DNA of 64,000 nucleotides from Daphnia carinata (lineage: Eukaryota), in contig NC_081331.1 in NCBI RefSeq assembly GCF_022539665.2, positions 8,122,001 to 8,186,000 of the forward strand, in the 5' to 3' direction. The notes beneath the pieces are model-generated. The model made no database searches. It was not told where the DNA came from and was given only the letters and a program-made list of their open reading frames with translations. This document shows, in pieces, positions 1 to 64,000 of this stretch. Position 1 is the first letter of the stretch. Each line of letters opens with the position of its first letter. The position numbers and the translations under genes are program-made.

Positions 1-604
1 CCATGAAATTACATGTCCAGTTACATAGGAGGTGCAATACGTTAGCCCATAGGCATTTTTTAGGTGGTATGATTGAAATTGGTCTATTTTTCCCGTTTTA
101 CGACCGAATAGAATGACAGCGAATTTTATTTTTCAGTAGACTATGCATTTCCACCGCTAATGGCTGTTTCCTAGTTTTAACCTGAAATTTCTAATATAAG
201 GAATTGCCGCATTTTCTGACCAGATGTTACAGGATTCGGTTTGTCAGGTTTGGCTTTAGTTATTAGAAAAATAGGCAAAATGGTGACGCTAAGCACTTGG
301 CTGGCATAGTAGTAACATCCAAAACTGTCACGATGTTGTCCCGGATCATACCCTACTAGCACTGTGCCGTCATAGGGACATTCGTAAGATATCCGTCGTA
401 TCCGAGCTGGATATCCGTTTCGACGTCCGACGGATATCACAGGGACTTCCTAATGTCCGCTCTTAGGGACATCACAACAAGGATGTCTTGTCGGTTTGCA
501 TATGAATGTCCCCATAACGTCCATGTACAGATATCCCTGTAACGTCCCGCAGAAACCAAATAAGGATGTGGCGCGTACTTAGGAAAGGAGAAAAAAGAGG
601 TGAT

Positions 605-672
605 GTATACTGGATTCGAACTCGAGACTCCCGCACAACAGCCGAGTGTGCTATCCATTAAACCAATTCAAG
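605..672 (-). other. tRNA-derived Pol III A-box/B-box sequence inside the MITE (not a functional tRNA)
   Basis: Minus strand reads TGGTTTAATGG (A box) ... GAGTTCGAATCC (B box) with tRNA-like spacing. Acceptor stem does not pair convincingly. Confidence 0.6.
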
Positions 673-970
673 TTGTATAAATTAATGTTGTTAATTGTTG
701 TTAATTGATGTTAACCAGAGAAATGAAAGTTTTCCTGAGAGATCGTAAGTATCCTAGTAACGTACCTCAGTTAATTAGGTTGCATTTCTCAGGCCCATTA
801 TTACAGTCCAAAATCACAGTATTGTTTAACTGTATCGTGATTGCCGTCTATAACTGAATAATAAACTAACTTAATGATGGATTCTATGCCTATTTTTTAT
901 TATGAGTCCCTGTACAATAAAACACGTCGGGTTTTTGACGTCATTTGGATGTGGAATTCAAATTTTTGCC

Positions 971-1054
971 GTATGTCCCCGTTTGGACATCCGATGTATG
1001 TCCCCGTTTGGACATCCGATGTATGTCCCCGTTCGGACATCCGTTGTACGTCCC
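971..1054 (+). repeat. 25-bp subterminal tandem repeat, about 3.4 copies
   Basis: GTATGTCCCCGTTTGGACATCCGAT at 971 and 996, a variant at 1021 and a partial copy at 1046. Confidence 0.9.
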
Positions 1055-1684
1055 ATTGTAGACCGCTGCCCGAAGGCAATTTCATCTCCTCGTTGGATAT
1101 CTCTGAGATGTCCGGCTAAGGATGTTCGAACAACGTCCCATTAGGTACGTCCATAGGATGTCTCAATGGCGTCGAAAGACGACGGACCTAAATCGGATCT
1201 GCCGACGTCTCTATGACATCCTCAAGACAAAGTGTGCTAGTAGGGTACTGCTGTACCATGCGATCCACACCGTGACGTTAGCTTTTATTTCACTAATTGT
1301 AGTGCTCGACCTCCATCCTATTGAAACAGTTTTATTGTTTGTGTTTTTAATCATTTCTTTTGGTTGCCTTTGTTAGTTCATTAACGTTAGCGAATAATTT
1401 TTTGGAACCCACACATTGTCTTCGTCATTCGTGTGAAAAACAGCCGCCTTAATAATTTATTGAATAAACAATGGTAAACCCCAAAATTTATATTATCTAA
1501 CAATTTTACTTGATTTTATATATTTCTTTGAAACAGCCAAATGTTTTTGTGTTACTTGAAACGCACGAGTCTTACTTTCATGGAGGGATCTTCTAAAGCA
1601 CTCCTGAGCATATCACCAACAATTTCTTGAATTGAAAATATTGGCATGTTCCTCCATAATTTTCCAGCTTCGTGCTCTCATTCC

Positions 1685-3130
1685 CATCTACAATGCTTTC
1701 AAAAGATTCTAATCATGAGTCGAAACGTACAAGAGGGCTTCCCGAAAAAGAAGGAAGTAATTGTAAACGGGAGGTCTGCTGGTTATTTTGGGCTGGTCAT
1801 TTAAATCGTTAACAGTGGCTGCTCTTGAGGGAGAAAAAAATTCAACCATGTTTGGATTCAATGTGGGAAATTTCGAAGTTCCTCCCTTCGGATTCTGAGG
1901 GTGCTCTGCAATGTTATGCGTAATTGCTCGAGATTCTCTTGCTTTTCTTCCGGTTGATTGGATCGCTGAACTCGTGGGGAGTGTTAAGTGCGTGAGGAAG
2001 TTGATGGTTGGTTTCCTCGGCGTGTCTGTCTTCCCCTCAGTGTGTTTTCCGACGGCGGAGATTCTTGCTGAATTGGCGCTGCTTGCTGTTGTGTTGGGTT
2101 CGGTTGTATGAATAACAGCGACTGTCTCAATTGTCTTTTTGTTTGCGTGAGTCTTTGTTTGATATCCCTCGCATGTTGCTCTTGGTAGCCCTAGTGGCTT
2201 GGTGACTTCAGGGAAATTGTTCAATTGGTTCAAGATGAATACCATTTCTGGCTGCAACACCTTCAATTGGTGACCGACTGTAGTTTCCTTAGATATGAGG
2301 ATAGGCTGTCGGCTTCCATTAGAAACGTTTGCTGAGATTCCAGCAGATAAATCTCCTCCAGCAATCTCTTCCAGGACGGATCTCTTCCAGTATTGATACC
2401 TCAGACACCTCCGAGGATGAGAGGATAATACTCTCCAACTCTCGTCCCTGTCTCTGATGTCTCGTCTCGGAACGAAATCGAAGAGCTACTTCTCCAATTG
2501 TTGGTGTGAGCTTTTGCAAGTCGATGATGTCGTAGATCTGTCCCTGCAGGAAAATCAAAAACTGTCTCGCGTGCGTCGTGAAAATTTTTGTCAGCTCGGT
2601 CACTAGTTGCTCCGTTTTCCGGTTCGTCTTCCTCTTAGTCGGCCCACGGGTTTTTCTTTCCAGAATGGACGTCGAGTATCCAAAAGAGTCGTCGGACTCT
2701 ACCAATCTGCTTGTGTTTGCGGGTAGACTTGGTTTTTCTTCCGGATGTCTTTCATCTACCAGATGAGAGGGTCTCAGGCTTTCGGGTCGCTTGACTGGAA
2801 CTCCTTCTCCCTCTCCTTGAAACTTCTGATGGCTAGTAGTAGGAACGGCAACTGGCTTATTGGTGTCTGGAAAATGCTGTCTTGATTCTTCTTTGCTTCT
2901 TGAGATATATGCTGGATGCTTACATAGAGCTGGTTTTCCATTGGGTGTATTTCTGTTCTGAAAAAGATTTGAAACAGTGCTCGATACAGCGCTTGATGGG
3001 GACGGGTTTTTGGAAACAGATTTCTTAGGTGAAGATGGCATACTAATTTAACTAGAAAGGAGGGCGAATTTTTCACAGTCGTGGCTTTAGAATTTGAGAG
3101 TCGTTTACCCACAACGCCGAATATATTTTC
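1685..3130 (-). pseudogene. Degenerate Ty3/Gypsy gag N-terminal region with overprinted-ORF remnant, related to the element at 29039-47625
   Basis: Peptides SPSRAATVNDLND, LESFESIVDG, QGEGEGVPV and LTKIFTTHARQFLIFLQGQIYDII align with the gag and +1 ORF at 29170-31131. Several frameshifts and stops. Confidence 0.8.
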
Positions 3131-4113
3131 TAAAGGTAGGCTCAAGAAGAATGAAACAACAAATACACAATTTTGCGAATAAGCGGGGAACTGGAAAGTA
3201 CAAAAGTAATGCAAGTGGAGCTTACCGCGTTATACCGAGGAAAGGGAAATATAAGAAAACGCAAGTTGAGTTGAGTAAGAGAACAATACAGCTTCATGAA
3301 CACTCTGCAAATAGAAATAACACGTGGGGATAGTCATATAAAGGAAATATTAAGCGGAATGAAACGGAACACTACTTAATTGAATAAACATAAAAATACT
3401 AAATGTAACTGTTAATCAATAACTTGAAACTAACGGGAAAGGACCTACCGACCAGCTCTGTAGAAATTGGGAACTAACTAGAGAAACAAAATGGCATCCT
3501 TTTATAGGTTTCGGATGTATTAAGAAAACATAGCATTTCCGAATTGATGCAACCAGGATGTCTTTCACTTGCGCGTCGCACGTGCCAACATTTCAGGTTC
3601 ATGGAAACCGATGGCGCGATGTCCTACTCATGAGTCAGATCCAATCACAAATAAGAAAAACAAATACAGCTCATGGAAAAGGCAATGACACTTGATAATT
3701 ATGAGTTGTGATGATATAATTTTAAGATAAAAGGGAGGAAATAACAAAGTCAATAATTTCGTTCGGTTTTTCGAATTTACCGTCACGTTGCTCTTCATTT
3801 TTTACGATTAAGTTCCGATAGTGCTATAGTATTTATTAGGTTCTTAATTTTTTCCAGTTTTGTTTTAAGAAATTTAATATCGGTTTGCAGTGTGGCTATT
3901 GGCCTTTTTTTCGTTCGACTTCTGTGTCGTGTCCTTTTGTATATAATCATTCATCTTAGTTGCTTCACTAAAAATAGAAGAAAATCGATCATCATGTAGA
4001 GTGACGATTCTTTCGATAAGCAACTTCGAGATCTTGTTACGTTTGATCATCCTCTTTCCAGTTTTTCCAGTTTTTCTATTTTGCAAGTTTAATCTTGTGG
4101 GTGGTTAAGGCTG

Positions 4114-5230
4114 CCCAGACAACACGCGTGGTTTTTTTTCGGGATAAAAGCCGTCTTTTCGAAACCGAATTGTAGGACCGGAAAAAGACAGCTTTTATCA
4201 GGCCCAGACTGGTTCTTTTTTGCCAAAACGTGCGGTCCGAAGCGCAATAAAAGATGCGTTTTTTATCGGGCCTAAACTAGGCATATTCCACGACCTTACG
4301 CGGTTCGAAACGCTGTGAAAAAGACGGCTTTTACTGGGCCGAAATCAGGCTTTTTAACCAAAGTACACATGGTCTGAAACCCAGACAACACGCCTGGTTT
4401 TTTCCGGGATAAAAGCCGTCCTAAAAACCTTATATAGAACCGGAAAAAGAAAGCTTTTATCGGTCCCAAACTAGGCACATTTCACGACTTTATACGGTTT
4501 GAAACCCTGTGAAAAAGACGGATTTATGCCTTATCAAAAAGTTTACGAGAATCAAGCTATTGAAATAAGTGTAAGCTAGAATAAAGGGAGTCAGGAAAAC
4601 ATATATATTAATTTAGCATAAGAAATGCTCCAAACAAGCATTAGTTATGATAGGTCTTAAATATCAAATAATTCATTTCCTTAAAAAATTTTAAAATCAT
4701 ACCTCAGTTTAGAATCTTAAAAAAATTTAGCATAATTGGGTTAATTACATTTGATGGGAACTAGGGTTTACTTTAATTTCGACTACATCTTTATGTTTTT
4801 AAAATCCTGTTTGGGATCTGTTGTCGAAAAAAACTTAAGTATTTCCCTTCATTTGTGTTAAATTGCTCGGGAATACTAGCATAATTATGTGTAGAATGGT
4901 CTAGTGGAAAGAGCATCTGAAAGTGGTGCGGGAGACCCGAGTTTGATTCCAGCCACGGCAATCTTTTTTCACTTTGCCTTTAATGTACGGGCGGGCAAAA
5001 AACTTTTATTAGCCCAATAAAAGACGTCTTTGGGCCCGACCAAAAGACGTCTTTAGGACCACGTCACGGTACAAGAACCCTACAAAAGACCGTTTATAAC
5101 CCAGGTTTGGCGGTCGTAAATACCAGAATTGGTCGATTTTTGGCCCATTCTGAGACGTTTTTAATACGGTATGCACCGTCCCGTTGACTAGAAAAAAAGA
5201 CGTCTTAAAGACGGAAAGGTGCTGTCTGGG
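4114..5230. mobile_element. Non-autonomous CACTA/EnSpm(CMC)-type DNA transposon (1117 bp)
   Basis: TIRs CCCAGACAACAC (4114-4125) / GTGCTGTCTGGG (5219-5230), 11/12 match. TG on both sides (4112-4113, 5231-5232). Arrays of AAAAGACG/CGTCTTTT subterminal motifs. Second internal left-end copy at 4380. Confidence 0.85.
4890..4969 (+). other. tRNA-derived Pol III A-box/B-box sequence inside the MITE
   Basis: TGGTCTAGTGG (4897-4907) and GAGTTTGATTCC (4939-4950), ending CCACGGCA and followed by a T6 run. Confidence 0.6.
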
Positions 5231-5749
5231 TGCACTCTCTGCTTCTTTTTTTGGCGGTTTTTCTGTGGCCAAAATGATTACGATTTGCGCATGTTATTCC
5301 ATGGGCAATATACGACTGAAAATTGAAGGGCATACAGTCAATGTTATATCTGTTAGGGGGTTTTCGGTTTTGAACTGTAATATTGCTGTTGGGGCTGGGA
5401 CTCTATCTGTTCTTTCCGTTTTTCTTCTACGAAACTTATTGGGTATTTTTTTTAGTTCTTTCTTGACACCTCGTCTGTATGTCCAAGTGGAACTCCAGCA
5501 TGGATTACCACTTTTGATTTTTCGTGTGATCTAGGTAGAGAGCGTATTACCTCTATTCGGTTTAGTATGGATGTTGTTTTAAGGAGGGCTTGATGTTGGG
5601 CAGGAGAACTTGGGCGGATCAAATGGTCTCCTCCTGACACGATACTGATATTTAATGCAAAAAAGCCTACTTTACGTCGAGTTGCGGTATGGCCTATTTC
5701 CTGAGGTTTCATTAACTTGAATTATGTTCAGTATTTACCTTATATAGAC

Positions 5750-5940
5750 CGAGAGAAGGGGTGGAGGGGACATGTTGGGTAGTTAGTCAACTTAGTGGTT
5801 AGCGTAACTCGTCTCGCTCGTACAGGAAATTGTCACACTTGTACTGTACTTGCCAGACAGCAGCAAGTGATGACTTAGACAAAAAAGTACCTTAAATAAA
5901 AACCAAAAGGGGATTTAACTATTTTTGTTAAATTTTAACA
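5750..5940 (+). mobile_element. Polypurine tract plus short 3' LTR of an LTR retrotransposon remnant
   Basis: Purine run GAGAGAAGGGGTGGAGGGGA at about 5751-5770, then TGTT...AACA (5773-5940) containing AATAAA. No partner LTR in the window. Confidence 0.5.
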
Positions 5941-6721
5941 GACTCACAAAAGACCACTAGGGAACCCAGGGAACTCATCTAACGGAGTTTTGCAGCCATA
6001 TTTTATATTATTTCGTGAATTATTCCACTTCCGCACTGTGTAGGCTATCTCCGTATATTGCTTAGGGTTAATTTCTTCTGATGATTTCTTTCCACGGACA
6101 CAGCGTGGTCCAAGTAGCGAGTGACTCGTATCTCTGAAAAGATAACCACCGTTTCTTTCTTCTTTGTCACCCGAGACAATAACGCAATCGAAAAACACAA
6201 TTAAAAGACGTTCTGGGAAAGGTATGCCTGTAATTGGGCAACTCCTCCTAAAACTCCAACTTCTCCTAGTAAATCCTATAGAATCCCGACAAATCGTACA
6301 GTGAAACACTACTATGAACACGCAGAAATAACGGTTTAAGCCTTACTCGTAGAGAACGCTTTGGGAAGTTTTTACTTTAGCTCCGTCATCGAACTACCAC
6401 AGGTTGGATTTGCATGTAACCAATAAAGCGGGCTTTGATGTGGAATGCTAATTACTTACTTTTTCTTGCTATCTAAGATCGCGAGATTGTTACTTGTTGA
6501 TATAGGGTAAACTATACACGAAAACGAGTGTATTCGATATGAGGGGAAAAGTCATTTTTTCATTCCGACTTTTAAGGATTCCGAGTTTTATTTTTAAGGG
6601 GAATTCTGTAATAGTTGATTCAACAAAACTTTACAGGCTGAGAAAGTGATGTGGGCTGTTTTTTCTGTTTTTATTTTTTTTTTCACAAAAAGTTTTACTT
6701 TATTTGTTTTGAACAGGAGGC

Positions 6722-8558
6722 TCACATGGAAAACTTTTCAGGGGCGATCACTCGCTTGCACAATCGCGCAAGCAAGCCAGACATTTGCAGTAACGAACCC
6801 AGCCCTTGAGCTATTTTCATGTGCGTTAACCCTATTTCCTATAGTGCACATGGAAAATACAAAGGATTGTTGTAATTAAACCGAGTTATGCGTGTCCAAT
6901 GGCTATACGTACCTGGATAAACTCAAGCATAATGTATTCTGGAAGGGTGTGATTTCGGCACACTCGAAACACGCTGGATATGATGTCTTCAGCTGCATAT
7001 CCCAATTCGTACAAATGCGCCATAATCTGCATCAATCACTGAACAATGAAACTTTTATGTTAATCGACACCATAACTGGTATACCGTATAGGCATCGTCG
7101 ATATTTCCTTTTACGCAGTGGTCAATCATGTCTTTGATTAACATGGGATGAGGTTCATCGCATACCTAACGAAACAGAAACTATAGGATACCTGATTCAC
7201 AAATTTACAATAAAAGTCAATTTTTCACCTTAAAAACATTTTCACTGTTTACGTGACCAAAGCCTTGTACTGTTGCCTGCAGATTGTTTAATGCCTGGCA
7301 TTTTTGGTATTATTTTTGTTTAATAATGAATGCAAAAGAAGAGGAAGAGCAATGTAAAATTTCCTGGTTTCCAAACATACCTGTCGTAAGTCCCCTTGTG
7401 CCGTAAAGACAATTGCTTCTAGTCCATCATCGGTGTGACTGACATGTTCTAGTTGACAAACTTCTATCATCTTCGCAAGAATTTGCGCATCACTTAATTT
7501 TCCATATCTAATCATGGCGCATCGACTCTACATATAACATATAATATAACGTGGATTTTTCCTGTACACTTCCAAAGTGATGTGCAACGCAATTAATTGT
7601 TAGTTAGTACCTGAATCGGCTCTATAATTTTATCACTAGTATTACAGGCCAATGCAAACCGCGTTGTTTTACTATACAGTTCCATGGTACCTATATTGTT
7701 ATGAAGGTATTAGAAGTTTTTTTCCTATTAAAGTTATACTTATGAGTTTTATTTTTACGTCGGAGAGCCTGTTGGGCACCTTCAGTCATGCTTTCATTTT
7801 TAAAGATAAAAAAAAAAAAAAGAAAGGAAAAAAAAGTGTGATTACATTTTACTAACAAACATTATACGTATGAATGTGAACCTGTCTGCTTCATCCAATA
7901 TAATTATTTTTTGTCTGCCTTTTGGTAAAGTAACTTTTTGTTGGGCAAACATTTTGATTTTGTTCCTCACAATATCAATTCCTCTTTCATTTGATGCATT
8001 AAGTTCTAATACAGCATCTTTGTAGTTTTGTCCTGGAGGAGACAACAAACATTACGAAAAAAACAATGAAAGTATTTTAGAAAATAAAATACCAAGCAGG
8101 GTGCGAGCTAGGCAAAGAATTGTGGTTGTTTTCCCCACACCAGGAGGCCCCTATTAAGTCAACATTTGCCTAGTTATAGATTAGATAAAAAATGCTAGCT
8201 CATCGCTCATACAGCAATTATGATATTCGGAGTATTCCCTTCTCTTGCAAAAACTTCCAATCTGCCAACTGCATCTTCATTGCCAACAATTTCTTTGAAA
8301 GTTACTGGGCGATACTTTTCTACCCTGTTACAAAAATAAATTTACTGTAATAATATAAATATAGAAATAAAAATAAAGCCACAAAAACTCTTTGGTTCAT
8401 CCTGAACCCTTTAATTGGCTTTAGTCATGCCAATTTAACAAAACACTAGCCAACTTTTCTTATCTTATTAATTTTGATTACCATGGCATATTGTCTTTCT
8501 TCCCACTAATTTTCGTTGGATCGACTGACAGGGAGTTTTCTTTAACGTCTATTTCCAT
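6722..8558 (-). CDS. RFC2: Replication factor C subunit 2 (40-kDa clamp-loader subunit), 11 coding exons, apparently intact
   Basis: Exons approximately 8558-8482, 8324-8213, 8150-8093, 8032-7882, 7790-7759, 7690-7611, 7527-7381, 7294-7229, 7165-7085, 7026-6913 and 6838-6722, with GT-AG introns. Motifs [16 protein letters not shown] (Walker A), [35 protein letters not shown] and GDLRQALNNLQ. The start codon is the least certain part. Confidence 0.9.
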
Positions 8559-11500
8559 TTCGTGCAAGCTTAAGGAGTATGTCCACACCTTCAATGTCCA
8601 TAAACATTCAAATTCAACTACAGAACCTACAGAAGAAAATTAGTCACTGGTAAGAGAACAGTGAGAGTTGCAGCTGCTTGAGAGAGGAAAACAACGTTGG
8701 AGAATAACAAAGCTTAGTGGCGGGAACCGCGGCTTACTTTATGCAACATGGCCAGGATAGTTTTTTTCCTTCATAAATATCTGTTTGTTTGTTTTTTCTT
8801 CTTCGTCGTTTCGGAACTATAACTGTTGTAAATTTGTAACATTGTTTTAAGGCTCCAACTTTCATAGAAGTTCGTCGACTTGAAACTTTCGCTAATTTAA
8901 ATCAATTCGATAAACGGGTAGGGTTCGCCCCTTGTCCATCGGGTAGCTTTTTAGCTTATCGATTGGTTCGTGGATCATGCATTCTTTTGGGTTTCGGGGC
9001 GTTTCCTGTCCGTAAGCAATTGGATTGTTTCGTAGTCCAAGCTAATGCCTGAAAAAAATAAACCGGGTACAAAAACCCGATTTCAAACCCCGATTGCACC
9101 GCTTTCTGTTTCGTTTGCCCCGACTTCTACGCGATTTACTTGGGTATTGAATACAAAGTTCAAATTCCAAAAATAGGAAAGGGATGCACATTTTTCAATG
9201 CGTGAGTTGGTGGTTCTACAATAGGCTGATGACTATACATTACCATAATCAACAGAACTTTGTTTCTCTGATAATCTGCATCTGTTCATGATTAAGACAC
9301 AATGGACGTGGTGCGGAGTAGGAGGCTTTATGAATATAGAAGAGTGAACGGCAGGAACGGGGTTTTCCTATTTGCACTACTATATTTTTCACTTTCTGAT
9401 TTTTGTTCCATTTACTCATTCTTTAATGTAACGAGATCAACTAACTACAAACTGTCAACTTTAATTCATGATTAAACATCTGCAATATAGTTCTGTGACA
9501 AATGATGACTAGGGCATCTCAAATTATCGCATCGTCCGTTTCCCTGAATTTGGAATGATTCGCGAATGTGACGCAGTGATGACCCACAGCCACGACGCAT
9601 CAATCCAGGAAATGCGAAGTTTCTGCGTAAATCTAAAAATCGGAAAAAGGTAATCAAGTAGCTGTTTCGAAATCAATCAGTTGCTCCCAGTCTATCAGTT
9701 GCCTTCTTAGCGTAATCACCTCAAATCTAGTGCTCCTTTCTTCTACGTTCTCAATGGAGTTTTCTTGCTATTTCCACTTTTCTCTACTTCTCTTTTTGTC
9801 TCATCTCCTAATTTGGTATGTTAGTCGTTAATTTTTTAATTATATCAACCTTAGACTTACCCCAAAATATATCGGCATTGTTGACAAAACGCCTTCACTT
9901 CCCTTTTTAATTTTTTTATTAATTTGGTAAGAAGTCCACCTTCCCAAAGAGGGTGGAGTCAAACCTTTTACACTAGCATAGAAAAAACTTTATTCAAAAG
10001 ATAACAATATAAGAATGGTACTCTTCTACTTCAATCTTCTACTTTCCCTGACCACCCACTAGTTGCGTTTCTGGAAACAGACCTCATATAAAATAGCATG
10101 AAATACATAATATCTATGTATCCTGTCGAAAAAATTTACATTTTACTCATTCCCCACCTTTTACATTGCGTCTATGGAGCGATTTTTCTTTTATATCGAA
10201 TTACTCGTCACAACAATTTAAGTACAAAAACAAAACAAAAAATAATAATTCTGAACACTCCTCGATAAGGTACTGTTATAGGATAGGTGGCATATGTTTG
10301 TATGCATAATACCTTAACGGCATGTATGCATTCAGTTGTAGATTAGTTTCCTGTTGCACGCCACCATTTCCTTTGGTAACCTAACCTACCAAAATGAACT
10401 CCTTTTTAGTTTGTGCATACAATTAGAGCTAAAAATTTCGCGACCTTCTCAATCTTTTCTCACATTCAGTATATGCATGGATTGTGCACTTTGGTTGCGG
10501 ATAGTAGAAATGATGCCTTTTTTTAATATGCATTTCGCGAGATAATATTAAGTTGTTCGTTTTGCCATAAAATAACACTATCTACATCAGCAACAATATC
10601 GTTACATTAGTTACTCTCCGACGGCAGAATACATATTATAGCATACATACAAAATAATACATTTCAAAGAATTTCTTAGCTCTAGCACAGTAATAAAGGC
10701 CCTAGTTTGCAACTTCCAAATTGATAATTCGGTCCCAACAGAAACTAAGAATGAAATTAATTAAGGTTGTTCAGCTTTTGTCGCTAGTAATTAAAGTTAA
10801 GATACCCTCGACGCAAATTCTAATTGCCAACTAAATTTGTTTTTCTATCAGAGAATTTTGTATTGATTCTAAAACCGACCGTAAATAACTACGGCATTTT
10901 CGAGATTTCCTTTACTGTAAGCTGTCTTCGAAGTTTGAAATGTAAATTTTTGTTTTGTTTAAATTACAAATAGCCTCCGAATCACGGCTATTTTCTGATT
11001 GTATAGCCTCTCGAATCCGGGTTGTAAATCTAACACTTTTCAAAGGGAAAATAATTTTTTTTTTTAATTTTCAGGTTCGTTTTTTCCTAATCGCTAAGTA
11101 ACTGAGACCACCAAATGCACATTGAAAAGTTACCTTTGACTTCATCCTTTGAAATTCCGTCTGGCATTATTTTGAAACACGTATATAATTGCTTGAAAAA
11201 TGTTCAAAATATTTTCTCTAATTAAGGTTTTCTAGGGATGGAATCTAGGCCCCACAGAGCTACAATATCTCGATGTTTGAATATAAAATCGTTGTGTTAA
11301 GCAAGCATGTATACCGGATGGTTGTCTGCTGGAAAGTTGCTGCGATCGTTGTATTCGAAATCAAATGGGGAAGAGGCAGAAGCAAGGCAGCACCAGGTAA
11401 ATCCCTACTACAATATCCAAAAGAAGTCGACAAAACTAAAAACTACTGAAGTTTTCATAAAATGTTCCAAAGAAATATGTGTTCGAAAAAGGGACAACGG

Positions 11501-14500
11501 TTTTCTGAAATATTAACCGTTTCTTGCCGTTTCCGAGTTGTAGGACAAAGTAAAGTTAGTTAATTGTCCGCACGAACGTTAAATGCCCAAATTTCAATTA
11601 GCATTTCCCCAGACATTTTCAATATATCATAAATTTTCTTATCTGAAATACACATTTCTACATTGGCAATGACATTGTTGTATCACGTCATTTAAAATTT
11701 TCTTTTCAACTACATTGAATGCACGAATTAAAGGCAATTTTTGATCTGGAACAGGCAGGAATCTGCACTGTGTCTGAAACGGCGTGTTCGCAATATTCGT
11801 TCCAATGGCATATGACTATCTGTTCTTTGCAGTCGATGATAATTTTGATTTTTCGCTGCTTCGATCGAAGCCAAGATTAGTTAAGGCCTGTTGAATTTAA
11901 CGTGTCCGTTCCTTAAAATCTGCTAGAGTTTGCACGAACTTTTTGAAATGGCATACAACGTTTTCTTGGTAAGCCCGGTTCATCATGATCATGATCATCA
12001 TCACATACTGTACCTGTTCTCTCCATTATATAAGTCCGCATTAACTTCGCCCTTACAGCAAAGCAATCTTTATACGTTGAAATGCATAATCTCTATTTCC
12101 AGCGCAGTTGTCGTTCGACAGGGCATAGCCCATACATTCGTATTTCGAACGATTATTATACAGTAAAACCGCGCGATGCATAAAAAACATAGACACATTT
12201 GAGGCTAAGGCTGCTTCCTTTTCTAGAAAAAACCAATCATTTCGATGCAATTAACAGAGACATTTCAGCGCAATTGGGATTTTATTTTATTGCGACATCG
12301 TTTGAACTTTACATTTGACAGTGTTCGGTGGCACTTGACTTTCTTTTAATAAGGGCAAGATTGAAAAAGTAAAAATCCTTACTGTAATTAGTCAACTCGT
12401 GCAATTCGTTCCGTTGCCATCTTGCATTAGCAAATACGAACTTTACCAATTGGAAATCATAGACATTTTTATATGTTGACCTATCGTTGAGCGTAGCAGC
12501 GAAAACTTACGCGGATTTGTGCTATGCATCCAAAAAAAATTTGAAAATTTCTTGTTTTAAATTTTTTTTTGTGTGTCTACACAATTTATCGTCAGATTCA
12601 AGATTATTGCAATAAATTCTTCAGATCCACACTTTTGTGGACGTCACCACCGCAGTCCAATGACAACGATTTCATTTAATCACTTAATTTCCTCGCAGTT
12701 AGCGGTTTGAAATCGACTGATTTTTTTTTTGGCATCGCGTCAAATCGAATGCTGAAAGCTGGTTCGTAGGCACGTTCGCAAAAAATGTTCCACGTTTTGG
12801 CCCCTCCTATTTCTTTATCGTCTTTCCAAGTGATGCTGAAAGGCAACAAGCTCAAGAAAACATAAAAACTCGTTAACTAGGCTTTCGTCTTTCGAAACAC
12901 TAGATATCGAGGACGCAGGAAGAGATCTAAATAGGGGAAGCGCTATAGGGAAGTTGGCATTTCGTGTATATCTGAATCATGTTTTTGTAATGCAACGAAT
13001 CATATTTCTTACCCGGTGCTGACGATCAAATTTGCGATATAGAGTATTCTGATAGTTCTATTCATAATAATCTCAAGTAAGATGTAGAATCGAAACATTA
13101 AGAGGAGCCTTCCATTAAAACCATTGAACTAGCTCTCGATTTCGATTTGAGTTTTTGTTTGCAACCATGCTGGCATTTAATTTAGAAGCGACAATATATC
13201 AAACGCAGACGCTCTATTTATAACTAAAATGTGAGCATTGCATGAACTTTGTTTGCCATGGTTTTCGGAGTTAATAGAAACGTAGTTAACTTCAATTACA
13301 TTGAACCTTAAAAAAGGACGTACCAAAAGGCTTATTATTTATTCTTGGTAGTTAAACCCATGCAGTTAATTAGGAATGCAAAACACATCTGCCCACACAG
13401 ACTCCAAAAAAGACAAAAACTTTTCTTGATTTGGTCTTGCAGCTTCGTCCTTGCTGCCATTTTTGGTCAAAGCATTAACCTTCGTCCATAACTTACTCGA
13501 CGTGGCCCTCACTTCAGTATATGTTCCTGCGTTTACACCGACGAGAGAGATAAATGTCAGCACGAAGTTTTCCGTATTTCCTTAAAAACATAGGGAACCT
13601 TGAGCTGCATGCCCTTGAATTCGGCTATGTTCGAAGAAGAGAGAACAACGCAAGCGGCGGTACAGAATGTGAATTTTAAGTTTTTTAGGACGGACCGAAC
13701 AGACCTGCTGTAGCGCTCGCCGCCACCATGGCCCTGCTTTGGTCAACTGATATGTAACGCCCAGTTCTGGTCAACAGAATTATTGTTTGATTACTTTCTG
13801 ACAACCATACGCTGCATTATCGAAAAATTTTTATCTACTGAGTTCTTATGCCACCTTTCCTTTCCTTCCTTCGATGAGCGATAAAAGCAAGCTTAGAAAT
13901 TGATATTTTCTTACTTTGCTTTTACACATTCACCCCAAACCACATGCTGATGGGTGTCAATAGTAAATATGGGATAAACGGATAACTATTCACAAGTGTA
14001 TAACCATCAACAAAAACGTGCGCGCGACACTTTAACCATTGACATTCAAAAACTGGTTTAGCAAGCCAGTGGCAGTCACGTGGGAAGAGGAAAATAAAAA
14101 TACAATAAAAAAAAATGAAGAAAAAAAAAATTTGAAAATACACTAGTCAGAGGCCACTGGTATCACTCCTAAACTAGTGGGGACTTGTGTTGGTTGTGAG
14201 AGAAAGTTGTAGGGTTAGACATGCCATTAGCTGGTAGTTTCATTTTTGTGGGATTCTCATTTGAACGGGCCGGGTGTTGATTGGCGTCGGGACCTATATG
14301 TGCTTTCTGACTTAACGCTGAATGAGCGTGGCTGCCCCGTCCAGCTGCCTGGTGAGACTGGTTAGTGCGCTTCGATCAACCGCTATTTCCAGTTCAGTTC
14401 TGTTACCACAATCACGGGCACCTGCTGTTTTCTGCGCCGCGGCTCGCGCGTTGCTTCGAGGTTTCACCACGACCGACCACCATATTGCCATCGAATTGCA

Positions 14501-16553
14501 GCCCGTATCACCAGAGACGGACCCAGATTCAGTCCATAACTTCTCCACTTCTGGCGCAGTTATTGTTTTCTCCTTCTGCTCCTCTGTTCGTTTTATCTCA
14601 TCTTTAGCCATCCCGCTCTCTCCGGTGCCTTAATGGAGTTTGTCCTCGTTTGAGATTCTGCAATGGCGGCCTTCGGTAAACGCGGAAGAGCCCAAATGTC
14701 CCACGACAAGTGATGCGACTTGGGCTGCATGGTAACTTCAGTATTCCGTTAATTTCTTGCAGTAGTGCCAATTGGCGAATCGGTTAAACTGCCGCTATCC
14801 CCGACACGAAGCTAACAAAGCACCCGACGAGATGCCGCCATTGCCAGGCTGAAAAACGGTTTTTTCTTCAAGCTTGCCGGTAGAAACCGGCCCAGGGCAA
14901 TACAGGTCGATCTCCAGGATAACGAAGCCTTTATTAAATTTCTTCACGTTAGGGTTCAGGCACAGCCAGTTTGGCGACAGCTTTGGCTGTGGCATTCACG
15001 CGGTGACGCCAGTTATTATCATTAAAACCGTGATGAACTGCTAACCGATAGTTTGATCCTGCGCGTTTGTCAGGCTTACGCTGGCAATGATGAGAATAAA
15101 ACGTCTTTGCCTGACCCGCCCGCAGGCCTGCCTGAAACCAGACATGACGTGAGAAGTTGGCGTTAAGCTACCGGACAGCGAAGCGGTATCAATGGAGCGT
15201 TTACCCGTCCCAGCAGGCGTGGTGGTGGAAGCCAGTGCAGTTTGCAGGTCCGCTGGTGATCAGCTCGGCGGCAGAGCGGGGCCGTATCAGACCCTACGCG
15301 CCGTCGTCGCAGTATTCAATGGTTACATGACCAGGCAGGAAGTGGGTTGGTCTTTAAGACGAAGGAAGAAGGAAATGCGTGCACTTTACGTGGCAATCTG
15401 CAAATTATTATTGAACGACAGGAGATCAACAGCTGCTGACGAAGTGCCCGTCTGCCGTGTTGGTATTTGACGTGCGCTTAACCGACATCACCTACAAAGA
15501 CGGTTAATAGCTCTTCGGTGATGACAAATTTTTAATAAAATAATGAGCTGAAAGCCAGCCAACGATGACGCCACCGCGTCTGCGTTACCGGGCACAGGCC
15601 TGCTGGCGTTTACTCTTTCCTGTGGCTGGATAGTGTCAGCAAGTGTCATTCGGTTGTCGTTTCGTTACAGCCACGGTATGCTGATGACAGCAGCATCGGC
15701 ATCAGCCTATGGTGGTCAGAATTATCTCCAGGCCAGTCTCAACCGGAATTGATTTGTGCACTCTGTTCGTTTTAACTGGCCGTGATCGTTTTCTCTCTTT
15801 CGTCGCACACCGTTTCCGGTGTCTTCCACAGAACCTTTTGTTTGGTTCCAGAATCTCCTCACTCGTGATCCTCTGAAGCGCAGACGCAGCCCAGAAAGCG
15901 TGCCAAGAGGCTGGCAGAATTTTTGGAAGTTCGTCCTTATCCAGAGCGTGGAACTGCAGCGATTTCGAGCGACTGCTGCTGGTCGTCAGCAGCCTGAAGA
16001 ACTTTGCAATGGCGCAGCAGACCCTGGTAATGCTGAAGGCTAAGAACCGCGTGACTTTTGGCAGGTTGCGCGCGTGCTACGAAGGTGCTCTGGATTGGGC
16101 TGGAAGTCGATCTGAATTCTTTCGCAAAGATGGCGGTCGCGATCGCGATACACTTAAGCGCATCTCGCAGAGGCGGCTGCGTGATTGCTGACGTGCTCTT
16201 TGCGCAGGTTCGAAGCCGCTACCCTTTCAAAGGACCTCACGCGCGATTCTCGACATGGCGCGCAGCAGCGAACGCGCAGGGGCAGTTGTCGACGGTATCG
16301 ACCCGCGTCCGTTAATTGAGGTGGCCGAACGGGGACACGCTAATGTCGCAGCACCTGAAGTACCATTGTGAAGCGCTGAATTTTTCCGCCGACTCTCCGA
16401 CGAAATGGTCTCCTTTGATGACTTGCTACGTTTTTCCACGAAGTCAACCACGATGGCTTTAGACATTCTTTCACTGTAGGCCGACAGCTGAAATAAATTT
16501 TCCACAAAATTTTTAACTTACTTTTTTCTTTCACGAACAAAAAAAAACAGCGT

Positions 16554-16653
16554 NNNNNNNNNNNNNNNNNNNNNNNNNNNNNNNNNNNNNNNNNNNNNNN
16601 NNNNNNNNNNNNNNNNNNNNNNNNNNNNNNNNNNNNNNNNNNNNNNNNNNNNN
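16554..16653. other. Assembly gap (100 N)
   Basis: Run of exactly 100 N. Confidence 1.
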
Positions 16654-17397
16654 TCAAAATATTGATAAAGAAAAGGTGACTGCAGAGGTCAACCAAATAG
16701 ATACTGATTCAGCGCAATATGATTTGAAAGAAAAGAGCGGTTTGGCTGGTTACGTCTTTGGCATGCACAACAAGTTCTTTAGATAACGGCGTTGCAAACG
16801 TGTCGTACAGTCCCGGCGAGCTACTAATCGTAGAAGACGAGGATTCTTTTTTTAGGTAACTTTATTTTTCTGCGTGTTACTTTTTTCTTTCTTTTTTTAT
16901 AAGTTTCATTTAAACGTCTTATTTTACAAAATCATAGATCTTGACGAGCAGTTTTTGAAACAGCAAGCGGTAGTTGAAGAGCTGAATTCTAACTTAACGT
17001 CGTTTATTGTGGCGAATAATATCGATATTCAATCTCATGATGACAATTTGGATTCTTCATTTAGTGAACAGATGCCAGTTACACCCCCTGTAATGCCACC
17101 GTCTGATTTGAAAGATGAAGCGTGTAAACTTGGTGAGCCTACCGGGTCAGCACAGGTGGCCTGCAATGACACTGTCAGCGATATCTGTATCATAAATACA
17201 GCAGACGATCAGTCCAACCAGACAACACATTCTTCACCCATTCATCTGGATAACACCAAACCAGAGGTATATAAATAAATAAACTCCGCCATTTGATAGT
17301 GTTTAAAATGAGTATTCTGTTTCTGCAGGAAGGAGCCATTATAGTTGAAAAACAAGAACATTTGACACTCTTGCCGCGCGAGAATGAAGCCGAATAA
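16654..17397 (+). other. 3' exons of an unidentified gene or transposon ORF (acidic, low complexity)
   Basis: Open exon-like segments bounded by GT/AG sites (e.g. DLDEQFLKQQAVVEELNSNL... from about 16939). No recognisable domain. Confidence 0.3.
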
Positions 17398-20058
17398 ATT
17401 CCACAAACAGCAGATTTAACAGCAGCAACACTTGGTGTGGCTAAAGACGAGCTTAGTTCTATCTTTATGTAAGCTAATTGTTATTTATTTTTTCTTACTT
17501 TATGTTTTTGTGAAATCGATGGTGTTTTTTTTTTATACGTTATTGTGTGTGGCAAAGCATACTTCAGCTGAGGGTTCTAATCCATCCCCAGCTCTTCTGT
17601 ATGCCGTTTTATTTTTATCCAGTAATGAACAAAGAACAAAAAATTTAAAAATTGATATATATGTGATCTTTACGTTGATACTTCTCGTACGTTCAACACT
17701 TTGTTTGTTATGTTCTTTTATTTCTGTTTGTCTTGAATGCTGGATAGGTTGGTAACGTGGATTAATTTAGACGGACTGAATGGAAGGGGAAAAAATTATT
17801 TTGCCCAGTTTACCTGTTTCAAGTGATCCAGCAAAATAAAAATCAGTAATTTCGTAAATAATTTCCTTATTTGCAATTTTAGATTAAGAATCGTATGGCA
17901 ACGCCGGATGGAGCTCTTTCCCATCCGTTGGTTTCAGTGGTAGAAAATGGCGGTTAAAGTATTCTCTCCTACAACTGCACTCTGAAGACGCCGTCAGCCC
18001 TAGCACCCAAGCAACGCTTAACGATAAATCGATTCTTTTCCGTGTAAGTTTTTAGTATTAAAGAAATTTTGGGGTAACCCGAACTTCATATCAATACTTG
18101 ATTCCTCAAACGCATGGTTGTACGGAGGTCATCCTTTCTTCACGTAGAGTCATGGCGGACTATAGTCATGATTAAATAGTCGACCAAGATTATAGAATCT
18201 TAAGGCGCAACATAAATGAGCCGAACCTAGTTTCCGAGTAGTTAGGCCTTTATGATCACAATCAGGTGCATTAAGCCCTTCGAAAACCGATCTCGAAAAG
18301 CCATGCACGTAAACTTCAGTGCTCGGACGGTTTCACTTCGTAGACTTTAAATCATGCTCTAAATAAAGAAAAAGACATTTGCATAATTCAATATTTCTAC
18401 TTATCAACTTAAGGGCATGTGAAACAGTTATTAAGTTAATTCGTGGTTAGAAAGTTGCACAAATCTGTTAATTTGTATTGAATAAAAAATTTGGTTAATT
18501 GTACATAAAATTCTTTGGGCTGTTCCCTTCTGTAGGTAACAATAGGACATTGTCCTGGTGGCAGTTTTTAGATGGATGCAAGAAAGAAGGGAAAACCTGT
18601 TTCGTCAGACATTTCATTCATAGATGTGAGACATTCTATTTATTTATTTTTTATTTGCGTTAATGATCCTTGGTATTTCTTTGAATGCTTATCATTGTGC
18701 AGTTGGCTGTAGTGCAAATGGACAGCTTGAAAGTGTTACCTTACATAGACAAAATTCCCTTAACGTAACAACTTTGAATTTAAAAAAAAAGATCCTATAC
18801 AATTGATTGATTATATTGATAGTTTTCTTTATCACTTAAGTAAAAATGCTGATGCCTGTACCATTCATCCATTAAAACTGCCTTTTTTCCTATTTCTCTC
18901 TGCATGAAATCTACTCCAAGCTTGGTATGGATGACAACGCTGAGTCTGGAATATTGCCAAGAACTAATGGTGATGCCCTTGTAGTAGCTTTGCAGAAGAA
19001 GGAAACCTACAACAATCTTGCTTCTCAAGGTAACAAAGCAACAATAATCTGTCTTTTTTTTTCTTTTTATAGTCATCAAACCTTTCACTTTATTTCCTAT
19101 TATAGCTGAAACTCGTCTTCCTAAAATTCATCAAACGATGGCAAAACATAATAATGAAACCACTGCTGATAGGAGCACCCTTGACCTACGGAACCTTGTC
19201 ATTTCTCAGTTGGACCCGATGTTGAGCTCCGGATCGAAGAGTGACGTTTGTACATTAAAAGCGAAAGCTTGGAAAAAATTGAAACTAAAGAGTTCTGAGA
19301 GGAGGAGCGTTTTTAGTGGTTCATGCAGTAGGCAGCAGCCCCAGGTTACAGGTGGAGGCGGCAAAACAGCTAAGGTGGACACTGAAACAACTAACAGAAC
19401 GTCTGATGAGCAATCACACAGGACGGAGTTGGACGTGATTGCCTGGGAATTTAACATTAGCTTTGCAGGTGTTTGCGTGAAAGTGAAAATGGAACTACTA
19501 GACGTGAGTTACTCCCCGTATACGCATATCATGTTAAAACCTAATTTCCATTTTTTAGGAAAAGAATATGGCGGATTTTCCAAAGCTGGAAATACCCTCG
19601 AAATTATTAGTTTCGAATAGAATCAGTGCGGCAGAAGCTTTGAATTATTTCAAAATAAGAAAGGCGGCAGAAGACGAAATTTGTTTTACCAAGCTTTTGC
19701 CTGCAACAGGCATTACTTTGGACGATTACTTAGTATTCTGTTACATGCATGAAAAGAAGGGATTTACCGTTTTAAGGACGACATATGTTCCCGGTCCAGT
19801 AAAGCTTTTCTGTTTTATTACTCTAGTCAAAGGAGACTGTTCCACAATGGAATTGGCATCACTGTCACCTCACGTGAAAAGTAACTAGCATTTTTATTCC
19901 ACAATTTGTTAGTTTATTTTTGTCCTTCAGCGATGTGATTTTTATGTTTTGCAGTATTAGTAGAAAGCCTGACCCATGATTTATTGATGGGCGTTATTGT
20001 GTTAGCAAACAGGAAACTAGACACAAATCATGTCGATGATAAGTCTACCAATATGCTC

Positions 20059-20934
20059 CCAAAAAGGTTAGGAAAAGTGTCAACAAAAAATTTAATCAGT
20101 TAGCCCTGCACTCACCTTCTTTTCTATTAACAATTGCAGACCTCAGAAAATCCTGACTGTAGAAAAACCATGGACTAATCGGATTCAACAAATCTGCCCG
20201 CTACCGAATGAAATCGGATCGAAATCTGAAGCTTACCCTGTAACAGAAGAAACAAACACTGATTTATCAGGCCCTACGAAAAGCTCTGTTAAACGATCAG
20301 CATCTACAACCTTAAAACTCAGTTTACCTGCTTCATCTTCGCTTCCCAAATTACTACCATCATCTGCTTCAACCAATCCGCTAATCTCAGCAGCTTCGTC
20401 GTCTGACAGGGAAACGATCAGCAATAGTTCTACGAAACCGGAAATCTTGTCCTCATCCACATTAGAGGGTGCTCGTAAGAGAGTCGCAATGAAATCCGAA
20501 GATGGAGGGCCAAATAAAAAACCCAGAGTAGATGACGAGATCGTGCGGTCCTTTTCGAGAATCGCTTTGGCGGATGCCTTATGGATTCCAAAAAGGTTAG
20601 GAAAAGTGTCAACAAAAAATTTAATCAGTTAGCCCTGCACTCACCTTCTTTTCTATTAACAATTGCAGACCTCAGAAAATCCTGACTGTAGAAAAACCAT
20701 GTACTAATCGGATTCAACAAATCTGCCCGCTACCGAATGAAATCGGATCGAAACCTGAAGCTTACCCTGTACCAGAAGAAACAAACACTGATTTATCAGG
20801 CCCTACGAAAAGCTCTGTTAAACGATCAGCATCTACAACCTTAAAACTCAGTTTACCTGCTTCATCTTCGCTTCCCAAATTACTACCATCATCTGCTTCA
20901 ACCAATCCGCTAATCTCAGCAGCTTCGTCGTCTG
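20059..20934 (+). repeat. 347-bp direct duplication (20059-20405 / 20588-20934) of an intron plus exon start
   Basis: Near-identical copies with 3 substitutions seen, 529-bp period. Each copy has a GTTAGG donor and a TTGCAG acceptor. Confidence 0.92.
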
Positions 20935-20978
20935 TTCGTTGGCGTTCAACATTCGTAGGTGAAATGCTGGAATTGTCT

Positions 20979-21194
20979 TCGTCCGAGGAATCGCCGTCGT
21001 CCGAGGAATCGCCGTCGTCCGAGGAATCGCCGTCGTCCGAGGAATCGTCGTCGTCCGAGGAATCGTCGTCGTCCGAGGAATCGCCGTCGTCCGAGGAATC
21101 GCCGTCGTCCGAGGAATCGCCGTCGTCCGAGGAATCGCCGCCGTCCGAGGAATCGTCGTCGTCCGAGGGCTCGTCGTCGTCCAAGGAATCGCCA
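20979..21194 (+). repeat. 18-bp minisatellite, 12 copies (TCGTCCGAGGAATCG[C/T]CG; reads SSEES[P/S] in the exon frame)
   Basis: Directly visible tandem array. It explains the overlapping repetitive ORFs at 20762-21417. Confidence 0.95.
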
Positions 21195-24111
21195 GAGAAC
21201 AACTAAGGAAGCGCTTTTGTACCTTTCCTTCCTTCTGGATCCTTCGTCTTCGCGCTAAAGACAGAAACACGCAATGTGTACCTGCTTGACATTTTTTAAT
21301 GTTACGTTTCAAAATTCTATTCCATTCCATGTCGCTACCGTCGCATCGTAAGCGAATGCTCCGCTTTTTAAAATGATCACAGTAATGCTTCTCTTTTAAA
21401 GTCAAGACCAGGAGCATTTTTTTGGAAACGTAGAAAACAAAATTGATTTCCCAGTGAGTTTAGATTTAGATTTTGAAGTCTATCTACAATATTCTTTTTA
21501 AAACTTACAAACTCGCATTGCCTATTCAAAATTTCGTCATTCATTTTTCGTTGTTATTATCACAATATTTTTCCTGTTTAGTCAACTGGAGTAATATATA
21601 CAAATTCTATCGTATTCTTATTTCTCGAGTATCGCCTTTCCGTTCTATCTTCCTCTTTAGAGGATGTCTTTTGTCTATTGTTAATGTTATGGTTACTTTC
21701 AGCAGCTAAGCCTTGCTTCACGTACGGTAAAATTCTATTTCTATTAACGTGTTTGAAACTAGGAAGAAAGGTAATGTAACCTTCATATGCTTGCACGTAC
21801 ATTTGGCTTTCTCTGCAGCATTTTCTGTGCCTAATTCTTTATTTTTTTATGTTTGCTAGCAGGGTGATTTGCAATCTTCTCTAAACTGGCCACGAAAGTC
21901 CGATTCTAGCTACACCGTTTGTTGGAAACCGTATTGAGAAACCAACTGCCTGCATGTCTCAAGATAAGGTTGGTTTACTATTAGAGACCTTAAAATTCAT
22001 GTGATAAAAGTTTCTTTTATTGTTCGTGCAAGGGAATTTGGAGCTACAATGCCGGAGTAGTTCAAGCCTTGTTATCGTCTGTTGCTTTTTCTGTAAGTCA
22101 TCAATTCTGGATCAACTCAAATTTTGATTGTACTTTTACGGGACACACTGTTTGATGGTTAAGATGCCCTTGGAGCGCTTTCCTCTTAGGGACATTTGTT
22201 CCAAATATGCAAAGCATAAAGCGAAATTCAAATCTTCTAGAAGAGTCTTCTCAAGGTGCCAAAATGTTCAGTTTGTCACTTTCTACTCAAACTATTATTT
22301 TTATTTTTATTCTTTCAGGATCTGTCAACTCCTCATAGAAATTACACTATCGCGAAGGTGTATGTTTATGATTTGCTTGACATGATTTGTCGTGGTCCTA
22401 AATCACCGTGGGAAGCCCCGATTAAACTGCAACATTTATCTTCCAACGTCGCTCTTTACGTCATATGTGTCGGGATGACGAGGACTAGCCTTGAGGAAAA
22501 GAATGTAGAGTTGACTGCATTGAAACTTCAAACTTCTGTGTCTTAAAGGTAAGCTCTTCATATTTCCCTAAAAATAATGTAATGGTCATTTTCCGAAAAT
22601 GCCTAACACCAGCATCAGTCCTGATATCTGATAGATACTAATTGGTTCCTCTAAACGTGGTTAATTTATGTTTCCCGAAGAACTTACCCAATGTTTCTTT
22701 TATTACTTAAAGGTTAGCACAATAGTGAGTTTCATTGCATCTTTTGTGATTTTATTAGGGACACCTAAACCAATTTGTTTTGTTCACAAGTAGAGGAAAT
22801 CATTGCATTCCATTGTAATACTGGTTTAGCGTTCAGTTGCAATTTTTATATTAAGCATGATCCCTGCAAAACGGAATTCGTATGCAGGAATGTTCTTTTA
22901 TTGAACCCCACCAACATAAAGAATTGCCCTTTTTGTCATAAGTCTAAGAATACCATTCGCGCCCTGCACCCAATAACCCTTGTAGCGCTTTACTATCAGT
23001 GGTTTTTGGTGTCGTTAGGTACATGCGTCAGCGCATTCCCCTTTTCCAGCGATGCCCGAGATTGTTTATGTTTCGTATCCCTCATCACCAATTTGACGGA
23101 TAGGCAAGAAGTATGAAGATTTCTTTTATTGTCCTGCCAAGTATTGCTATGAATGTGCGTACTTGTCAACGCTAATGAATTTCCAGCTCTGTGTTTCGTT
23201 TTGCCATGTCTAGTGAATCTGTGTCAGGCCAACGGCCTTTCTACGTCTTCGGCAGAACACAATTTCATATCGTAATTGAATAGATCTGTATCTGTATTTG
23301 TGGAAGAGGCCAAAAAGAGATTGTGGCGAGTATTTATGAAACTGCTAGTACTCTACTGTGTCTGAGATGCTCACTCGACTGGCTTCAACCTTCGATATGG
23401 CCTCATTTTATAGCAGCTACTGCCACCCTGATTCATCGCTTTGGCCCAGGGGCAACAAGAAGTTGAATTTTTTTGAATATCCAGTATTCTTACCCCACCT
23501 CTGTTGTACTGTATGGTGTAGTGAATAACCGTCTCAGGCTGCGTTTCCACCGCTAGCGGGGAATTTCAAAATTTCCAATTGAAAATACGCGGAAAGCAAC
23601 ATCTAGGTTTCACTGAATAGTCGCCGAATAATCCTAAAGAACAGCAATCAGTCTATTTAGATACAAACAAAAGGTTTTATTGAAACTGAGTTGTATTATT
23701 CTTTAGGACAAGAGATTTGGGGTGCACTTGTACAAGAACGACATACATTTCTCTGCATGGGTTTTTTTTTTCGTTTTCTTCTATGTTCTTCTTGTTCTCT
23801 ATATTTTTCTTTCCGTTCTTGGTCTACTGCGGGTTTTTTTTTCAACTCACGCAAAAAAAAAAAATCATTCCCTTTGTTCTTTTAGCTAAAGGTTGGTCCA
23901 GTATTTTAACAGACCACGCACAGTGGGAAAGCGGTGGAAAAAAAAGGCAAAATGAAAAATACTTACATCCATGACTATAAAACAGGAATAGTAAAGAGAT
24001 CACAAAGTGGATTTGACAGAAATAAAATGATAAGGTGTGTCTTCAATATTAGTTTGCCCTGCTTGATAACATAGTTCAAAATAGTCCATGGACTAGTTGG
24101 CTGTTAGTCAA

Positions 24112-25210
24112 TTAGTCATCGTCACGAAGCAACTTTTCATCGATGCAAAATTCATCACCCGAATAACTTGATGACGATTCGAGTTGTTCTTCGTCGAATG
24201 CGAATTCTGAATAAATCAAAATCAAAATATTTCAGCAATACACCTGATTTTTGTTAATAAAAAAAGCTTCCTACTTGGGTCTACTCTTGGCTCCAATTGC
24301 TGCTCATCGTCTGACGAATTATTAATCAACCAATAGTCAAAATCACGAGTCAGCCAAGGTTGCTTTAAGGCGGATTGCATGAAGCGGATCCATGTTGAAC
24401 CTATTTCTTGCTTCCGGAGCGTCGCTTTTACTCCGCAACTAACGATGCAATGGGAGCTTTTTTCTGGAACTATGTAGCCATACGTGAACGTGTTCAGTTC
24501 ATATCTACGCCGAATTGTAAAACGACACAATGGTTAAGGTAATACATTTCAACACGTTAACATTGTATCGCAAAAGATTACTACCTCAATCCATTAACAT
24601 CGGCCACGAAGCTCAAATGGTTCTCCGAAAGTTCAATGGTATAATCGCTCAGGTGGCCCACAACGAACGTTACACAAACATCCTATTGAAATACGAAAAT
24701 GTCTATGTTTTGACAATTTATGATCACATGTGCCCATTTCGTTGTAGGGAAGCGACTCAAAACTGTCCTTCAAAGGCATCGTGTAACCGATTAGCGCTAA
24801 ATTTGATTTCCATGTACAATTTGCTGCACCACCAGCTTCTCTTCTGATGCTGGGCCACTTTCACCAGATGCCTCGTCAGATCGACGAGAATCGGTATTTG
24901 AGTTAGTATCGTCACTTTCTTGAGATTTCGGAAAGAGGTCAATCCAACCAGGCGAAACATCAAATTTCAGGTCATCTTCTGCATCGTCCAGGTGTTGCGA
25001 TTTGCACATTTTGCCTCGTAACTCATTTTCTTCAGCCTCCTTCTTGATTGCAGCCGAGTTGCGTTCGATTGCACGAAAATCTTCATCGTTTTCTAGCGAA
25101 ATGGCATAATTTTGCTCTATCAATTGTTGAGCTAAATTTTGGGGCTCGCTTCCTTCGCGGTTTATCAGTGTAACATGGTAGTGCGGCCCTTTCGTCACTT
25201 CATCAGGAAC
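24112..25210 (-). pseudogene. 3' fragment of a Tudor + CS(p23-like) domain gene, TDRD12/Yb-family-like
   Basis: YHVTLINREGSEPQNLAQQLIEQNYA resembles the end of an extended Tudor domain. Spliced exons RFPTTKWAH / DVCVTFVVGHLSDYTIELSENHLSFVADVNGL / YELNTFTYGYIVPEKS...WIRFMQSALKQPWLTRDFDYW give a p23/CS signature. 5'-truncated, and one splice junction does not keep frame. Confidence 0.5.
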
Positions 25211-26028
25211 TGTGGAGCGGCGTAAGTTGTGGTGTAGTATTCAGCAGCCTCTAGTATTGAGGAGCCTCTGTGTAGTAAAACGGGGCAGCATAAGTTGTGG
25301 TGTAGTAGGTAGGTTCCACGTAGTACGAAGTAGCAGCCGTGGTGTAGTAACTTGGGGCAGCGTAAGACTTCGGGGCTTCAGTGTAGTATGTCGGCTCGGC
25401 GTGGTACGACGGGGCAGCTGCCGTGTAGTAAGTTGGAGCTACATAAGATTTGGCTGCTTCTGTTGTGTGATAGGCAACTGCAGTGGTGGTCTAGCTGGGC
25501 GCAGCATAATATGTAGGGGGAGCTTCAGTATAGTAGCTCGGTGTGGCGTATGTCGTTGTGTAGTACGTCGGCGCAGCATACGTAGTTGTGTAATAAGAGG
25601 CTGTAGTGTAGTATTCCGGCGATTTGGTCGTATAGTATTGCGGAGGCTTGGTGTAGTAGCTGGAGGCAGCATATGTTGGTGTATAATACTCGGTCTTCTT
25701 TGTTGTGTAGTATTCGGGAGCCTTGGTGGTGTAGTAAGCTGGAGCAGCATAGGTTGTGGTGTAGTAAGGCGCTGAATTGGTGCAGTATGCAGAAGAAGAC
25801 GAACCCATTGGTCCACCCATGGCCTGTCCAGCCATCACAGAGACAACGGCCAACAGCGGCATCGCGCCGTAGTTAGCTGAAATTAAGATAATATACACAC
25901 ATAAATCTCTTGCCCCAATTGAGCACAGCGAAAACACACACCAATTTATTACAATTGATTGAAACTAAAATTGATCACAGGTTTAATTCCTACGACTATA
26001 TAGTAAAATTCAACATTAAATTACCCAT
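25211..26028 (-). pseudogene. Secreted Tyr/Thr/Ala/Pro-rich repeat protein (YYTTKAPEYYTTTYAAP family), disrupted
   Basis: Micro-exon ATGG (26028-26025), then an intron, then an exon from 25876 with a signal peptide (ANYGAMPLLAVVSVMAGQAMG) and repeats. Premature TAG at 25491; 3' end truncated against the TDRD12-like fragment. Confidence 0.75.
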
Positions 26029-26219
26029 AATTACAAAGTTGGAAAACACGATGTGAATAACCGATGGGAATTGTAGTACTGCTCTTGCTCAGTCGAAATG
26101 GTTTACTACACTGAATCAAATTATGTTTGTCCTCTCACTTTACTGCGTCCAAAGTCACCCTGTTTCGATTGACTAGCCCTGCGGGTTACGACACGCGCAC
26201 CTGACAGGTAGTGACGTAA

Positions 26220-27190
26220 TAGCCAATATTCTTAGCGGTACTGGACACTCTACGGATAGCCACCTGCCGACGTCAGGCATCATCCCACTGCTCTACCTCC
26301 GCAACTTGGTTGACCCGCTCTACCCAATCTGCTCCACTTTCGTGGGATCTTCCTTCAAATACCGGTATCGTAGCTACAGCGGCCGAAGAGGGTCGGTTGT
26401 TTCCGTGTACCAGGGCCTGTAAATGGTGTTCACCTTGCTCTGCTGCCAGTTGCCTCAGGGCTGCGTTTTCTACTACCTGGTCGCGCAATGCCGCCATTAA
26501 CTCGTTGTGTTGCTGTTGCTGTGGCTGCTGAGCACGCTCTTGGGCAATGCCGGCTGTAAACTGGGCCAGAGCGGCAGTCAGTGCAGGATCCATGGCTGCA
26601 GTTGGCTTCTGTGGCTCTACTTCTGATTTTGGCTTTTCCTCGACCGGCGATAGATTAAATACAATGCTTCCCCTCGGGGACGCTACGCTAGGTGCTACAA
26701 GCCTGACCCTAGACACCTGCGTTTCCTTGGATGGTGAGCTCCCAGATGGCCCGGAACCACGTGTCCTAATGTGGTAGCAAGGACGGTCGAAACGCTCTAC
26801 CAACTCTTTCTTCGGAGGCATGCGACACTCCCGAGAAAAAAAAAACAAAAAACCACGCACAAACACACAAACAAACAAAAAAATAAACAAAGCAAAAACA
26901 AAAAAAGGAAACAAAGCTAAATGATTACTAGCTGCTAATTATCCACCACGGAACATACCATCACCTAACCCACCAAATGACTCCACGCTTAACAATAGGA
27001 AAACGCAATGAAAGCAGAATTCAAAATTTACGCAACGGAGAACGGCCAATAACCAGGGTACGAGCACCAACCTAAAAAACGTACAAGAAATGGGAAGATT
27101 AATCAGCGGGGAGTTAAGATGTCGAGGATATAACTAGATATTGCCGCGTGTCCAACACCTTCCTCAGCCGCACCATGTCTGTCACAATTT
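26220..27190 (-). mobile_element. 5' part of a second Ty3/Gypsy element: putative LTR end and PBS, leader and truncated gag
   Basis: Gag-like ORF from ATG 26821 (MPPKKELVERF...IPVFEGRSHESGADWVERVNQVAEVEQWDDA, stop, RRQVAI). The minus strand at about 27187-27158 reads ...TGTGACA gaca TGGTGCGGCTGAGG, resembling an LTR end followed by a PBS. Confidence 0.65.
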
Positions 27191-29037
27191 GCCGGCCGTT
27201 GTCGCGTGGTTTCCGAATGGCGGCGCGGATACACTTACCCTCATACAAATTACACAGCAAGAAAATATCTTCTGGGCGTAAGCTATTGCTGAACAAACGT
27301 GCGAAAGTGAAAATCAGACTTGCTCATCAGCGTTCATAAGGTTAAACTTCAAATTGATGCTGGAAGTAGTTTAACAAGGTCCAGGTTGAAACTCAACTAG
27401 AAGAAAATGGATTCTACCGGGCGAGCACGAGGCCGTTCCCGTGGAAGGGGACGTGGAGAGGAAGGATTGGATACCTTGACAAGAAGACCCGATTTGGCGC
27501 AGCAGCATGGAATTGCCCCCTATACTACACAACCACCACATGCAAGTGGACGATCCAGGGGAGGCATGCATCAAGAACCAGAAGGACGAGGACCTGCACT
27601 TTCATCCTCACACTCGGGAACTGGATCAGGGAGCCGGACAACCAGCGGCCCATCCAGTCGCGATACGCCGCAAGAACCATCATATACTGGACCAGCGCCT
27701 GGCAGAGCCTCGTCGGCCCTTCGTGGTGGGCCGGCCAGGCCTCATGCTGTTTCGTCAACCCGTGCTCCTCCAGGTGCTATGGCCGGTGGAGATACCGCAG
27801 CCAGCATGGGTCGTGGAGCAAGCCGTGGACGTGAGCAAAGGGATGTCCAGATTTATACTCGTCCTTCGGCGGAATTTATCAAACTGGGAAAAATCGGTAG
27901 CCCTATTCCCGTGACATCTAACTATTTTGAACTCATTAAGCGTCCTGATATGCACTTGTTGCAGTATCGTGTTGATTTCATTCCGGATGTAGACCACATC
28001 GGTGTTCGCAAGGCACTCATCCGAGTTCACGAAAGCGTCCTTGGAAAAAATCTTTTCGATGGAACTTTGTTATACAATGTTACTCGTCTTCCTCAGCCAT
28101 TGGAATTGTTTTCCAAGCGTGTCTCAGATGGATCAGATGTCAGAGTGAATTTCCGGCTAGTTGGAGAAATTCACAAGGAAGACGCCACCTACACTACGGT
28201 GATGAATATTATTTTACGTCGTTGCCTCGGCATGCTCAATTTAACCATGTGGAAACGGGACTATTATGATCCAGCAGCTCTTACTGAAATCCTCCAACAC
28301 TTCTTGAACGTTTGGCCTGGCTACTTGACCACCATCCGACATCATGAAGATGGATTTCTCCTCGGTGTCGAAATCATTCACAAAGTTTTGCGGAGAGACA
28401 CTGCCCTAGATGTCATGGATAGGATGCGTCAATCTGGGGGTGATATTCAGGCTTTGTGTAAAGCTGAACTTCTTGGGAAGGTTGTTATGACGCATTATAA
28501 CAAGAAAACATATCGAATCGACGATATTGACTTTACCAACTTTACCACTTTACCAGGAAAACGCAATGAAAGCAGAATTCAAAATTTACGCAACGGAGAA
28601 CGGTCAATAACCAGGGTACGAGACCAACCTAAAAAACGTACAAGAAATGAGAAGATTAATCAGCGGGGAGTTAAGATGTCGAGGATATAACTAGATATTG
28701 CCGCGTGTCCAACACCTTCCTCAGCCGCACCATGTCTGTCACAATTTGCCGGCCGTTGTCGCGTGGTTTCCGAATGGCGGCGCGGATACACTTACCTTCA
28801 TACAAATTACACAGCAAGAAAATATCTTCTGGGCGTAAGCTATTGCTGAACAAACGTGCGAAAGTGAAAATCAGAATTGCTCATCAGCGTTCATAAGGTT
28901 AAACTTCAAATTGATGCTGGAAGTAGTTTAACAAGGTCCAGGTTGAAACTCAACTAGAAGAAAATGGATTCTACCGGGCGAGCACGAGGCCGTTCCCGTG
29001 GAAGGGGACGTGGAGAGGAAGGATTGGATACCTTGAC
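26997..29037 (+). repeat. About 484-bp direct repeat (26997-27480 / 28555-29037): retroelement leader + piwi 5'UTR + first 25 codons
   Basis: The copies differ by 4 substitutions and a 1-bp indel. Period 1558 bp. Confidence 0.95.
27407..28538 (+). pseudogene. piwi: Intronless, 3'-truncated PIWI-clade Argonaute (aubergine/piwi-like): RG-rich N-terminus, N and L1 domains, start of PAZ. The ORF reads on into repeat sequence to 28690 (427 aa).
   Basis: GRARGRSRGRGRG and GRGASRGR motifs, plus TSNYFEL, QYRVDF, LFDGTLLY, RDYYDP, VWPGYLTTIRHHE, HKVLRRDTALD and VVMTHYNKKTYRIDDIDF. No introns over 1.13 kb, whereas neighbouring genes have short exons. Confidence 0.9.
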
Positions 29038-29038
29038 T

Positions 29039-29135
29039 ATCCATCATTGTGGGAAATACGCCTCCGAGCTCGTTATTATTTCCTTTTGTCTTAAATACCG
29101 TAAAGTCAGTCTTCCCACAAGGAAGATACTTTACA
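29039..29135 (+). repeat. 5' LTR remnant (last 97 bp only)
   Basis: Matches 47529-47625 with 1 mismatch and ends ...TTTACA. Confidence 0.93.
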
Positions 29136-29138
29136 TAA

Positions 29139-29149
29139 TGGTGGCAGCG
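29139..29149 (+). promoter_or_regulatory. Primer-binding site, tRNA-Leu-like
   Basis: TGGTGGCAGCG 3 nt after the LTR end, complementary to the ...CGCUGCCACCA 3' end of tRNA-Leu. Confidence 0.75.
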
Positions 29150-29169
29150 TTTTTCAGAGCTCTACCACA

Positions 29170-31966
29170 ATGATGGACGATGTTATGTCAGGTGGGCATA
29201 AACTTTCTCGTACACCTTTGAACACCCCGCTTATTCCTGTAACACCCGTAGTGCAAATCAATGACGAAACGATAGCTAAGTTCATTAGTTTCGAAAAATT
29301 GTCAGCTTCTTCCACGACCGTTCCGCATACATTGCAAGGCTGTCAGCCGTCAGAAAAAGGAACAGTAGATGTTAAGCAGTCGGCTTTTCCCATTTTAACT
29401 CCCAAAGTGCAGACAGATAACACCCAGTTGAAGAAATTGAGGTCTAACACGGCGTATGAGGCCGTATCTCCATTAGTTAAGCCTACCGCTAGGAGAATTT
29501 GGCCTGGTAGCAAAGCTTCCGTTACACCTACTCAAACCGCTCCATCTGTTTATGCAAGGTTAGCTTCTCGTTTTTCCCCCATAAAATCACCTGTGGGAAA
29601 CACATCAAAGACTAGTTTTCTCTCGAGCACTCTTTTAAGCTTTTTCCAAAAGAAAAGCCCAGTGAATGGACGGTCAACCCAAAGTGAGTCTCCATCACCT
29701 ATACCACGAGATCACGACCAACCAATCGAGAATATTCCCGGCACCAACGAGTCAGTTACCGTCCCTACTACTGACGCTCAGGTACCTCAAGGAGAGGGAA
29801 TTGGATTTCCAGTCAACCAATCCATTAATTTGGGAACAACTACGATCGTTGATGCAAACAATCCGGCTGCGGTACCAATACCAAGCCAACGTGACAACGG
29901 ATTTGAAAAACCCGAAGACACTCCTGAAAGCCTTGGGAGCAGTCCTTGAAACGATAGCAATTGGACAAACCAGGACAACGGCACAGGTTGCGGAGAACCA
30001 AGTGGCCGCGCTGACAGCAATCTTCACAACCTATGCGAGGGAGTTTACGATTTACCTACTAGGACAGACTTACAACATCGTCGAGTTACTGACATACACG
30101 CCGGCGAAGGACAAGGACCTGTTCAACTTTGTCCCCCAGGAAAGCTTGCTCAACAACCTCGAGGACAGGACATATTCCCTACTCGCAATCGAGATAGCGC
30201 AGTTCTCAACCTACCTAAAGGACACCCTGCGGGAGTACCAGCTGAAGTTCCTCAAGGACATCCTCCACCTGGTCCCTTACCTAAGAAAAGTTCAGCCCAT
30301 AAGCAGTTTGGAGGGATTATTGCCGGAACTGACATCGCTTCAGACCAAATTAAACAACTTCCAGACATCGGTGCAACCGGACGGGCAGCGAATAACGAAG
30401 GAAATCAGGGAAACACTCATTCCGGCTACCAACGAATTGAGACAGTTGCTATCATACATTCCGAGGACCCAGGAAGAACAGCAAACCACGCCGAGTCCGC
30501 AGGAATCGCCGCTGTCGGAACGCATTCCGAAGAGAAGGCGAGCACGCCAAAGAAACCGGCCTTCCAACCAGTCACGCACTCAACACCCTCCTCAAGCCCA
30601 GCAATCCAATCAGCAGGAAGATCTGATAGCGCAACTGAGGCGATTACGAACAGCATTTCAGGACACCCTCAGAATTCACGGCGAAAGACGTCGAATCCTC
30701 TCATATTCGATCCCGACATGGCCAAATCTTGTTCTCCTTCACGGGCTGCCACAGTCAACGACTTAAATGATTTTCAGACAAACCAACACACTTTTTCGCG
30801 CCTACAATTGCTTCCTTCCTTTTCGGGAAGTCCAATTTCTCGTTTTGACTCTTGGCTAGAATCTTTTGAAAGCATAGTTGATGGGGCAGCATGGTCAGAA
30901 GAAAAGATTATTCAGATGCTGCGAGCTAAAATAACAGATAAGGCTTTTTCAGTACTTCAAAACATTATCAGGCAGCATCCGCATGATTATGCGTCTATTA
31001 AAGAAGCGTTACTTGATCACTTTCATGGGGATGAAAACGTCGATGTCTATATAAAAAAATTCAATAAGGCTAAACGCAAACCAGGCGAAAAAATTCGTCG
31101 ACTATGCGCATCGCTTGCACGAGATTTTTAAGAAGGCGTATCCAGCGGGTTATGCAGAGAAATCGTTCACGATAATCCTTATGCAAAAATTTATCGAGGG
31201 GTTGGATTCCAAATTACAGGCCAAAGTACGTTATAAAGAATTTCGCGATTTTACCGAGCTTGTAGCATCAACGCGTATTTATGCCGTTCGTTTGGAAGCT
31301 TTAGAGACAGATCGGGAAAAACATGAGTTTGTTAGAGCAATCGATGGATCGTGTGACACAAAACATTCAGATTTGACGGAACTCAAGCAAATGTTAATCG
31401 ACCAGAAGGAAATAGTCAATAATGTCGTTGCTAATATTAGTCAAGGGAATAAAAATGCGGAGAGCCCGAAAGAAAACAGGGAAGACATTAGGGATGTTCT
31501 TCAGGAACTCACGCAAGCAGTCAAACAGCTCCAAAGGGACAAGAAAGATTATTCTTCTTCTCCAACAGGCAACCCTTATAAGAAACAAGTTTCGTTCCAA
31601 ACCAATAGCGGCAATCAAGACAGAAATTGGAGACCTCCTCCTCATCGACCCAATAATAACACCAATTCTTACCAAAATCCGGGATTCTCTAATAGACCTA
31701 CACAGTCCACGTCCTCGTTTTCCAGACCTTTTATTGATTCGAGAAATCGGCCTACTCAAAATGGAATAACTTGCAATTTCTGCGGTTTTCGTGGGCATAC
31801 ACAATCGGAATGCCGTAAATTCCAACGGCATAATTTAGAACAAGCACAGCCTCCAATTTGTTATTCTTGTCGTGAAATCGGACACAAATCGAATAACTGT
31901 CCTAAGTTCAGGAGCTCCGATAGGCCGAATATTCCAGCTCCCCCTCAGCGTCAGGGAAACCAATAG
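29170..31966 (+). pseudogene. gag: Long Gag: disordered N-terminus, capsid-like core, two CCHC zinc knuckles; one nonsense codon and one frameshift
   Basis: Frame 1 is open from 29170 to 31131 except TGA at 29947-29949. A one-base insertion near 31095 (GEKI / VDYAHRLHEIF) shifts into the 31115-31966 ORF. Motifs LPSFSGSPISRFDSWLESFE, QKFIEGL, CNFCGFRGHTQSEC and CYSCREIGHKSNNC. Confidence 0.85.
29666..30766 (+). CDS. Overprinted 366-aa ORF in the +1 frame of gag; amphipathic-helical-looking protein of unknown function
   Basis: Intact ATG-to-stop ORF lying entirely within the gag reading region. The start Met and three peptide blocks are conserved in the diverged relative at 1685-3130. Confidence 0.7.
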   Translation: MDGQPKVSLHHLYHEITTNQSRIFPAPTSQLPSLLLTLRYLKERELDFQSTNPLIWEQLRSLMQTIRLRYQYQANVTTDLKNPKTLLKALGAVLETIAIGQTRTTAQVAENQVAALTAIFTTYAREFTIYLLGQTYNIVELLTYTPAKDKDLFNFVPQESLLNNLEDRTYSLLAIEIAQFSTYLKDTLREYQLKFLKDILHLVPYLRKVQPISSLEGLLPELTSLQTKLNNFQTSVQPDGQRITKEIRETLIPATNELRQLLSYIPRTQEEQQTTPSPQESPLSERIPKRRRARQRNRPSNQSRTQHPPQAQQSNQQEDLIAQLRRLRTAFQDTLRIHGERRRILSYSIPTWPNLVLLHGLPQSTT

Positions 31967-31996
31967 ATATCAACTGTAACTTCGGGTCAGTTGATA
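31954..31996 (+). promoter_or_regulatory. -1 programmed ribosomal frameshift signal (gag-pol)
   Basis: Slippery G GGA AAC (31954-31960) in the gag frame, a 7-nt spacer, then a 9-bp stem TATCAACTG/CAGTTGATA (31968-31996). The -1 frame is open into the protease. Confidence 0.85.
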
Positions 31997-33898
31997 GGGA
32001 GCCTCAGTTAAAATCCCGACAAGTCGCAAAATTAACAACTATAACAAATGAATCGACCCCTAGAATTCCATTAAAAATTTTTCAGATACCGTTGCAAGCC
32101 TTATTTGATACAGGCGCGTCTAAAAGCATTATTCACGAGAGAATATTTCATAAGTTACCCCCGAGAGGTCAAGCGATCTGCAGTCAGCTTGATTTCGATT
32201 TGTATGATGTAGGGGAGAAAAAGTTACATACGCTGGGAAGAGTTACATTGCCCGTACGATACGGAGAGTCAGTTTTAAGACAAGAGTTTATTGTTACAAA
32301 TGGTGTTTCTGAAGACTGTATCCTTGGATGGGATGCAATCCAGAAGCACGGTTTTCGGCTTGACGGAGAAGCCAGGAGCATTTATTTAGCAAGGGATGAG
32401 CAGGGATCAGCCATCTCTAGGGTACCAGACATGGCAGTTACGACGGTCAAAAAGACGACGCTATTTCGTCAGACTTCGCTAGTAGTTGCAACGCAAATGA
32501 AAGGTTCATTTCCGTATGTCCCCCCTAATACCACATTTATGTTTACCCCAGCAGAGGATTTGCCGAACGGTATTTTTATTGAGGAATTCATTGGAAACGT
32601 ATCTAAAGATGGGAAATATCAAATTATGGTCGAGAATCATTCGTTAAATCAAGTCATACTTCCTAGGAACACTACATTAGGCGTAATTGAGATTATTCAT
32701 AACGTAATTGGGAAAATTGCTTTAAGTAAATTAGAGGAAAAGCCTACTATTAAAAGTGAGCCCGTTTTAATTTCAGAAGTCGACGCTGAATTTCAAGCTC
32801 CGCTCTCAAAACTATTAAATGACTTCCACGACTTGTTCGCAGCAAAAGATTCAGAATTAGGGAACACTAGTCTCATTAAACATACAATTGATACACAAGG
32901 AAGAGTCCCTATTCGACAACGCCCTTATCGAGTTTCAAATAATCAAAGAAAAATATTGGAAGATAAAGTACAGGAAATGTTGGATGCTAATGTGATCCAA
33001 TATTCACATTCGCCATGGGCTTCACCTGTGGTTTTAGTGGAAAAAAAGGGTGGAGAAGTAAGATTTTGCGTTGACTATAGGAAATTAAATAGTATTACAA
33101 AAAAGGATTCGTTTCCTATGCCGAGGATAGATGAAACATTGGACAAACTGTATGGGAAGAAATTTTTCACCACTCTTGATTTAGCTTCAGGTTATTGGCA
33201 AATTCAAGTTGATGAGCCGGCTATTGAAAAAACAACATTCGTAGTGGAAAATAACCTTTACGAATTTAAACGTATGGCATTTGGATTGTGCAATGCACCT
33301 GCGACATTTCAAAGACTAATGAATTATGTACTAAAAGACGTTTTGGGAAGTAAAGCGTTAGTTTACTTGGATGACGTAATCATCTTTTCAGACACTTTCG
33401 ACGATCACTTGAATGATATTCGGGAAATCTTTGAATTATTGAACAATGCCAATTTAAAATTAAAACTTAAAAAATGCCAGTTCATTAAAAGTTCAGTAAA
33501 TTATTTAGGCCATGTCATCTCGACTGATGGTGTTAAACCTGATCCGAGCAAAATTGAGAAAATAATTAATTATAAAAGACCCGCTTCGGTAGATGAAGTC
33601 AGATCATTTCTGGGTCTAGCTGGGTATTACAGACGATTTATTAAAAATTTTGGATCAATCGCCAAACCGTTAACCAGATTAACCCATAAAGAACTTAGCA
33701 GAAAACCTTTTAATTGGGGAAACGAGGAAAACATTGCTTTCGAAACCTTGCGTACATCTCTAGTGACTCCACCAGTACTGGCTTACCCCAATTTCAACGA
33801 GAAATTTTTCCTTTTCACCGATGCATGCGATTATGGCATTGGAGCGGTACTGTCCCAAATTCAAAATGGTCACGAGCACCCAATCGCGTATTCCAGTA
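31954..33898 (+). CDS. pol: Pol part 1: aspartic protease, reverse transcriptase, start of RNase H (interrupted by the CACTA element)
   Basis: ALFDTGAS, SPWASPVVLV, RFCVDYRKLN, LDLASGYWQI, FGLCNAPATFQR, YLDD and FTDACDYGIGAVLSQ. Confidence 0.95.
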
Positions 33899-34568
33899 CC
33901 CACATAGCACATCTCAGCCGTCGGATGTCCGATCCATGGCCGAATGTCCGTGTCTTCTATGGGCTGGCCCACGGATGTCCTTCGGCTAGTCTGGTTGGAT
34001 GTCCGATGGATGTGCAAAAATGATGTCCTAACAACATCCCTCGAGCAGACAAGAAGATCTTCAACAAATTTTTTTGAATATATTGAAAATAAAAATATTT
34101 TTAATAAATTTTTACTAAGTAGTTGCCTTTAACTCTAGAACCGTACATACCTTTTTTTGTTGTAGTGTGTAGGGAACACACAACCCTGAATGAAAGTGAC
34201 GGCATACAAACAGAATTATTTAAAAGATCCAATCTATTTTCGTCAACTTGTAATAAAAAAAAAAGGTGAGGCAGTACGAGGGGGACATAGCCAACTGTCG
34301 TTTGCTCATTATGGACGGAAACATCGAATTAACGACCATGGACTACATCCTTGACCTCTGCCGCTCTACCAGAGTTCCAGGTAAGACCCCAAACAAGTTT
34401 CTGGTAAAACTACTTTACATTTAAAAAAAAAGAGAAACATTACAGCTCACTCAACGATTTAAATTTAAGCAATGGACGGAGGTGACATTGTGGAACGGAA
34501 TGATGGATAAAGAGATTCCCAGTTGCAACTGTTTGTAGCCCAAATATTTGAGAGTGAGGCACACATTT

Positions 34569-35398
34569 TCAGATGTAAATCTGGCTGCCGTGTGATTGCA
34601 TCTGAACAACTAGATTGCTGTTGGCTTTCTTGCGTTCCACTGTCCTCTTGGCGTCCTATTTAGAATAGTTTGCTTGGTTTAGAATTATTTCATGGTGAAT
34701 TGCATGATGAGAACTTACGAAGTAGAAACTGGCTGTGGCAGCCATTCCGATGAACATGGCGATTACGGCAAACGCGTACGACCAAGAGAGGTAGTTGAAA
34801 TTTGGGTAGAGCATCCAGTCACGTCTCCAACATTGTCCACCAAAGACAGCCACCGACAGGAAGAGGCAAAAGGATTTCAAACCATTCATTAGTGCACAGG
34901 CAGACAGGATCTGCCACTGGTATCGGAATGTGAAGTTGAGCGGCCAACGAACAAGAAGCATTGTTGAGGCAATGTGGGCAGAGCAGGAAAATATCAAGGC
35001 CAGCGTCATAAAAGCCTGCACTGCCATCAGCCAACCTTTGGAGAGCAAATGAAAGAGTTGTGAAGTAGCCGGCAAAGGAAAGTGTGACTCTAAATTTACC
35101 TGGCAGCAACCATTCCCAAATCACAAAGTATGTCTTGCTGAAGACATAGTGGCAACCATCAACGAGGTCATCAAATTGGTAGTTTGGGTAACGGAATCTG
35201 CTAAAACAAAACTCCCAGAGACCCATGTTCTTGAACGGGCTGTATGTGTCTTGCCAAGAGACCAGCCAATGTGGACTGTAAACAAAGGGTAAATTGGCAT
35301 ATGAATGTTTGACAGAATTGGTTGGGATTACCTGGCAAATGACATAACCAACAGCATAAGTGATATAAAAGACAGAATGGATCCCAACATCAGTAAAC
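34569..35398 (-). CDS. pck: Claudin-family septate-junction protein (pickel/megatrachea-like): four intact exons inside the transposon; candidate first exon 35807-35726
   Basis: Exons 35398-35332, 35275-35100, 35035-34719 and 34655-34569 splice in frame at GT-AG sites: LLMLGSILSF...SPHWLVSW...NMGLWEFCF...GCH...LLPGWLMAVQAF...FGGQCWRRDWMLYPNFNYLSWSYAFAV...GSQIYI*. Claudin W-GLW-C-C signature and a terminal YI motif. Confidence 0.85.
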
Positions 35399-35926
35399 CT
35401 GTTAACGAAATAATTTCATTCACGTCATGTTGACAGTTACAGGCGCAAATCCCACTTGTCGTGTTTGTGAAAAACACATATAATACATGGTATTTAGAAA
35501 AATAATGGCCGCCTTTTTCCCCTATATATTAAATCAGCATTGTCAGATAACTTAAATGGCAGTGATATGTTCCAGCAGTTTATTAAATTTAAATTTACTT
35601 GAAATTACTATTTAATATGTAACGTAAAAACATCTACTTAAATTTCAACAGTGTTTTTATATAAGATAACTGTTTTATTAATAATAATTATTTGATAAGC
35701 AATTTTTTGAGAAGATACCATTTACCTGTGTTTAGGGAATGAACACCAAAAGCAAAAAAAATGGTAGTTCCGACTTCTTTCGAATGGGGATCTAGCGATT
35801 CAGGCATTCGTTTGGTAGCTGCCTTTGAGTCATGTGCTTTGTATGGTGTGGTTTGAATTTTTTGAAAATTAGCAGAACTTGGATTTTAAAGTGTGCATGA
35901 AAGACTTGCGAAACGTGTTCATCGCG

Positions 35927-36049
35927 CTGCCCAGCTGCCTTGCCGTACCCGCCCAGTTGGATTACCGAACCTGCCCAGTTGGCTTACCGGTCCTGCCCAG
36001 CTGCCTTGCCGTACCCGCCCAGTTGGCTTACCGGTCCTGCCCAGCTGCC
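35927..36049 (+). repeat. GC-rich, about 22-bp imperfect tandem repeat (GCCCAG core) in the CACTA leader
   Basis: Alternating CTGCCCAGCTGCCTTGCCGTACC and CGCCCAGTTGGCTTACCGGTC units. Confidence 0.8.
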
Positions 36050-36090
36050 TGGCTCTTCCAGCTCCCCTGCTGCCATCATTCTGTGGATAA

Positions 36091-39000
36091 ATGGATTCCC
36101 AAAACGTAAGTTAATATTAACCGGAATTTACCTTTTCAATATATTTTTCCATTTGAATTCCCGATTCCTTTTTTTACAATCGCCTCTTTAAGTTCGGCTT
36201 TTTCAGTTATTCCATTCCGTCGTCGCAAAATTTTTTTTCTCGCAATTGGAGCTTTTTTTTGCAGGGTATTTATTTTCCTTGTCCAAGTTTATACTTTCTT
36301 ATAGACATTTTTTCTAACGCTAACTTTTTGAGCTTACCGTTATGAGTAACAATGAAATTTTACCGAGCTCTCGAACAAAGAGGCGTCGGATTCAGAAAGA
36401 TTTACAACAACTTCGTTTAAGTTTAGTTAATGTTGAGGATATTGAAGTAGTAAGGGAGTCGTCGGACGAAGAGCGTTTTCCAAACGGCAATAATGGCATA
36501 GATTTTACTGAGGAAGAACACGCTGAAAATCTTTTCAGTGGTTTCGACGACGAGGTGTTAGCTTCTACTGAAGACGCATTTTCTATCGATAGCGATGTTT
36601 TTCCGGTTTCTTCTGAATCTGAATCTGAATCGACAGTTGACAGGGACGATGGTGCACAACCTGATGAAAGTGATTACGATGAGGAACACAACGGGTCGCA
36701 TAATTTACGCCATTTGCTTGCTTTATGGGCAGTTACATGGGGGGTTCATCAAAACGCAATTGATGCATTGCTAGCCATACTCCGTTTATTTCAATGGGGA
36801 TTAGATTTACCAAAAACCTGCCGAACCCTTCTGAAAACGCCTCGCAATGTCGACGTAAAATCACTTTCTCCCGGCAAGTATTACCACCATGGAATTTTAA
36901 AAGGTCTGGAATCAGTTTTAAACGTTATGCCGGCTTGTAGTGCTCTTGATCACGTCGACATTTTTGTTAATATTGATGGTCTCCCCATTTCCAAAAGCAG
37001 CGGTGGACAGTTTTGGCCAATTTTAGGGATCATCACCAATGCTAAATCTAGAAAAGTATTTCTTATTGGACTTTACCATGGTGATGCCAAACCTGATTCC
37101 ACAGAAGAATACCTTACAGACTTTATTTTGGAAGCTAAGGCTTTAAGTGAAAGTGGTTTTATTTTTCATGGCCGGCGCTTATCATTCAGAATATCCGCAT
37201 TCATATGCGACGCGCCTGCGCGTTCGTTCATTTTGAATACTAAAGGCCACACAGGTTATTTCGGTTGTGGGAGATGTATCCAACAAGGGGAATTTGAAGG
37301 TAGGGTAGTTTTCTTGGAAAGAAATTCGACTCTAAGAACTGATTACTCCTTTAGAAACCGCATTTATGAGGAGCATCACCATGGTGATAGTATTCTTGAG
37401 AACTTAGATTACCTTGATATGGCGAGGGATTTCCCAGGTGATCCAATGCACTTAATTGATTTAGGGGTGACGAGAAAGCTTTTATTGACGTGGATTAGAG
37501 GTCCACTCCCAAGAAGACTTCACAAAAGTTTAATAGACTCCATAAGCTCCCGCCTGGAAACTTTAAGCAAATTTATTCCAAGAGAATTCGCACGGCGTAC
37601 GAGATCATTGAAGTTTGTTGATCGCTTCAAGGCTACAGAATTTGGATTATTTAATAGCTGTGTTGGTCCTGTGGTTCTTTTGGGGATTTTGCCCAATCGA
37701 TTGTATAATAACTTTATCGTTTTTCATGTTGCAGTGCGAATTCTGTCATCATTCGCGTATTGCATAACGCACAATGATTATGCAAGGGAATTATTAGATT
37801 TATTTGTTAGGGAGTGTGAATCAATTTATGGCACATACTTCTTGTCCTTCAATGTCCATTCTTTGATTCACACTTGTGATGATGTTTTGCGTTTTGGTGC
37901 TTTGCCAAACTATTCAGCCTACGCTTTCGAAAATTATCTTTTTTCTTTAAAGAATCTTTTGCGCAAGTCCAATCAGGCATTGCAACAGGTAGTTAAACGT
38001 ATTCTGGAAATAGGACAATTCCAGAATGCGTGTTACAATGCAAAATCATCTAAAACTGGACGTTTTTTTAAACAACATGATAGTGGTCCTTTAATTCCCC
38101 ACCTCGTATTTTCCAAGCAATTTAAGGAAATGCAATTGGGTCCCTGGTTTCTAAGTTGTAAGGGACCTGATCATTGTGTTTATCTTGATTCTTCTATTGT
38201 TTTGGTCGAAAACATCATTCGCGGCAAGAATGGTGATTTCATTATTGGCAGGCGTTTTCAAGTAAAACGTTCACTCTTCTCTTATCCTCTACCGTCGTCG
38301 TCGTACGAAATATATACGGTGGGAGCTATATCAGAATTACTTGAAGCGTGGCCAGTGGCTGAAATTAAATGCAAGGCGGTCATGTTGCCAACTTTTTCGG
38401 GAAACAGTTGCGCAATGGACGGTACGTTTTCGGTTTTTCCTCTTTTGATGGAGGCACACACTTAGGGAGTGAAGCAATTGGGGTGAAGGGGGGAGTAATG
38501 AACTTTATTCTGATTTTACTTTTCTTTTATTTAGTCTAAACTTTTTTATTTTTCCCTTTTTATTGCGCAATACTCTCTAATTAGACCGGTGTAACGATAC
38601 ACATCCACTAGGAGTAGAATAAATGTACGATGTTGCAAAAAATAGGGGTGGTGCTATAAGCTGGTGAGCTACACCGTCTTTTTTTGTTTTGTTTTTTATT
38701 GTGGAATAGCACCATTTCTTATTATTGGAAGGGCCGGACGACGATCCATGGGTGCAATCAGTTCCTATTTCATGGTACGACAATGGATTCTGCTGGTGGC
38801 CTCCTAAGTCCAAGTCTAAGGATGTGTCCCGCTTTATAAACTTAGGCTACGAACCTAACAAGAAAACTTGGGAGTCTTATCCAGCTAGGGTCAGGAAAAC
38901 CTACGGTATTTTTTTATATTTTTTATCTCTACTTTTCGTTAATTTTGATAAAAATTAGCAACATATGCTGAAGCTAGAAGACATGAAAATAAAGTAGTAC

Positions 39001-40309
39001 AAAATGAGGACATCGCAATAACAGAAGATGAAATGGACAGGAGAATCAGGAGAACTAGGAAGATCAAACTCCCGTTCGACATCAGTGTTTCCCCTCCCCC
39101 TTCGAAGGGCAAACAGTTGAAGTCAAGATATAGGGAAATTGTGTCTTCTTCGGATGACGACAGTTGTCCTATTCCTCCAGTTCCTCCACGTAAAATAATT
39201 TTAAGTAGGTTTATTAATCTTTACTTTCAATCAATTCTGCGTTAATTCAATGTATTATTTTTTTTAGATAGATTGAGCGTTGCTGGAAGCCCGGCCAATA
39301 AAAGTGGGAATGGTGGGAATGCACTACCAACGTGCTCCGAGCTTATGCTTCCCCATTCAAATCCCGATGCGCAATCAGATGATAGTATTGACCATTATTC
39401 ACCTGCAGGTAATATTTCGTTTGATTTATAGTAATTTTATTAATAACAACTATTAATAATACACTGTTTTCCTTTTCAAATGAAAGGCACATCCAAGTCC
39501 ATTACATGTACAGCTCCACCTGTTTCTGTAGTTCCAATAAGAAGCTCCACTACGACTAAAAGGAGTAGCTTTGTCGAGATCAGAAATGGAGGTAAGCTTT
39601 AAAGTTTAGATTTTTATTAATTTCATTTATATATTTTTAATATACTTTTAGAATCCCGCGACGAGTTTCTTCAGCGTGGCATTATAACCATTGGCCATGG
39701 CACACGCGACAACAACGCCATCAGTGCAGCTTTACTGGAACGTCTCGATCGTATTGAGACTGCGTTTGTCGCCATGAGAAAGTCAGATGGAGATGCCAAC
39801 GAGGATTTCATGCAAATGCTGCCCCTCAACTCTATGGATGATTTTTACATATTCAACGACGATTTGAAAAGCAAATCAATGTCACAACGTTTGGTAATTT
39901 TTTTTAAATTATTAAAATTTGAATTAAATTAAACTTCAGGTGTTGTCTGTTTGTTTGTTTTTTAAATGTTTTCTAGAAAACACACCTGATCGCAATAGGG
40001 GGAAACACCCCAAGAACAATTGTTAGATCGATCGCCCGGCGGCTTATGACCAACGAACTAGGCAAATCTTTCAGCTGGTTTGGACATCGTAATAACAAAA
40101 AGCTAGCCGATACCAACATCGGAAAAGTGATAATTGGTATTTATTTTAAATATTCATGTTATCCGTTTCATTCGTTTATAATACGTATTGATCTTTCAGC
40201 TGCATCGGTACGTAACACGCCATTGATTACAGAGGCAGATGTTAAATCAGCCATGATTGACATGCTGCGACACTGTAAAGACAAACCTCGCACGGTCCCT
40301 GTCCTATGA
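36091..40309 (+). CDS. Second transposon gene (DUF4806-like C-terminus), multi-exon; the transposase lies in its predicted first intron
   Basis: Predicted micro-exon ATGGATTCCCAAAAC|GTAAGT (36091-36105) joins in phase 0 to 38710 (HHFLLLEGPDDDPWVQSVPISWYDNGFCWWPP...). Later exons give LPLNSMDDF, IGGNTPRTIVRSIARRLMTNELGKSFSWFG and MLRHCKDK, with a stop at 40309. Confidence 0.7.
36342..38465 (+). CDS. CACTA/EnSpm (Mirage-like) transposase, 707 aa, intact single exon
   Basis: LPKTCRTLLKTP, NIDGLPISKSS..FWPILG, CDAPARSF..TKGHTGYFGCGRC, DPMHLIDLGV, RFKATEF, FNVHSLIH and SAYAFENYL, all typical of animal CMC transposases. Confidence 0.9.
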   Translation: MSNNEILPSSRTKRRRIQKDLQQLRLSLVNVEDIEVVRESSDEERFPNGNNGIDFTEEEHAENLFSGFDDEVLASTEDAFSIDSDVFPVSSESESESTVDRDDGAQPDESDYDEEHNGSHNLRHLLALWAVTWGVHQNAIDALLAILRLFQWGLDLPKTCRTLLKTPRNVDVKSLSPGKYYHHGILKGLESVLNVMPACSALDHVDIFVNIDGLPISKSSGGQFWPILGIITNAKSRKVFLIGLYHGDAKPDSTEEYLTDFILEAKALSESGFIFHGRRLSFRISAFICDAPARSFILNTKGHTGYFGCGRCIQQGEFEGRVVFLERNSTLRTDYSFRNRIYEEHHHGDSILENLDYLDMARDFPGDPMHLIDLGVTRKLLLTWIRGPLPRRLHKSLIDSISSRLETLSKFIPREFARRTRSLKFVDRFKATEFGLFNSCVGPVVLLGILPNRLYNNFIVFHVAVRILSSFAYCITHNDYARELLDLFVRECESIYGTYFLSFNVHSLIHTCDDVLRFGALPNYSAYAFENYLFSLKNLLRKSNQALQQVVKRILEIGQFQNACYNAKSSKTGRFFKQHDSGPLIPHLVFSKQFKEMQLGPWFLSCKGPDHCVYLDSSIVLVENIIRGKNGDFIIGRRFQVKRSLFSYPLPSSSYEIYTVGAISELLEAWPVAEIKCKAVMLPTFSGNSCAMDGTFSVFPLLMEAHT

Positions 40310-40867
40310 GTCCCATCATCATTCCATTCATCATCCATTCACAAAGAAAAAAATTGTTTTTTTTTTTATGTTTCTCGTCTATATTCACAGTCAGTCACAG
40401 TCACACAGATACAGTCAGCCCGAATAATGTTGAAGCAATGTTTTGTTTTTGTTTTTGTAGTCAGACAAATGATTTCTTTATGAATCTGTTTTCCTTTTTT
40501 TGTTTTTGATCTGCATATGGTTGTGCAACACAAGGTTTCTCATGTTCATTAATCTGGTCATGTTTCAATACAAAGATCAAAAAATAACAACAGTCTTTTC
40601 TATTTCACGATTTTATTTTATTAATCAATAAAACGAATGAATATGCAGATATCCCTTACATGTCCAAATTATAGCCGTAAGAAGTCCGGTCAGATATCCT
40701 TCGGATGTCTGACGGCGCTGTTTTGGGCGGTCAAAACCAACAAAAAAACATCCGTCGGACATCCAAATCGGATTTCGGGCTGTCCGACGGATGTCAACAG
40801 GATGTACCTTATATCCGACCTCAACATCTAGCGGACATCCCACGGCCAGACTTGTGCTATGTGGGTA

Positions 40868-41540
40868 GACAGCTAACGAAGGCAGAAGCTAAATACAGTA
40901 CGACTGAAAAAGAGGCACTTGCGGTTATCGATGCGATTAAGCATTTTCGACATTACCTTTTAGACCAACCTTTTGAGATCATAAGTGATCATCGTCCACT
41001 TCAATGGCTTAAAAATCAGAAAGATAACAATGGGAGATTAGGAAGATGGGCTATCCTGTTGGCCGCAACGAATTATGAATTAAAATACAGACCGGGACGT
41101 ATTCATCAAAACGCGGATTGCTTGTCACGCTTAAAAATAGCTAGTATCCAAACCGAACGTAATATTAAATTAATTTGTGAAAGACAATTAGAAGACGACC
41201 TTTGCATAGTCATTCGAAATTATTTAGATAACGGTGAACTTGAAGAAGAATTTCTCCAATCGAAACCAGATTGGGTAAAAGAAATCGAGTATTTTGAAGT
41301 TATTGACGGTACGCTTTACCGGCACGTGCTGCCATCTTCTGATAACAAAGGAAACGAAACTCACCATCAGTTGGTCTTACCTACATCGTTACGTCATCTA
41401 GTGCTCAAAGAACTACATGATGCACCGATGAGTGGACATTTAGCCTTTTATAAAACCTATTTGAAAGTAAAGAATCATTATTATTGGCCAAATATGAGGA
41501 AAGACATAAAAAAATATTGTCAGGCTTGTGAGGTGTGCAT
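40868..41540 (+). CDS. pol: Pol part 2: remainder of RNase H and the integrase H2C2 zinc-binding domain
   Basis: TTEKEALAV, SDHRPLQWL, RLGRWA, NADCLSR and LHDAPMSGH...YWPNM...CQACEVC. Confidence 0.9.
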
Positions 41541-41745
41541 AATAATATTATTTAAAAAAAAATAAAACATTAATTTTATTTTTTGTTTATTTTTTCCTTT
41601 TATTAGAAAGACGTCGAGTCATGAAACTGATTCTATAACACTATATTCACAGTTTTTTTTTTTTTTTTTTTCTTTTTTTTCAGCTTGTAGCTCTAAACGT
41701 GGAATAGTGAGACTTTTAGAGACGATGAGGATAAACACCCTCCTC
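41541..41745. other. About 200-bp AT-rich insertion disrupting integrase
   Basis: A/T homopolymer-rich segment with stops between CQACEVC and (NY)RALLHPHEIAKAPFQVIGMDF. Boundaries approximate; no TSD recognised. Confidence 0.65.
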
Positions 41746-43061
41746 ATTCATCAAATTACAGAGCGTTATTGCATCCTCATGAAATTGCAAAGGCCCCTTT
41801 TCAAGTTATAGGCATGGATTTTCTAGGCCCTATCACACCAGTTTCGCCCAATGGAAACAGTTACATTTTAGTTATCACAGATTATTTTAGCCGATGGGTG
41901 GAAGCTGTTGCTTTAAAGGATCAGACTGCGCAGACAACAGCAGAATGTGTGTACAAAACAATAATAGTTAGACACGGTATGCCTAAAGCTATTGTTTCTG
42001 ATAGAGGTACTAATTTCACATCGAAATTGTTCAGATCCTTTTGTAAAAAGTTCAACATTGAACAACGCTTAACAACTTCTTATAATCCAGCTAGTATCGG
42101 CAAAACTGAAAGGTTCAATAGAACATTAACAACAATGTTGAGGAAAGAATTGAAAGACGGCGAGCACGCAAATTGGGAAGATTTACTGGATGATGTGTTG
42201 TTTGCTTATCGTAGTTCTGTCCATTCTTCTACACTGGACACCCCTTATTACTTATTACACGGTAGAGACCCCAATTTACCCATCAATGAATTTCTTGACG
42301 CGTCCCCAAAAACATTTATATCCGCATCGGATTACGTAGGTAACTTAGCCGAACGCTTGCGCTATAGTTTCCAACGCGTCCGTGAGGAGAGCGAAAAAGC
42401 CAGAAAACGTCAAAGGGAGCAATATAATAAAAGGGCGAATGTAAAACAATATTTGGTAGGAGATAGAGTCTTATTAGATATTAGAGTTGTAAAAGAGGGC
42501 GATAGTAGGAAATTTACTTCCAAATATAAAGGCCCTTATAGAATTGTAAAAGTATATTCCAATAATACTGTCGACATAGCCGACAATTCATATATATGTA
42601 TACGTACGCACGTTAACCGTTTAAAGCCCCTATATGAAACGATGTTATGGAAGGATGAACATTGTCCCCCTATCGAGTCGCCTTCAATATTCGAGAATCG
42701 ATTCCGTAAATCGATCTCGACCCAAACAATGGGAAGTGAGGAACAACTAGAACAAGAAACAAGTGAAGTAGAAAATGTGGAACCGGAAAAAGGACATCCA
42801 GATAGCGTAGATGTGGAGAATATGGAATCCGAAACAGTGGAAATTCAAAACATGGTGTCGGACACCGTGGAGTTAGCGACAACGAGGCTGGGAATTGACC
42901 ATCACCTCAATCTCACACCAATTGCCGAAGATTATTCCAATGATAATCATGAAACGCAGCAAACAGCGCCGGATGTCGTTCCGTCAGCAACAACGACACC
43001 ACAAAACGCAACCGGACGCCCGCAAAGGAATAGACAATTGCCAATGCGTTTCAGATATTAA
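41746..43061 (+). CDS. pol: Pol part 3: integrase catalytic core, GPY/F module and acidic tail
   Basis: IGMDFLGP, ITDYFSRW, IVSDRGTNF, TERFNRTL and KYKGPYRIV. Confidence 0.92.
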
Positions 43062-43235
43062 ATCTGATAACTCATCCGCATGCAAGTCTGCTGATCGCGT
43101 CTCAGAGAAAAAAAAACAAACTCGAAAGTATATAACAGTGAGTAGATCGAAAAGAGCCACATCTTTCCGACAACTCGTTATAGTCACAACTCTAACAAGA
43201 TTTATCTCCACACCGCAAAGCATCATCAAAGTAAG

Positions 43236-43658
43236 ATGGAAAACCAAACTAGCGTTCAACACGAACAAGACACCGTCGAAGGGACTGGTGACGACGTGCA
43301 AGCTAACGAAGTGGTGACAACAACGGAGCCCACTACTGACTTGTCCTGGGAGCCAGTGGCAGAAAACACGGTCGAGGGGGTCAACCCAACACCTCATTCC
43401 CCAGACCAGACTAGCCAAGACTCTTGGGATCAGGCCCATCGCAATTACGAGCGACGTCTCGACGAGAAAACCAACATACTCACCACAAGACTTAACGCCG
43501 ACCTCTTCGCTGAAGATTGGGCCAGCGCAGTTTACACCTTGAAAAGAATTCTGGACTTAGATCCAGCTAAACGCCACCCACCACTATACAACTGGCCATC
43601 AGAGCTGTGGAACACAGCTAACAAAAGGCCAAGGCGCGATTGGTACGACCAATTGTAA
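43236..43658 (+). CDS. Accessory 140-aa ORF between pol and env, function unknown
   Basis: Clean ATG-to-TAA ORF with an acidic N-half and a Trp-rich C-half. Confidence 0.55.
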   Translation: MENQTSVQHEQDTVEGTGDDVQANEVVTTTEPTTDLSWEPVAENTVEGVNPTPHSPDQTSQDSWDQAHRNYERRLDEKTNILTTRLNADLFAEDWASAVYTLKRILDLDPAKRHPPLYNWPSELWNTANKRPRRDWYDQL

Positions 43659-44419
43659 GGCGGAAGAAAGAAAAAAAAAAGAAGCGGAAGAAAACTTCTG
43701 TTTTTCCCTAATACCGTAGTCAATATGTTTGTTCCATATAAATAAAATAAGGTTATATGCCAAAAGAAATCATAAACCGTAAAGGGAAACCCACTACCTT
43801 ACCTAGGGTTGCGTATAGACAGAAAAACGAATAAGTCTATACTACATGCATAACTTGACCGTCTGTCAAGGTATCCAAATAAACCAATCCACACCATATA
43901 TATAAAAAACTAAAATTTTTCTGTCACTCGCCACACGTTATCCACGTCAGACTTCCTTACGGCAAATGACACAAGTTGCCGAAAATGCATTCTCGCATTT
44001 TCCATTTCCCTTATTCCTATTCTTTCTCTCTCTCGCGCCAGGTAGAGTTTTACCTTCTATCCCTTCCTTCTTTTTTCGTAGACAATATACTCCCCTTTTC
44101 TTCCTTATACGCGTTACTATTGCCTACGTTTTGCCACAGGACAAGTAACATGTCTCGTTCTCAACACAATATGTCTGGAGCATATGGCCTTGTTTCAAGC
44201 CCTGAGGGATAATTTCCATTTCTTCTCATATATCACATTCTTTATCTCTGTCTCTCCCTTCCATTCTCTTTCTTTCTTTCTTTCTCACTAAGTTGGACTT
44301 AGAAAAAAACTTAACTTTCGCATTTTTCTGTTTCATCATATATATTTGCTAAATTTATATGAACGCCTTCATGTAGCTTAATATATCAACTACTTCGCAA
44401 TTGATGAGTTATATAGTCA

Positions 44420-44485
44420 AACTGGGGATTCGAACCTCAGAACCTTTGGCGTCACAGCTGAGAGCGCTACCATTGAGCTATTAGC
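44420..44485 (-). other. tRNA-derived A-box/B-box sequence in the retroelement non-coding spacer
   Basis: Minus strand TAGCTCAATGG (44480-44470) ... GGTTCGAATCC (44436-44426). Confidence 0.6.
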
Positions 44486-45061
44486 TAATATTTTACACCT
44501 GGCGTAAAAGATTGGGTAACATACCGATTGTTCCCGTTAACTGCATTTTTCTTTGTGTGCCGTAGTATACTTTTTTCATTTATGCGCTATCCCGACCGCA
44601 TTGTTAGAACTTAGGAAAAAATTCGAACACTGCGCGTGACCTTTCACGGCAAAAACTTTTTCCGCCGTAAACTTTTAAACGTTTTCTTCTCGTCCTCCCC
44701 GCTAACCTATATTATATTTTATTGTTTTCTCTTTTCGATAATTAAGCATATCTTCTCCTCTTTCCAACGATACTAGTTATTATGATGGATAAAATTTTCT
44801 TCCCCCCGAAAACACAGTTATATTCCAGTGCCCTATATTTTTCTTCCCTTTTGCCGTAGCTAACTAGGAAAAGCCGACGGAAAAATAAGTTAACCTTTCA
44901 AAAGCCGTAGACTATTTTTCATTTTCGTTTTCTTACTACTTTTCTTCTCGTGTTTGCTTCCATTTTATAACACCCACATGATAAAGTTATATATGTTTGT
45001 CAGTTACATTGTTCCCTTTTATTCTTGTATGTTTTTTCTATATATTCTTCCGTATTTAGAA

Positions 45062-46756
45062 ATGTCTCTATTTCCATTTCTGCTGCTATTGTGCCTTCAC
45101 GGATTACACTCGCGAGCATTTGAAACAACCGTGTGCGATTGTTCGGAGCCGTCGAAAATGGGAATTATTCAATTCTCCGACGCGAATTGTCAGCCGAAAT
45201 CTACCAAAAATCGTGCCATCAGTGTAAAATATGCCGTATATAGTGAAGAACGAGCTGTGACCAAGTTTCCTGGATATATTTGTGCGCGCTGGAAAAATAT
45301 AAGACGTATTACAATGAATTTTTTCGGACAAACAGTGATCGTGCCAGATAAAATTTCCATCGATACAACACCTACCGAGTGCAACGAAATGATTAACAAT
45401 AAAAGGTGCGACAATCAACGAATGACTTTTTCGGATGGAAAATTTGTGTTCGATGATGAACCCGATATTTCTGGATATTGGTTGCAAACAATCGATTCCG
45501 AAATATTAAACTGTGTTCTCGATAAAATTCAACTTTTCCAGCAAAAGGAGAATGCGGATTTTTCAACACCTATCGGAACTGCTTCTGCTGCATCAGGAAA
45601 TTTGTCACATAATCATTTAACTCTGATTTGGGACAAAACCTACACACAGAAAACTAAAGCAATTACCCGGCTTGTCGAAGAAGGTATCGGCAAGTTGATA
45701 CAATTACCTGGGGAAAAACAAATTTTCCGACTTCAAGACGACCGAAATCAACTAGACTTTCATTTGTTGCCGTCATCGCGTTGTTTTTCAGTGCAGAAAA
45801 ATTGCTCCAATAAGACTTCTTCCTTTGAAATCCTTGGCCAATCACAACTCTTTGTCACAACGGCGGCCATCATGAAAAATTCAACAACATCGGAGCCTCC
45901 GGCGCCATCTAGCGCTGAAGATTTAAACATCCCGGCGAATATTCAATATATTCGAGATCAACTGACCGATCATGAAAACGAATTGGAAAGCCAAATTCAA
46001 TTATTACAGTGCGATGGTCGCAAAGCCAAACATGAAAGAGCCGTTACAACCGCTCAATATAATGGATGGTTAGCAGCCTCACAACTACAATTACCCAAGT
46101 GCACAAAATTACAAGCTTTCGGTAAAACGGCTGTACTGATCCAGTGTAAAGCCTTAAATGTCACATTCGATACTGTTTTGACTTCTTGCGGACCGCAACC
46201 AAAATTTCAAAATTATACAATTAACCTCGATGGCTGGGAACTTGTAAAATATTCCCCTTGCTATTGGACAAATGGATTTGTAAACTTTAACGATAAGCCT
46301 TATGCTTTCCGCAACAACACCTGGCAGCTGATTGAAGCCACAATTGTGCTGCCTGAGCAGACGCTCGCACACTCTTTTCGCTACGAAAACGTCGAGTTTT
46401 TCGATTACGTGCATCAAAGTAATCCGGCATATACCGACAACATGCTTAATCACATGAATATCATGGCTGATATAGCTGCCGCGATCAACGAACACCCGCC
46501 AGCGGAATATACCTTACGTCAAAGACCTAGTGCGACGAACATTTTTGTAACAGCTTCTAGTATCGGAAGCTATACATCTTGGTGGGAGACCATCAAGACA
46601 TATTTCTTCATCGGCATATTATGCCTTTTAGTGCTTCTTTTCTTACGCATTTGCTATAGTTGCGGCCTTTTCACCGTCATTTGGGTCGTATGCTGCCGTC
46701 CCACCTACAAATCACGGCAACCAGCTTCCGAATCCATCCCCATGCATGCAGTTTGA
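45062..46756 (+). CDS. env: Envelope-like type I membrane glycoprotein (564 aa), probably a class III fusogen
   Basis: Signal peptide MSLFPFLLLLCLHGLHSRA, Cys-rich ectodomain (CDC, GYICARW..FFG, EC..M....C, GYWL...NC), N-glycosylation sequons, C-terminal TM segment FFIGILCLLVLLFL. A pyrimidine tract and AG lie directly upstream of the ATG. Confidence 0.85.
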   Translation: MSLFPFLLLLCLHGLHSRAFETTVCDCSEPSKMGIIQFSDANCQPKSTKNRAISVKYAVYSEERAVTKFPGYICARWKNIRRITMNFFGQTVIVPDKISIDTTPTECNEMINNKRCDNQRMTFSDGKFVFDDEPDISGYWLQTIDSEILNCVLDKIQLFQQKENADFSTPIGTASAASGNLSHNHLTLIWDKTYTQKTKAITRLVEEGIGKLIQLPGEKQIFRLQDDRNQLDFHLLPSSRCFSVQKNCSNKTSSFEILGQSQLFVTTAAIMKNSTTSEPPAPSSAEDLNIPANIQYIRDQLTDHENELESQIQLLQCDGRKAKHERAVTTAQYNGWLAASQLQLPKCTKLQAFGKTAVLIQCKALNVTFDTVLTSCGPQPKFQNYTINLDGWELVKYSPCYWTNGFVNFNDKPYAFRNNTWQLIEATIVLPEQTLAHSFRYENVEFFDYVHQSNPAYTDNMLNHMNIMADIAAAINEHPPAEYTLRQRPSATNIFVTASSIGSYTSWWETIKTYFFIGILCLLVLLFLRICYSCGLFTVIWVVCCRPTYKSRQPASESIPMHAV

Positions 46757-46789
46757 TTACGGGACGTAATCTCACGCCGCCGGGAGCGA

Positions 46790-47625
46790 TGTAACGAAGC
46801 CAATATACGCCTTCTTATATTCTCATGCTTCCACTTATATCTTATACCTATATTCTCTTCTGCAACATCTTTAATAAGTAATTAGTATAAACATGTCAAT
46901 TGCAACACCATATATACGCAACACGGGTGACCTAGATGAACACCTGCTAGCTAGCTGACGCATCCATGTGTCATCAGCATCACGCCACTTATAAAACATC
47001 TTTCATTGGCGCCCATCATCGCATCATTATCACGCCATTTTAAACATCTTTGATTGGTCGCAAATACTCGCACAGCAACTCACCAATTTGCCAATATGCG
47101 AAGTGTAATCGTGAACACAAAATATGGGAAAGATCAGACAAGGACCCGCGTCTGAGCAAAGTAGTCGCCTGAATTCATTCGTGTTGCTCCTATCTTGATT
47201 AGTAGTATTGCGCAGTAAATTGTACTCTAGTGGAAATCTTATTTGCTTAACTTGCCTTAATTTGCATCTGTTCAACTTAATTACTCTGGGACAGTGCCTT
47301 TGTCCTTTCTTTAAACACTTGTTCAATCCATTTTGATTGTGAGTTGACTTCGTGAGCGTGAGGTTATCTCGTTCGCTTCCGTGTCGATTCCTTTCCGCTA
47401 CCTACTCGTGTTATCACGGTAAGACTTGGTTACAATTGTCCCTCTCTTTCCCTCTCTTTATTTTCCCTACTGTATCTGAATTCCTCTTATGTCTTGCTTC
47501 TTGTAGTATGCTTAACGTAGAACAATAAATCCATCATTGTGGGAAATACGCCTCCGAGCTCGTTATTATTTCCTTTTGTCTTAAATACCGTAAAGTCAGT
47601 CTTCCCACAAGGAAGATGCTTTACA
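46790..47625 (+). repeat. 3' LTR (836 bp)
   Basis: TGTAAC...TTTACA termini, TATAAA at about 46990 and AATAAA at 47524. The last 97 bp match the 5' remnant. Confidence 0.9.
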
Positions 47626-47746
47626 CTTGCTACTGCTTGATTGTAGCATTTTTTGTTCATGTTTTGGTATGGCCCAGTGGAGAACCTGTGTTAATTTAAA
47701 TATTTCAATCTATTTTACTTTAAACCTACAAGCAATACATAAATAG

Positions 47747-48300
47747 GTTGACCAAATATTAACCGAATACAAACACAGAGTATTACTTTGTCATCCTGAT
47801 AAGAATCCATATGACAAGTCCACTACTCAGTTTCAAAAACTTCAGGTAAATAGATTCTGCACATTAACCAAGTAATGTGATAGATACAGTTAATTTCTGG
47901 TCATTCCAACAGGAAGCTAAGGAGGTGCTCTGTGACCCAGAAAAGCGAAATGATTATGACAGATGGAAAACAAGTGGAATAACAATTTCATACAAGCAAT
48001 GGATTGTCGTAAATAAACGATCTACTGCAGTAAGTATTATATGTGCAACATCAGGATGACTTTCTATGTAGGTTTAAAGTAAAATAGATTGAAATATTAA
48101 AATTAACACAGGTTCTCCACTGGGCCATACCAAAACATGAACAAAAAATGCTACAATCAAGCAGTAGCAAGTCAGAGATAATAAAGGTGAAACAAAGTAA
48201 GCTTTCAACTAAAATTGGTTCACAATATTGTTCATACAATTCCATCCTAGAAAAGTTTAGGAACTATGAAATATGTAAAAGAAAATCTTTGAACATCTGA
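47747..48300 (+). pseudogene. DNAJC12: DnaJ homolog subfamily C member 12-like; three exons, first exon absent
   Basis: Exons 47747-47845 (…CHPDKNP…FQKLQ), 47913-48029 ([30 protein letters not shown]) and 48112-48300 (VLHWA…FRNYEI). The N-terminal J-domain exon is not seen after the LTR. Confidence 0.75.
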
Positions 48301-48777
48301 ATTTATTTTACTAGTGTATTCAATATTGACTGTTGCTGTTGTGTAATATTAACTCGATGAAAAGTTTAATAAAATATGTGCATATAAAGCAAGTATCTTT
48401 CGAACCGTTCGGTCATTAAGTTGAATGCTACTTAAATGGGTTCCAACCGACATTACTTGTGTATTCTCGATCAGGCACTGGCATTTAAAGATGCACTTCT
48501 AGTTCTTCAAATGCTAATGCCCAACTAATCTCACCAAAGAAATACAATTGAAGTAGGTCAGTTTACTTTGTTCAACAACTTAGCCAGCTCCAGCGCCAAA
48601 GAAGTAAAATTAGGCGCAATTGTAAAGAGCTCGCATTGCCGACAGACAAATTAATCACCTACTGAATACTACTGGAACGGATCTTTATTTCCTAATGTTC
48701 TGCCATAATTGCCAATGATTAAAGTTACATGAGAAACTTGCACAAAGCGCAAGAGAAGCTAAAACACGTTTCTTGAA

Positions 48778-49088
48778 TTAGGCTTCCAATTCCAGCGCCA
48801 TACCAATTTTGTGACCTCCTTGGTTGAAGTTTTTCAGATCAACCATTGACGATAGGGTAATGGTAACACCTGAATACGAAAAAGAATAAGCCTCAATATG
48901 ATTTAACTTTCAGTTACAACGTACCCTGGCGGAGTTTTTGCTGATAGCCAAGGCCAAGCTGGGAAGCGTTATTGATCTTGGCGCGGACTGCACTGTCGTT
49001 ATCTAACTGGTACTTGCAACCAATACCGAATCGGGTGGCATTTGAACCGGCAGTCCAGGCAAGTTGGACACCTGTTTCTAGATTAGCC
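48778..49088 (-). pseudogene. VDAC: Voltage-dependent anion channel (porin) 3' fragment, last two exons
   Basis: LETGVQLAWTAGSNATRFGIGCKYQLD…AKINNASQLGLGYQQKLRQG | VTITLSSMVDLKNFNQGGHKIGMALELEA*. Truncated mid-exon. Confidence 0.9.
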
Positions 49089-49860
49089 CGAGTACTACCC
49101 TGCACCGAGCTATTACACAGAGGCGCCAGTGTATTATTACACAACAACGTACGCCACTCAAAGCTACTACACCGAAGCTCCCGCCTACTATACCACAAAG
49201 GCCCCTGGGTATTACACCACAACCTACGCTTTTCCGTCTTACTACACTGAGGCCTCAAAATATTACTCAGCTCCGAGCTACACAACAACTGTGTCGTACT
49301 ACACCACGACAGAGGCGCCCAAGTACTACGTGGCTCCAACATACTACCCCGCAGCTGCCCCGTCTTACTACGCTGAGCCTGCATACTACGCTGAAGCCCC
49401 GAAATCTTACGCTGCCCCTAGTAACTACACTACGGCTGCCCCTTCGTACTACGTGGAAACTACCTACTACACCACAATTTATGCTGCTCCGTCTTACTAC
49501 ATCACGAAGGCTGCTGAATACTACACAACGACTTAGGCCGCTCCAGCTTATTACGCTGAGGCTCCGCAGTAGGCTACTACACAACAAAGGCTCCCGAGTA
49601 CACAACATATGCTGCGCCAAGCTACTATACCGAGCCTCCCATGTTCTACACCACAACATATGCCTCCCCAGTTTCCTACACCGAAGCTCCGCCGTACTAC
49701 ACCACAAAGGCTACTGAATACTACACGACTTAAGCCTCGGAGTATTACACACAGAAGGCTGAATGCTACACCACAACTTACGCAGCTTCAGCTTACTACA
49801 CTGAGGCTCCGCAATACTACACTACAAAGGCGCCCGAGTACTACACCACAACGCATGCTG
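49087..49860 (+). pseudogene. Tyr/Thr-rich repeat protein fragment, 5'-truncated, with stops and frameshifts
   Basis: YYTEAPAYYTTKAPGYYTTTYA repeats and in-frame TAG/TAA codons. Abuts the porin fragment. Confidence 0.75.
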
Positions 49861-51398
49861 CACGAAGGGTTTAGTAAAATTTTATCAAAATAAATATTTC
49901 CCGAAATTAAGCGAGTAACGTTTTTAGAACTATTACACTGAACGACCAAAGTATTATTAATCGTAATAATTGCGTTGTCCGCCAAGCTCAATAGTTAAAA
50001 ATAATTAGATCTTGTTTTATTATTTGCTGTCCTCGTTCCAAAATGAGTATTTTCCTGCCATGTATATATGCATTAACTAGTCGTTCCATACGAATGTGGT
50101 ATATAAATGAAATGTTGAATACAGCTATTATGTCGTTATTCAATCCGTGCTTGTTTCTATTCTTTATTACATATGAAGATGGATGAAGACGATTTCATTT
50201 AGTGTTTGTACAACATCGTAATTGCTGAACACAATTATGCATTAGGATATTTGTGGGGGATATATCATGGTTATTCACAAAATAGCAATGAGTTTATTTA
50301 TACAGTCGCATAGCACAAATCTCATTTATTCATTGCGTTAGTCCATTGGCATTGTTAAGTTGTTGTGGTTAAAACCCATTATGTTTCGCTTTTTAATTAA
50401 ATAGCAGAATGAAATGTAAAGTTTTCTTTAGTTTGCACCTGCACAGCTAATGGCTCTTTCCTAATTTCACCCTGAGATTTCTGTGTTAAGGAATGGTTAT
50501 TAATTATTGGGAAAATAGCCAAAAAGGTTGCGCTAAGCACTTGATTGACATACTATTCGTAACCTCCAGACCTGCCAGGATGGACTGAATCATGTTGTTC
50601 ATCATCATTATGTTCATCATCACAAAACATGTTGCTGACGTTATCGTGTATTTTCCGTCATAAAACAACTCCCATTTAAATTCGGCGAAACTATTGTACA
50701 ATGTAATAAATGAGCTGTATCAAGAAAATGGTGATAAATAACATCCAATGTAATTATAAAACAAAAAACTTAAGAAAAGTTTTAAAATTTTCAATTATTA
50801 TTTCTCGCTCACGAATTAGGGTGCGGCATCACGCACCGTTAATGGTATGCAAGAATACTCCGTATCACCTGGCGGCCAACATTGAAGCTAATGTGTTCAC
50901 GCATTGGCTGGGTATTATTGTAGTTGTGAGGTGAAAATAGAAGTTAAATTCGTAAAGCCGTTGTAAGATCGTAATTACTTATTTTTGGCATTTGTTGTTA
51001 ATCCTGCAATTCCAATGTTGACATCGCGTTGTCATCCCAGGACATCAATTTTCCCCTACCAACTAATGAAAATGAAGACAAAAGAGCGGTTGTGGGATCA
51101 GTTGAAAATACTCTTGTTTTCACCGACTGCGTGGATTTAAATCGCAACCGCCAACGGCCAAAAGGGAAGAGAATGTCACCAGGTACGCGACAACGTCATT
51201 AAAGGTGGGGTAAGAATGTTATATCTCATTTGTTTATACGCCACAGGCTAGTGGCGTGCATTAGGGGGGAACAAAAAGCTCATATAAAAAGAAGGCAAAA
51301 CACATTTGAAATTATTCGAGTCGGCTCGTCGAACAGCAATGGTAGTAAATCGAGCGTCGCACATCCGTTCTCTATCAAGACAACATTATCTTACGATC

Positions 51399-52372
51399 AT
51401 GGGTAAGTATCACGTTTTCAAGATTAATAACGTATTTTGTTAATGAATTTGTAGTAGATGAGTTCAATAAGTTTTGACGTTTTCTCAAACTAATTGCATT
51501 ATTTTGATAATGTTTTATGTTTGAATTTATCTTTAAAGTGCATTCTGTTTTAATTTGTAGCTAACTATGCACAATGCTTCTGTTGGCTGTTTCTTTGATG
51601 GCTGGACAGGCCATGGCTGGGGCGATGGGTTCTGCTTCATCCGGGTACTACACCGCTCCAGCATCCTACTACACCACCAAGGCTCCCGAGTAGTACACCA
51701 CCAAGAAGGCCGAACATTATACCACAACGTACGCTATTCCTAGCTACTACACTGAGCCCCCGAATACTACACAACGAAGGCACCGGAGTATTACACAACG
51801 ACATACGCTGCAACGAGCTACTACACCGAAGCAACCAAGTACTATGCCGTCGCCAGCTACACTACCACTACCGCTGTCTACTACTGCACAACAGAAGCAG
51901 CCAAGTACTACGTAGCTCCGACTTACTACCCTGAAGCTGTCGGTCTTACTACAGTGAGCCGACATACTACATTGAGGATCCACGCTATTATTCTGCTCCG
52001 TCTTACTATACCACTGCTGCTCCTTCTTCCTACATCGAGCCAAGATACTACACAACAACCTATGCCACCCCAGCTTATTATCCGGAAGCTCCAAAATACT
52101 ATTCGACTCCAAGCTACTACACTGAAGCCCCCGTTTACTTCACTACGACTTACTCGGCCCCCGAGTACTACACCACATCACAAGCCACTCCCAGTTACTA
52201 CACCGAGGCTTCTAAGTATTATTCCGCTCCAAGCTTCAGCGCCAAGGCGCCCGAGTATTACACCACTACGTCTGCCTCTCCTGGCTACTACACCGCACCT
52301 CAAAAATATTATTCCGCTTCTAGCTACCAAAACTGAAGCTCCGGAGTACTATTAAGGGCCCCTAAGATTTTA
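51399..52372 (+). pseudogene. Tyr/Thr-rich secreted repeat protein pseudogene with promoter
   Basis: TATA box TATAAAAA at about 51283, micro-exon ATGG|GT (51399-51402) and exon 2 from 51561 with the same signal peptide as the 25211-26028 copy. Early frameshift and TAG at about 51691. Confidence 0.75.
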
Positions 52373-52914
52373 ATAGGTGAATTGAAAAATCATTGCTTCG
52401 TTTTTATTTTATAGTTACACGGTAAACGTTATTTCAAACCACTATCTTGTGTTTGTGTTATTTTTCAGTGGAAAGTGGTACTAGACAAGTTGTCTAATTA
52501 ATTATATTTTCCGTTAAAACAACTCGTTCACCCAATGAAATTTCACATCGTATCGTTTGACATTGAAATTTCTTTAAATTAATTTTAATCTGTAAATGTT
52601 TAATCAATTTCAAGTGTTTCAAACTTGGAAACACATTGTATTAAGGTAGACAGTTTGTCTTGTAGGTTTGCGGATGATCTATTCTTATTTCCAGCTTGCT
52701 GATATCACGCTGTTTGCAACAAATCACCAAAGGAAAGGGTAAAATATTTAAAGCTAGTGACATTCGATTATCAACATCAACCATCTTTAATTGCAAAACA
52801 GACATTTAAATGATAATTCGGAATTTATCTTCAAAGGATTGCAGCCGAGGCGTTTTCACGATTATCTCGCTGATAAAGTTACGCGCTATTTTGCGCGCAC
52901 GCACTGATATGCTG

Positions 52915-53141
52915 CCACGACGATCCTCGTTGGGCCTTTTCAGTCCTTTGGCCGGCCAATCTAGATACATAAAATACAAAAAAACACAGTTAGTACGCTT
53001 TAGTTTATCACTGATACCTTACTGGCGACGACGATCCCACGACGATCCTCGTTGGCCCTTTTCGGTCCTTTGGCCGGCCAATCTAGATACATAAAATACA
53101 AAAAATCACAGTTAGTACACTTTAACTTATCCCTGATACCT
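52915..53141 (+). repeat. 122-bp-period direct repeat, 2 imperfect copies
   Basis: CCACGACGATCCTCGTTGG…GGCCGGCCAATCTAGATACATAAAATAC…GATACCT at 52915 and 53037. Confidence 0.85.
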
Positions 53142-56127
53142 GTTTTTGGTGTCGCCGTTCCTCGGTGTCCTGCGGTCTACAGTGACGTGTCCACAGTGAC
53201 GTGTCCACAGTCCCATGTTACGATGATTGTGCCTTCATCGTCATTTTTTCCTAATCTATCTTATGCGACTAGACTATACACCCGTGCGAAGGCAAAACCC
53301 GGTGCTTATATGAGGCTTTCGTTGTGTGAGCGTGACTGAGAAGGCGTGAAACACTACACAAAACACCCGGAGAGATCTATCTACTGTTTATGTTCGTTCC
53401 CGATTTATTTATTCATGACTAATATCACTTCCGATGGAATCTGGCACTAGGTTAGTTGTTTGATAAATGTTGCCGCTTTCGCGTATTATAATCAATTTTT
53501 ATTCTCAAAGATCAGCGTATTACACAACGACGTAGATCGAACACATTGAAGTTTGTTTCTGCAGTTTTCGTTCTATTAGTCAGCCTTCTGTGCACCGTAT
53601 TTGTTCGCACAGTAGCTTTTCACAGAACAGCGCAACATTTCCTTACGTATCTTGGCCGTTCGGTAACGTAGGTCCCATCTCCGTCGTAAGCGATGTGGAT
53701 AATATCCTGCGTTTATCATAACGCCGACGGTCATCGATGCAATGCGGAGGGTAAACTAAATAGAAGAGGAAACAATAGCAGTGCAAGCACATTTCCCTAG
53801 ATTTTTTTTGTTAAATTTTACTTTTAGAATTCGTTACCTTGCCTTAGCATATTGAGAGATACGTATCTAGACTTTCGAAAGCACGTTGTATTTTTATTTG
53901 ATTTTTTTTTTGTTTTTTGTTTGACTCATTTAAACAACAGTTGATGAACTATTGCTAATAAAACAGGTGATCCAATCTAAAGCAACTCGGAGCCAAGGTT
54001 CCGTCTACGTACTACCCACCTAATTACGCCTTTCGACAAGTACTAAGGTTCAACGAACACTGATTTATGGAATGTATGTGAATAATAATGCTCAAAGACG
54101 TACGCCGAAATGTGAGATAATAGGAGGCGACTTTAGATAGGGGTAAATTTGACTAGTTATGATGGGGGAAAAAAACATCCGCACTTTGCCGTCATAGACT
54201 AGGACTCTAACGTACTGTATGACTGCACATTTTGCGAGAATCAGTAAACGGGTGTGCAATCACATCTAAAGACTGATCAATAAAACAGTTCCAAATACCA
54301 AATACTCAACTACTCTAAAGCTAGGAAAGCTCAGATGATGCGTGATACAATAATCAAATAGTAGCTTTAATAGTAACGATAATAAGGATTAGAAAGTACG
54401 TAAAGGATCCAATAGAAAAACTGGGAGTAGACGTAGCGCGCCGAGGCAGGACCACGAATTCCGTCGATAACGAATTTAAGGACAACAATCGGGCATCAAA
54501 AGAAGGCTACAAACACAAAAAATTTTTGAACAACGTTTGACGACATTTGTTTCCACGAGACAACCGATGTATTACGCGATTTTCTTTTTCTATTCGTCCA
54601 AAAAGCGTGAAACGTTTCAGTTGCCGTTACTCAGTTCCGTAAGGTCATTAAGGAAGCTCTCCGGAGTCAAAAGGTGAGAAGAGCCTACGAGCAAATTCCA
54701 AACACAATCAGTGATGTGCTCATTTAAAACAAAACAAAAATAAACGTAGCAGCAAAAGGTACTGACCGACAATGACTTCCCAGTTCTTGACGGCATTCGT
54801 CACTTCATATGCCGACCTCATTTGCGAATACGAGACTCCACCCATTACAAAAACGATTATGCGAGGAACGTTCCTCACATGCTGCTGAGATTTGCCTTTA
54901 TGCCAGTACCGCGCACTGGTAAGAACAAAAACAAACAAGATACACATAATTTTTTTGCGACAACTGAATACACGAAGTGGTTACCTGGCCGGGGCATTTC
55001 GGGAGACAGGAGCAGCGGGGCGTCCAGCCAGAAATGGAAAATGTCTTTGATCCAACTTGTCTTCGATAGCATCTTCGGCGATATCTTTTAATATGGGAGT
55101 CCAACGGGACATTTGGTAAGTTTGTTCTATAATGCGTTCCTTTCGAGTGATTTGATGGATTTTCTTTCGAGTGCCATAGAAATCAAAATTCGACAGTCAA
55201 AATTAAAACTGATACTTCTATTCAGTAGGAATTCTTTTTTTTACGTCGACTGCAACATTGAGACCCAACAAAGCCATGTTAATAATAATGCTACGCTCGT
55301 TAGGTGGAACTTGGGCGTGCTGAATCAGCTTGGTAAGATTTTCTTCCGAAATGCCATTCTTGGAAAGAACGTAAAGCAAAATGATTCGGATTTTATCAAA
55401 ATAGCTGACTTTCGTGTCCAGAAGAATTGGCACAATGTTCCTCGTATGATCTTTGATTTTCTCCCCTTCGGCATCTGTCCCCATGGCTAGATCCTAAATC
55501 CAAAGCATAATTGTTAATTACCAGAGGGATCGTGTAACGATCCCGAAAGGTAATTGTAATTGTGCTAGAAATAAATGAAGAGACGACCCTAAGGGTGTAG
55601 ACCCATTTATTTAGCTCTTTAAAGAAAAAAACAAAGGAACACCTATTCCTTTCCTAATGCCTGGATACGCCCCCTCTCTTCAGACTTATTTCACCAGGGC
55701 TTGTAACAACTTTAACAACATAAACAACTAAACGAAACAATGATTATGAAATCAGAGATGGACCAGAGAAAAAACCTGACGTAATTCTGACAGGGGAAAA
55801 AACTCTGTCCGTAACGGTCATGAAAAAGGGTAACAACAGTAGTGCCATTCAAAGATCAACTCGTTAAGAGAAGACACAACAAAAAATTGCAGTTCTTCTA
55901 TAGCTGCCATCTCGCCAGGGGTTTTCTTAGCCATGAAGCTGATTTGCCGGACGTTCGATGGACTGATTCCAGTTATGACCACTGCCTCCGCTGAAACCTC
56001 TGGGCTTTCTGGCTTGGTTTACTCTATCAGAAACCAAAATATAATAAAAATACAAAAGGCTGACGGATATCAAACCACACAATAATTCTCCATAAATGAA
56101 GCCAGGGTGGGTTTGGGTGGGAGACAG

Positions 56128-56252
56128 ACCCTTAGAGTCGTCTCTTCATTTATTTCTAGCACAATTACAATTACCTTTCGGGATCGTTACACGATCCCTC
56201 TGGTAATTAACAATTGTGCTGCGAAATGCCATTTCGTTAGACCCTAAGGGTG
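56128..56252. repeat. DIRS internal complementary region (ICR)
   Basis: Reverse complement of 55509-55595 joined at AATT to the reverse complement of 60667-60706. Confidence 0.92.
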
Positions 56253-56267
56253 ACTTTGTAGATTTGC

Positions 56268-57569
56268 TTAAATGTGAGTTTGTCCGAAGACTGATGATTC
56301 AACCGTTGCCTCCGCCGATCGGTTGTAAAATCTTCTAAACGTCGATTCGTGAGACCAGCTTCCCGCTTTTAAAATTGCATCCATTGACAATCCGTTGTTT
56401 GACGCTTTAGAAGCGGCCGCGCTTCTAGGTGAATGTGCCCCAAATACCTTCGTATTGATCCCGGCTTCCTTTAGGACGGATCTTATCCATCGACTCACCG
56501 TGTTGGGTGACACTGGTTTGTGCGGAGCAATGACTGCTATAACCAGCCTATCACTGTTGTGTTCCGCTCGAAAACTACTAGTGCGCTCCTTGTATGACTC
56601 CAACGTCCTAACCGGACATACCTTTTGATCTGGACAAGCTGTTAAAGAGAATGTTTGCAATGGACCGCTTCTCTGAGCTTTCCTCGGCGCCCCCAACGCG
56701 ATTTTTACGCTATTTGAACCGAATACTAACGAACTGTATTCAATTGCCGCAATTTCTGAGACTCGCATGAGCGTCGCTAGCGCAATCAACGTTACCATTT
56801 TGTACGCTAACAGGTACAGAGGTAACGAATCGTTTTCTCCTAACGAAGAAACAAAGGTGAGGACTTGATTAGGATCCCATGTTGCATTGTATCTCGGACG
56901 AGGCGGATTTCGATTGTAACAACCTTTGAGCAATCTTACTACTTCCGGCCGCTCGCTTATGCTCACGCCCTCCGCTGGCTTAAGAGTGCTCGACAACATC
57001 GACCTATGAAGATTAATAGAACTATACGATTTACCCGTCGCATGCAAATTTGTTAAAAATTCCAAGATGTCCGCTATAACAATGGAGAAGGGATTCGAAC
57101 GCCTCCCCATACACCAATGCACCCAATTTCTCCATGCTGACTCATAAGCGGTTTGGGTGTTGGGCCTAATTCCGGCCATGAGTAAGTCGACCACCGTTGT
57201 CGAAAATCCTCGCTCAAGGTACTGTCTCCTGACAGCTTCCAGACGGCCAAGCGTAGCGCATTGTTCCAGGTAAGCGGGTGAGTTTCGTCCAGTGCTGATT
57301 TCAAAAGGGTCTGAGACGGCGCAAGAAGACGTGGGACGTCGCAGGAGAGCTCCAGCAATAACGGGAACCACGGCTGGCCTATCCAAACTGGGCAAACAAA
57401 AACCACTACAGATTTTTCCCACCTGATCTTTCCTAAGCATTTGAAAATTAAGGCGAATGGTGGGAAACAGTAAGCCAATAACCCTTTCCAATTGACTGAA
57501 AAGGCGTTTGTTGCCATTGCGCCAGGTTGCGGATGCCACGAAATTAATGATGGAAGCTGTGCGTTCCAA
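56268..57569 (-). CDS. DIRS tyrosine recombinase
   Basis: SAM-like N-part (TAYESAWRNW, YSSINLHRSMLS) and catalytic motifs MRVSEI, CPVRTLESY, AHSPRSAAAS and GSWSHESTFRRFY. Confidence 0.92.
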   Translation of the reverse strand: MERTASIINFVASATWRNGNKRLFSQLERVIGLLFPTIRLNFQMLRKDQVGKICSGFCLPSLDRPAVVPVIAGALLRRPTSSCAVSDPFEISTGRNSPAYLEQCATLGRLEAVRRQYLERGFSTTVVDLLMAGIRPNTQTAYESAWRNWVHWCMGRRSNPFSIVIADILEFLTNLHATGKSYSSINLHRSMLSSTLKPAEGVSISERPEVVRLLKGCYNRNPPRPRYNATWDPNQVLTFVSSLGENDSLPLYLLAYKMVTLIALATLMRVSEIAAIEYSSLVFGSNSVKIALGAPRKAQRSGPLQTFSLTACPDQKVCPVRTLESYKERTSSFRAEHNSDRLVIAVIAPHKPVSPNTVSRWIRSVLKEAGINTKVFGAHSPRSAAASKASNNGLSMDAILKAGSWSHESTFRRFYNRSAEATVESSVFGQTHI

Positions 57570-59110
57570 GGTGTTGCGAAAGCGTCAACGACTGACGGCC
57601 ATAGTTCCTGAATGCACTTGAAAACGCGCGGATCCAACTTCCAATCCCCGGCGTCAGGCCCGACCCGTGACTCTTCATCCGCAACGATATTTAATTTACC
57701 CGCTACGTGAACCGCCTCCAACGATATGCCGCGGTTCTCGCACCAAGTTGTAAGCTGGGCAGATACGTTAGTCAGGGCCTGAGATCGAGAATCCCCGCAA
57801 TGATTAATATAGGCTACAGCTGTCGAATTGTCCAAGAATACCCTAATTGAGATATTCTTAGACTGAGCAGCGAACGCCTGTACCGCAAAGAACGCTCCTA
57901 ATAGTTCGAGCTCGTTAATGTGCTTTTTTATATCCGCTGGCGTCCAAGATCCTCTCGTTCTGATTTCATCACAGCATGCGCCCCAACCTGATAGCGACGC
58001 ATCTGTATAAATCTCGAGATCTGGTGTGTGGGGAAAGAAAATTTTATCTTGGGTTTTGTTTAGATTAAACACCCACCATTCCAGGTCCTCACGAGCCTCA
58101 CGAGCTTCCGCTGAAAATGAGCATCTAGTCTTTAAATTGAAATTGGCCGATTGCGCTTGTTTGATGTAGAACCGTTGCAATCTACGGTAATGCGCCTGAG
58201 CGTATGGAATCGCTGGGATCGCCCAGGTAAAGTTGCCCATGATAGACGCAATCTTTCGCAAAGAAATTGACTCCGCCGCATGCGCCGCCTCACACATCTT
58301 CTTAACTGCTTTTACTTTGATGTTTGGCAAGGCGAAGGACAATCGAACCGAGTCGATTACTAGCCCCAGATTCTCCGACTTGCGTAGGGACCAACACGGA
58401 TTTTTCCCAATTTATTAAAAAACCCAGATGTTTTAGCAACTGGATGGTTACGTTAAGATCCCCTAATGTGCTTTCTTCAGACACATTCAAAATTAAGATG
58501 TCATCCAAATAGATTATCAGTCTTACGCCCTTTTTTCTCAAAAAACCCATGACAACCTTGAGAATTTTTGTAAAAATCCTTGGCGCGGAAGCCAGACCAA
58601 AGGCCAGACAGGCAAATTGGAATAAACGCCCCTTCCACTGGAACCGCAAAAACTTTTGGTGGGCAGCACAAACCGGCACCGTCAGGTAGGCGTCTTTTAA
58701 ATCTAGTTGAACCATCCAATCCCCTTTTCGTAAAAGAAAACGAGCCGATTCTAGATTTTCCATCTTGAAGAATCGTACCGAATAAATTGATTCAAGGGCT
58801 TCAGATTAATGATAGGCCTAAACCCACCCGATTTTTTGGGAATCACAAATAAAGAACAAAAGAACCCTTCAGACCCGTCGGTGATTTCTCTAATAGCCCG
58901 CTTTCTGACAAGATCCCTCACTTCTCTGTCACACACTGCCTCCATCTCTTTGGACATGACAACAGGGACAGAAATTGTGCGTTGAGTAGGTGAAATGCTG
59001 AAATCGAGTTTAACGCCATGCGATAAACTATCGAGGATCCATTGATCGTCCGTTACCACCGTCCAACGATCAGCAAAAGCTATCAACCTAGCACCCACTT
59101 GCTCTTCCGC
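57074..59110 (-). pseudogene. DIRS pol: reverse transcriptase, RNase H and adenine methyltransferase-like domain (frameshifted near 58770 and 58370)
   Basis: LFVIPKKSGGFRPIINLKPLN, LDLKDAY, FGLASAPRIFTK, YLDD, YTDASLSGWGA, HINELEL, DNSTAVAYIN, NIVADEESR and DAFAT…YCFPPF. Confidence 0.9.
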
Positions 59111-59129
59111 CCGGCGTTTAGAACAAATA

Positions 59130-60552
59130 ATAGATTGGGGATTAAAAACGTACCTCTGGCCTCCCCGTAACCAGGAACTAGCCCCAGTCGGTCGTCCTCT
59201 TTCCCCTCCAACTCGTTGCGGTGGCTGCTCCCTCGTCTTCCTCGGGCGCAAAACGAAAGGGTGCTCCGATGCTGATTGAGAATGGTCCATTGACTTGGAC
59301 CATGAACTTGTCTTGGTCTTTGAGGTTTTAGCCAATGTTGCGTCCTGCGATGCTTCTTTAAGCATCGACTCCAGGAACTTTCCCGTAAAAAGGAGCTCTC
59401 GAGCCTCCTTTCCGGGTGCAAACGCTTGCGGGTCAGCTGCAAGAAAGTCAAAACCGGGTTCCACTAAGGCAACCACCGATCGCCTTCTCTGCCGGGTAAC
59501 GTGGTGATAGGCGCGAGACCACTGCTGTAGTGCGTCCTTTACCAAATCCTGGGCTTTTCTTTCTGATTCTCCATCACTGAGGGAAAGAATGCGGGTATAA
59601 AGGTCTATAAGTGGCGGGCCAATATCCATGATCTTGAGATGCGTCGTGACCAGCGACTCCTCCGCCGCATTGACTGCTTTTAACTTCCCTTTATCCTTTG
59701 CCCGTCTATACATGTAGCCGTCGAGTTTGGGTGGTCTTAACGAAAATTCTTTGTCCACAAAATCAAGCGGAATCCTCTTTGAAATTGCTTTAGATTCGTT
59801 AGTTGGTACTCCTTTCGTCAACCAGCTGGAAAGAGCTTCGGTGACCTCTTGTGGCACTACCAACGGTACAGGCTCTTTACTACCATTCGACCTTAGACTA
59901 CGGGGCTCTGGGGTACGCTCCTTTGATGAACCCGGCCTCGGTGAGCTGGGTACGGCTGGCGACCTGGCCGCTTGCTGCCCTGCCAAACTCTCTGGCCTTC
60001 GATTTGCTGGGCGCCATGGCCGCTTAAAGAATCCTTGCAGACGATCCTTATCTTCGTGGTCGTCTTCTTCGTGGTAGTCTTCTTCCTGCTCGTCGGTTCT
60101 GTTTCTATTGCCACGGTCAAAACTCTCACGACTTGGCTCACGCTCGCTGTCCTCATCCGTATATTGCCCATCCTCCACACGATTATATTCCGCACAAAAA
60201 CTGTCACGGCGGGAATTATAATTCGCCGTATCACTCCAAAACCCTCGACTGGTCTCACGTGTGTAAAAATCCCGCACGTCATACCCATAGGTTGGTCTGA
60301 CTCTGCCATAATCTTGGTCGTTACGATCGTAGATGGCGCGAGGTAGGGACGGTCGCGATAAAACCCACTCGGCGTTGGACGTGGGGGGGACCTTTTCCTT
60401 TCTTGATAACGTGAATCGTAGTAACTTCGGCGATCACGATAACGAGAGCGTTCTAAAAATTCTCTTTCCTGCTCCCTATTTGAAAAATTTACGGCACGTG
60501 GATCAAACCAATCGTTTCTATGCCTATCTCTGTAATTTCCAGGTGCCGACAT
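59130..60552 (-). pseudogene. DIRS gag-like ORF1 (frameshift near 60260)
   Basis: Arg/Asp-rich N-terminus (ORF 59893-60606) continuing in ORF 58751-60277 with PPKLDGY, HVTRQRRRSV and ELLFTGKF motifs. Boundaries approximate. Confidence 0.7.
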
Positions 60553-61540
60553 CCTTACTCTGTAAGAGCTAAAATAAGTCTGAAGAGAGGGGGCGTATCC
60601 AGGCATTAGGAAAAGAATAGGTGTTCCTTTGTTTTTTTCTTTAAAGAGCTAAATAAATGGGTCTACACCCTTAGGGTCTAACGAAATGGCATTTCGCAGC
60701 ACAATTTATGATAGGTTCAAACAGGGAATAATTTTTCTAAACATTTCGAATATTCGAAAAAGAAATTAATTAAATTGCAAGTACCTGTTCCACTTTGCGT
60801 GACTTATCAACATTTCCTTCATAGCACTTCATGCAGTCCTCCGCAAGATGAAGATGGGTTCCATATGTGGACAACTCTTTCTGGTATTGCGGCATTTTTT
60901 TTAATCATTTGTGATAGATCTTTCATAGAAGACTTGTCGCCTGCTGGCATTCGCTTGGATTCCGTGAACTTTTTCATGTTCTTCGTAACATTTCTATGAA
61001 AAATGTTTTTTTTTAACACTTATTATTGCCGACATAAAAAAAAAATAGAAATGTTTTACGTCAAGACGACCGCTACATGCTGATGACGCAATTCAACCCA
61101 CAAATCGTCATTTTCGTCAAGTAATACTTCCCTCTCCGATCCACCGGCTGTGCTTTCGTATCTGAGTCATAATAGAAATTAAAGTATGTTTTTTTGGTCC
61201 AAAAATTCATCGTGCTACGAACTTATACGTCATTTTCAATTGGAAGTAAATCGTACGCCATAGCTTGCAAAGTCAACTCGTGAAGCAGCGAAGAAACACA
61301 ATCGAATCCTCGATCAAGGATAATAAGCTGGGAACGCGCTTTTTCAGGACCTAAAGAGATTCATACGATTAAAATTGAATATCTCGTTTAAGAACATGGT
61401 GAGACCCACCTTCGCCATGGTTGGTTCGTCAGCTTTATAGGCATCGAGTTTATGTTGAACCAGTTGGGCAAGTTCAGCATTGTGACCATTAAAACTAATT
61501 GCGAAATTTAAACTAAACAAATAAACTAAACTTTATACAG

Positions 61541-62710
61541 CTACAGCAAAGAGAAGAGAAGAAAGCTAGGTTAATGGAAGAAAAGCAAAGGGAGGCTGCA
61601 CAAATGGAACGCTAGGTCCAAGAAGAAAAGAGAAGAGATGAACTTAAACGACAAATGGAATTGGATAAAAAACAGCAATGGAAAAAAGACTTTGATGCTC
61701 AAGTTGAACGATTGAGGTATGTAGAATATTTGTGTACTCCATTATTTTCGTCTTAGGATGTTTCCCTCACAGGGTAATGGACTTTGAGGCAAATGAAAAA
61801 CGACGAGAACAGGAGAGATTGATAGCAGAAGCTGCAGGGTTGGAGGCTATTAAAGAAGAGATAAAAAAGAAAGAAGAAGAAAGAGCAAGAAAAAAACAAA
61901 ACGGGTATAATATATAAATTTTTTTTTCTAAACAATTGTTTTGGATCATATACTGTGTATTTTTAGAGAATTTTTGACCAAACAACATTTGGCAAAACTG
62001 AGACAACGTTCGAAAGAAGTGACCGCTGATCTAGAAAGAGAAATGAATTTTGTGGAAAAGCTAACGAAAGTGATCGTTCCGAAAAAAGGGAAAAAACACT
62101 TCAAGACATAATGCGATTTTTAGAACTCCTTGAAAACCATCGTCAAATTGAGAAAGAACGCTTGCAGCAAAGCGAGTTTTTATTCCAGTAATTTACGCTT
62201 CCTTTTTGTTTAGTTGTTAAGTGAATAAATTTATTTTAACGTATCTCTTTCGATAGGGAAAAGGCAAAAAAACTGTGGGAAAAACGAGAATCAGAGTGGG
62301 GAAGCGGAAAGATTAGCTCGCAAGAAGTTAATGGAAGAAGTGATAACGATCCAGAAAAAACAGGCAAGGCACCTATCTTTGTATGAACAATTTCAACCGC
62401 CCGTTCTACATAGTTCAAATTTCTTTAGATTGACGAAAGACTGCTTGTAGCATGGCAAGAAAGAGAGCGACTTTTACTTGATCGGGAAGAACTTATTCGC
62501 TCGCTCGAGAGCTACCATAATCAAATGAAGATGAGGGAGATGGAAACCAAAAATACACAAATTCAAACGAAAGTGCAGCTGTTGGCCCAAATTGATCAAA
62601 AACAGCGTAGTGAAGAAGAATTATTTAGGCTAGAAGAGCAAAAACGCAAACACCAAGAAACCAATGGAAGTAGCCCACAACCAAAAACATTGGAATATTG
62701 CAATGGATAA
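61541..62710 (+). pseudogene. TCHP: Trichoplein-like coiled-coil protein, 5'-truncated pseudogene
   Basis: E/K/R-rich exons. AKKLWEKRESEW…LARKKLMEEV resembles the trichoplein WEKREAEW block. In-frame TAG at about 61614 and frameshifts. Confidence 0.6.
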
Positions 62711-63410
62711 ACTTGAACTTTAATATTACAAATACTTCATTCTTTTCTAAATTCGAAGCATTTTTCATGTTTTTCTCTTCTATCGATAATACTCTTGGTG
62801 TAGTTTTTAAAATGTACTAGTCCGCAAAAATGGTATCTTAAAAAATTTACTGTATCTCTTATCGGAACTCATCGTGCTCCATGGATAGACAAAGTACCAA
62901 CGGAAGCATTAGGAGTACGCTCCGTTTCTCGATGCTTTTTAAAATGATTTTCCAGTAAGTGCTACATCCTCCAAGGAAGATTTTTTTTTTCAATTAAACG
63001 GCAGGTGATGTTGTTCGGCAGAATTAAATTTTGAATGCCAGACCAAAGTATGATCCGGTAGTTTTCGTATTCTTTTCACAACGCAAGGTCACTAACTTAC
63101 ATTAACTCAAGAATCATTATAACCTGTCTAAACTGATCCGTCGTAATCGGTGTTGTATCCCCGATTACAGGCCCCTATCAAAATCGGGTTTGGGAGGGAA
63201 AATTTGACGCCCCGAATCCCGAAATGCATCCCCTGATGAGTAGAATGGTCCCGACTGGTTCAGGTTTTTAGAAGATAACAACAAGTTCAAAACATAATCA
63301 GTTTAAAAAATTAATAGACAAACCACGGTTAAATGTCGGCTGAAATAGGGCATGCCCGTACTCCTTTTTTGACCGAAGGCCAATCCCAAAGCTGAAGAAA
63401 AAAGTCAGGA

Positions 63411-63440
63411 CATTGCATTCGAACGGATTCGAATGCAATG
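63411..63440. repeat. Perfect 13-bp inverted repeat with a 4-nt loop
   Basis: CATTGCATTCGAA-CGGA-TTCGAATGCAATG. Confidence 0.85.
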
Positions 63441-64000
63441 AGCACTAAGTACGGTCACAATATTGGAGGAATGACCGTGTGCTTGGTTCGTGATTTGGAG
63501 TCACAAGTGTAGGGCGGTGCCTATCACTCGACCCACTGCACCAACCCGACTTTTTTTTTTACTTACATTTACGTACTTACACCTAACTTACATCTAACTT
63601 ACATCTACAAATATAAGTTGTTTCATCCAGTCCCTTATACTGTTCAACCATCGCTGACAAACGGCTGCTGCTCATTATGGCGTCTATTGAGCTTAAATGT
63701 TAAATTTCGCCAACACGGTGAGCTATTTGACGATTATAAAAAATGAATTCTATTCGCGACTTGCTGTGTTATTATTGTACCAAATCTCATTTATGTTAGA
63801 AAAATTTTAGCACGCAAAAAATGCTACAATAGAAATTGAAACGGGTGCAATCACGGAGCGTGAGTGAAACAGGTATACCAATCCCGCCATAAGACCTAGA
63901 AGCTACCCTTCGTCTGCCACTAGGTGGCACTCGAGTAGTATGTTTCTATGAAAATTTTTTTATTGATTGGTTTTTTTTTTAACTTAATGACCTTAAAATT

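What the first reader, a model, noticed from the sequence alone, without database searches (positions are those of the whole stretch)
26997..28690. Intronless truncated piwi/aubergine copy fused to LTR-retroelement sequence
Seen: 5'UTR plus about 377 uninterrupted codons of a PIWI-clade gene with no introns, stops or frameshifts, ending inside PAZ. It joins directly to the leader/LTR end of an oppositely oriented Gypsy element and reads through to a 427-aa ORF. Established: N-terminal RG motifs of PIWI proteins bind Tudor domains, and MID/PIWI domains are needed for guide binding and slicing. Inference: a retrocopy of the main anti-transposon effector embedded among transposons. It could encode a Tudor-binding, slicing-dead decoy, or yield antisense or piRNA species against the parental gene.
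Basis: partly seen in the sequence, partly recalled or inferred. Interest (0 to 1): 0.78.

Follow-up and report, generated by a model that had tools for sequence, protein, structure and literature searches.

The report
Young spliced piwi fragment between retrotransposons
In a water flea genome, an intron-free copy of the first 40% of a transposon-defence (piwi/aubergine) messenger RNA sits between two broken retrotransposons; it is most likely a young dead pseudogene, though it could make antisense RNA against its parent gene.

Summary
The core observation holds. Bases 27280-28539 are a processed copy of one Daphnia Aub/Piwi paralog. Five of five introns of an orthologous genomic contig are precisely absent, and the copy matches a relative's mRNA-like contig without gaps (56 differences in 1261 nt). 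It stops about one third into PAZ.

The 3' join is a 15-nt slippage filler followed by a second copy of 26997-27480 (Gypsy leader, PBS-like site, LTR end, piwi 5'UTR and 24 codons). That copy is cut off by the last 97 nt of another Gypsy's 5' LTR. The 50-residue tail comes from filler plus antisense Gypsy leader. No paired LTRs enclose the piwi, so the unit is probably not mobile.

The open frame is not evidence of selection. About five neutral substitutions are expected, and the copy has Y215N and P296L at conserved sites. Expression, small RNAs and copy number could not be tested.

Best reading: a young retrocopy, likely made by Gypsy machinery and rearranged by end-joining, now decaying. 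Transposon capture of piwi/aub with piRNAs against the host gene is already known in Drosophila; a crustacean LTR-associated case would be new.

The parts
26230..26821 (-). 5' half of a Ty3/Gypsy-type gag, with an in-frame stop after codon 182 and cut off near 26230 (dead fragment, left element)
   Evidence: About 65% identical to aa 1-201 of the 436-aa P0158, whose cluster holds D. magna CCHC proteins. Atlas look-alikes of P0158 carry Retrotrans_gag/Ty3_capsid (a lead only).
26822..27279 (-). Left element leader, PBS-like site (27175-27158) and about 100 nt read as the 3' end of its 5' LTR (27180-27279)
   Evidence: On the minus strand TGTGACA is followed by 4 nt, then TGG, then leader and gag. 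LTR identity is inferred: no intact relative could be fetched, and the PBS was not matched to a tRNA.
27280..27406 (+). piwi/aub 5'UTR, beginning at the apparent mRNA 5' end
   Evidence: Contig X1 matches from 27279 with only a 24-nt loose piece before it (which I recognise from memory as sequencing adapter); X17 begins at 27287.
27407..28539 (+). Intronless Aub/Piwi coding fragment, codons 1-377: RG motifs, N domain, L1 and the first third of PAZ
   Evidence: RG runs at aa 5, 12 and 140.
28540..28554 (+). 15-nt filler made of repeats of the last piwi octamer (templated insertion)
   Evidence: Read directly from the sequence. The parental mRNA goes on differently after 28539 (loose ends).
28555..29037 (+). 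Second copy of 26997-27480: antisense Gypsy leader (gives the read-through tail and the stop at 28690), PBS-like site, LTR end, piwi 5'UTR and 24 codons from ATG 28964
   Evidence: 98.97% over 484 nt, 4 substitutions and 1 indel. At 27319 the second copy keeps the letter seen in X1 and X17.
29039..29135 (+). Last 97 nt of the right Gypsy's 5' LTR, starting at the final A of its AATAAA; the other 739 nt, including both TATAAA boxes, are missing
   Evidence: 99% match to 47529-47625. The 3' LTR is 46790-47625 with TATAAA at 46886 and 46990 and AATAAA at 47524.
29136..47625 (+). Right Gypsy element (gag with CCHC knuckle, RT, RNase H, integrase, env-like ORF, 3' LTR), its pol interrupted by a 7-kb insertion
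   Evidence: Pfam hits; insertion ends.

Best explanation
This is an intron-free copy of the 5' 1.26 kb of one Daphnia Aub/Piwi mRNA, likely reverse-transcribed by Gypsy machinery, then likely cut short by a DNA-level tandem duplication and deletion, and probably now a non-functional pseudogene. Step 1 (RNA origin shown; the enzyme inferred): the cDNA ran to the mRNA 5' end and was joined head-to-head to the LTR end of a Gypsy element. This fits a template switch inside the particle, with the piwi cDNA extended on the element's minus-strand DNA through LTR end, PBS, leader and gag. Step 2 (inferred): a break at 28539 was repaired onto 26997 with a slippage-templated 15-nt filler, giving a 1558-nt tandem duplication. 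The PAZ truncation is therefore a duplication breakpoint, not necessarily the end of the cDNA. Step 3 (inferred): a deletion removed the rest of the second unit and most of the right Gypsy's 5' LTR, leaving a 1-nt insertion. The original 3' end of the retrocopy is lost. Both flanking elements are broken and no LTR pair encloses the piwi, so the unit would not move on its own.
For: 5 of 5 ortholog introns are absent, and introns at matching positions occur in paralog contigs L004 and L006. X1 record 1 matches 27279-28539 with 0 gaps and continues as normal piwi. The A-B-A' layout, the filler and the 1-nt join are read directly. The two repeat copies differ by 4 substitutions in 483 nt, i.e. 0.41% per copy (95% range 0.11-1.06%). 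Neutral change at that rate predicts 3.5 amino-acid changes (1.0-9.0) and an 82% chance of no nonsense codon. Observed: 4 changes at sites invariant in 8 of 8 orthologs; Y215 is Y in 61 of 99 and P296 is P in 54 of 98 non-Daphnia homologs. The left gag is stopped and cut off, and the right element's LTR and pol are broken. Another rearrangement junction (106-nt inverted duplication) lies at the right element's far end.
Against: Window-lineage changes are 14 synonymous to 8 non-synonymous (pN/pS 0.19), not significantly different from the X1 lineage (16 to 5; Fisher p 0.51; 43 coding sites, from 53 of 56 X1 differences). That branch mixes parent-gene history with copy history, so relaxed selection is suggested, not shown. 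At the indel rate seen in the repeat pair, no frameshift in 1131 nt has only about a 31% chance (based on one indel). The copy keeps the 5'UTR and native ATG. No data on expression or copy number were available. The Gypsy origin of step 1 is not proven, because microhomology could not be tested without the intact element.
Confidence: 0.68

Rival explanations
1. The locus is an antisense/piRNA source against the parental Aub/Piwi paralog. The duplicated Gypsy LTR end and leader lie 3' of the piwi fragment and point leftwards, so any minus-strand transcript from there or from the right element would read 1.26 kb of antisense piwi, which could be processed into piRNAs that slice the parent mRNA.
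For: Orientation is read directly. The copy is probably about 99% identical to its parent (estimate), above the roughly 80% at which Drosophila captures stopped giving host-gene piRNAs (PMC13534243, passages). Precedents: piwi/aub capture by Drosophila telomeric elements; Pxyfem partial cDNAs in transposon graveyards (PMC9674220, abstract and section 10); a hypothesised piRNA trans-silencing of Rec8 paralogs in D. pulex (bioRxiv 2021.11.05.467411, section 6).
Against: No promoter is shown, and the LTR remnant is only about 100 nt. The 22 proTRAC piRNA loci of D. magna are uni-directional, whereas transposons in this window lie on both strands among host genes. With no mobile unit, the transposon gains no copy-number benefit. 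Five or so other Aub/Piwi paralogs would buffer any effect; one paralog contig is only 69-84% identical in the matched pieces (L004).
Confidence: 0.14
2. The 427-aa protein is made and acts as a slicing-dead, Tudor-binding decoy.
For: Native 5'UTR, ATG and RG motifs (aa 5, 12, 140) are kept in an open frame. That symmetric dimethyl-arginine RG motifs bind Tudor domains is established knowledge (recalled).
Against: No promoter is shown, and no AATAAA lies on the + strand between the stop (28690) and 31448 (first ATTAAA at 30349). PAZ is cut at 48 of 123 positions. Conserved-site changes Y215N and P296L. No similar truncated Daphnia protein appeared among 10 hits of 234-748 aa, and the exact protein is not in the collection. 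An intact frame is expected by chance.
Confidence: 0.05
3. The locus is one copy of a non-autonomous, piwi-carrying Gypsy derivative that has been or is mobile; the window shows a damaged copy.
For: LTR-mediated retrocopies can re-transpose as non-autonomous elements (PMC5131818, passages). The copy is joined to PBS and leader sequence on both sides.
Against: The repeat extends through PBS and leader, so it is not an LTR pair. The flanking elements are different and oppositely oriented. No piwi sequence resumes elsewhere in the 64 kb. The rest of the genome was not available.
Confidence: 0.08
4. The duplication or the whole chimera is an assembly artefact.
For: No DNA run of this species was found to confirm the junctions: 24 runs listed, none holding half of the words.
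Against: The two repeat copies differ at 5 places, one polarised by relatives. The filler is a templated repeat. The only N gap is 10 kb away at 16554-16653. The 1281-nt frame shows no indel error.
Confidence: 0.05

Closest known systems
LTR-mediated partial retrocopies in metazoans (PMC5131818; passages read)
   Same: Partial, intron-free mRNA copy joined to LTR-retrotransposon sequence, with no poly(A) or target-site duplication seen and short de novo fillers at junctions (2-26 nt there; 15 and 1 nt here).
   Different: There the retrocopy replaces internal ORF sequence of an element whose two LTRs are expected to remain. Here the neighbours are two different elements pointing away from each other, both missing most of the 5' LTR, with a later tandem duplication. 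Microsimilarity could not be tested.
piwi/aub and nxf2 capture by Drosophila telomeric Jockey-type elements (PMC13534243, passages read; PMC7785250, search listing only)
   Same: A piRNA-pathway gene fragment joined to retrotransposon sequence, with potential antisense piRNAs against the host gene.
   Different: Those fragments are 140-235 bp inside multi-copy, non-LTR families with demonstrated piRNAs. This one is 1260 nt, LTR-associated, seen at a single broken locus, with no small-RNA evidence.
Pxyfem retrocopies of PxyMasc in Plutella (PMC9674220; abstract and section 10 read)
   Same: Partial spliced cDNA next to LTR-element fragments in a transposon-rich region, with a short tandem duplication at one junction (15 bp there) and no intact LTR pair.
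   Different: Pxyfem is multi-copy, W-linked and shown to make silencing RNAs. Nothing of that is shown here, and the target here would be a PIWI gene.
Daphnia AUB/PIWI expansion and its truncated copy 317739 (PMC2680839; passages read)
   Same: The parent belongs to this clade, and a truncated probable pseudogene of the clade is already recorded in D. pulex.
   Different: The passages seen do not describe that copy as processed or LTR-linked. The paper's supplements were not read.

Membership tests
Processed retrocopy | Precise loss of parental introns | tested here: met
   5 of 5 introns of ortholog contig L005 (aa 124-378) absent. The ortholog is from another Daphnia species; the same-species parent was not available.
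Processed retrocopy | Colinear with the mRNA and not extending into parental promoter DNA | tested here: inconclusive
   Colinear from 27279 to 28539. Relatives' contigs stop at 27279 and 27287, a weak hint for the 5' end. That 27180-27279 is LTR rather than parental upstream DNA is inferred.
LINE-type (TPRT) retrocopy | Poly(A) tail and target-site duplication | tested here: inconclusive
   Neither is present, but the original 3' end appears to have been lost by rearrangement.
LTR-mediated retrocopy (PMC5131818) | Flanked by LTR-retrotransposon sequence | tested here: met
   Gypsy-type gag and leader on the left, Gypsy LTR remnant on the right.
LTR-mediated retrocopy (PMC5131818) | Retrocopy replaces internal sequence of an element that keeps both LTRs | tested here: not met
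   Different elements in opposite orientation; no LTR pair encloses the piwi.
LTR-mediated retrocopy (PMC5131818) | Microsimilarity at the switch points | tested here: inconclusive
   No intact left element found. The 3' joins show a 15-nt filler and a 1-nt insertion.
Anti-silencing gene capture (TART-A/nxf2, Drosophila piwi/aub captures) | Fragment carried by a multi-copy mobile family | not testable with these tools
   No genome held. Within the window there is only the local duplication.
Anti-silencing gene capture (TART-A/nxf2, Drosophila piwi/aub captures) | Antisense piRNAs with ping-pong or phasing on the host mRNA | not testable with these tools
   No RNA holder listed for this stretch.
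Functional PIWI Argonaute | Complete PAZ, MID and PIWI domains | tested here: not met
   PAZ 1-48 of 123; no PIWI-domain hit; the alignment ends at Siwi 363 of 899.

The most novel reading that the evidence does not exclude
A Gypsy particle captured the mRNA of its own silencer, and a later duplication placed a leftward-pointing Gypsy LTR end and leader behind it. The locus now makes antisense piwi RNA that feeds piRNAs against one Aub/Piwi paralog: an LTR-built, crustacean counterpart of the Drosophila telomeric-element captures of piwi and aub.
Probability: 0.14. Interest if true: 0.72.

Novelty: new member of a known kind. Interest (0 to 1): 0.36.

Why it matters
As a dead copy it is a clean, young example of RNA-based duplication in Daphnia, with three readable junctions. 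If it makes piRNAs against its parent, it would extend transposon capture of piwi/aub from Drosophila non-LTR telomeric elements to an LTR context in a crustacean. Copy-specific variants and unique junctions make that directly testable with one small-RNA library. My searches found no report of a piwi retrocopy: six exact phrases gave 0 papers, and the listings showed no Daphnia case by title or abstract start. The library lacks most subscription papers, and no supplements were read.

Tried and rejected
No whole genome is held, so copy number and the same-species parent could not be examined. Sequencing-run search: 24 runs, all small share (0.05-0.09), no RNA holder listed; this is no evidence on expression. 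Four runs laid on 26000-29700 gave no cover of the left Gypsy or of any junction; they are other species, so this proves nothing. Five runs in all were laid (X1, X4, X7, X13, X17). Neither the 427-aa protein nor the gag fragment is in the protein collection. The near-length search gave no Daphnia truncated or fused piwi among 10 hits. The left gag found no relative in viral contigs. Earlier findings: nothing in 3 look-ups.

Rejected: that A and A' are LTRs of a mini-element (the repeat includes PBS and 180 nt of leader); that the right Gypsy simply inserted into piwi (piwi does not resume after 47625); that the parent is intronless; that the open frame shows selection. The lineage dN/dS comparison was not significant. 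No structure or complex prediction was run, because a model built on homolog alignments would not tell whether the fragment is stable, and methylated arginine cannot be modelled.

Full report
What it is. The ORF at 27407-28690 encodes 427 aa. Residues 1-377 are the N-terminal part of a PIWI-clade Argonaute: Piwi_N plus PAZ positions 1-48 of 123, aligned to Siwi 4-363. The best relatives form one Daphnia ortholog cluster: 96.6% to D. carinata P0118, 93.9% to D. magna and D. sinensis, 86-88% to D. pulex, D. pulicaria and D. galeata, and 72-73% to the nearest paralogs. The window is thus from a Daphnia near, but not identical to, D. carinata. D. pulex has six AUB/PIWI genes plus a truncated probable pseudogene (PMC2680839, passages).

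RNA origin. A metagenome scan gave 7 loci. L005 is a genomic ortholog of the parent, with several exon pieces 100% identical to P0001. Its five GT-AG introns over aa 124-378 (59-71 nt) are all absent, and its six exon pieces map end to end on 27777-28539 with no gap. Introns at matching positions occur in the paralog contigs L004 and L006. L005 does not cover aa 1-123, so introns there were not tested against the ortholog. A 3265-nt contig of run X1 matches 27279-28539 with 56 differences and 0 gaps, then continues as ordinary piwi; X17's contig begins at 27287. This places the apparent mRNA 5' end at about 27280, a weak hint since these are contigs of other species.

Anatomy. Left: a minus-strand gag fragment, about 65% identical to the first 201 aa of a 436-aa Daphnia-cluster protein with a CCHC knuckle. 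Atlas look-alikes of that protein are Retrotrans_gag/Ty3_capsid (a lead). The fragment has an in-frame stop and ends near 26230. Upstream of it lie a leader, a PBS-like TGG site at 27175 and an LTR-like end at 27180 (inferred). The piwi copy follows head-to-head. After 28539 come 15 nt built from repeats of the last piwi octamer, then 28555-29037, a 99% copy of 26997-27480. The read-through tail is therefore filler plus antisense leader. The second copy restarts piwi at 28964, runs 24 codons, and is joined by one base to the last 97 nt of the 5' LTR of a plus-strand Gypsy. That element's intact 3' LTR (46790-47625) shows that 739 nt, both TATAAA boxes and the AATAAA are missing from the 5' copy. 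Its pol is interrupted by a 7-kb insertion, and a 106-nt inverted duplication starts at its 3' end. No other piwi sequence lies in the window.

How it likely arose. The piwi match starts at the apparent mRNA 5' end and abuts an LTR end of opposite sense. This fits a cDNA completed inside a Gypsy particle and extended on the element's minus-strand DNA through LTR end, PBS, leader and gag. This step is inference; joining after insertion is not excluded. The A-B-A' layout with a templated filler fits a 1558-nt tandem duplication by alternative end-joining (that such fillers mark polymerase-theta repair is recalled knowledge; reverse-transcriptase slippage could do the same). A deletion into the right element's LTR followed. 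The PAZ cut is then a breakpoint, and the original 3' end, which would separate LINE from LTR mechanisms, is gone.

Is it under selection? I classed 53 of X1's 56 differences; 43 are coding. Those shared with organism-B runs (window lineage) are 14 synonymous and 8 non-synonymous, and the rest are 16 and 5 (pN/pS 0.19 versus 0.11; Fisher p 0.51). This does not show relaxation, because the branch includes the parent gene's history. Four window residues sit at positions invariant in 8 of 8 orthologs (P113H, N210S, Y215N, P296L), and two more are unseen at variable sites. Y215 and P296 are also the majority residue in 61 of 99 and 54 of 98 non-Daphnia homologs. The repeat pair gives 0.41% change per copy (0.11-1.06%). 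At that rate neutral drift predicts 3.5 amino-acid changes (1.0-9.0), an 82% chance of no nonsense codon and roughly a 31% chance of no indel. The data fit neutral decay of a young copy; the numbers are small, and the retrocopy may be older than the duplication.

Function. A decoy protein needs a promoter and a stable product; none is shown, and no AATAAA follows the stop before 31448. Antisense output is geometrically possible, because the duplicated LTR end and leader point leftwards into the piwi fragment. But only about 100 nt of LTR remain, and transposons here lie on both strands among host genes, whereas the 22 proTRAC piRNA loci of D. magna are uni-directional (bioRxiv 2021.11.05.467411, passages). 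Expression, small RNAs and copy number were untestable.

Known kinds. It works like the LTR-mediated partial retrocopies of PMC5131818 (passages) but fails the enclosing-LTR feature, so I file it only as a processed retrocopy. Its possible function is known from Drosophila telomeric elements: seven captures of piwi or aub, 140-235 bp, with piRNAs against the host gene (PMC13534243, passages; PMC7785250, listing only). Pxyfem is the closest anatomical parallel with a shown function (PMC9674220, abstract and section 10). Searches for a piwi retrocopy in print found none (listings only). No supplements were read; Additional File 2 of PMC2680839 may bear on the truncated D. pulex copy.

Verdict. 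Real, young, RNA-derived and most likely dead (0.68). Antisense/piRNA source 0.14, mobile derivative 0.08, decoy 0.05, artefact 0.05. Interest 0.36.

Noticed in passing
window 33899-40865: A 7-kb insertion in the right Gypsy's pol, with inverted ends starting CCCACATAGCAC and TA on both sides. It holds a 707-aa ORF (36342-38465) with no Pfam hit (CACTA/EnSpm-like by recall only) and a minus-strand claudin-like gene that appears to keep introns (about 34659-35400; Claudin_2 E 4e-4, below cut-off). It looks like host-gene capture by a DNA transposon.
   Followed up: partly
window 47625-48172: A 106-nt inverted duplication (99%) begins exactly at the end of the right Gypsy's 3' LTR and encloses an exon that looks like part of a DnaJ-domain gene (label recalled; translation). 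It is another rearrangement junction.
   Followed up: partly
window 55504-60706: Minus-strand element with tyrosine recombinase (Phage_integrase E 2e-15), RT and split inverted repeats: DIRS-like.
   Followed up: no
window 44978-46756: 592-aa env-like ORF of the right Gypsy with a weak rhabdovirus glycoprotein fusion-domain hit (E 0.0099, below cut-off).
   Followed up: no
window 25213-25886 and 49100-52330: Tyr/Thr-rich repeat genes in inverted orientation (66-86% alike) flank the whole mobile-element block.
   Followed up: no
window 20059-21240: A 347-nt direct repeat (99%) next to an 18-nt tandem array of about 12 or more units.
   Followed up: no
window 1683-2878: Minus-strand remnant 70-75% like the right Gypsy's gag region.
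   Followed up: no

What the first reader, a model, noticed from the sequence alone, without database searches (positions are those of the whole stretch)
29666..30766. Conserved overprinted gene hidden in the +1 frame of a Gypsy gag
Seen: translated codon by codon, the gag frame is open from 29170 to 31131 except for one TGA at 29947. That stop is plausibly a CGA>TGA change, which would be silent in the other frame. A separate 366-aa ATG-to-stop ORF occupies the +1 frame for 1.1 kb. The gag-frame peptide there is P/S/T/G-rich and disordered-looking, while the +1 peptide looks amphipathic-helical. The diverged relative at 1685-3130 keeps the same start Met and three blocks: MENQLYVSIQHI…SQLPFLLLAIRSFKEREKEFQSSDP vs MDGQPKVSLHHL…SQLPSLLLTLRYLKERELDFQSTNP; LTKIFTTHARQFLIFLQGQIYDII vs LTAIFTTYAREFTIYLLGQTYNIV; LQPEMVFILNQLNNF vs LLPELTSLQTKLNNF. 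Inference: a virus-style dual-coding accessory protein in an LTR retrotransposon family, which I do not recognise as described.
Basis: partly seen in the sequence, partly recalled or inferred. Interest (0 to 1): 0.85.

Follow-up and report, generated by a model that had tools for sequence, protein, structure and literature searches.

The report
Hidden second gene inside retroviral gag
Envelope-carrying retroelements of water fleas keep a second, roughly 350-codon gene nested in a shifted reading frame inside their capsid gene; its product is predicted to fold into a helical bundle with no match in the structure searches and may help export the element's RNA from the nucleus, a kind of accessory gene not found in print for these elements.

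Summary
The overlap is real and conserved. The window holds a decayed Daphnia-type Ty3/gypsy errantivirus with a class III env. A 366-codon ORF (29666-30766) lies wholly inside gag, in the +1 frame. A distant intact relative (L001) has a stop-free 1019-aa Gag and a stop-free nested 352-aa +1 ORF. Both frames are stop-depleted: +1 frame 0 and 0 stops against 7.5 and 9.8 expected; gag frame 1 and 0 against 20 and 26. Database Gags of about 900 aa follow the gag frame, so compensating indels are excluded. The +1 protein is the constrained one (window vs L001 E 4e-27; gag frame E 0.002). It is predicted to fold as a ~265-residue helical bundle (pLDDT 87) with no Pfam or fold match. An arginine-rich stretch and an export-signal-like helix follow. 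The gag-frame peptide looks like a read-through spacer, as in the hepatitis B polymerase spacer, so which frame overprinted which is open. One sister lineage lacks the whole cassette. Function is inferred only: best guess a Rev-like RNA export adaptor (about 0.4). No expression data were available.

The parts
29666..30766 (+). Nested +1-frame ORF (ORF-X), 366 aa
   Evidence: homologues; stop depletion
29666..30457 (+). ORF-X residues 1-264: predicted all-helical folded domain, no transmembrane segment
   Evidence: L001 homologue pLDDT 87, pTM 0.85; hydropathy
30518..30553 (+). Arginine-rich stretch in the low-confidence linker (residues 285-296), candidate RNA-binding or nuclear-localisation motif
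   Evidence: alignment
30605..30676 (+). C-terminal amphipathic helix (residues 314-337) ending in a class 1c export-signal-like pattern
   Evidence: pattern classes recalled, function untested
29170..31966 (+). gag: N-terminal arm, P/S/T/G-rich spacer over ORF-X, capsid and zinc knuckles; broken here by a stop at 29947 and a frameshift near 31095
30718..30720 (+). Internal gag-frame Met 12-14 residues before the capsid-start motif
   Evidence: 15 of 15 Gags examined, plus L002
29620..29665 (+). Pyrimidine-rich tract with AG dinucleotides upstream of the ORF-X ATG, candidate splice acceptor
   Evidence: seen by eye in 4 of 4 loci printed; untested
29039..29135 (+). Remnant of the 5' LTR (97 nt, 99% identical to the end of the 3' LTR)
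29139..29150 (+). Primer-binding site of the type listed for Daphnia pulicaria gB-env errantiviruses 3 and 4
31954..31960 (+). Slippery heptamer at the gag/pol junction (pol in the -1 frame)
   Evidence: similar site in L001; role inferred
31924..43061 (+). pol (protease, RT, RNase H, integrase), interrupted at 33897-40867 by a nested DNA transposon
43236..43658 (+). Extra 140-aa ORF between integrase and env, not studied
45062..46756 (+). env: class III fusion glycoprotein with signal peptide and C-terminal hydrophobic segment
   Evidence: Pfam E 0.011, weak; atlas score 0.98 to a cluster with PF24664 41%, PF00974 15%
46790..47625 (+). 3' LTR (start inferred from a purine tract followed by TGT)
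1683..2984 (-). Decayed gag fragment of a related family with the same cassette (ORF-X ATG at 2941, terminal stop in register)

Best explanation
Daphnia env-carrying Ty3/gypsy elements hold a conserved second gene nested in the +1 frame of gag, and its product is likely a separately made nuclear RNA-binding shuttle that would work like retroviral Rev. Shown: both frames are kept open; the +1 frame carries the sequence constraint; the cassette occurs in both main capsid clades and is absent from one lineage. Inferred: ribosomes starting at the first AUG after the primer-binding site read the cassette in the gag frame as a tolerant, likely disordered spacer to reach capsid and Pol. ORF-X is likely translated from its own AUG on a spliced subgenomic RNA. 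Predicted: a ~265-residue helical bundle (a possible oligomerisation scaffold), an arginine-rich motif that would bind element RNA and enter the nucleus, and a terminal export-signal-like helix that would recruit CRM1 to carry unspliced genomic RNA out. Probability that ORF-X is a real selected gene is about 0.93; the confidence below is for the full Rev-like mechanism.
For: L001, found by capsid motifs and not by ORF-X, has an open 1019-aa gag and an open nested 352-aa +1 ORF. Stops observed vs expected: +1 frame 0 vs 7.5 and 0 vs 9.8; gag frame 1 vs 20.3 and 0 vs 25.9; control frames and flanks are not depleted, bar a mild window +2 deficit, 23 vs 30.9. Independent BLASTP per frame, window vs L001: +1 97 bits, gag 26, third 20; +1 is best in 5 of 5 pairs. 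pN/pS is 0.57-0.72 in +1 and 1.0-1.42 in the gag frame over 5 pairs (aligned on the +1 protein). On a frame-blind DNA alignment to the in-window relative it is 0.65 vs 0.89. Mismatches peak at the +1 third position (0.43) against 0.13 at that position in capsid. A phmmer search gave 22 hits; 20 align as family members or fragments, and 2 are unrelated repeat proteins. D. magna Gags match D. magna +1 proteins in register at 40 of 40 positions, shuffled 19-23. Arg-rich stretch plus a class 1c pattern near the C-terminus: pattern in 8 of 9 sequences; the same pattern is in 0-16% of 25-residue windows of the helical domain. Rev-like proteins are defined by NLS/RNA-binding, NES and oligomerisation domains (PMC10746203 passages). 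Insect errantivirus env is made by splicing (PMC12992720 passages).
Against: No expression evidence of any kind. Arg-rich and NES-like patterns are short and common in amphipathic helices. The 9 sequences tested are related, not independent. P0036 lacks both motifs. Rev-like proteins I recall are far smaller and lack a 265-residue bundle. No structured response element was found: 1 of 30 and 0 of 31 windows reached z <= -2 over gag (the rest of the element was not scanned). The acceptor is not a uniform YAG in all four loci. In the in-window relative all 5 internal stops fall in the +1 register and none in gag (P about 0.07 under neutral decay). Gags P0022, P0024 and P0026 lack the cassette, so it is dispensable in at least one lineage. 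Only two loci with usable DNA came from outside the window. pN/pS at this distance is near saturation.
Confidence: 0.4

Rival explanations
1. ORF-X is a structural or assembly protein: a matrix substitute or a capsid-assembly chaperone, like the AAV assembly-activating protein nested in its capsid gene (recalled analogy).
For: It sits where a matrix domain would be, while the gag frame has no conserved folded domain before capsid. It is all-helical with a basic tail. The element carries env.
Against: The export-signal-like helix is unexplained on this reading. A sister lineage makes Gag without it.
Confidence: 0.25
2. ORF-X suppresses host RNA silencing (piRNA or siRNA), as several nested viral genes do.
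For: The overlapping-gene review lists silencing suppressors among common products of overlaps (PMC8227390 passages). The basic motif could bind RNA. This copy sits among piwi-like genes, which is circumstantial.
Against: Steady conservation with pN/pS below 1 rather than rapid change; the terminal helix pattern is unexplained.
Confidence: 0.2
3. ORF-X is the true N-terminal domain of an alternative Gag, joined to capsid by a programmed frameshift or a splice.
For: Fused ORF-X/capsid frames exist: L002 (681 aa), P0064 (850 aa), and gene models P0002 and P0050.
Against: The junctions lie at different places. D. pulex copies of the L002 family read through the L002 junction in the +1 frame (P0075, P0077, P0078, P0080). 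Three 424-aa members are among the 15 of 25 listed in P0064's cluster, and P0039 ends at the conserved terminal helix. Any single indel in a doubly open region gives such a fusion.
Confidence: 0.08
4. ORF-X is not a gene: a by-product of gag composition or of compensating indels.
For: P/S/T-rich frames leave fewer stops in the +1 frame. Codon usage of the +1 frame is unlike the rest of the element (r -0.14 and 0.10). No expression was seen.
Against: The null model keeps the Gag protein fixed and still expects 7.5-9.8 stops. Conservation is in the +1 frame, not gag. The model is confident. Full-length Gags follow the gag frame.
Confidence: 0.05

Closest known systems
Branchiopod HSV/gB-type-env errantiviruses (e.g. 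Dpul_errantivirus_3 and _4 in the supplement of PMC13524379)
   Same: Daphnia host group, gag-pol-env order, class III env (resemblance to the listed Dpul_3 env seen by eye only), same primer-binding-site type.
   Different: No nested ORF was seen there: 'overlap' occurs 0 times in the main text and 0 times in the 7 supplement files held. Whether those exact elements carry ORF-X could not be checked.
Hepatitis B virus polymerase spacer / preS overlap
   Same: A poorly conserved linker in one frame lets a polyprotein read through a region that encodes another protein. One model has the spacer arising inside the older gene (PMC8227390 passage).
   Different: Here the linker lies in Gag, and the nested product is predicted soluble and helical, not an envelope protein; no homology.
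Retroviral Rev/Rex/Rem/Rec export adaptors
   Same: Arg-rich motif plus a hydrophobic export-signal-like motif in an accessory ORF of a gag-pol-env element.
   Different: No sequence or fold match found; much larger; encoded inside gag; no response element or function shown.
Paramyxovirus P/C, tombusvirus p22/p19, AAV cap/AAP nested genes (P/C and AAP recalled)
   Same: An alternative-frame protein nested in another gene; in P/C a helical protein overlaps a disordered region.
   Different: Unrelated viruses; no homology found.
Ty1 p22/p18 (search listing and abstracts only)
   Same: A second product from within GAG; the conserved pre-capsid Met here could give a similar short Gag.
   Different: p22 is in frame with Gag; ORF-X is out of frame and unrelated in sequence.

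Membership tests
Ty3/gypsy errantivirus (Metaviridae, env-carrying) | pol domain order protease-RT-RNase H-integrase | tested here: met
   Pfam hits in that order across 31924-43061
Ty3/gypsy errantivirus (Metaviridae, env-carrying) | LTRs, primer-binding site, gag with capsid and zinc knuckle | tested here: met
   the 5' LTR is only a 97-nt remnant
Ty3/gypsy errantivirus (Metaviridae, env-carrying) | env gene downstream of pol | tested here: met
   class III fusion look-alike with signal peptide and hydrophobic anchor
Ty3/gypsy errantivirus (Metaviridae, env-carrying) | Placement in the errantivirus RT/integrase tree | not tested
   only a 14-row capsid tree was built
True dual-coding (nested) gene | Both frames stop-depleted beyond composition | tested here: met
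   2 of 2 loci tested
True dual-coding (nested) gene | Purifying selection on the alternative frame | tested here: met
   distances near saturation
True dual-coding (nested) gene | Translation of the alternative frame | not testable with these tools
   no sequencing run was listed; no proteomics
Overprinted (de novo) gene with gag ancestral | Younger, less constrained frame with atypical codon usage | tested here: inconclusive
   codon usage slightly favours gag as older (confounded by stop avoidance); conservation favours the +1 frame as the constrained one
Rev-like export adaptor | Arg-rich RNA-binding/NLS motif | tested here: inconclusive
   Arg-rich stretch in the full-length homologues, absent in P0036; binding untested
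Rev-like export adaptor | Functional CRM1-dependent NES | tested here: inconclusive
   pattern near the C-terminus in 8 of 9 sequences; a pattern only
Rev-like export adaptor | Oligomerisation | not tested
   no complex prediction was available
Rev-like export adaptor | Cognate structured RNA response element | tested here: inconclusive
   no strong local structure over gag; pol, env and UTRs not scanned

The most novel reading that the evidence does not exclude
A lineage of invertebrate Ty3/gypsy endogenous retroviruses independently evolved into 'complex' retroviruses. They carry a Rev-like regulator with a new helical fold, hidden entirely inside gag, and Gag itself was extended through that older gene as a spacer. 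This would be regulated RNA export by an accessory protein outside the Retroviridae.
Probability: 0.3. Interest if true: 0.9.

Novelty: new variant of a known kind. Interest (0 to 1): 0.76.

Why it matters
Ty3/gypsy elements are treated as gag-pol(-env) elements. A 1.1-kb fully nested gene, kept across families whose capsid regions are only about 50-60% identical, shows they can hide accessory genes that one-frame annotation misses; in the databases it surfaces only as unnamed fragments or chimeric gene models. It supplies a new predicted helical protein family and a natural pair of lineages with and without the cassette. It also gives a tractable case for how long overlaps arise and whether retrovirus-style regulation evolved more than once.

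Tried and rejected
No genome is held for the window, so copies could not be collected genome-wide. No sequencing run was listed; this is no evidence on expression. Viral contigs gave no relative for Gag or env. Prokaryote genomes gave 2 marginal short hits (L004, L005), not used. The metagenome scan gave 3 loci; L003 lacks the upstream region and was used only in the tree. Pfam: 0 families for ORF-X and 5 single-member weak hits over 20 members. The PDB sequence profile gave one hit at E 0.23. The atlas gave no usable hit for ORF-X. Foldseek gave no match at E <= 0.001 in PDB or in viral models. VIA-align best Z 11.0 (rmsd 6.6, 219 aligned) and 10.4 (rmsd 5.5, 207 aligned), both designed repeats; the STAT1 coiled coil scored Z 9.7-9.9 (rmsd 2.5-2.9, about 140 aligned). 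All are below the tool's level for helical bundles, which shows neither a relative nor a new fold. Complex prediction of ORF-X with capsid was not available. Leaky scanning was judged unlikely in the window (8 ATGs from the gag start to the ORF-X ATG) but is not excluded in L001 (3 ATGs). Searches used the wrong frame of the relative and carry no information. P0020's Gag showed no frame compatibility with the 7 +1 proteins tried, so its cassette is inferred only from its length. Earlier scan findings: none. Literature searches listed no report of a nested +1 ORF in Ty3/gypsy gag; most were seen as listings only. Repbase, subscription journals and bioRxiv supplements could not be seen and may annotate it.

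Full report
Observation. The +1 ORF (ORF-X) runs 29666-30766, 366 aa, with its ATG directly after an in-frame stop. The gag frame is open from 29104 to 31131 except for the TGA at 29947. Composition differs as described: gag frame 38% P/S/T/G, ORF-X 32% hydrophobic. The minus-strand relative (1683-2984) has the ATG and the three quoted blocks, spread over different frames, and its terminal stop is in register.

Context. The ORF belongs to a decayed Ty3/gypsy element spanning about 29039-47625. It has an LTR remnant and primer-binding site, gag (also frameshifted near 31095), and a slippery site at the gag/pol junction. Its pol is split by a nested transposon, and an extra 140-aa ORF and an env follow. 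The env resembles class III viral fusion proteins. Named homologues are all Daphnia. PMC13524379 (passages and supplement rows read) lists 24 Daphnia errantiviruses. Two D. pulicaria gB-env entries have the same primer-site type, and one listed env resembles this one by eye.

Is it an indel artefact? No. A capsid-region search returned 31 reported proteins. Of 15 aligned, the D. magna Gags of about 900 aa follow the gag frame through the whole region. A metagenome scan by capsid motifs, blind to ORF-X, gave 3 loci, 2 of them with upstream DNA. L001 has an uninterrupted 1019-aa Gag and an uninterrupted nested 352-aa +1 ORF. L002 has both frames open in two halves around one shared indel, and D. 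pulex proteins of that family read through that point.

Is it chance? With the Gag protein fixed and codons resampled, 7.5 (window) and 9.8 (L001) stops are expected in +1, and 0 are seen. With ORF-X fixed, 20.3 and 25.9 are expected in the gag frame, and 1 and 0 are seen. None of 3000 replicates reached these values. The flanks and the third frame are close to expectation. Both frames are therefore likely translated.

Which frame is constrained? ORF-X. Frame-by-frame BLASTP for window vs L001 gives E 4e-27 for +1 and 0.002 for gag, and +1 is best in 5 of 5 pairs. pN/pS is 0.57-0.72 against 1.0-1.42 (aligned on ORF-X, so biased towards it). On a frame-blind DNA alignment with the in-window relative it is 0.65 against 0.89. 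The mismatch peak moves from gag third positions in capsid to ORF-X third positions in the overlap. The family reaches about 25% identity: 22 phmmer hits, of which 2 are unrelated repeats, and 11 profile hits. Codon usage does not settle which frame is older: r is -0.14 and 0.10 for +1, 0.15 and 0.27 for gag, and the test is confounded by stop avoidance.

The protein. AlphaFold gives a helical domain for residues 1-264 (window model mean pLDDT 75 with the tail; L001 domain 87, pTM 0.85). There is no transmembrane stretch. A low-confidence linker with an Arg-rich motif follows, then an amphipathic helix matching a class 1c export-signal pattern near the C-terminus in 8 of 9 sequences; P0036 is the exception (pattern classes recalled).

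Distribution. In a 14-row capsid tree, the cassette is present in the window/D. magna clade, in the L002/P0061 clade and in L001. Gags P0022, P0024 and P0026, close to L001 in capsid, lack about 430 residues that match the cassette. Loss is the simpler reading, but the root is only a midpoint and recombination was not tested. All 15 Gags examined have a Met 12-14 residues before capsid, which hints at a short Gag or at an older gag start downstream of ORF-X.

Mechanism. Shown: two open frames, and constraint on ORF-X. Inferred: Gag starts at the first AUG after the primer site and crosses the cassette as a spacer, as the hepatitis B polymerase does (PMC8227390 passage). ORF-X has its own AUG. 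In the window 8 ATGs precede it, and a pyrimidine tract with AG lies just upstream in 4 of 4 loci, so splicing is likelier than leaky scanning; insect errantivirus env is spliced (PMC12992720 passage). An element that splices must still export unspliced RNA, and the motif pair matches the Rev-like layout (PMC10746203 passages). I put this at about 0.4, against an assembly or matrix role at 0.25, a silencing suppressor at 0.2, a programmed fusion to capsid at 0.08 and a non-gene at 0.05.

Against. There are no expression data. The motifs are short and the sequences related. No structured RNA element was seen over gag. The in-window relative has 5 stops in ORF-X and none in gag (P about 0.07). 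One lineage lacks the gene. Only two outside DNA loci were usable.

Novelty. The element group is catalogued; the nested gene was not found in print. 'Overlap' occurs 0 times in the main text and held supplements of PMC13524379. PMC2996953 (passages and section 6) and PMC12440569 (passages) showed no such ORF in what was read. Eight searches listed nothing on it (listings and abstract starts only). Repbase, subscription papers and bioRxiv supplements were not visible.

Verdict. A real, conserved, fully nested gene in an errantivirus gag, encoding a new predicted helical family of inferred function. New variant of a known kind; interest 0.76.

Noticed in passing
window 27401-29037: Tandem piwi/aubergine-like gene pieces (Piwi_N and PAZ hits) directly upstream; the element's 5' remnant abuts a further 5' piece of such a gene.
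   Followed up: no
window 33897-40867: Nested cut-and-paste transposon with about 36-bp inverted ends and a 713-aa ORF (36324-38465) without a Pfam hit, splitting RNase H.
   Followed up: partly
window 43236-43658: A second possible accessory ORF (140 aa) between integrase and env.
   Followed up: no
window 30718; L001 1933; L002 1629: Conserved internal Met just before capsid in 15 of 15 Gags; a possible short Gag isoform.
   Followed up: partly
P0022, P0024, P0026: Gags that lack the whole dual-coding cassette although close to L001 in capsid; whether those elements keep env is unknown.
   Followed up: partly
window 56268-60648, minus strand: DIRS-like element with tyrosine recombinase and RT/RNase H in overlapping frames, the usual layout for that group (recalled).
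   Followed up: no
L001 about 1700-1900: Tandem 33-nt repeat just after the ORF-X stop, open in the gag frame but with stops in the +1 frame.
   Followed up: no
window 49137-52327 and 25252-25845: Tyr/Thr-rich repeat genes in inverted orientation.
   Followed up: no
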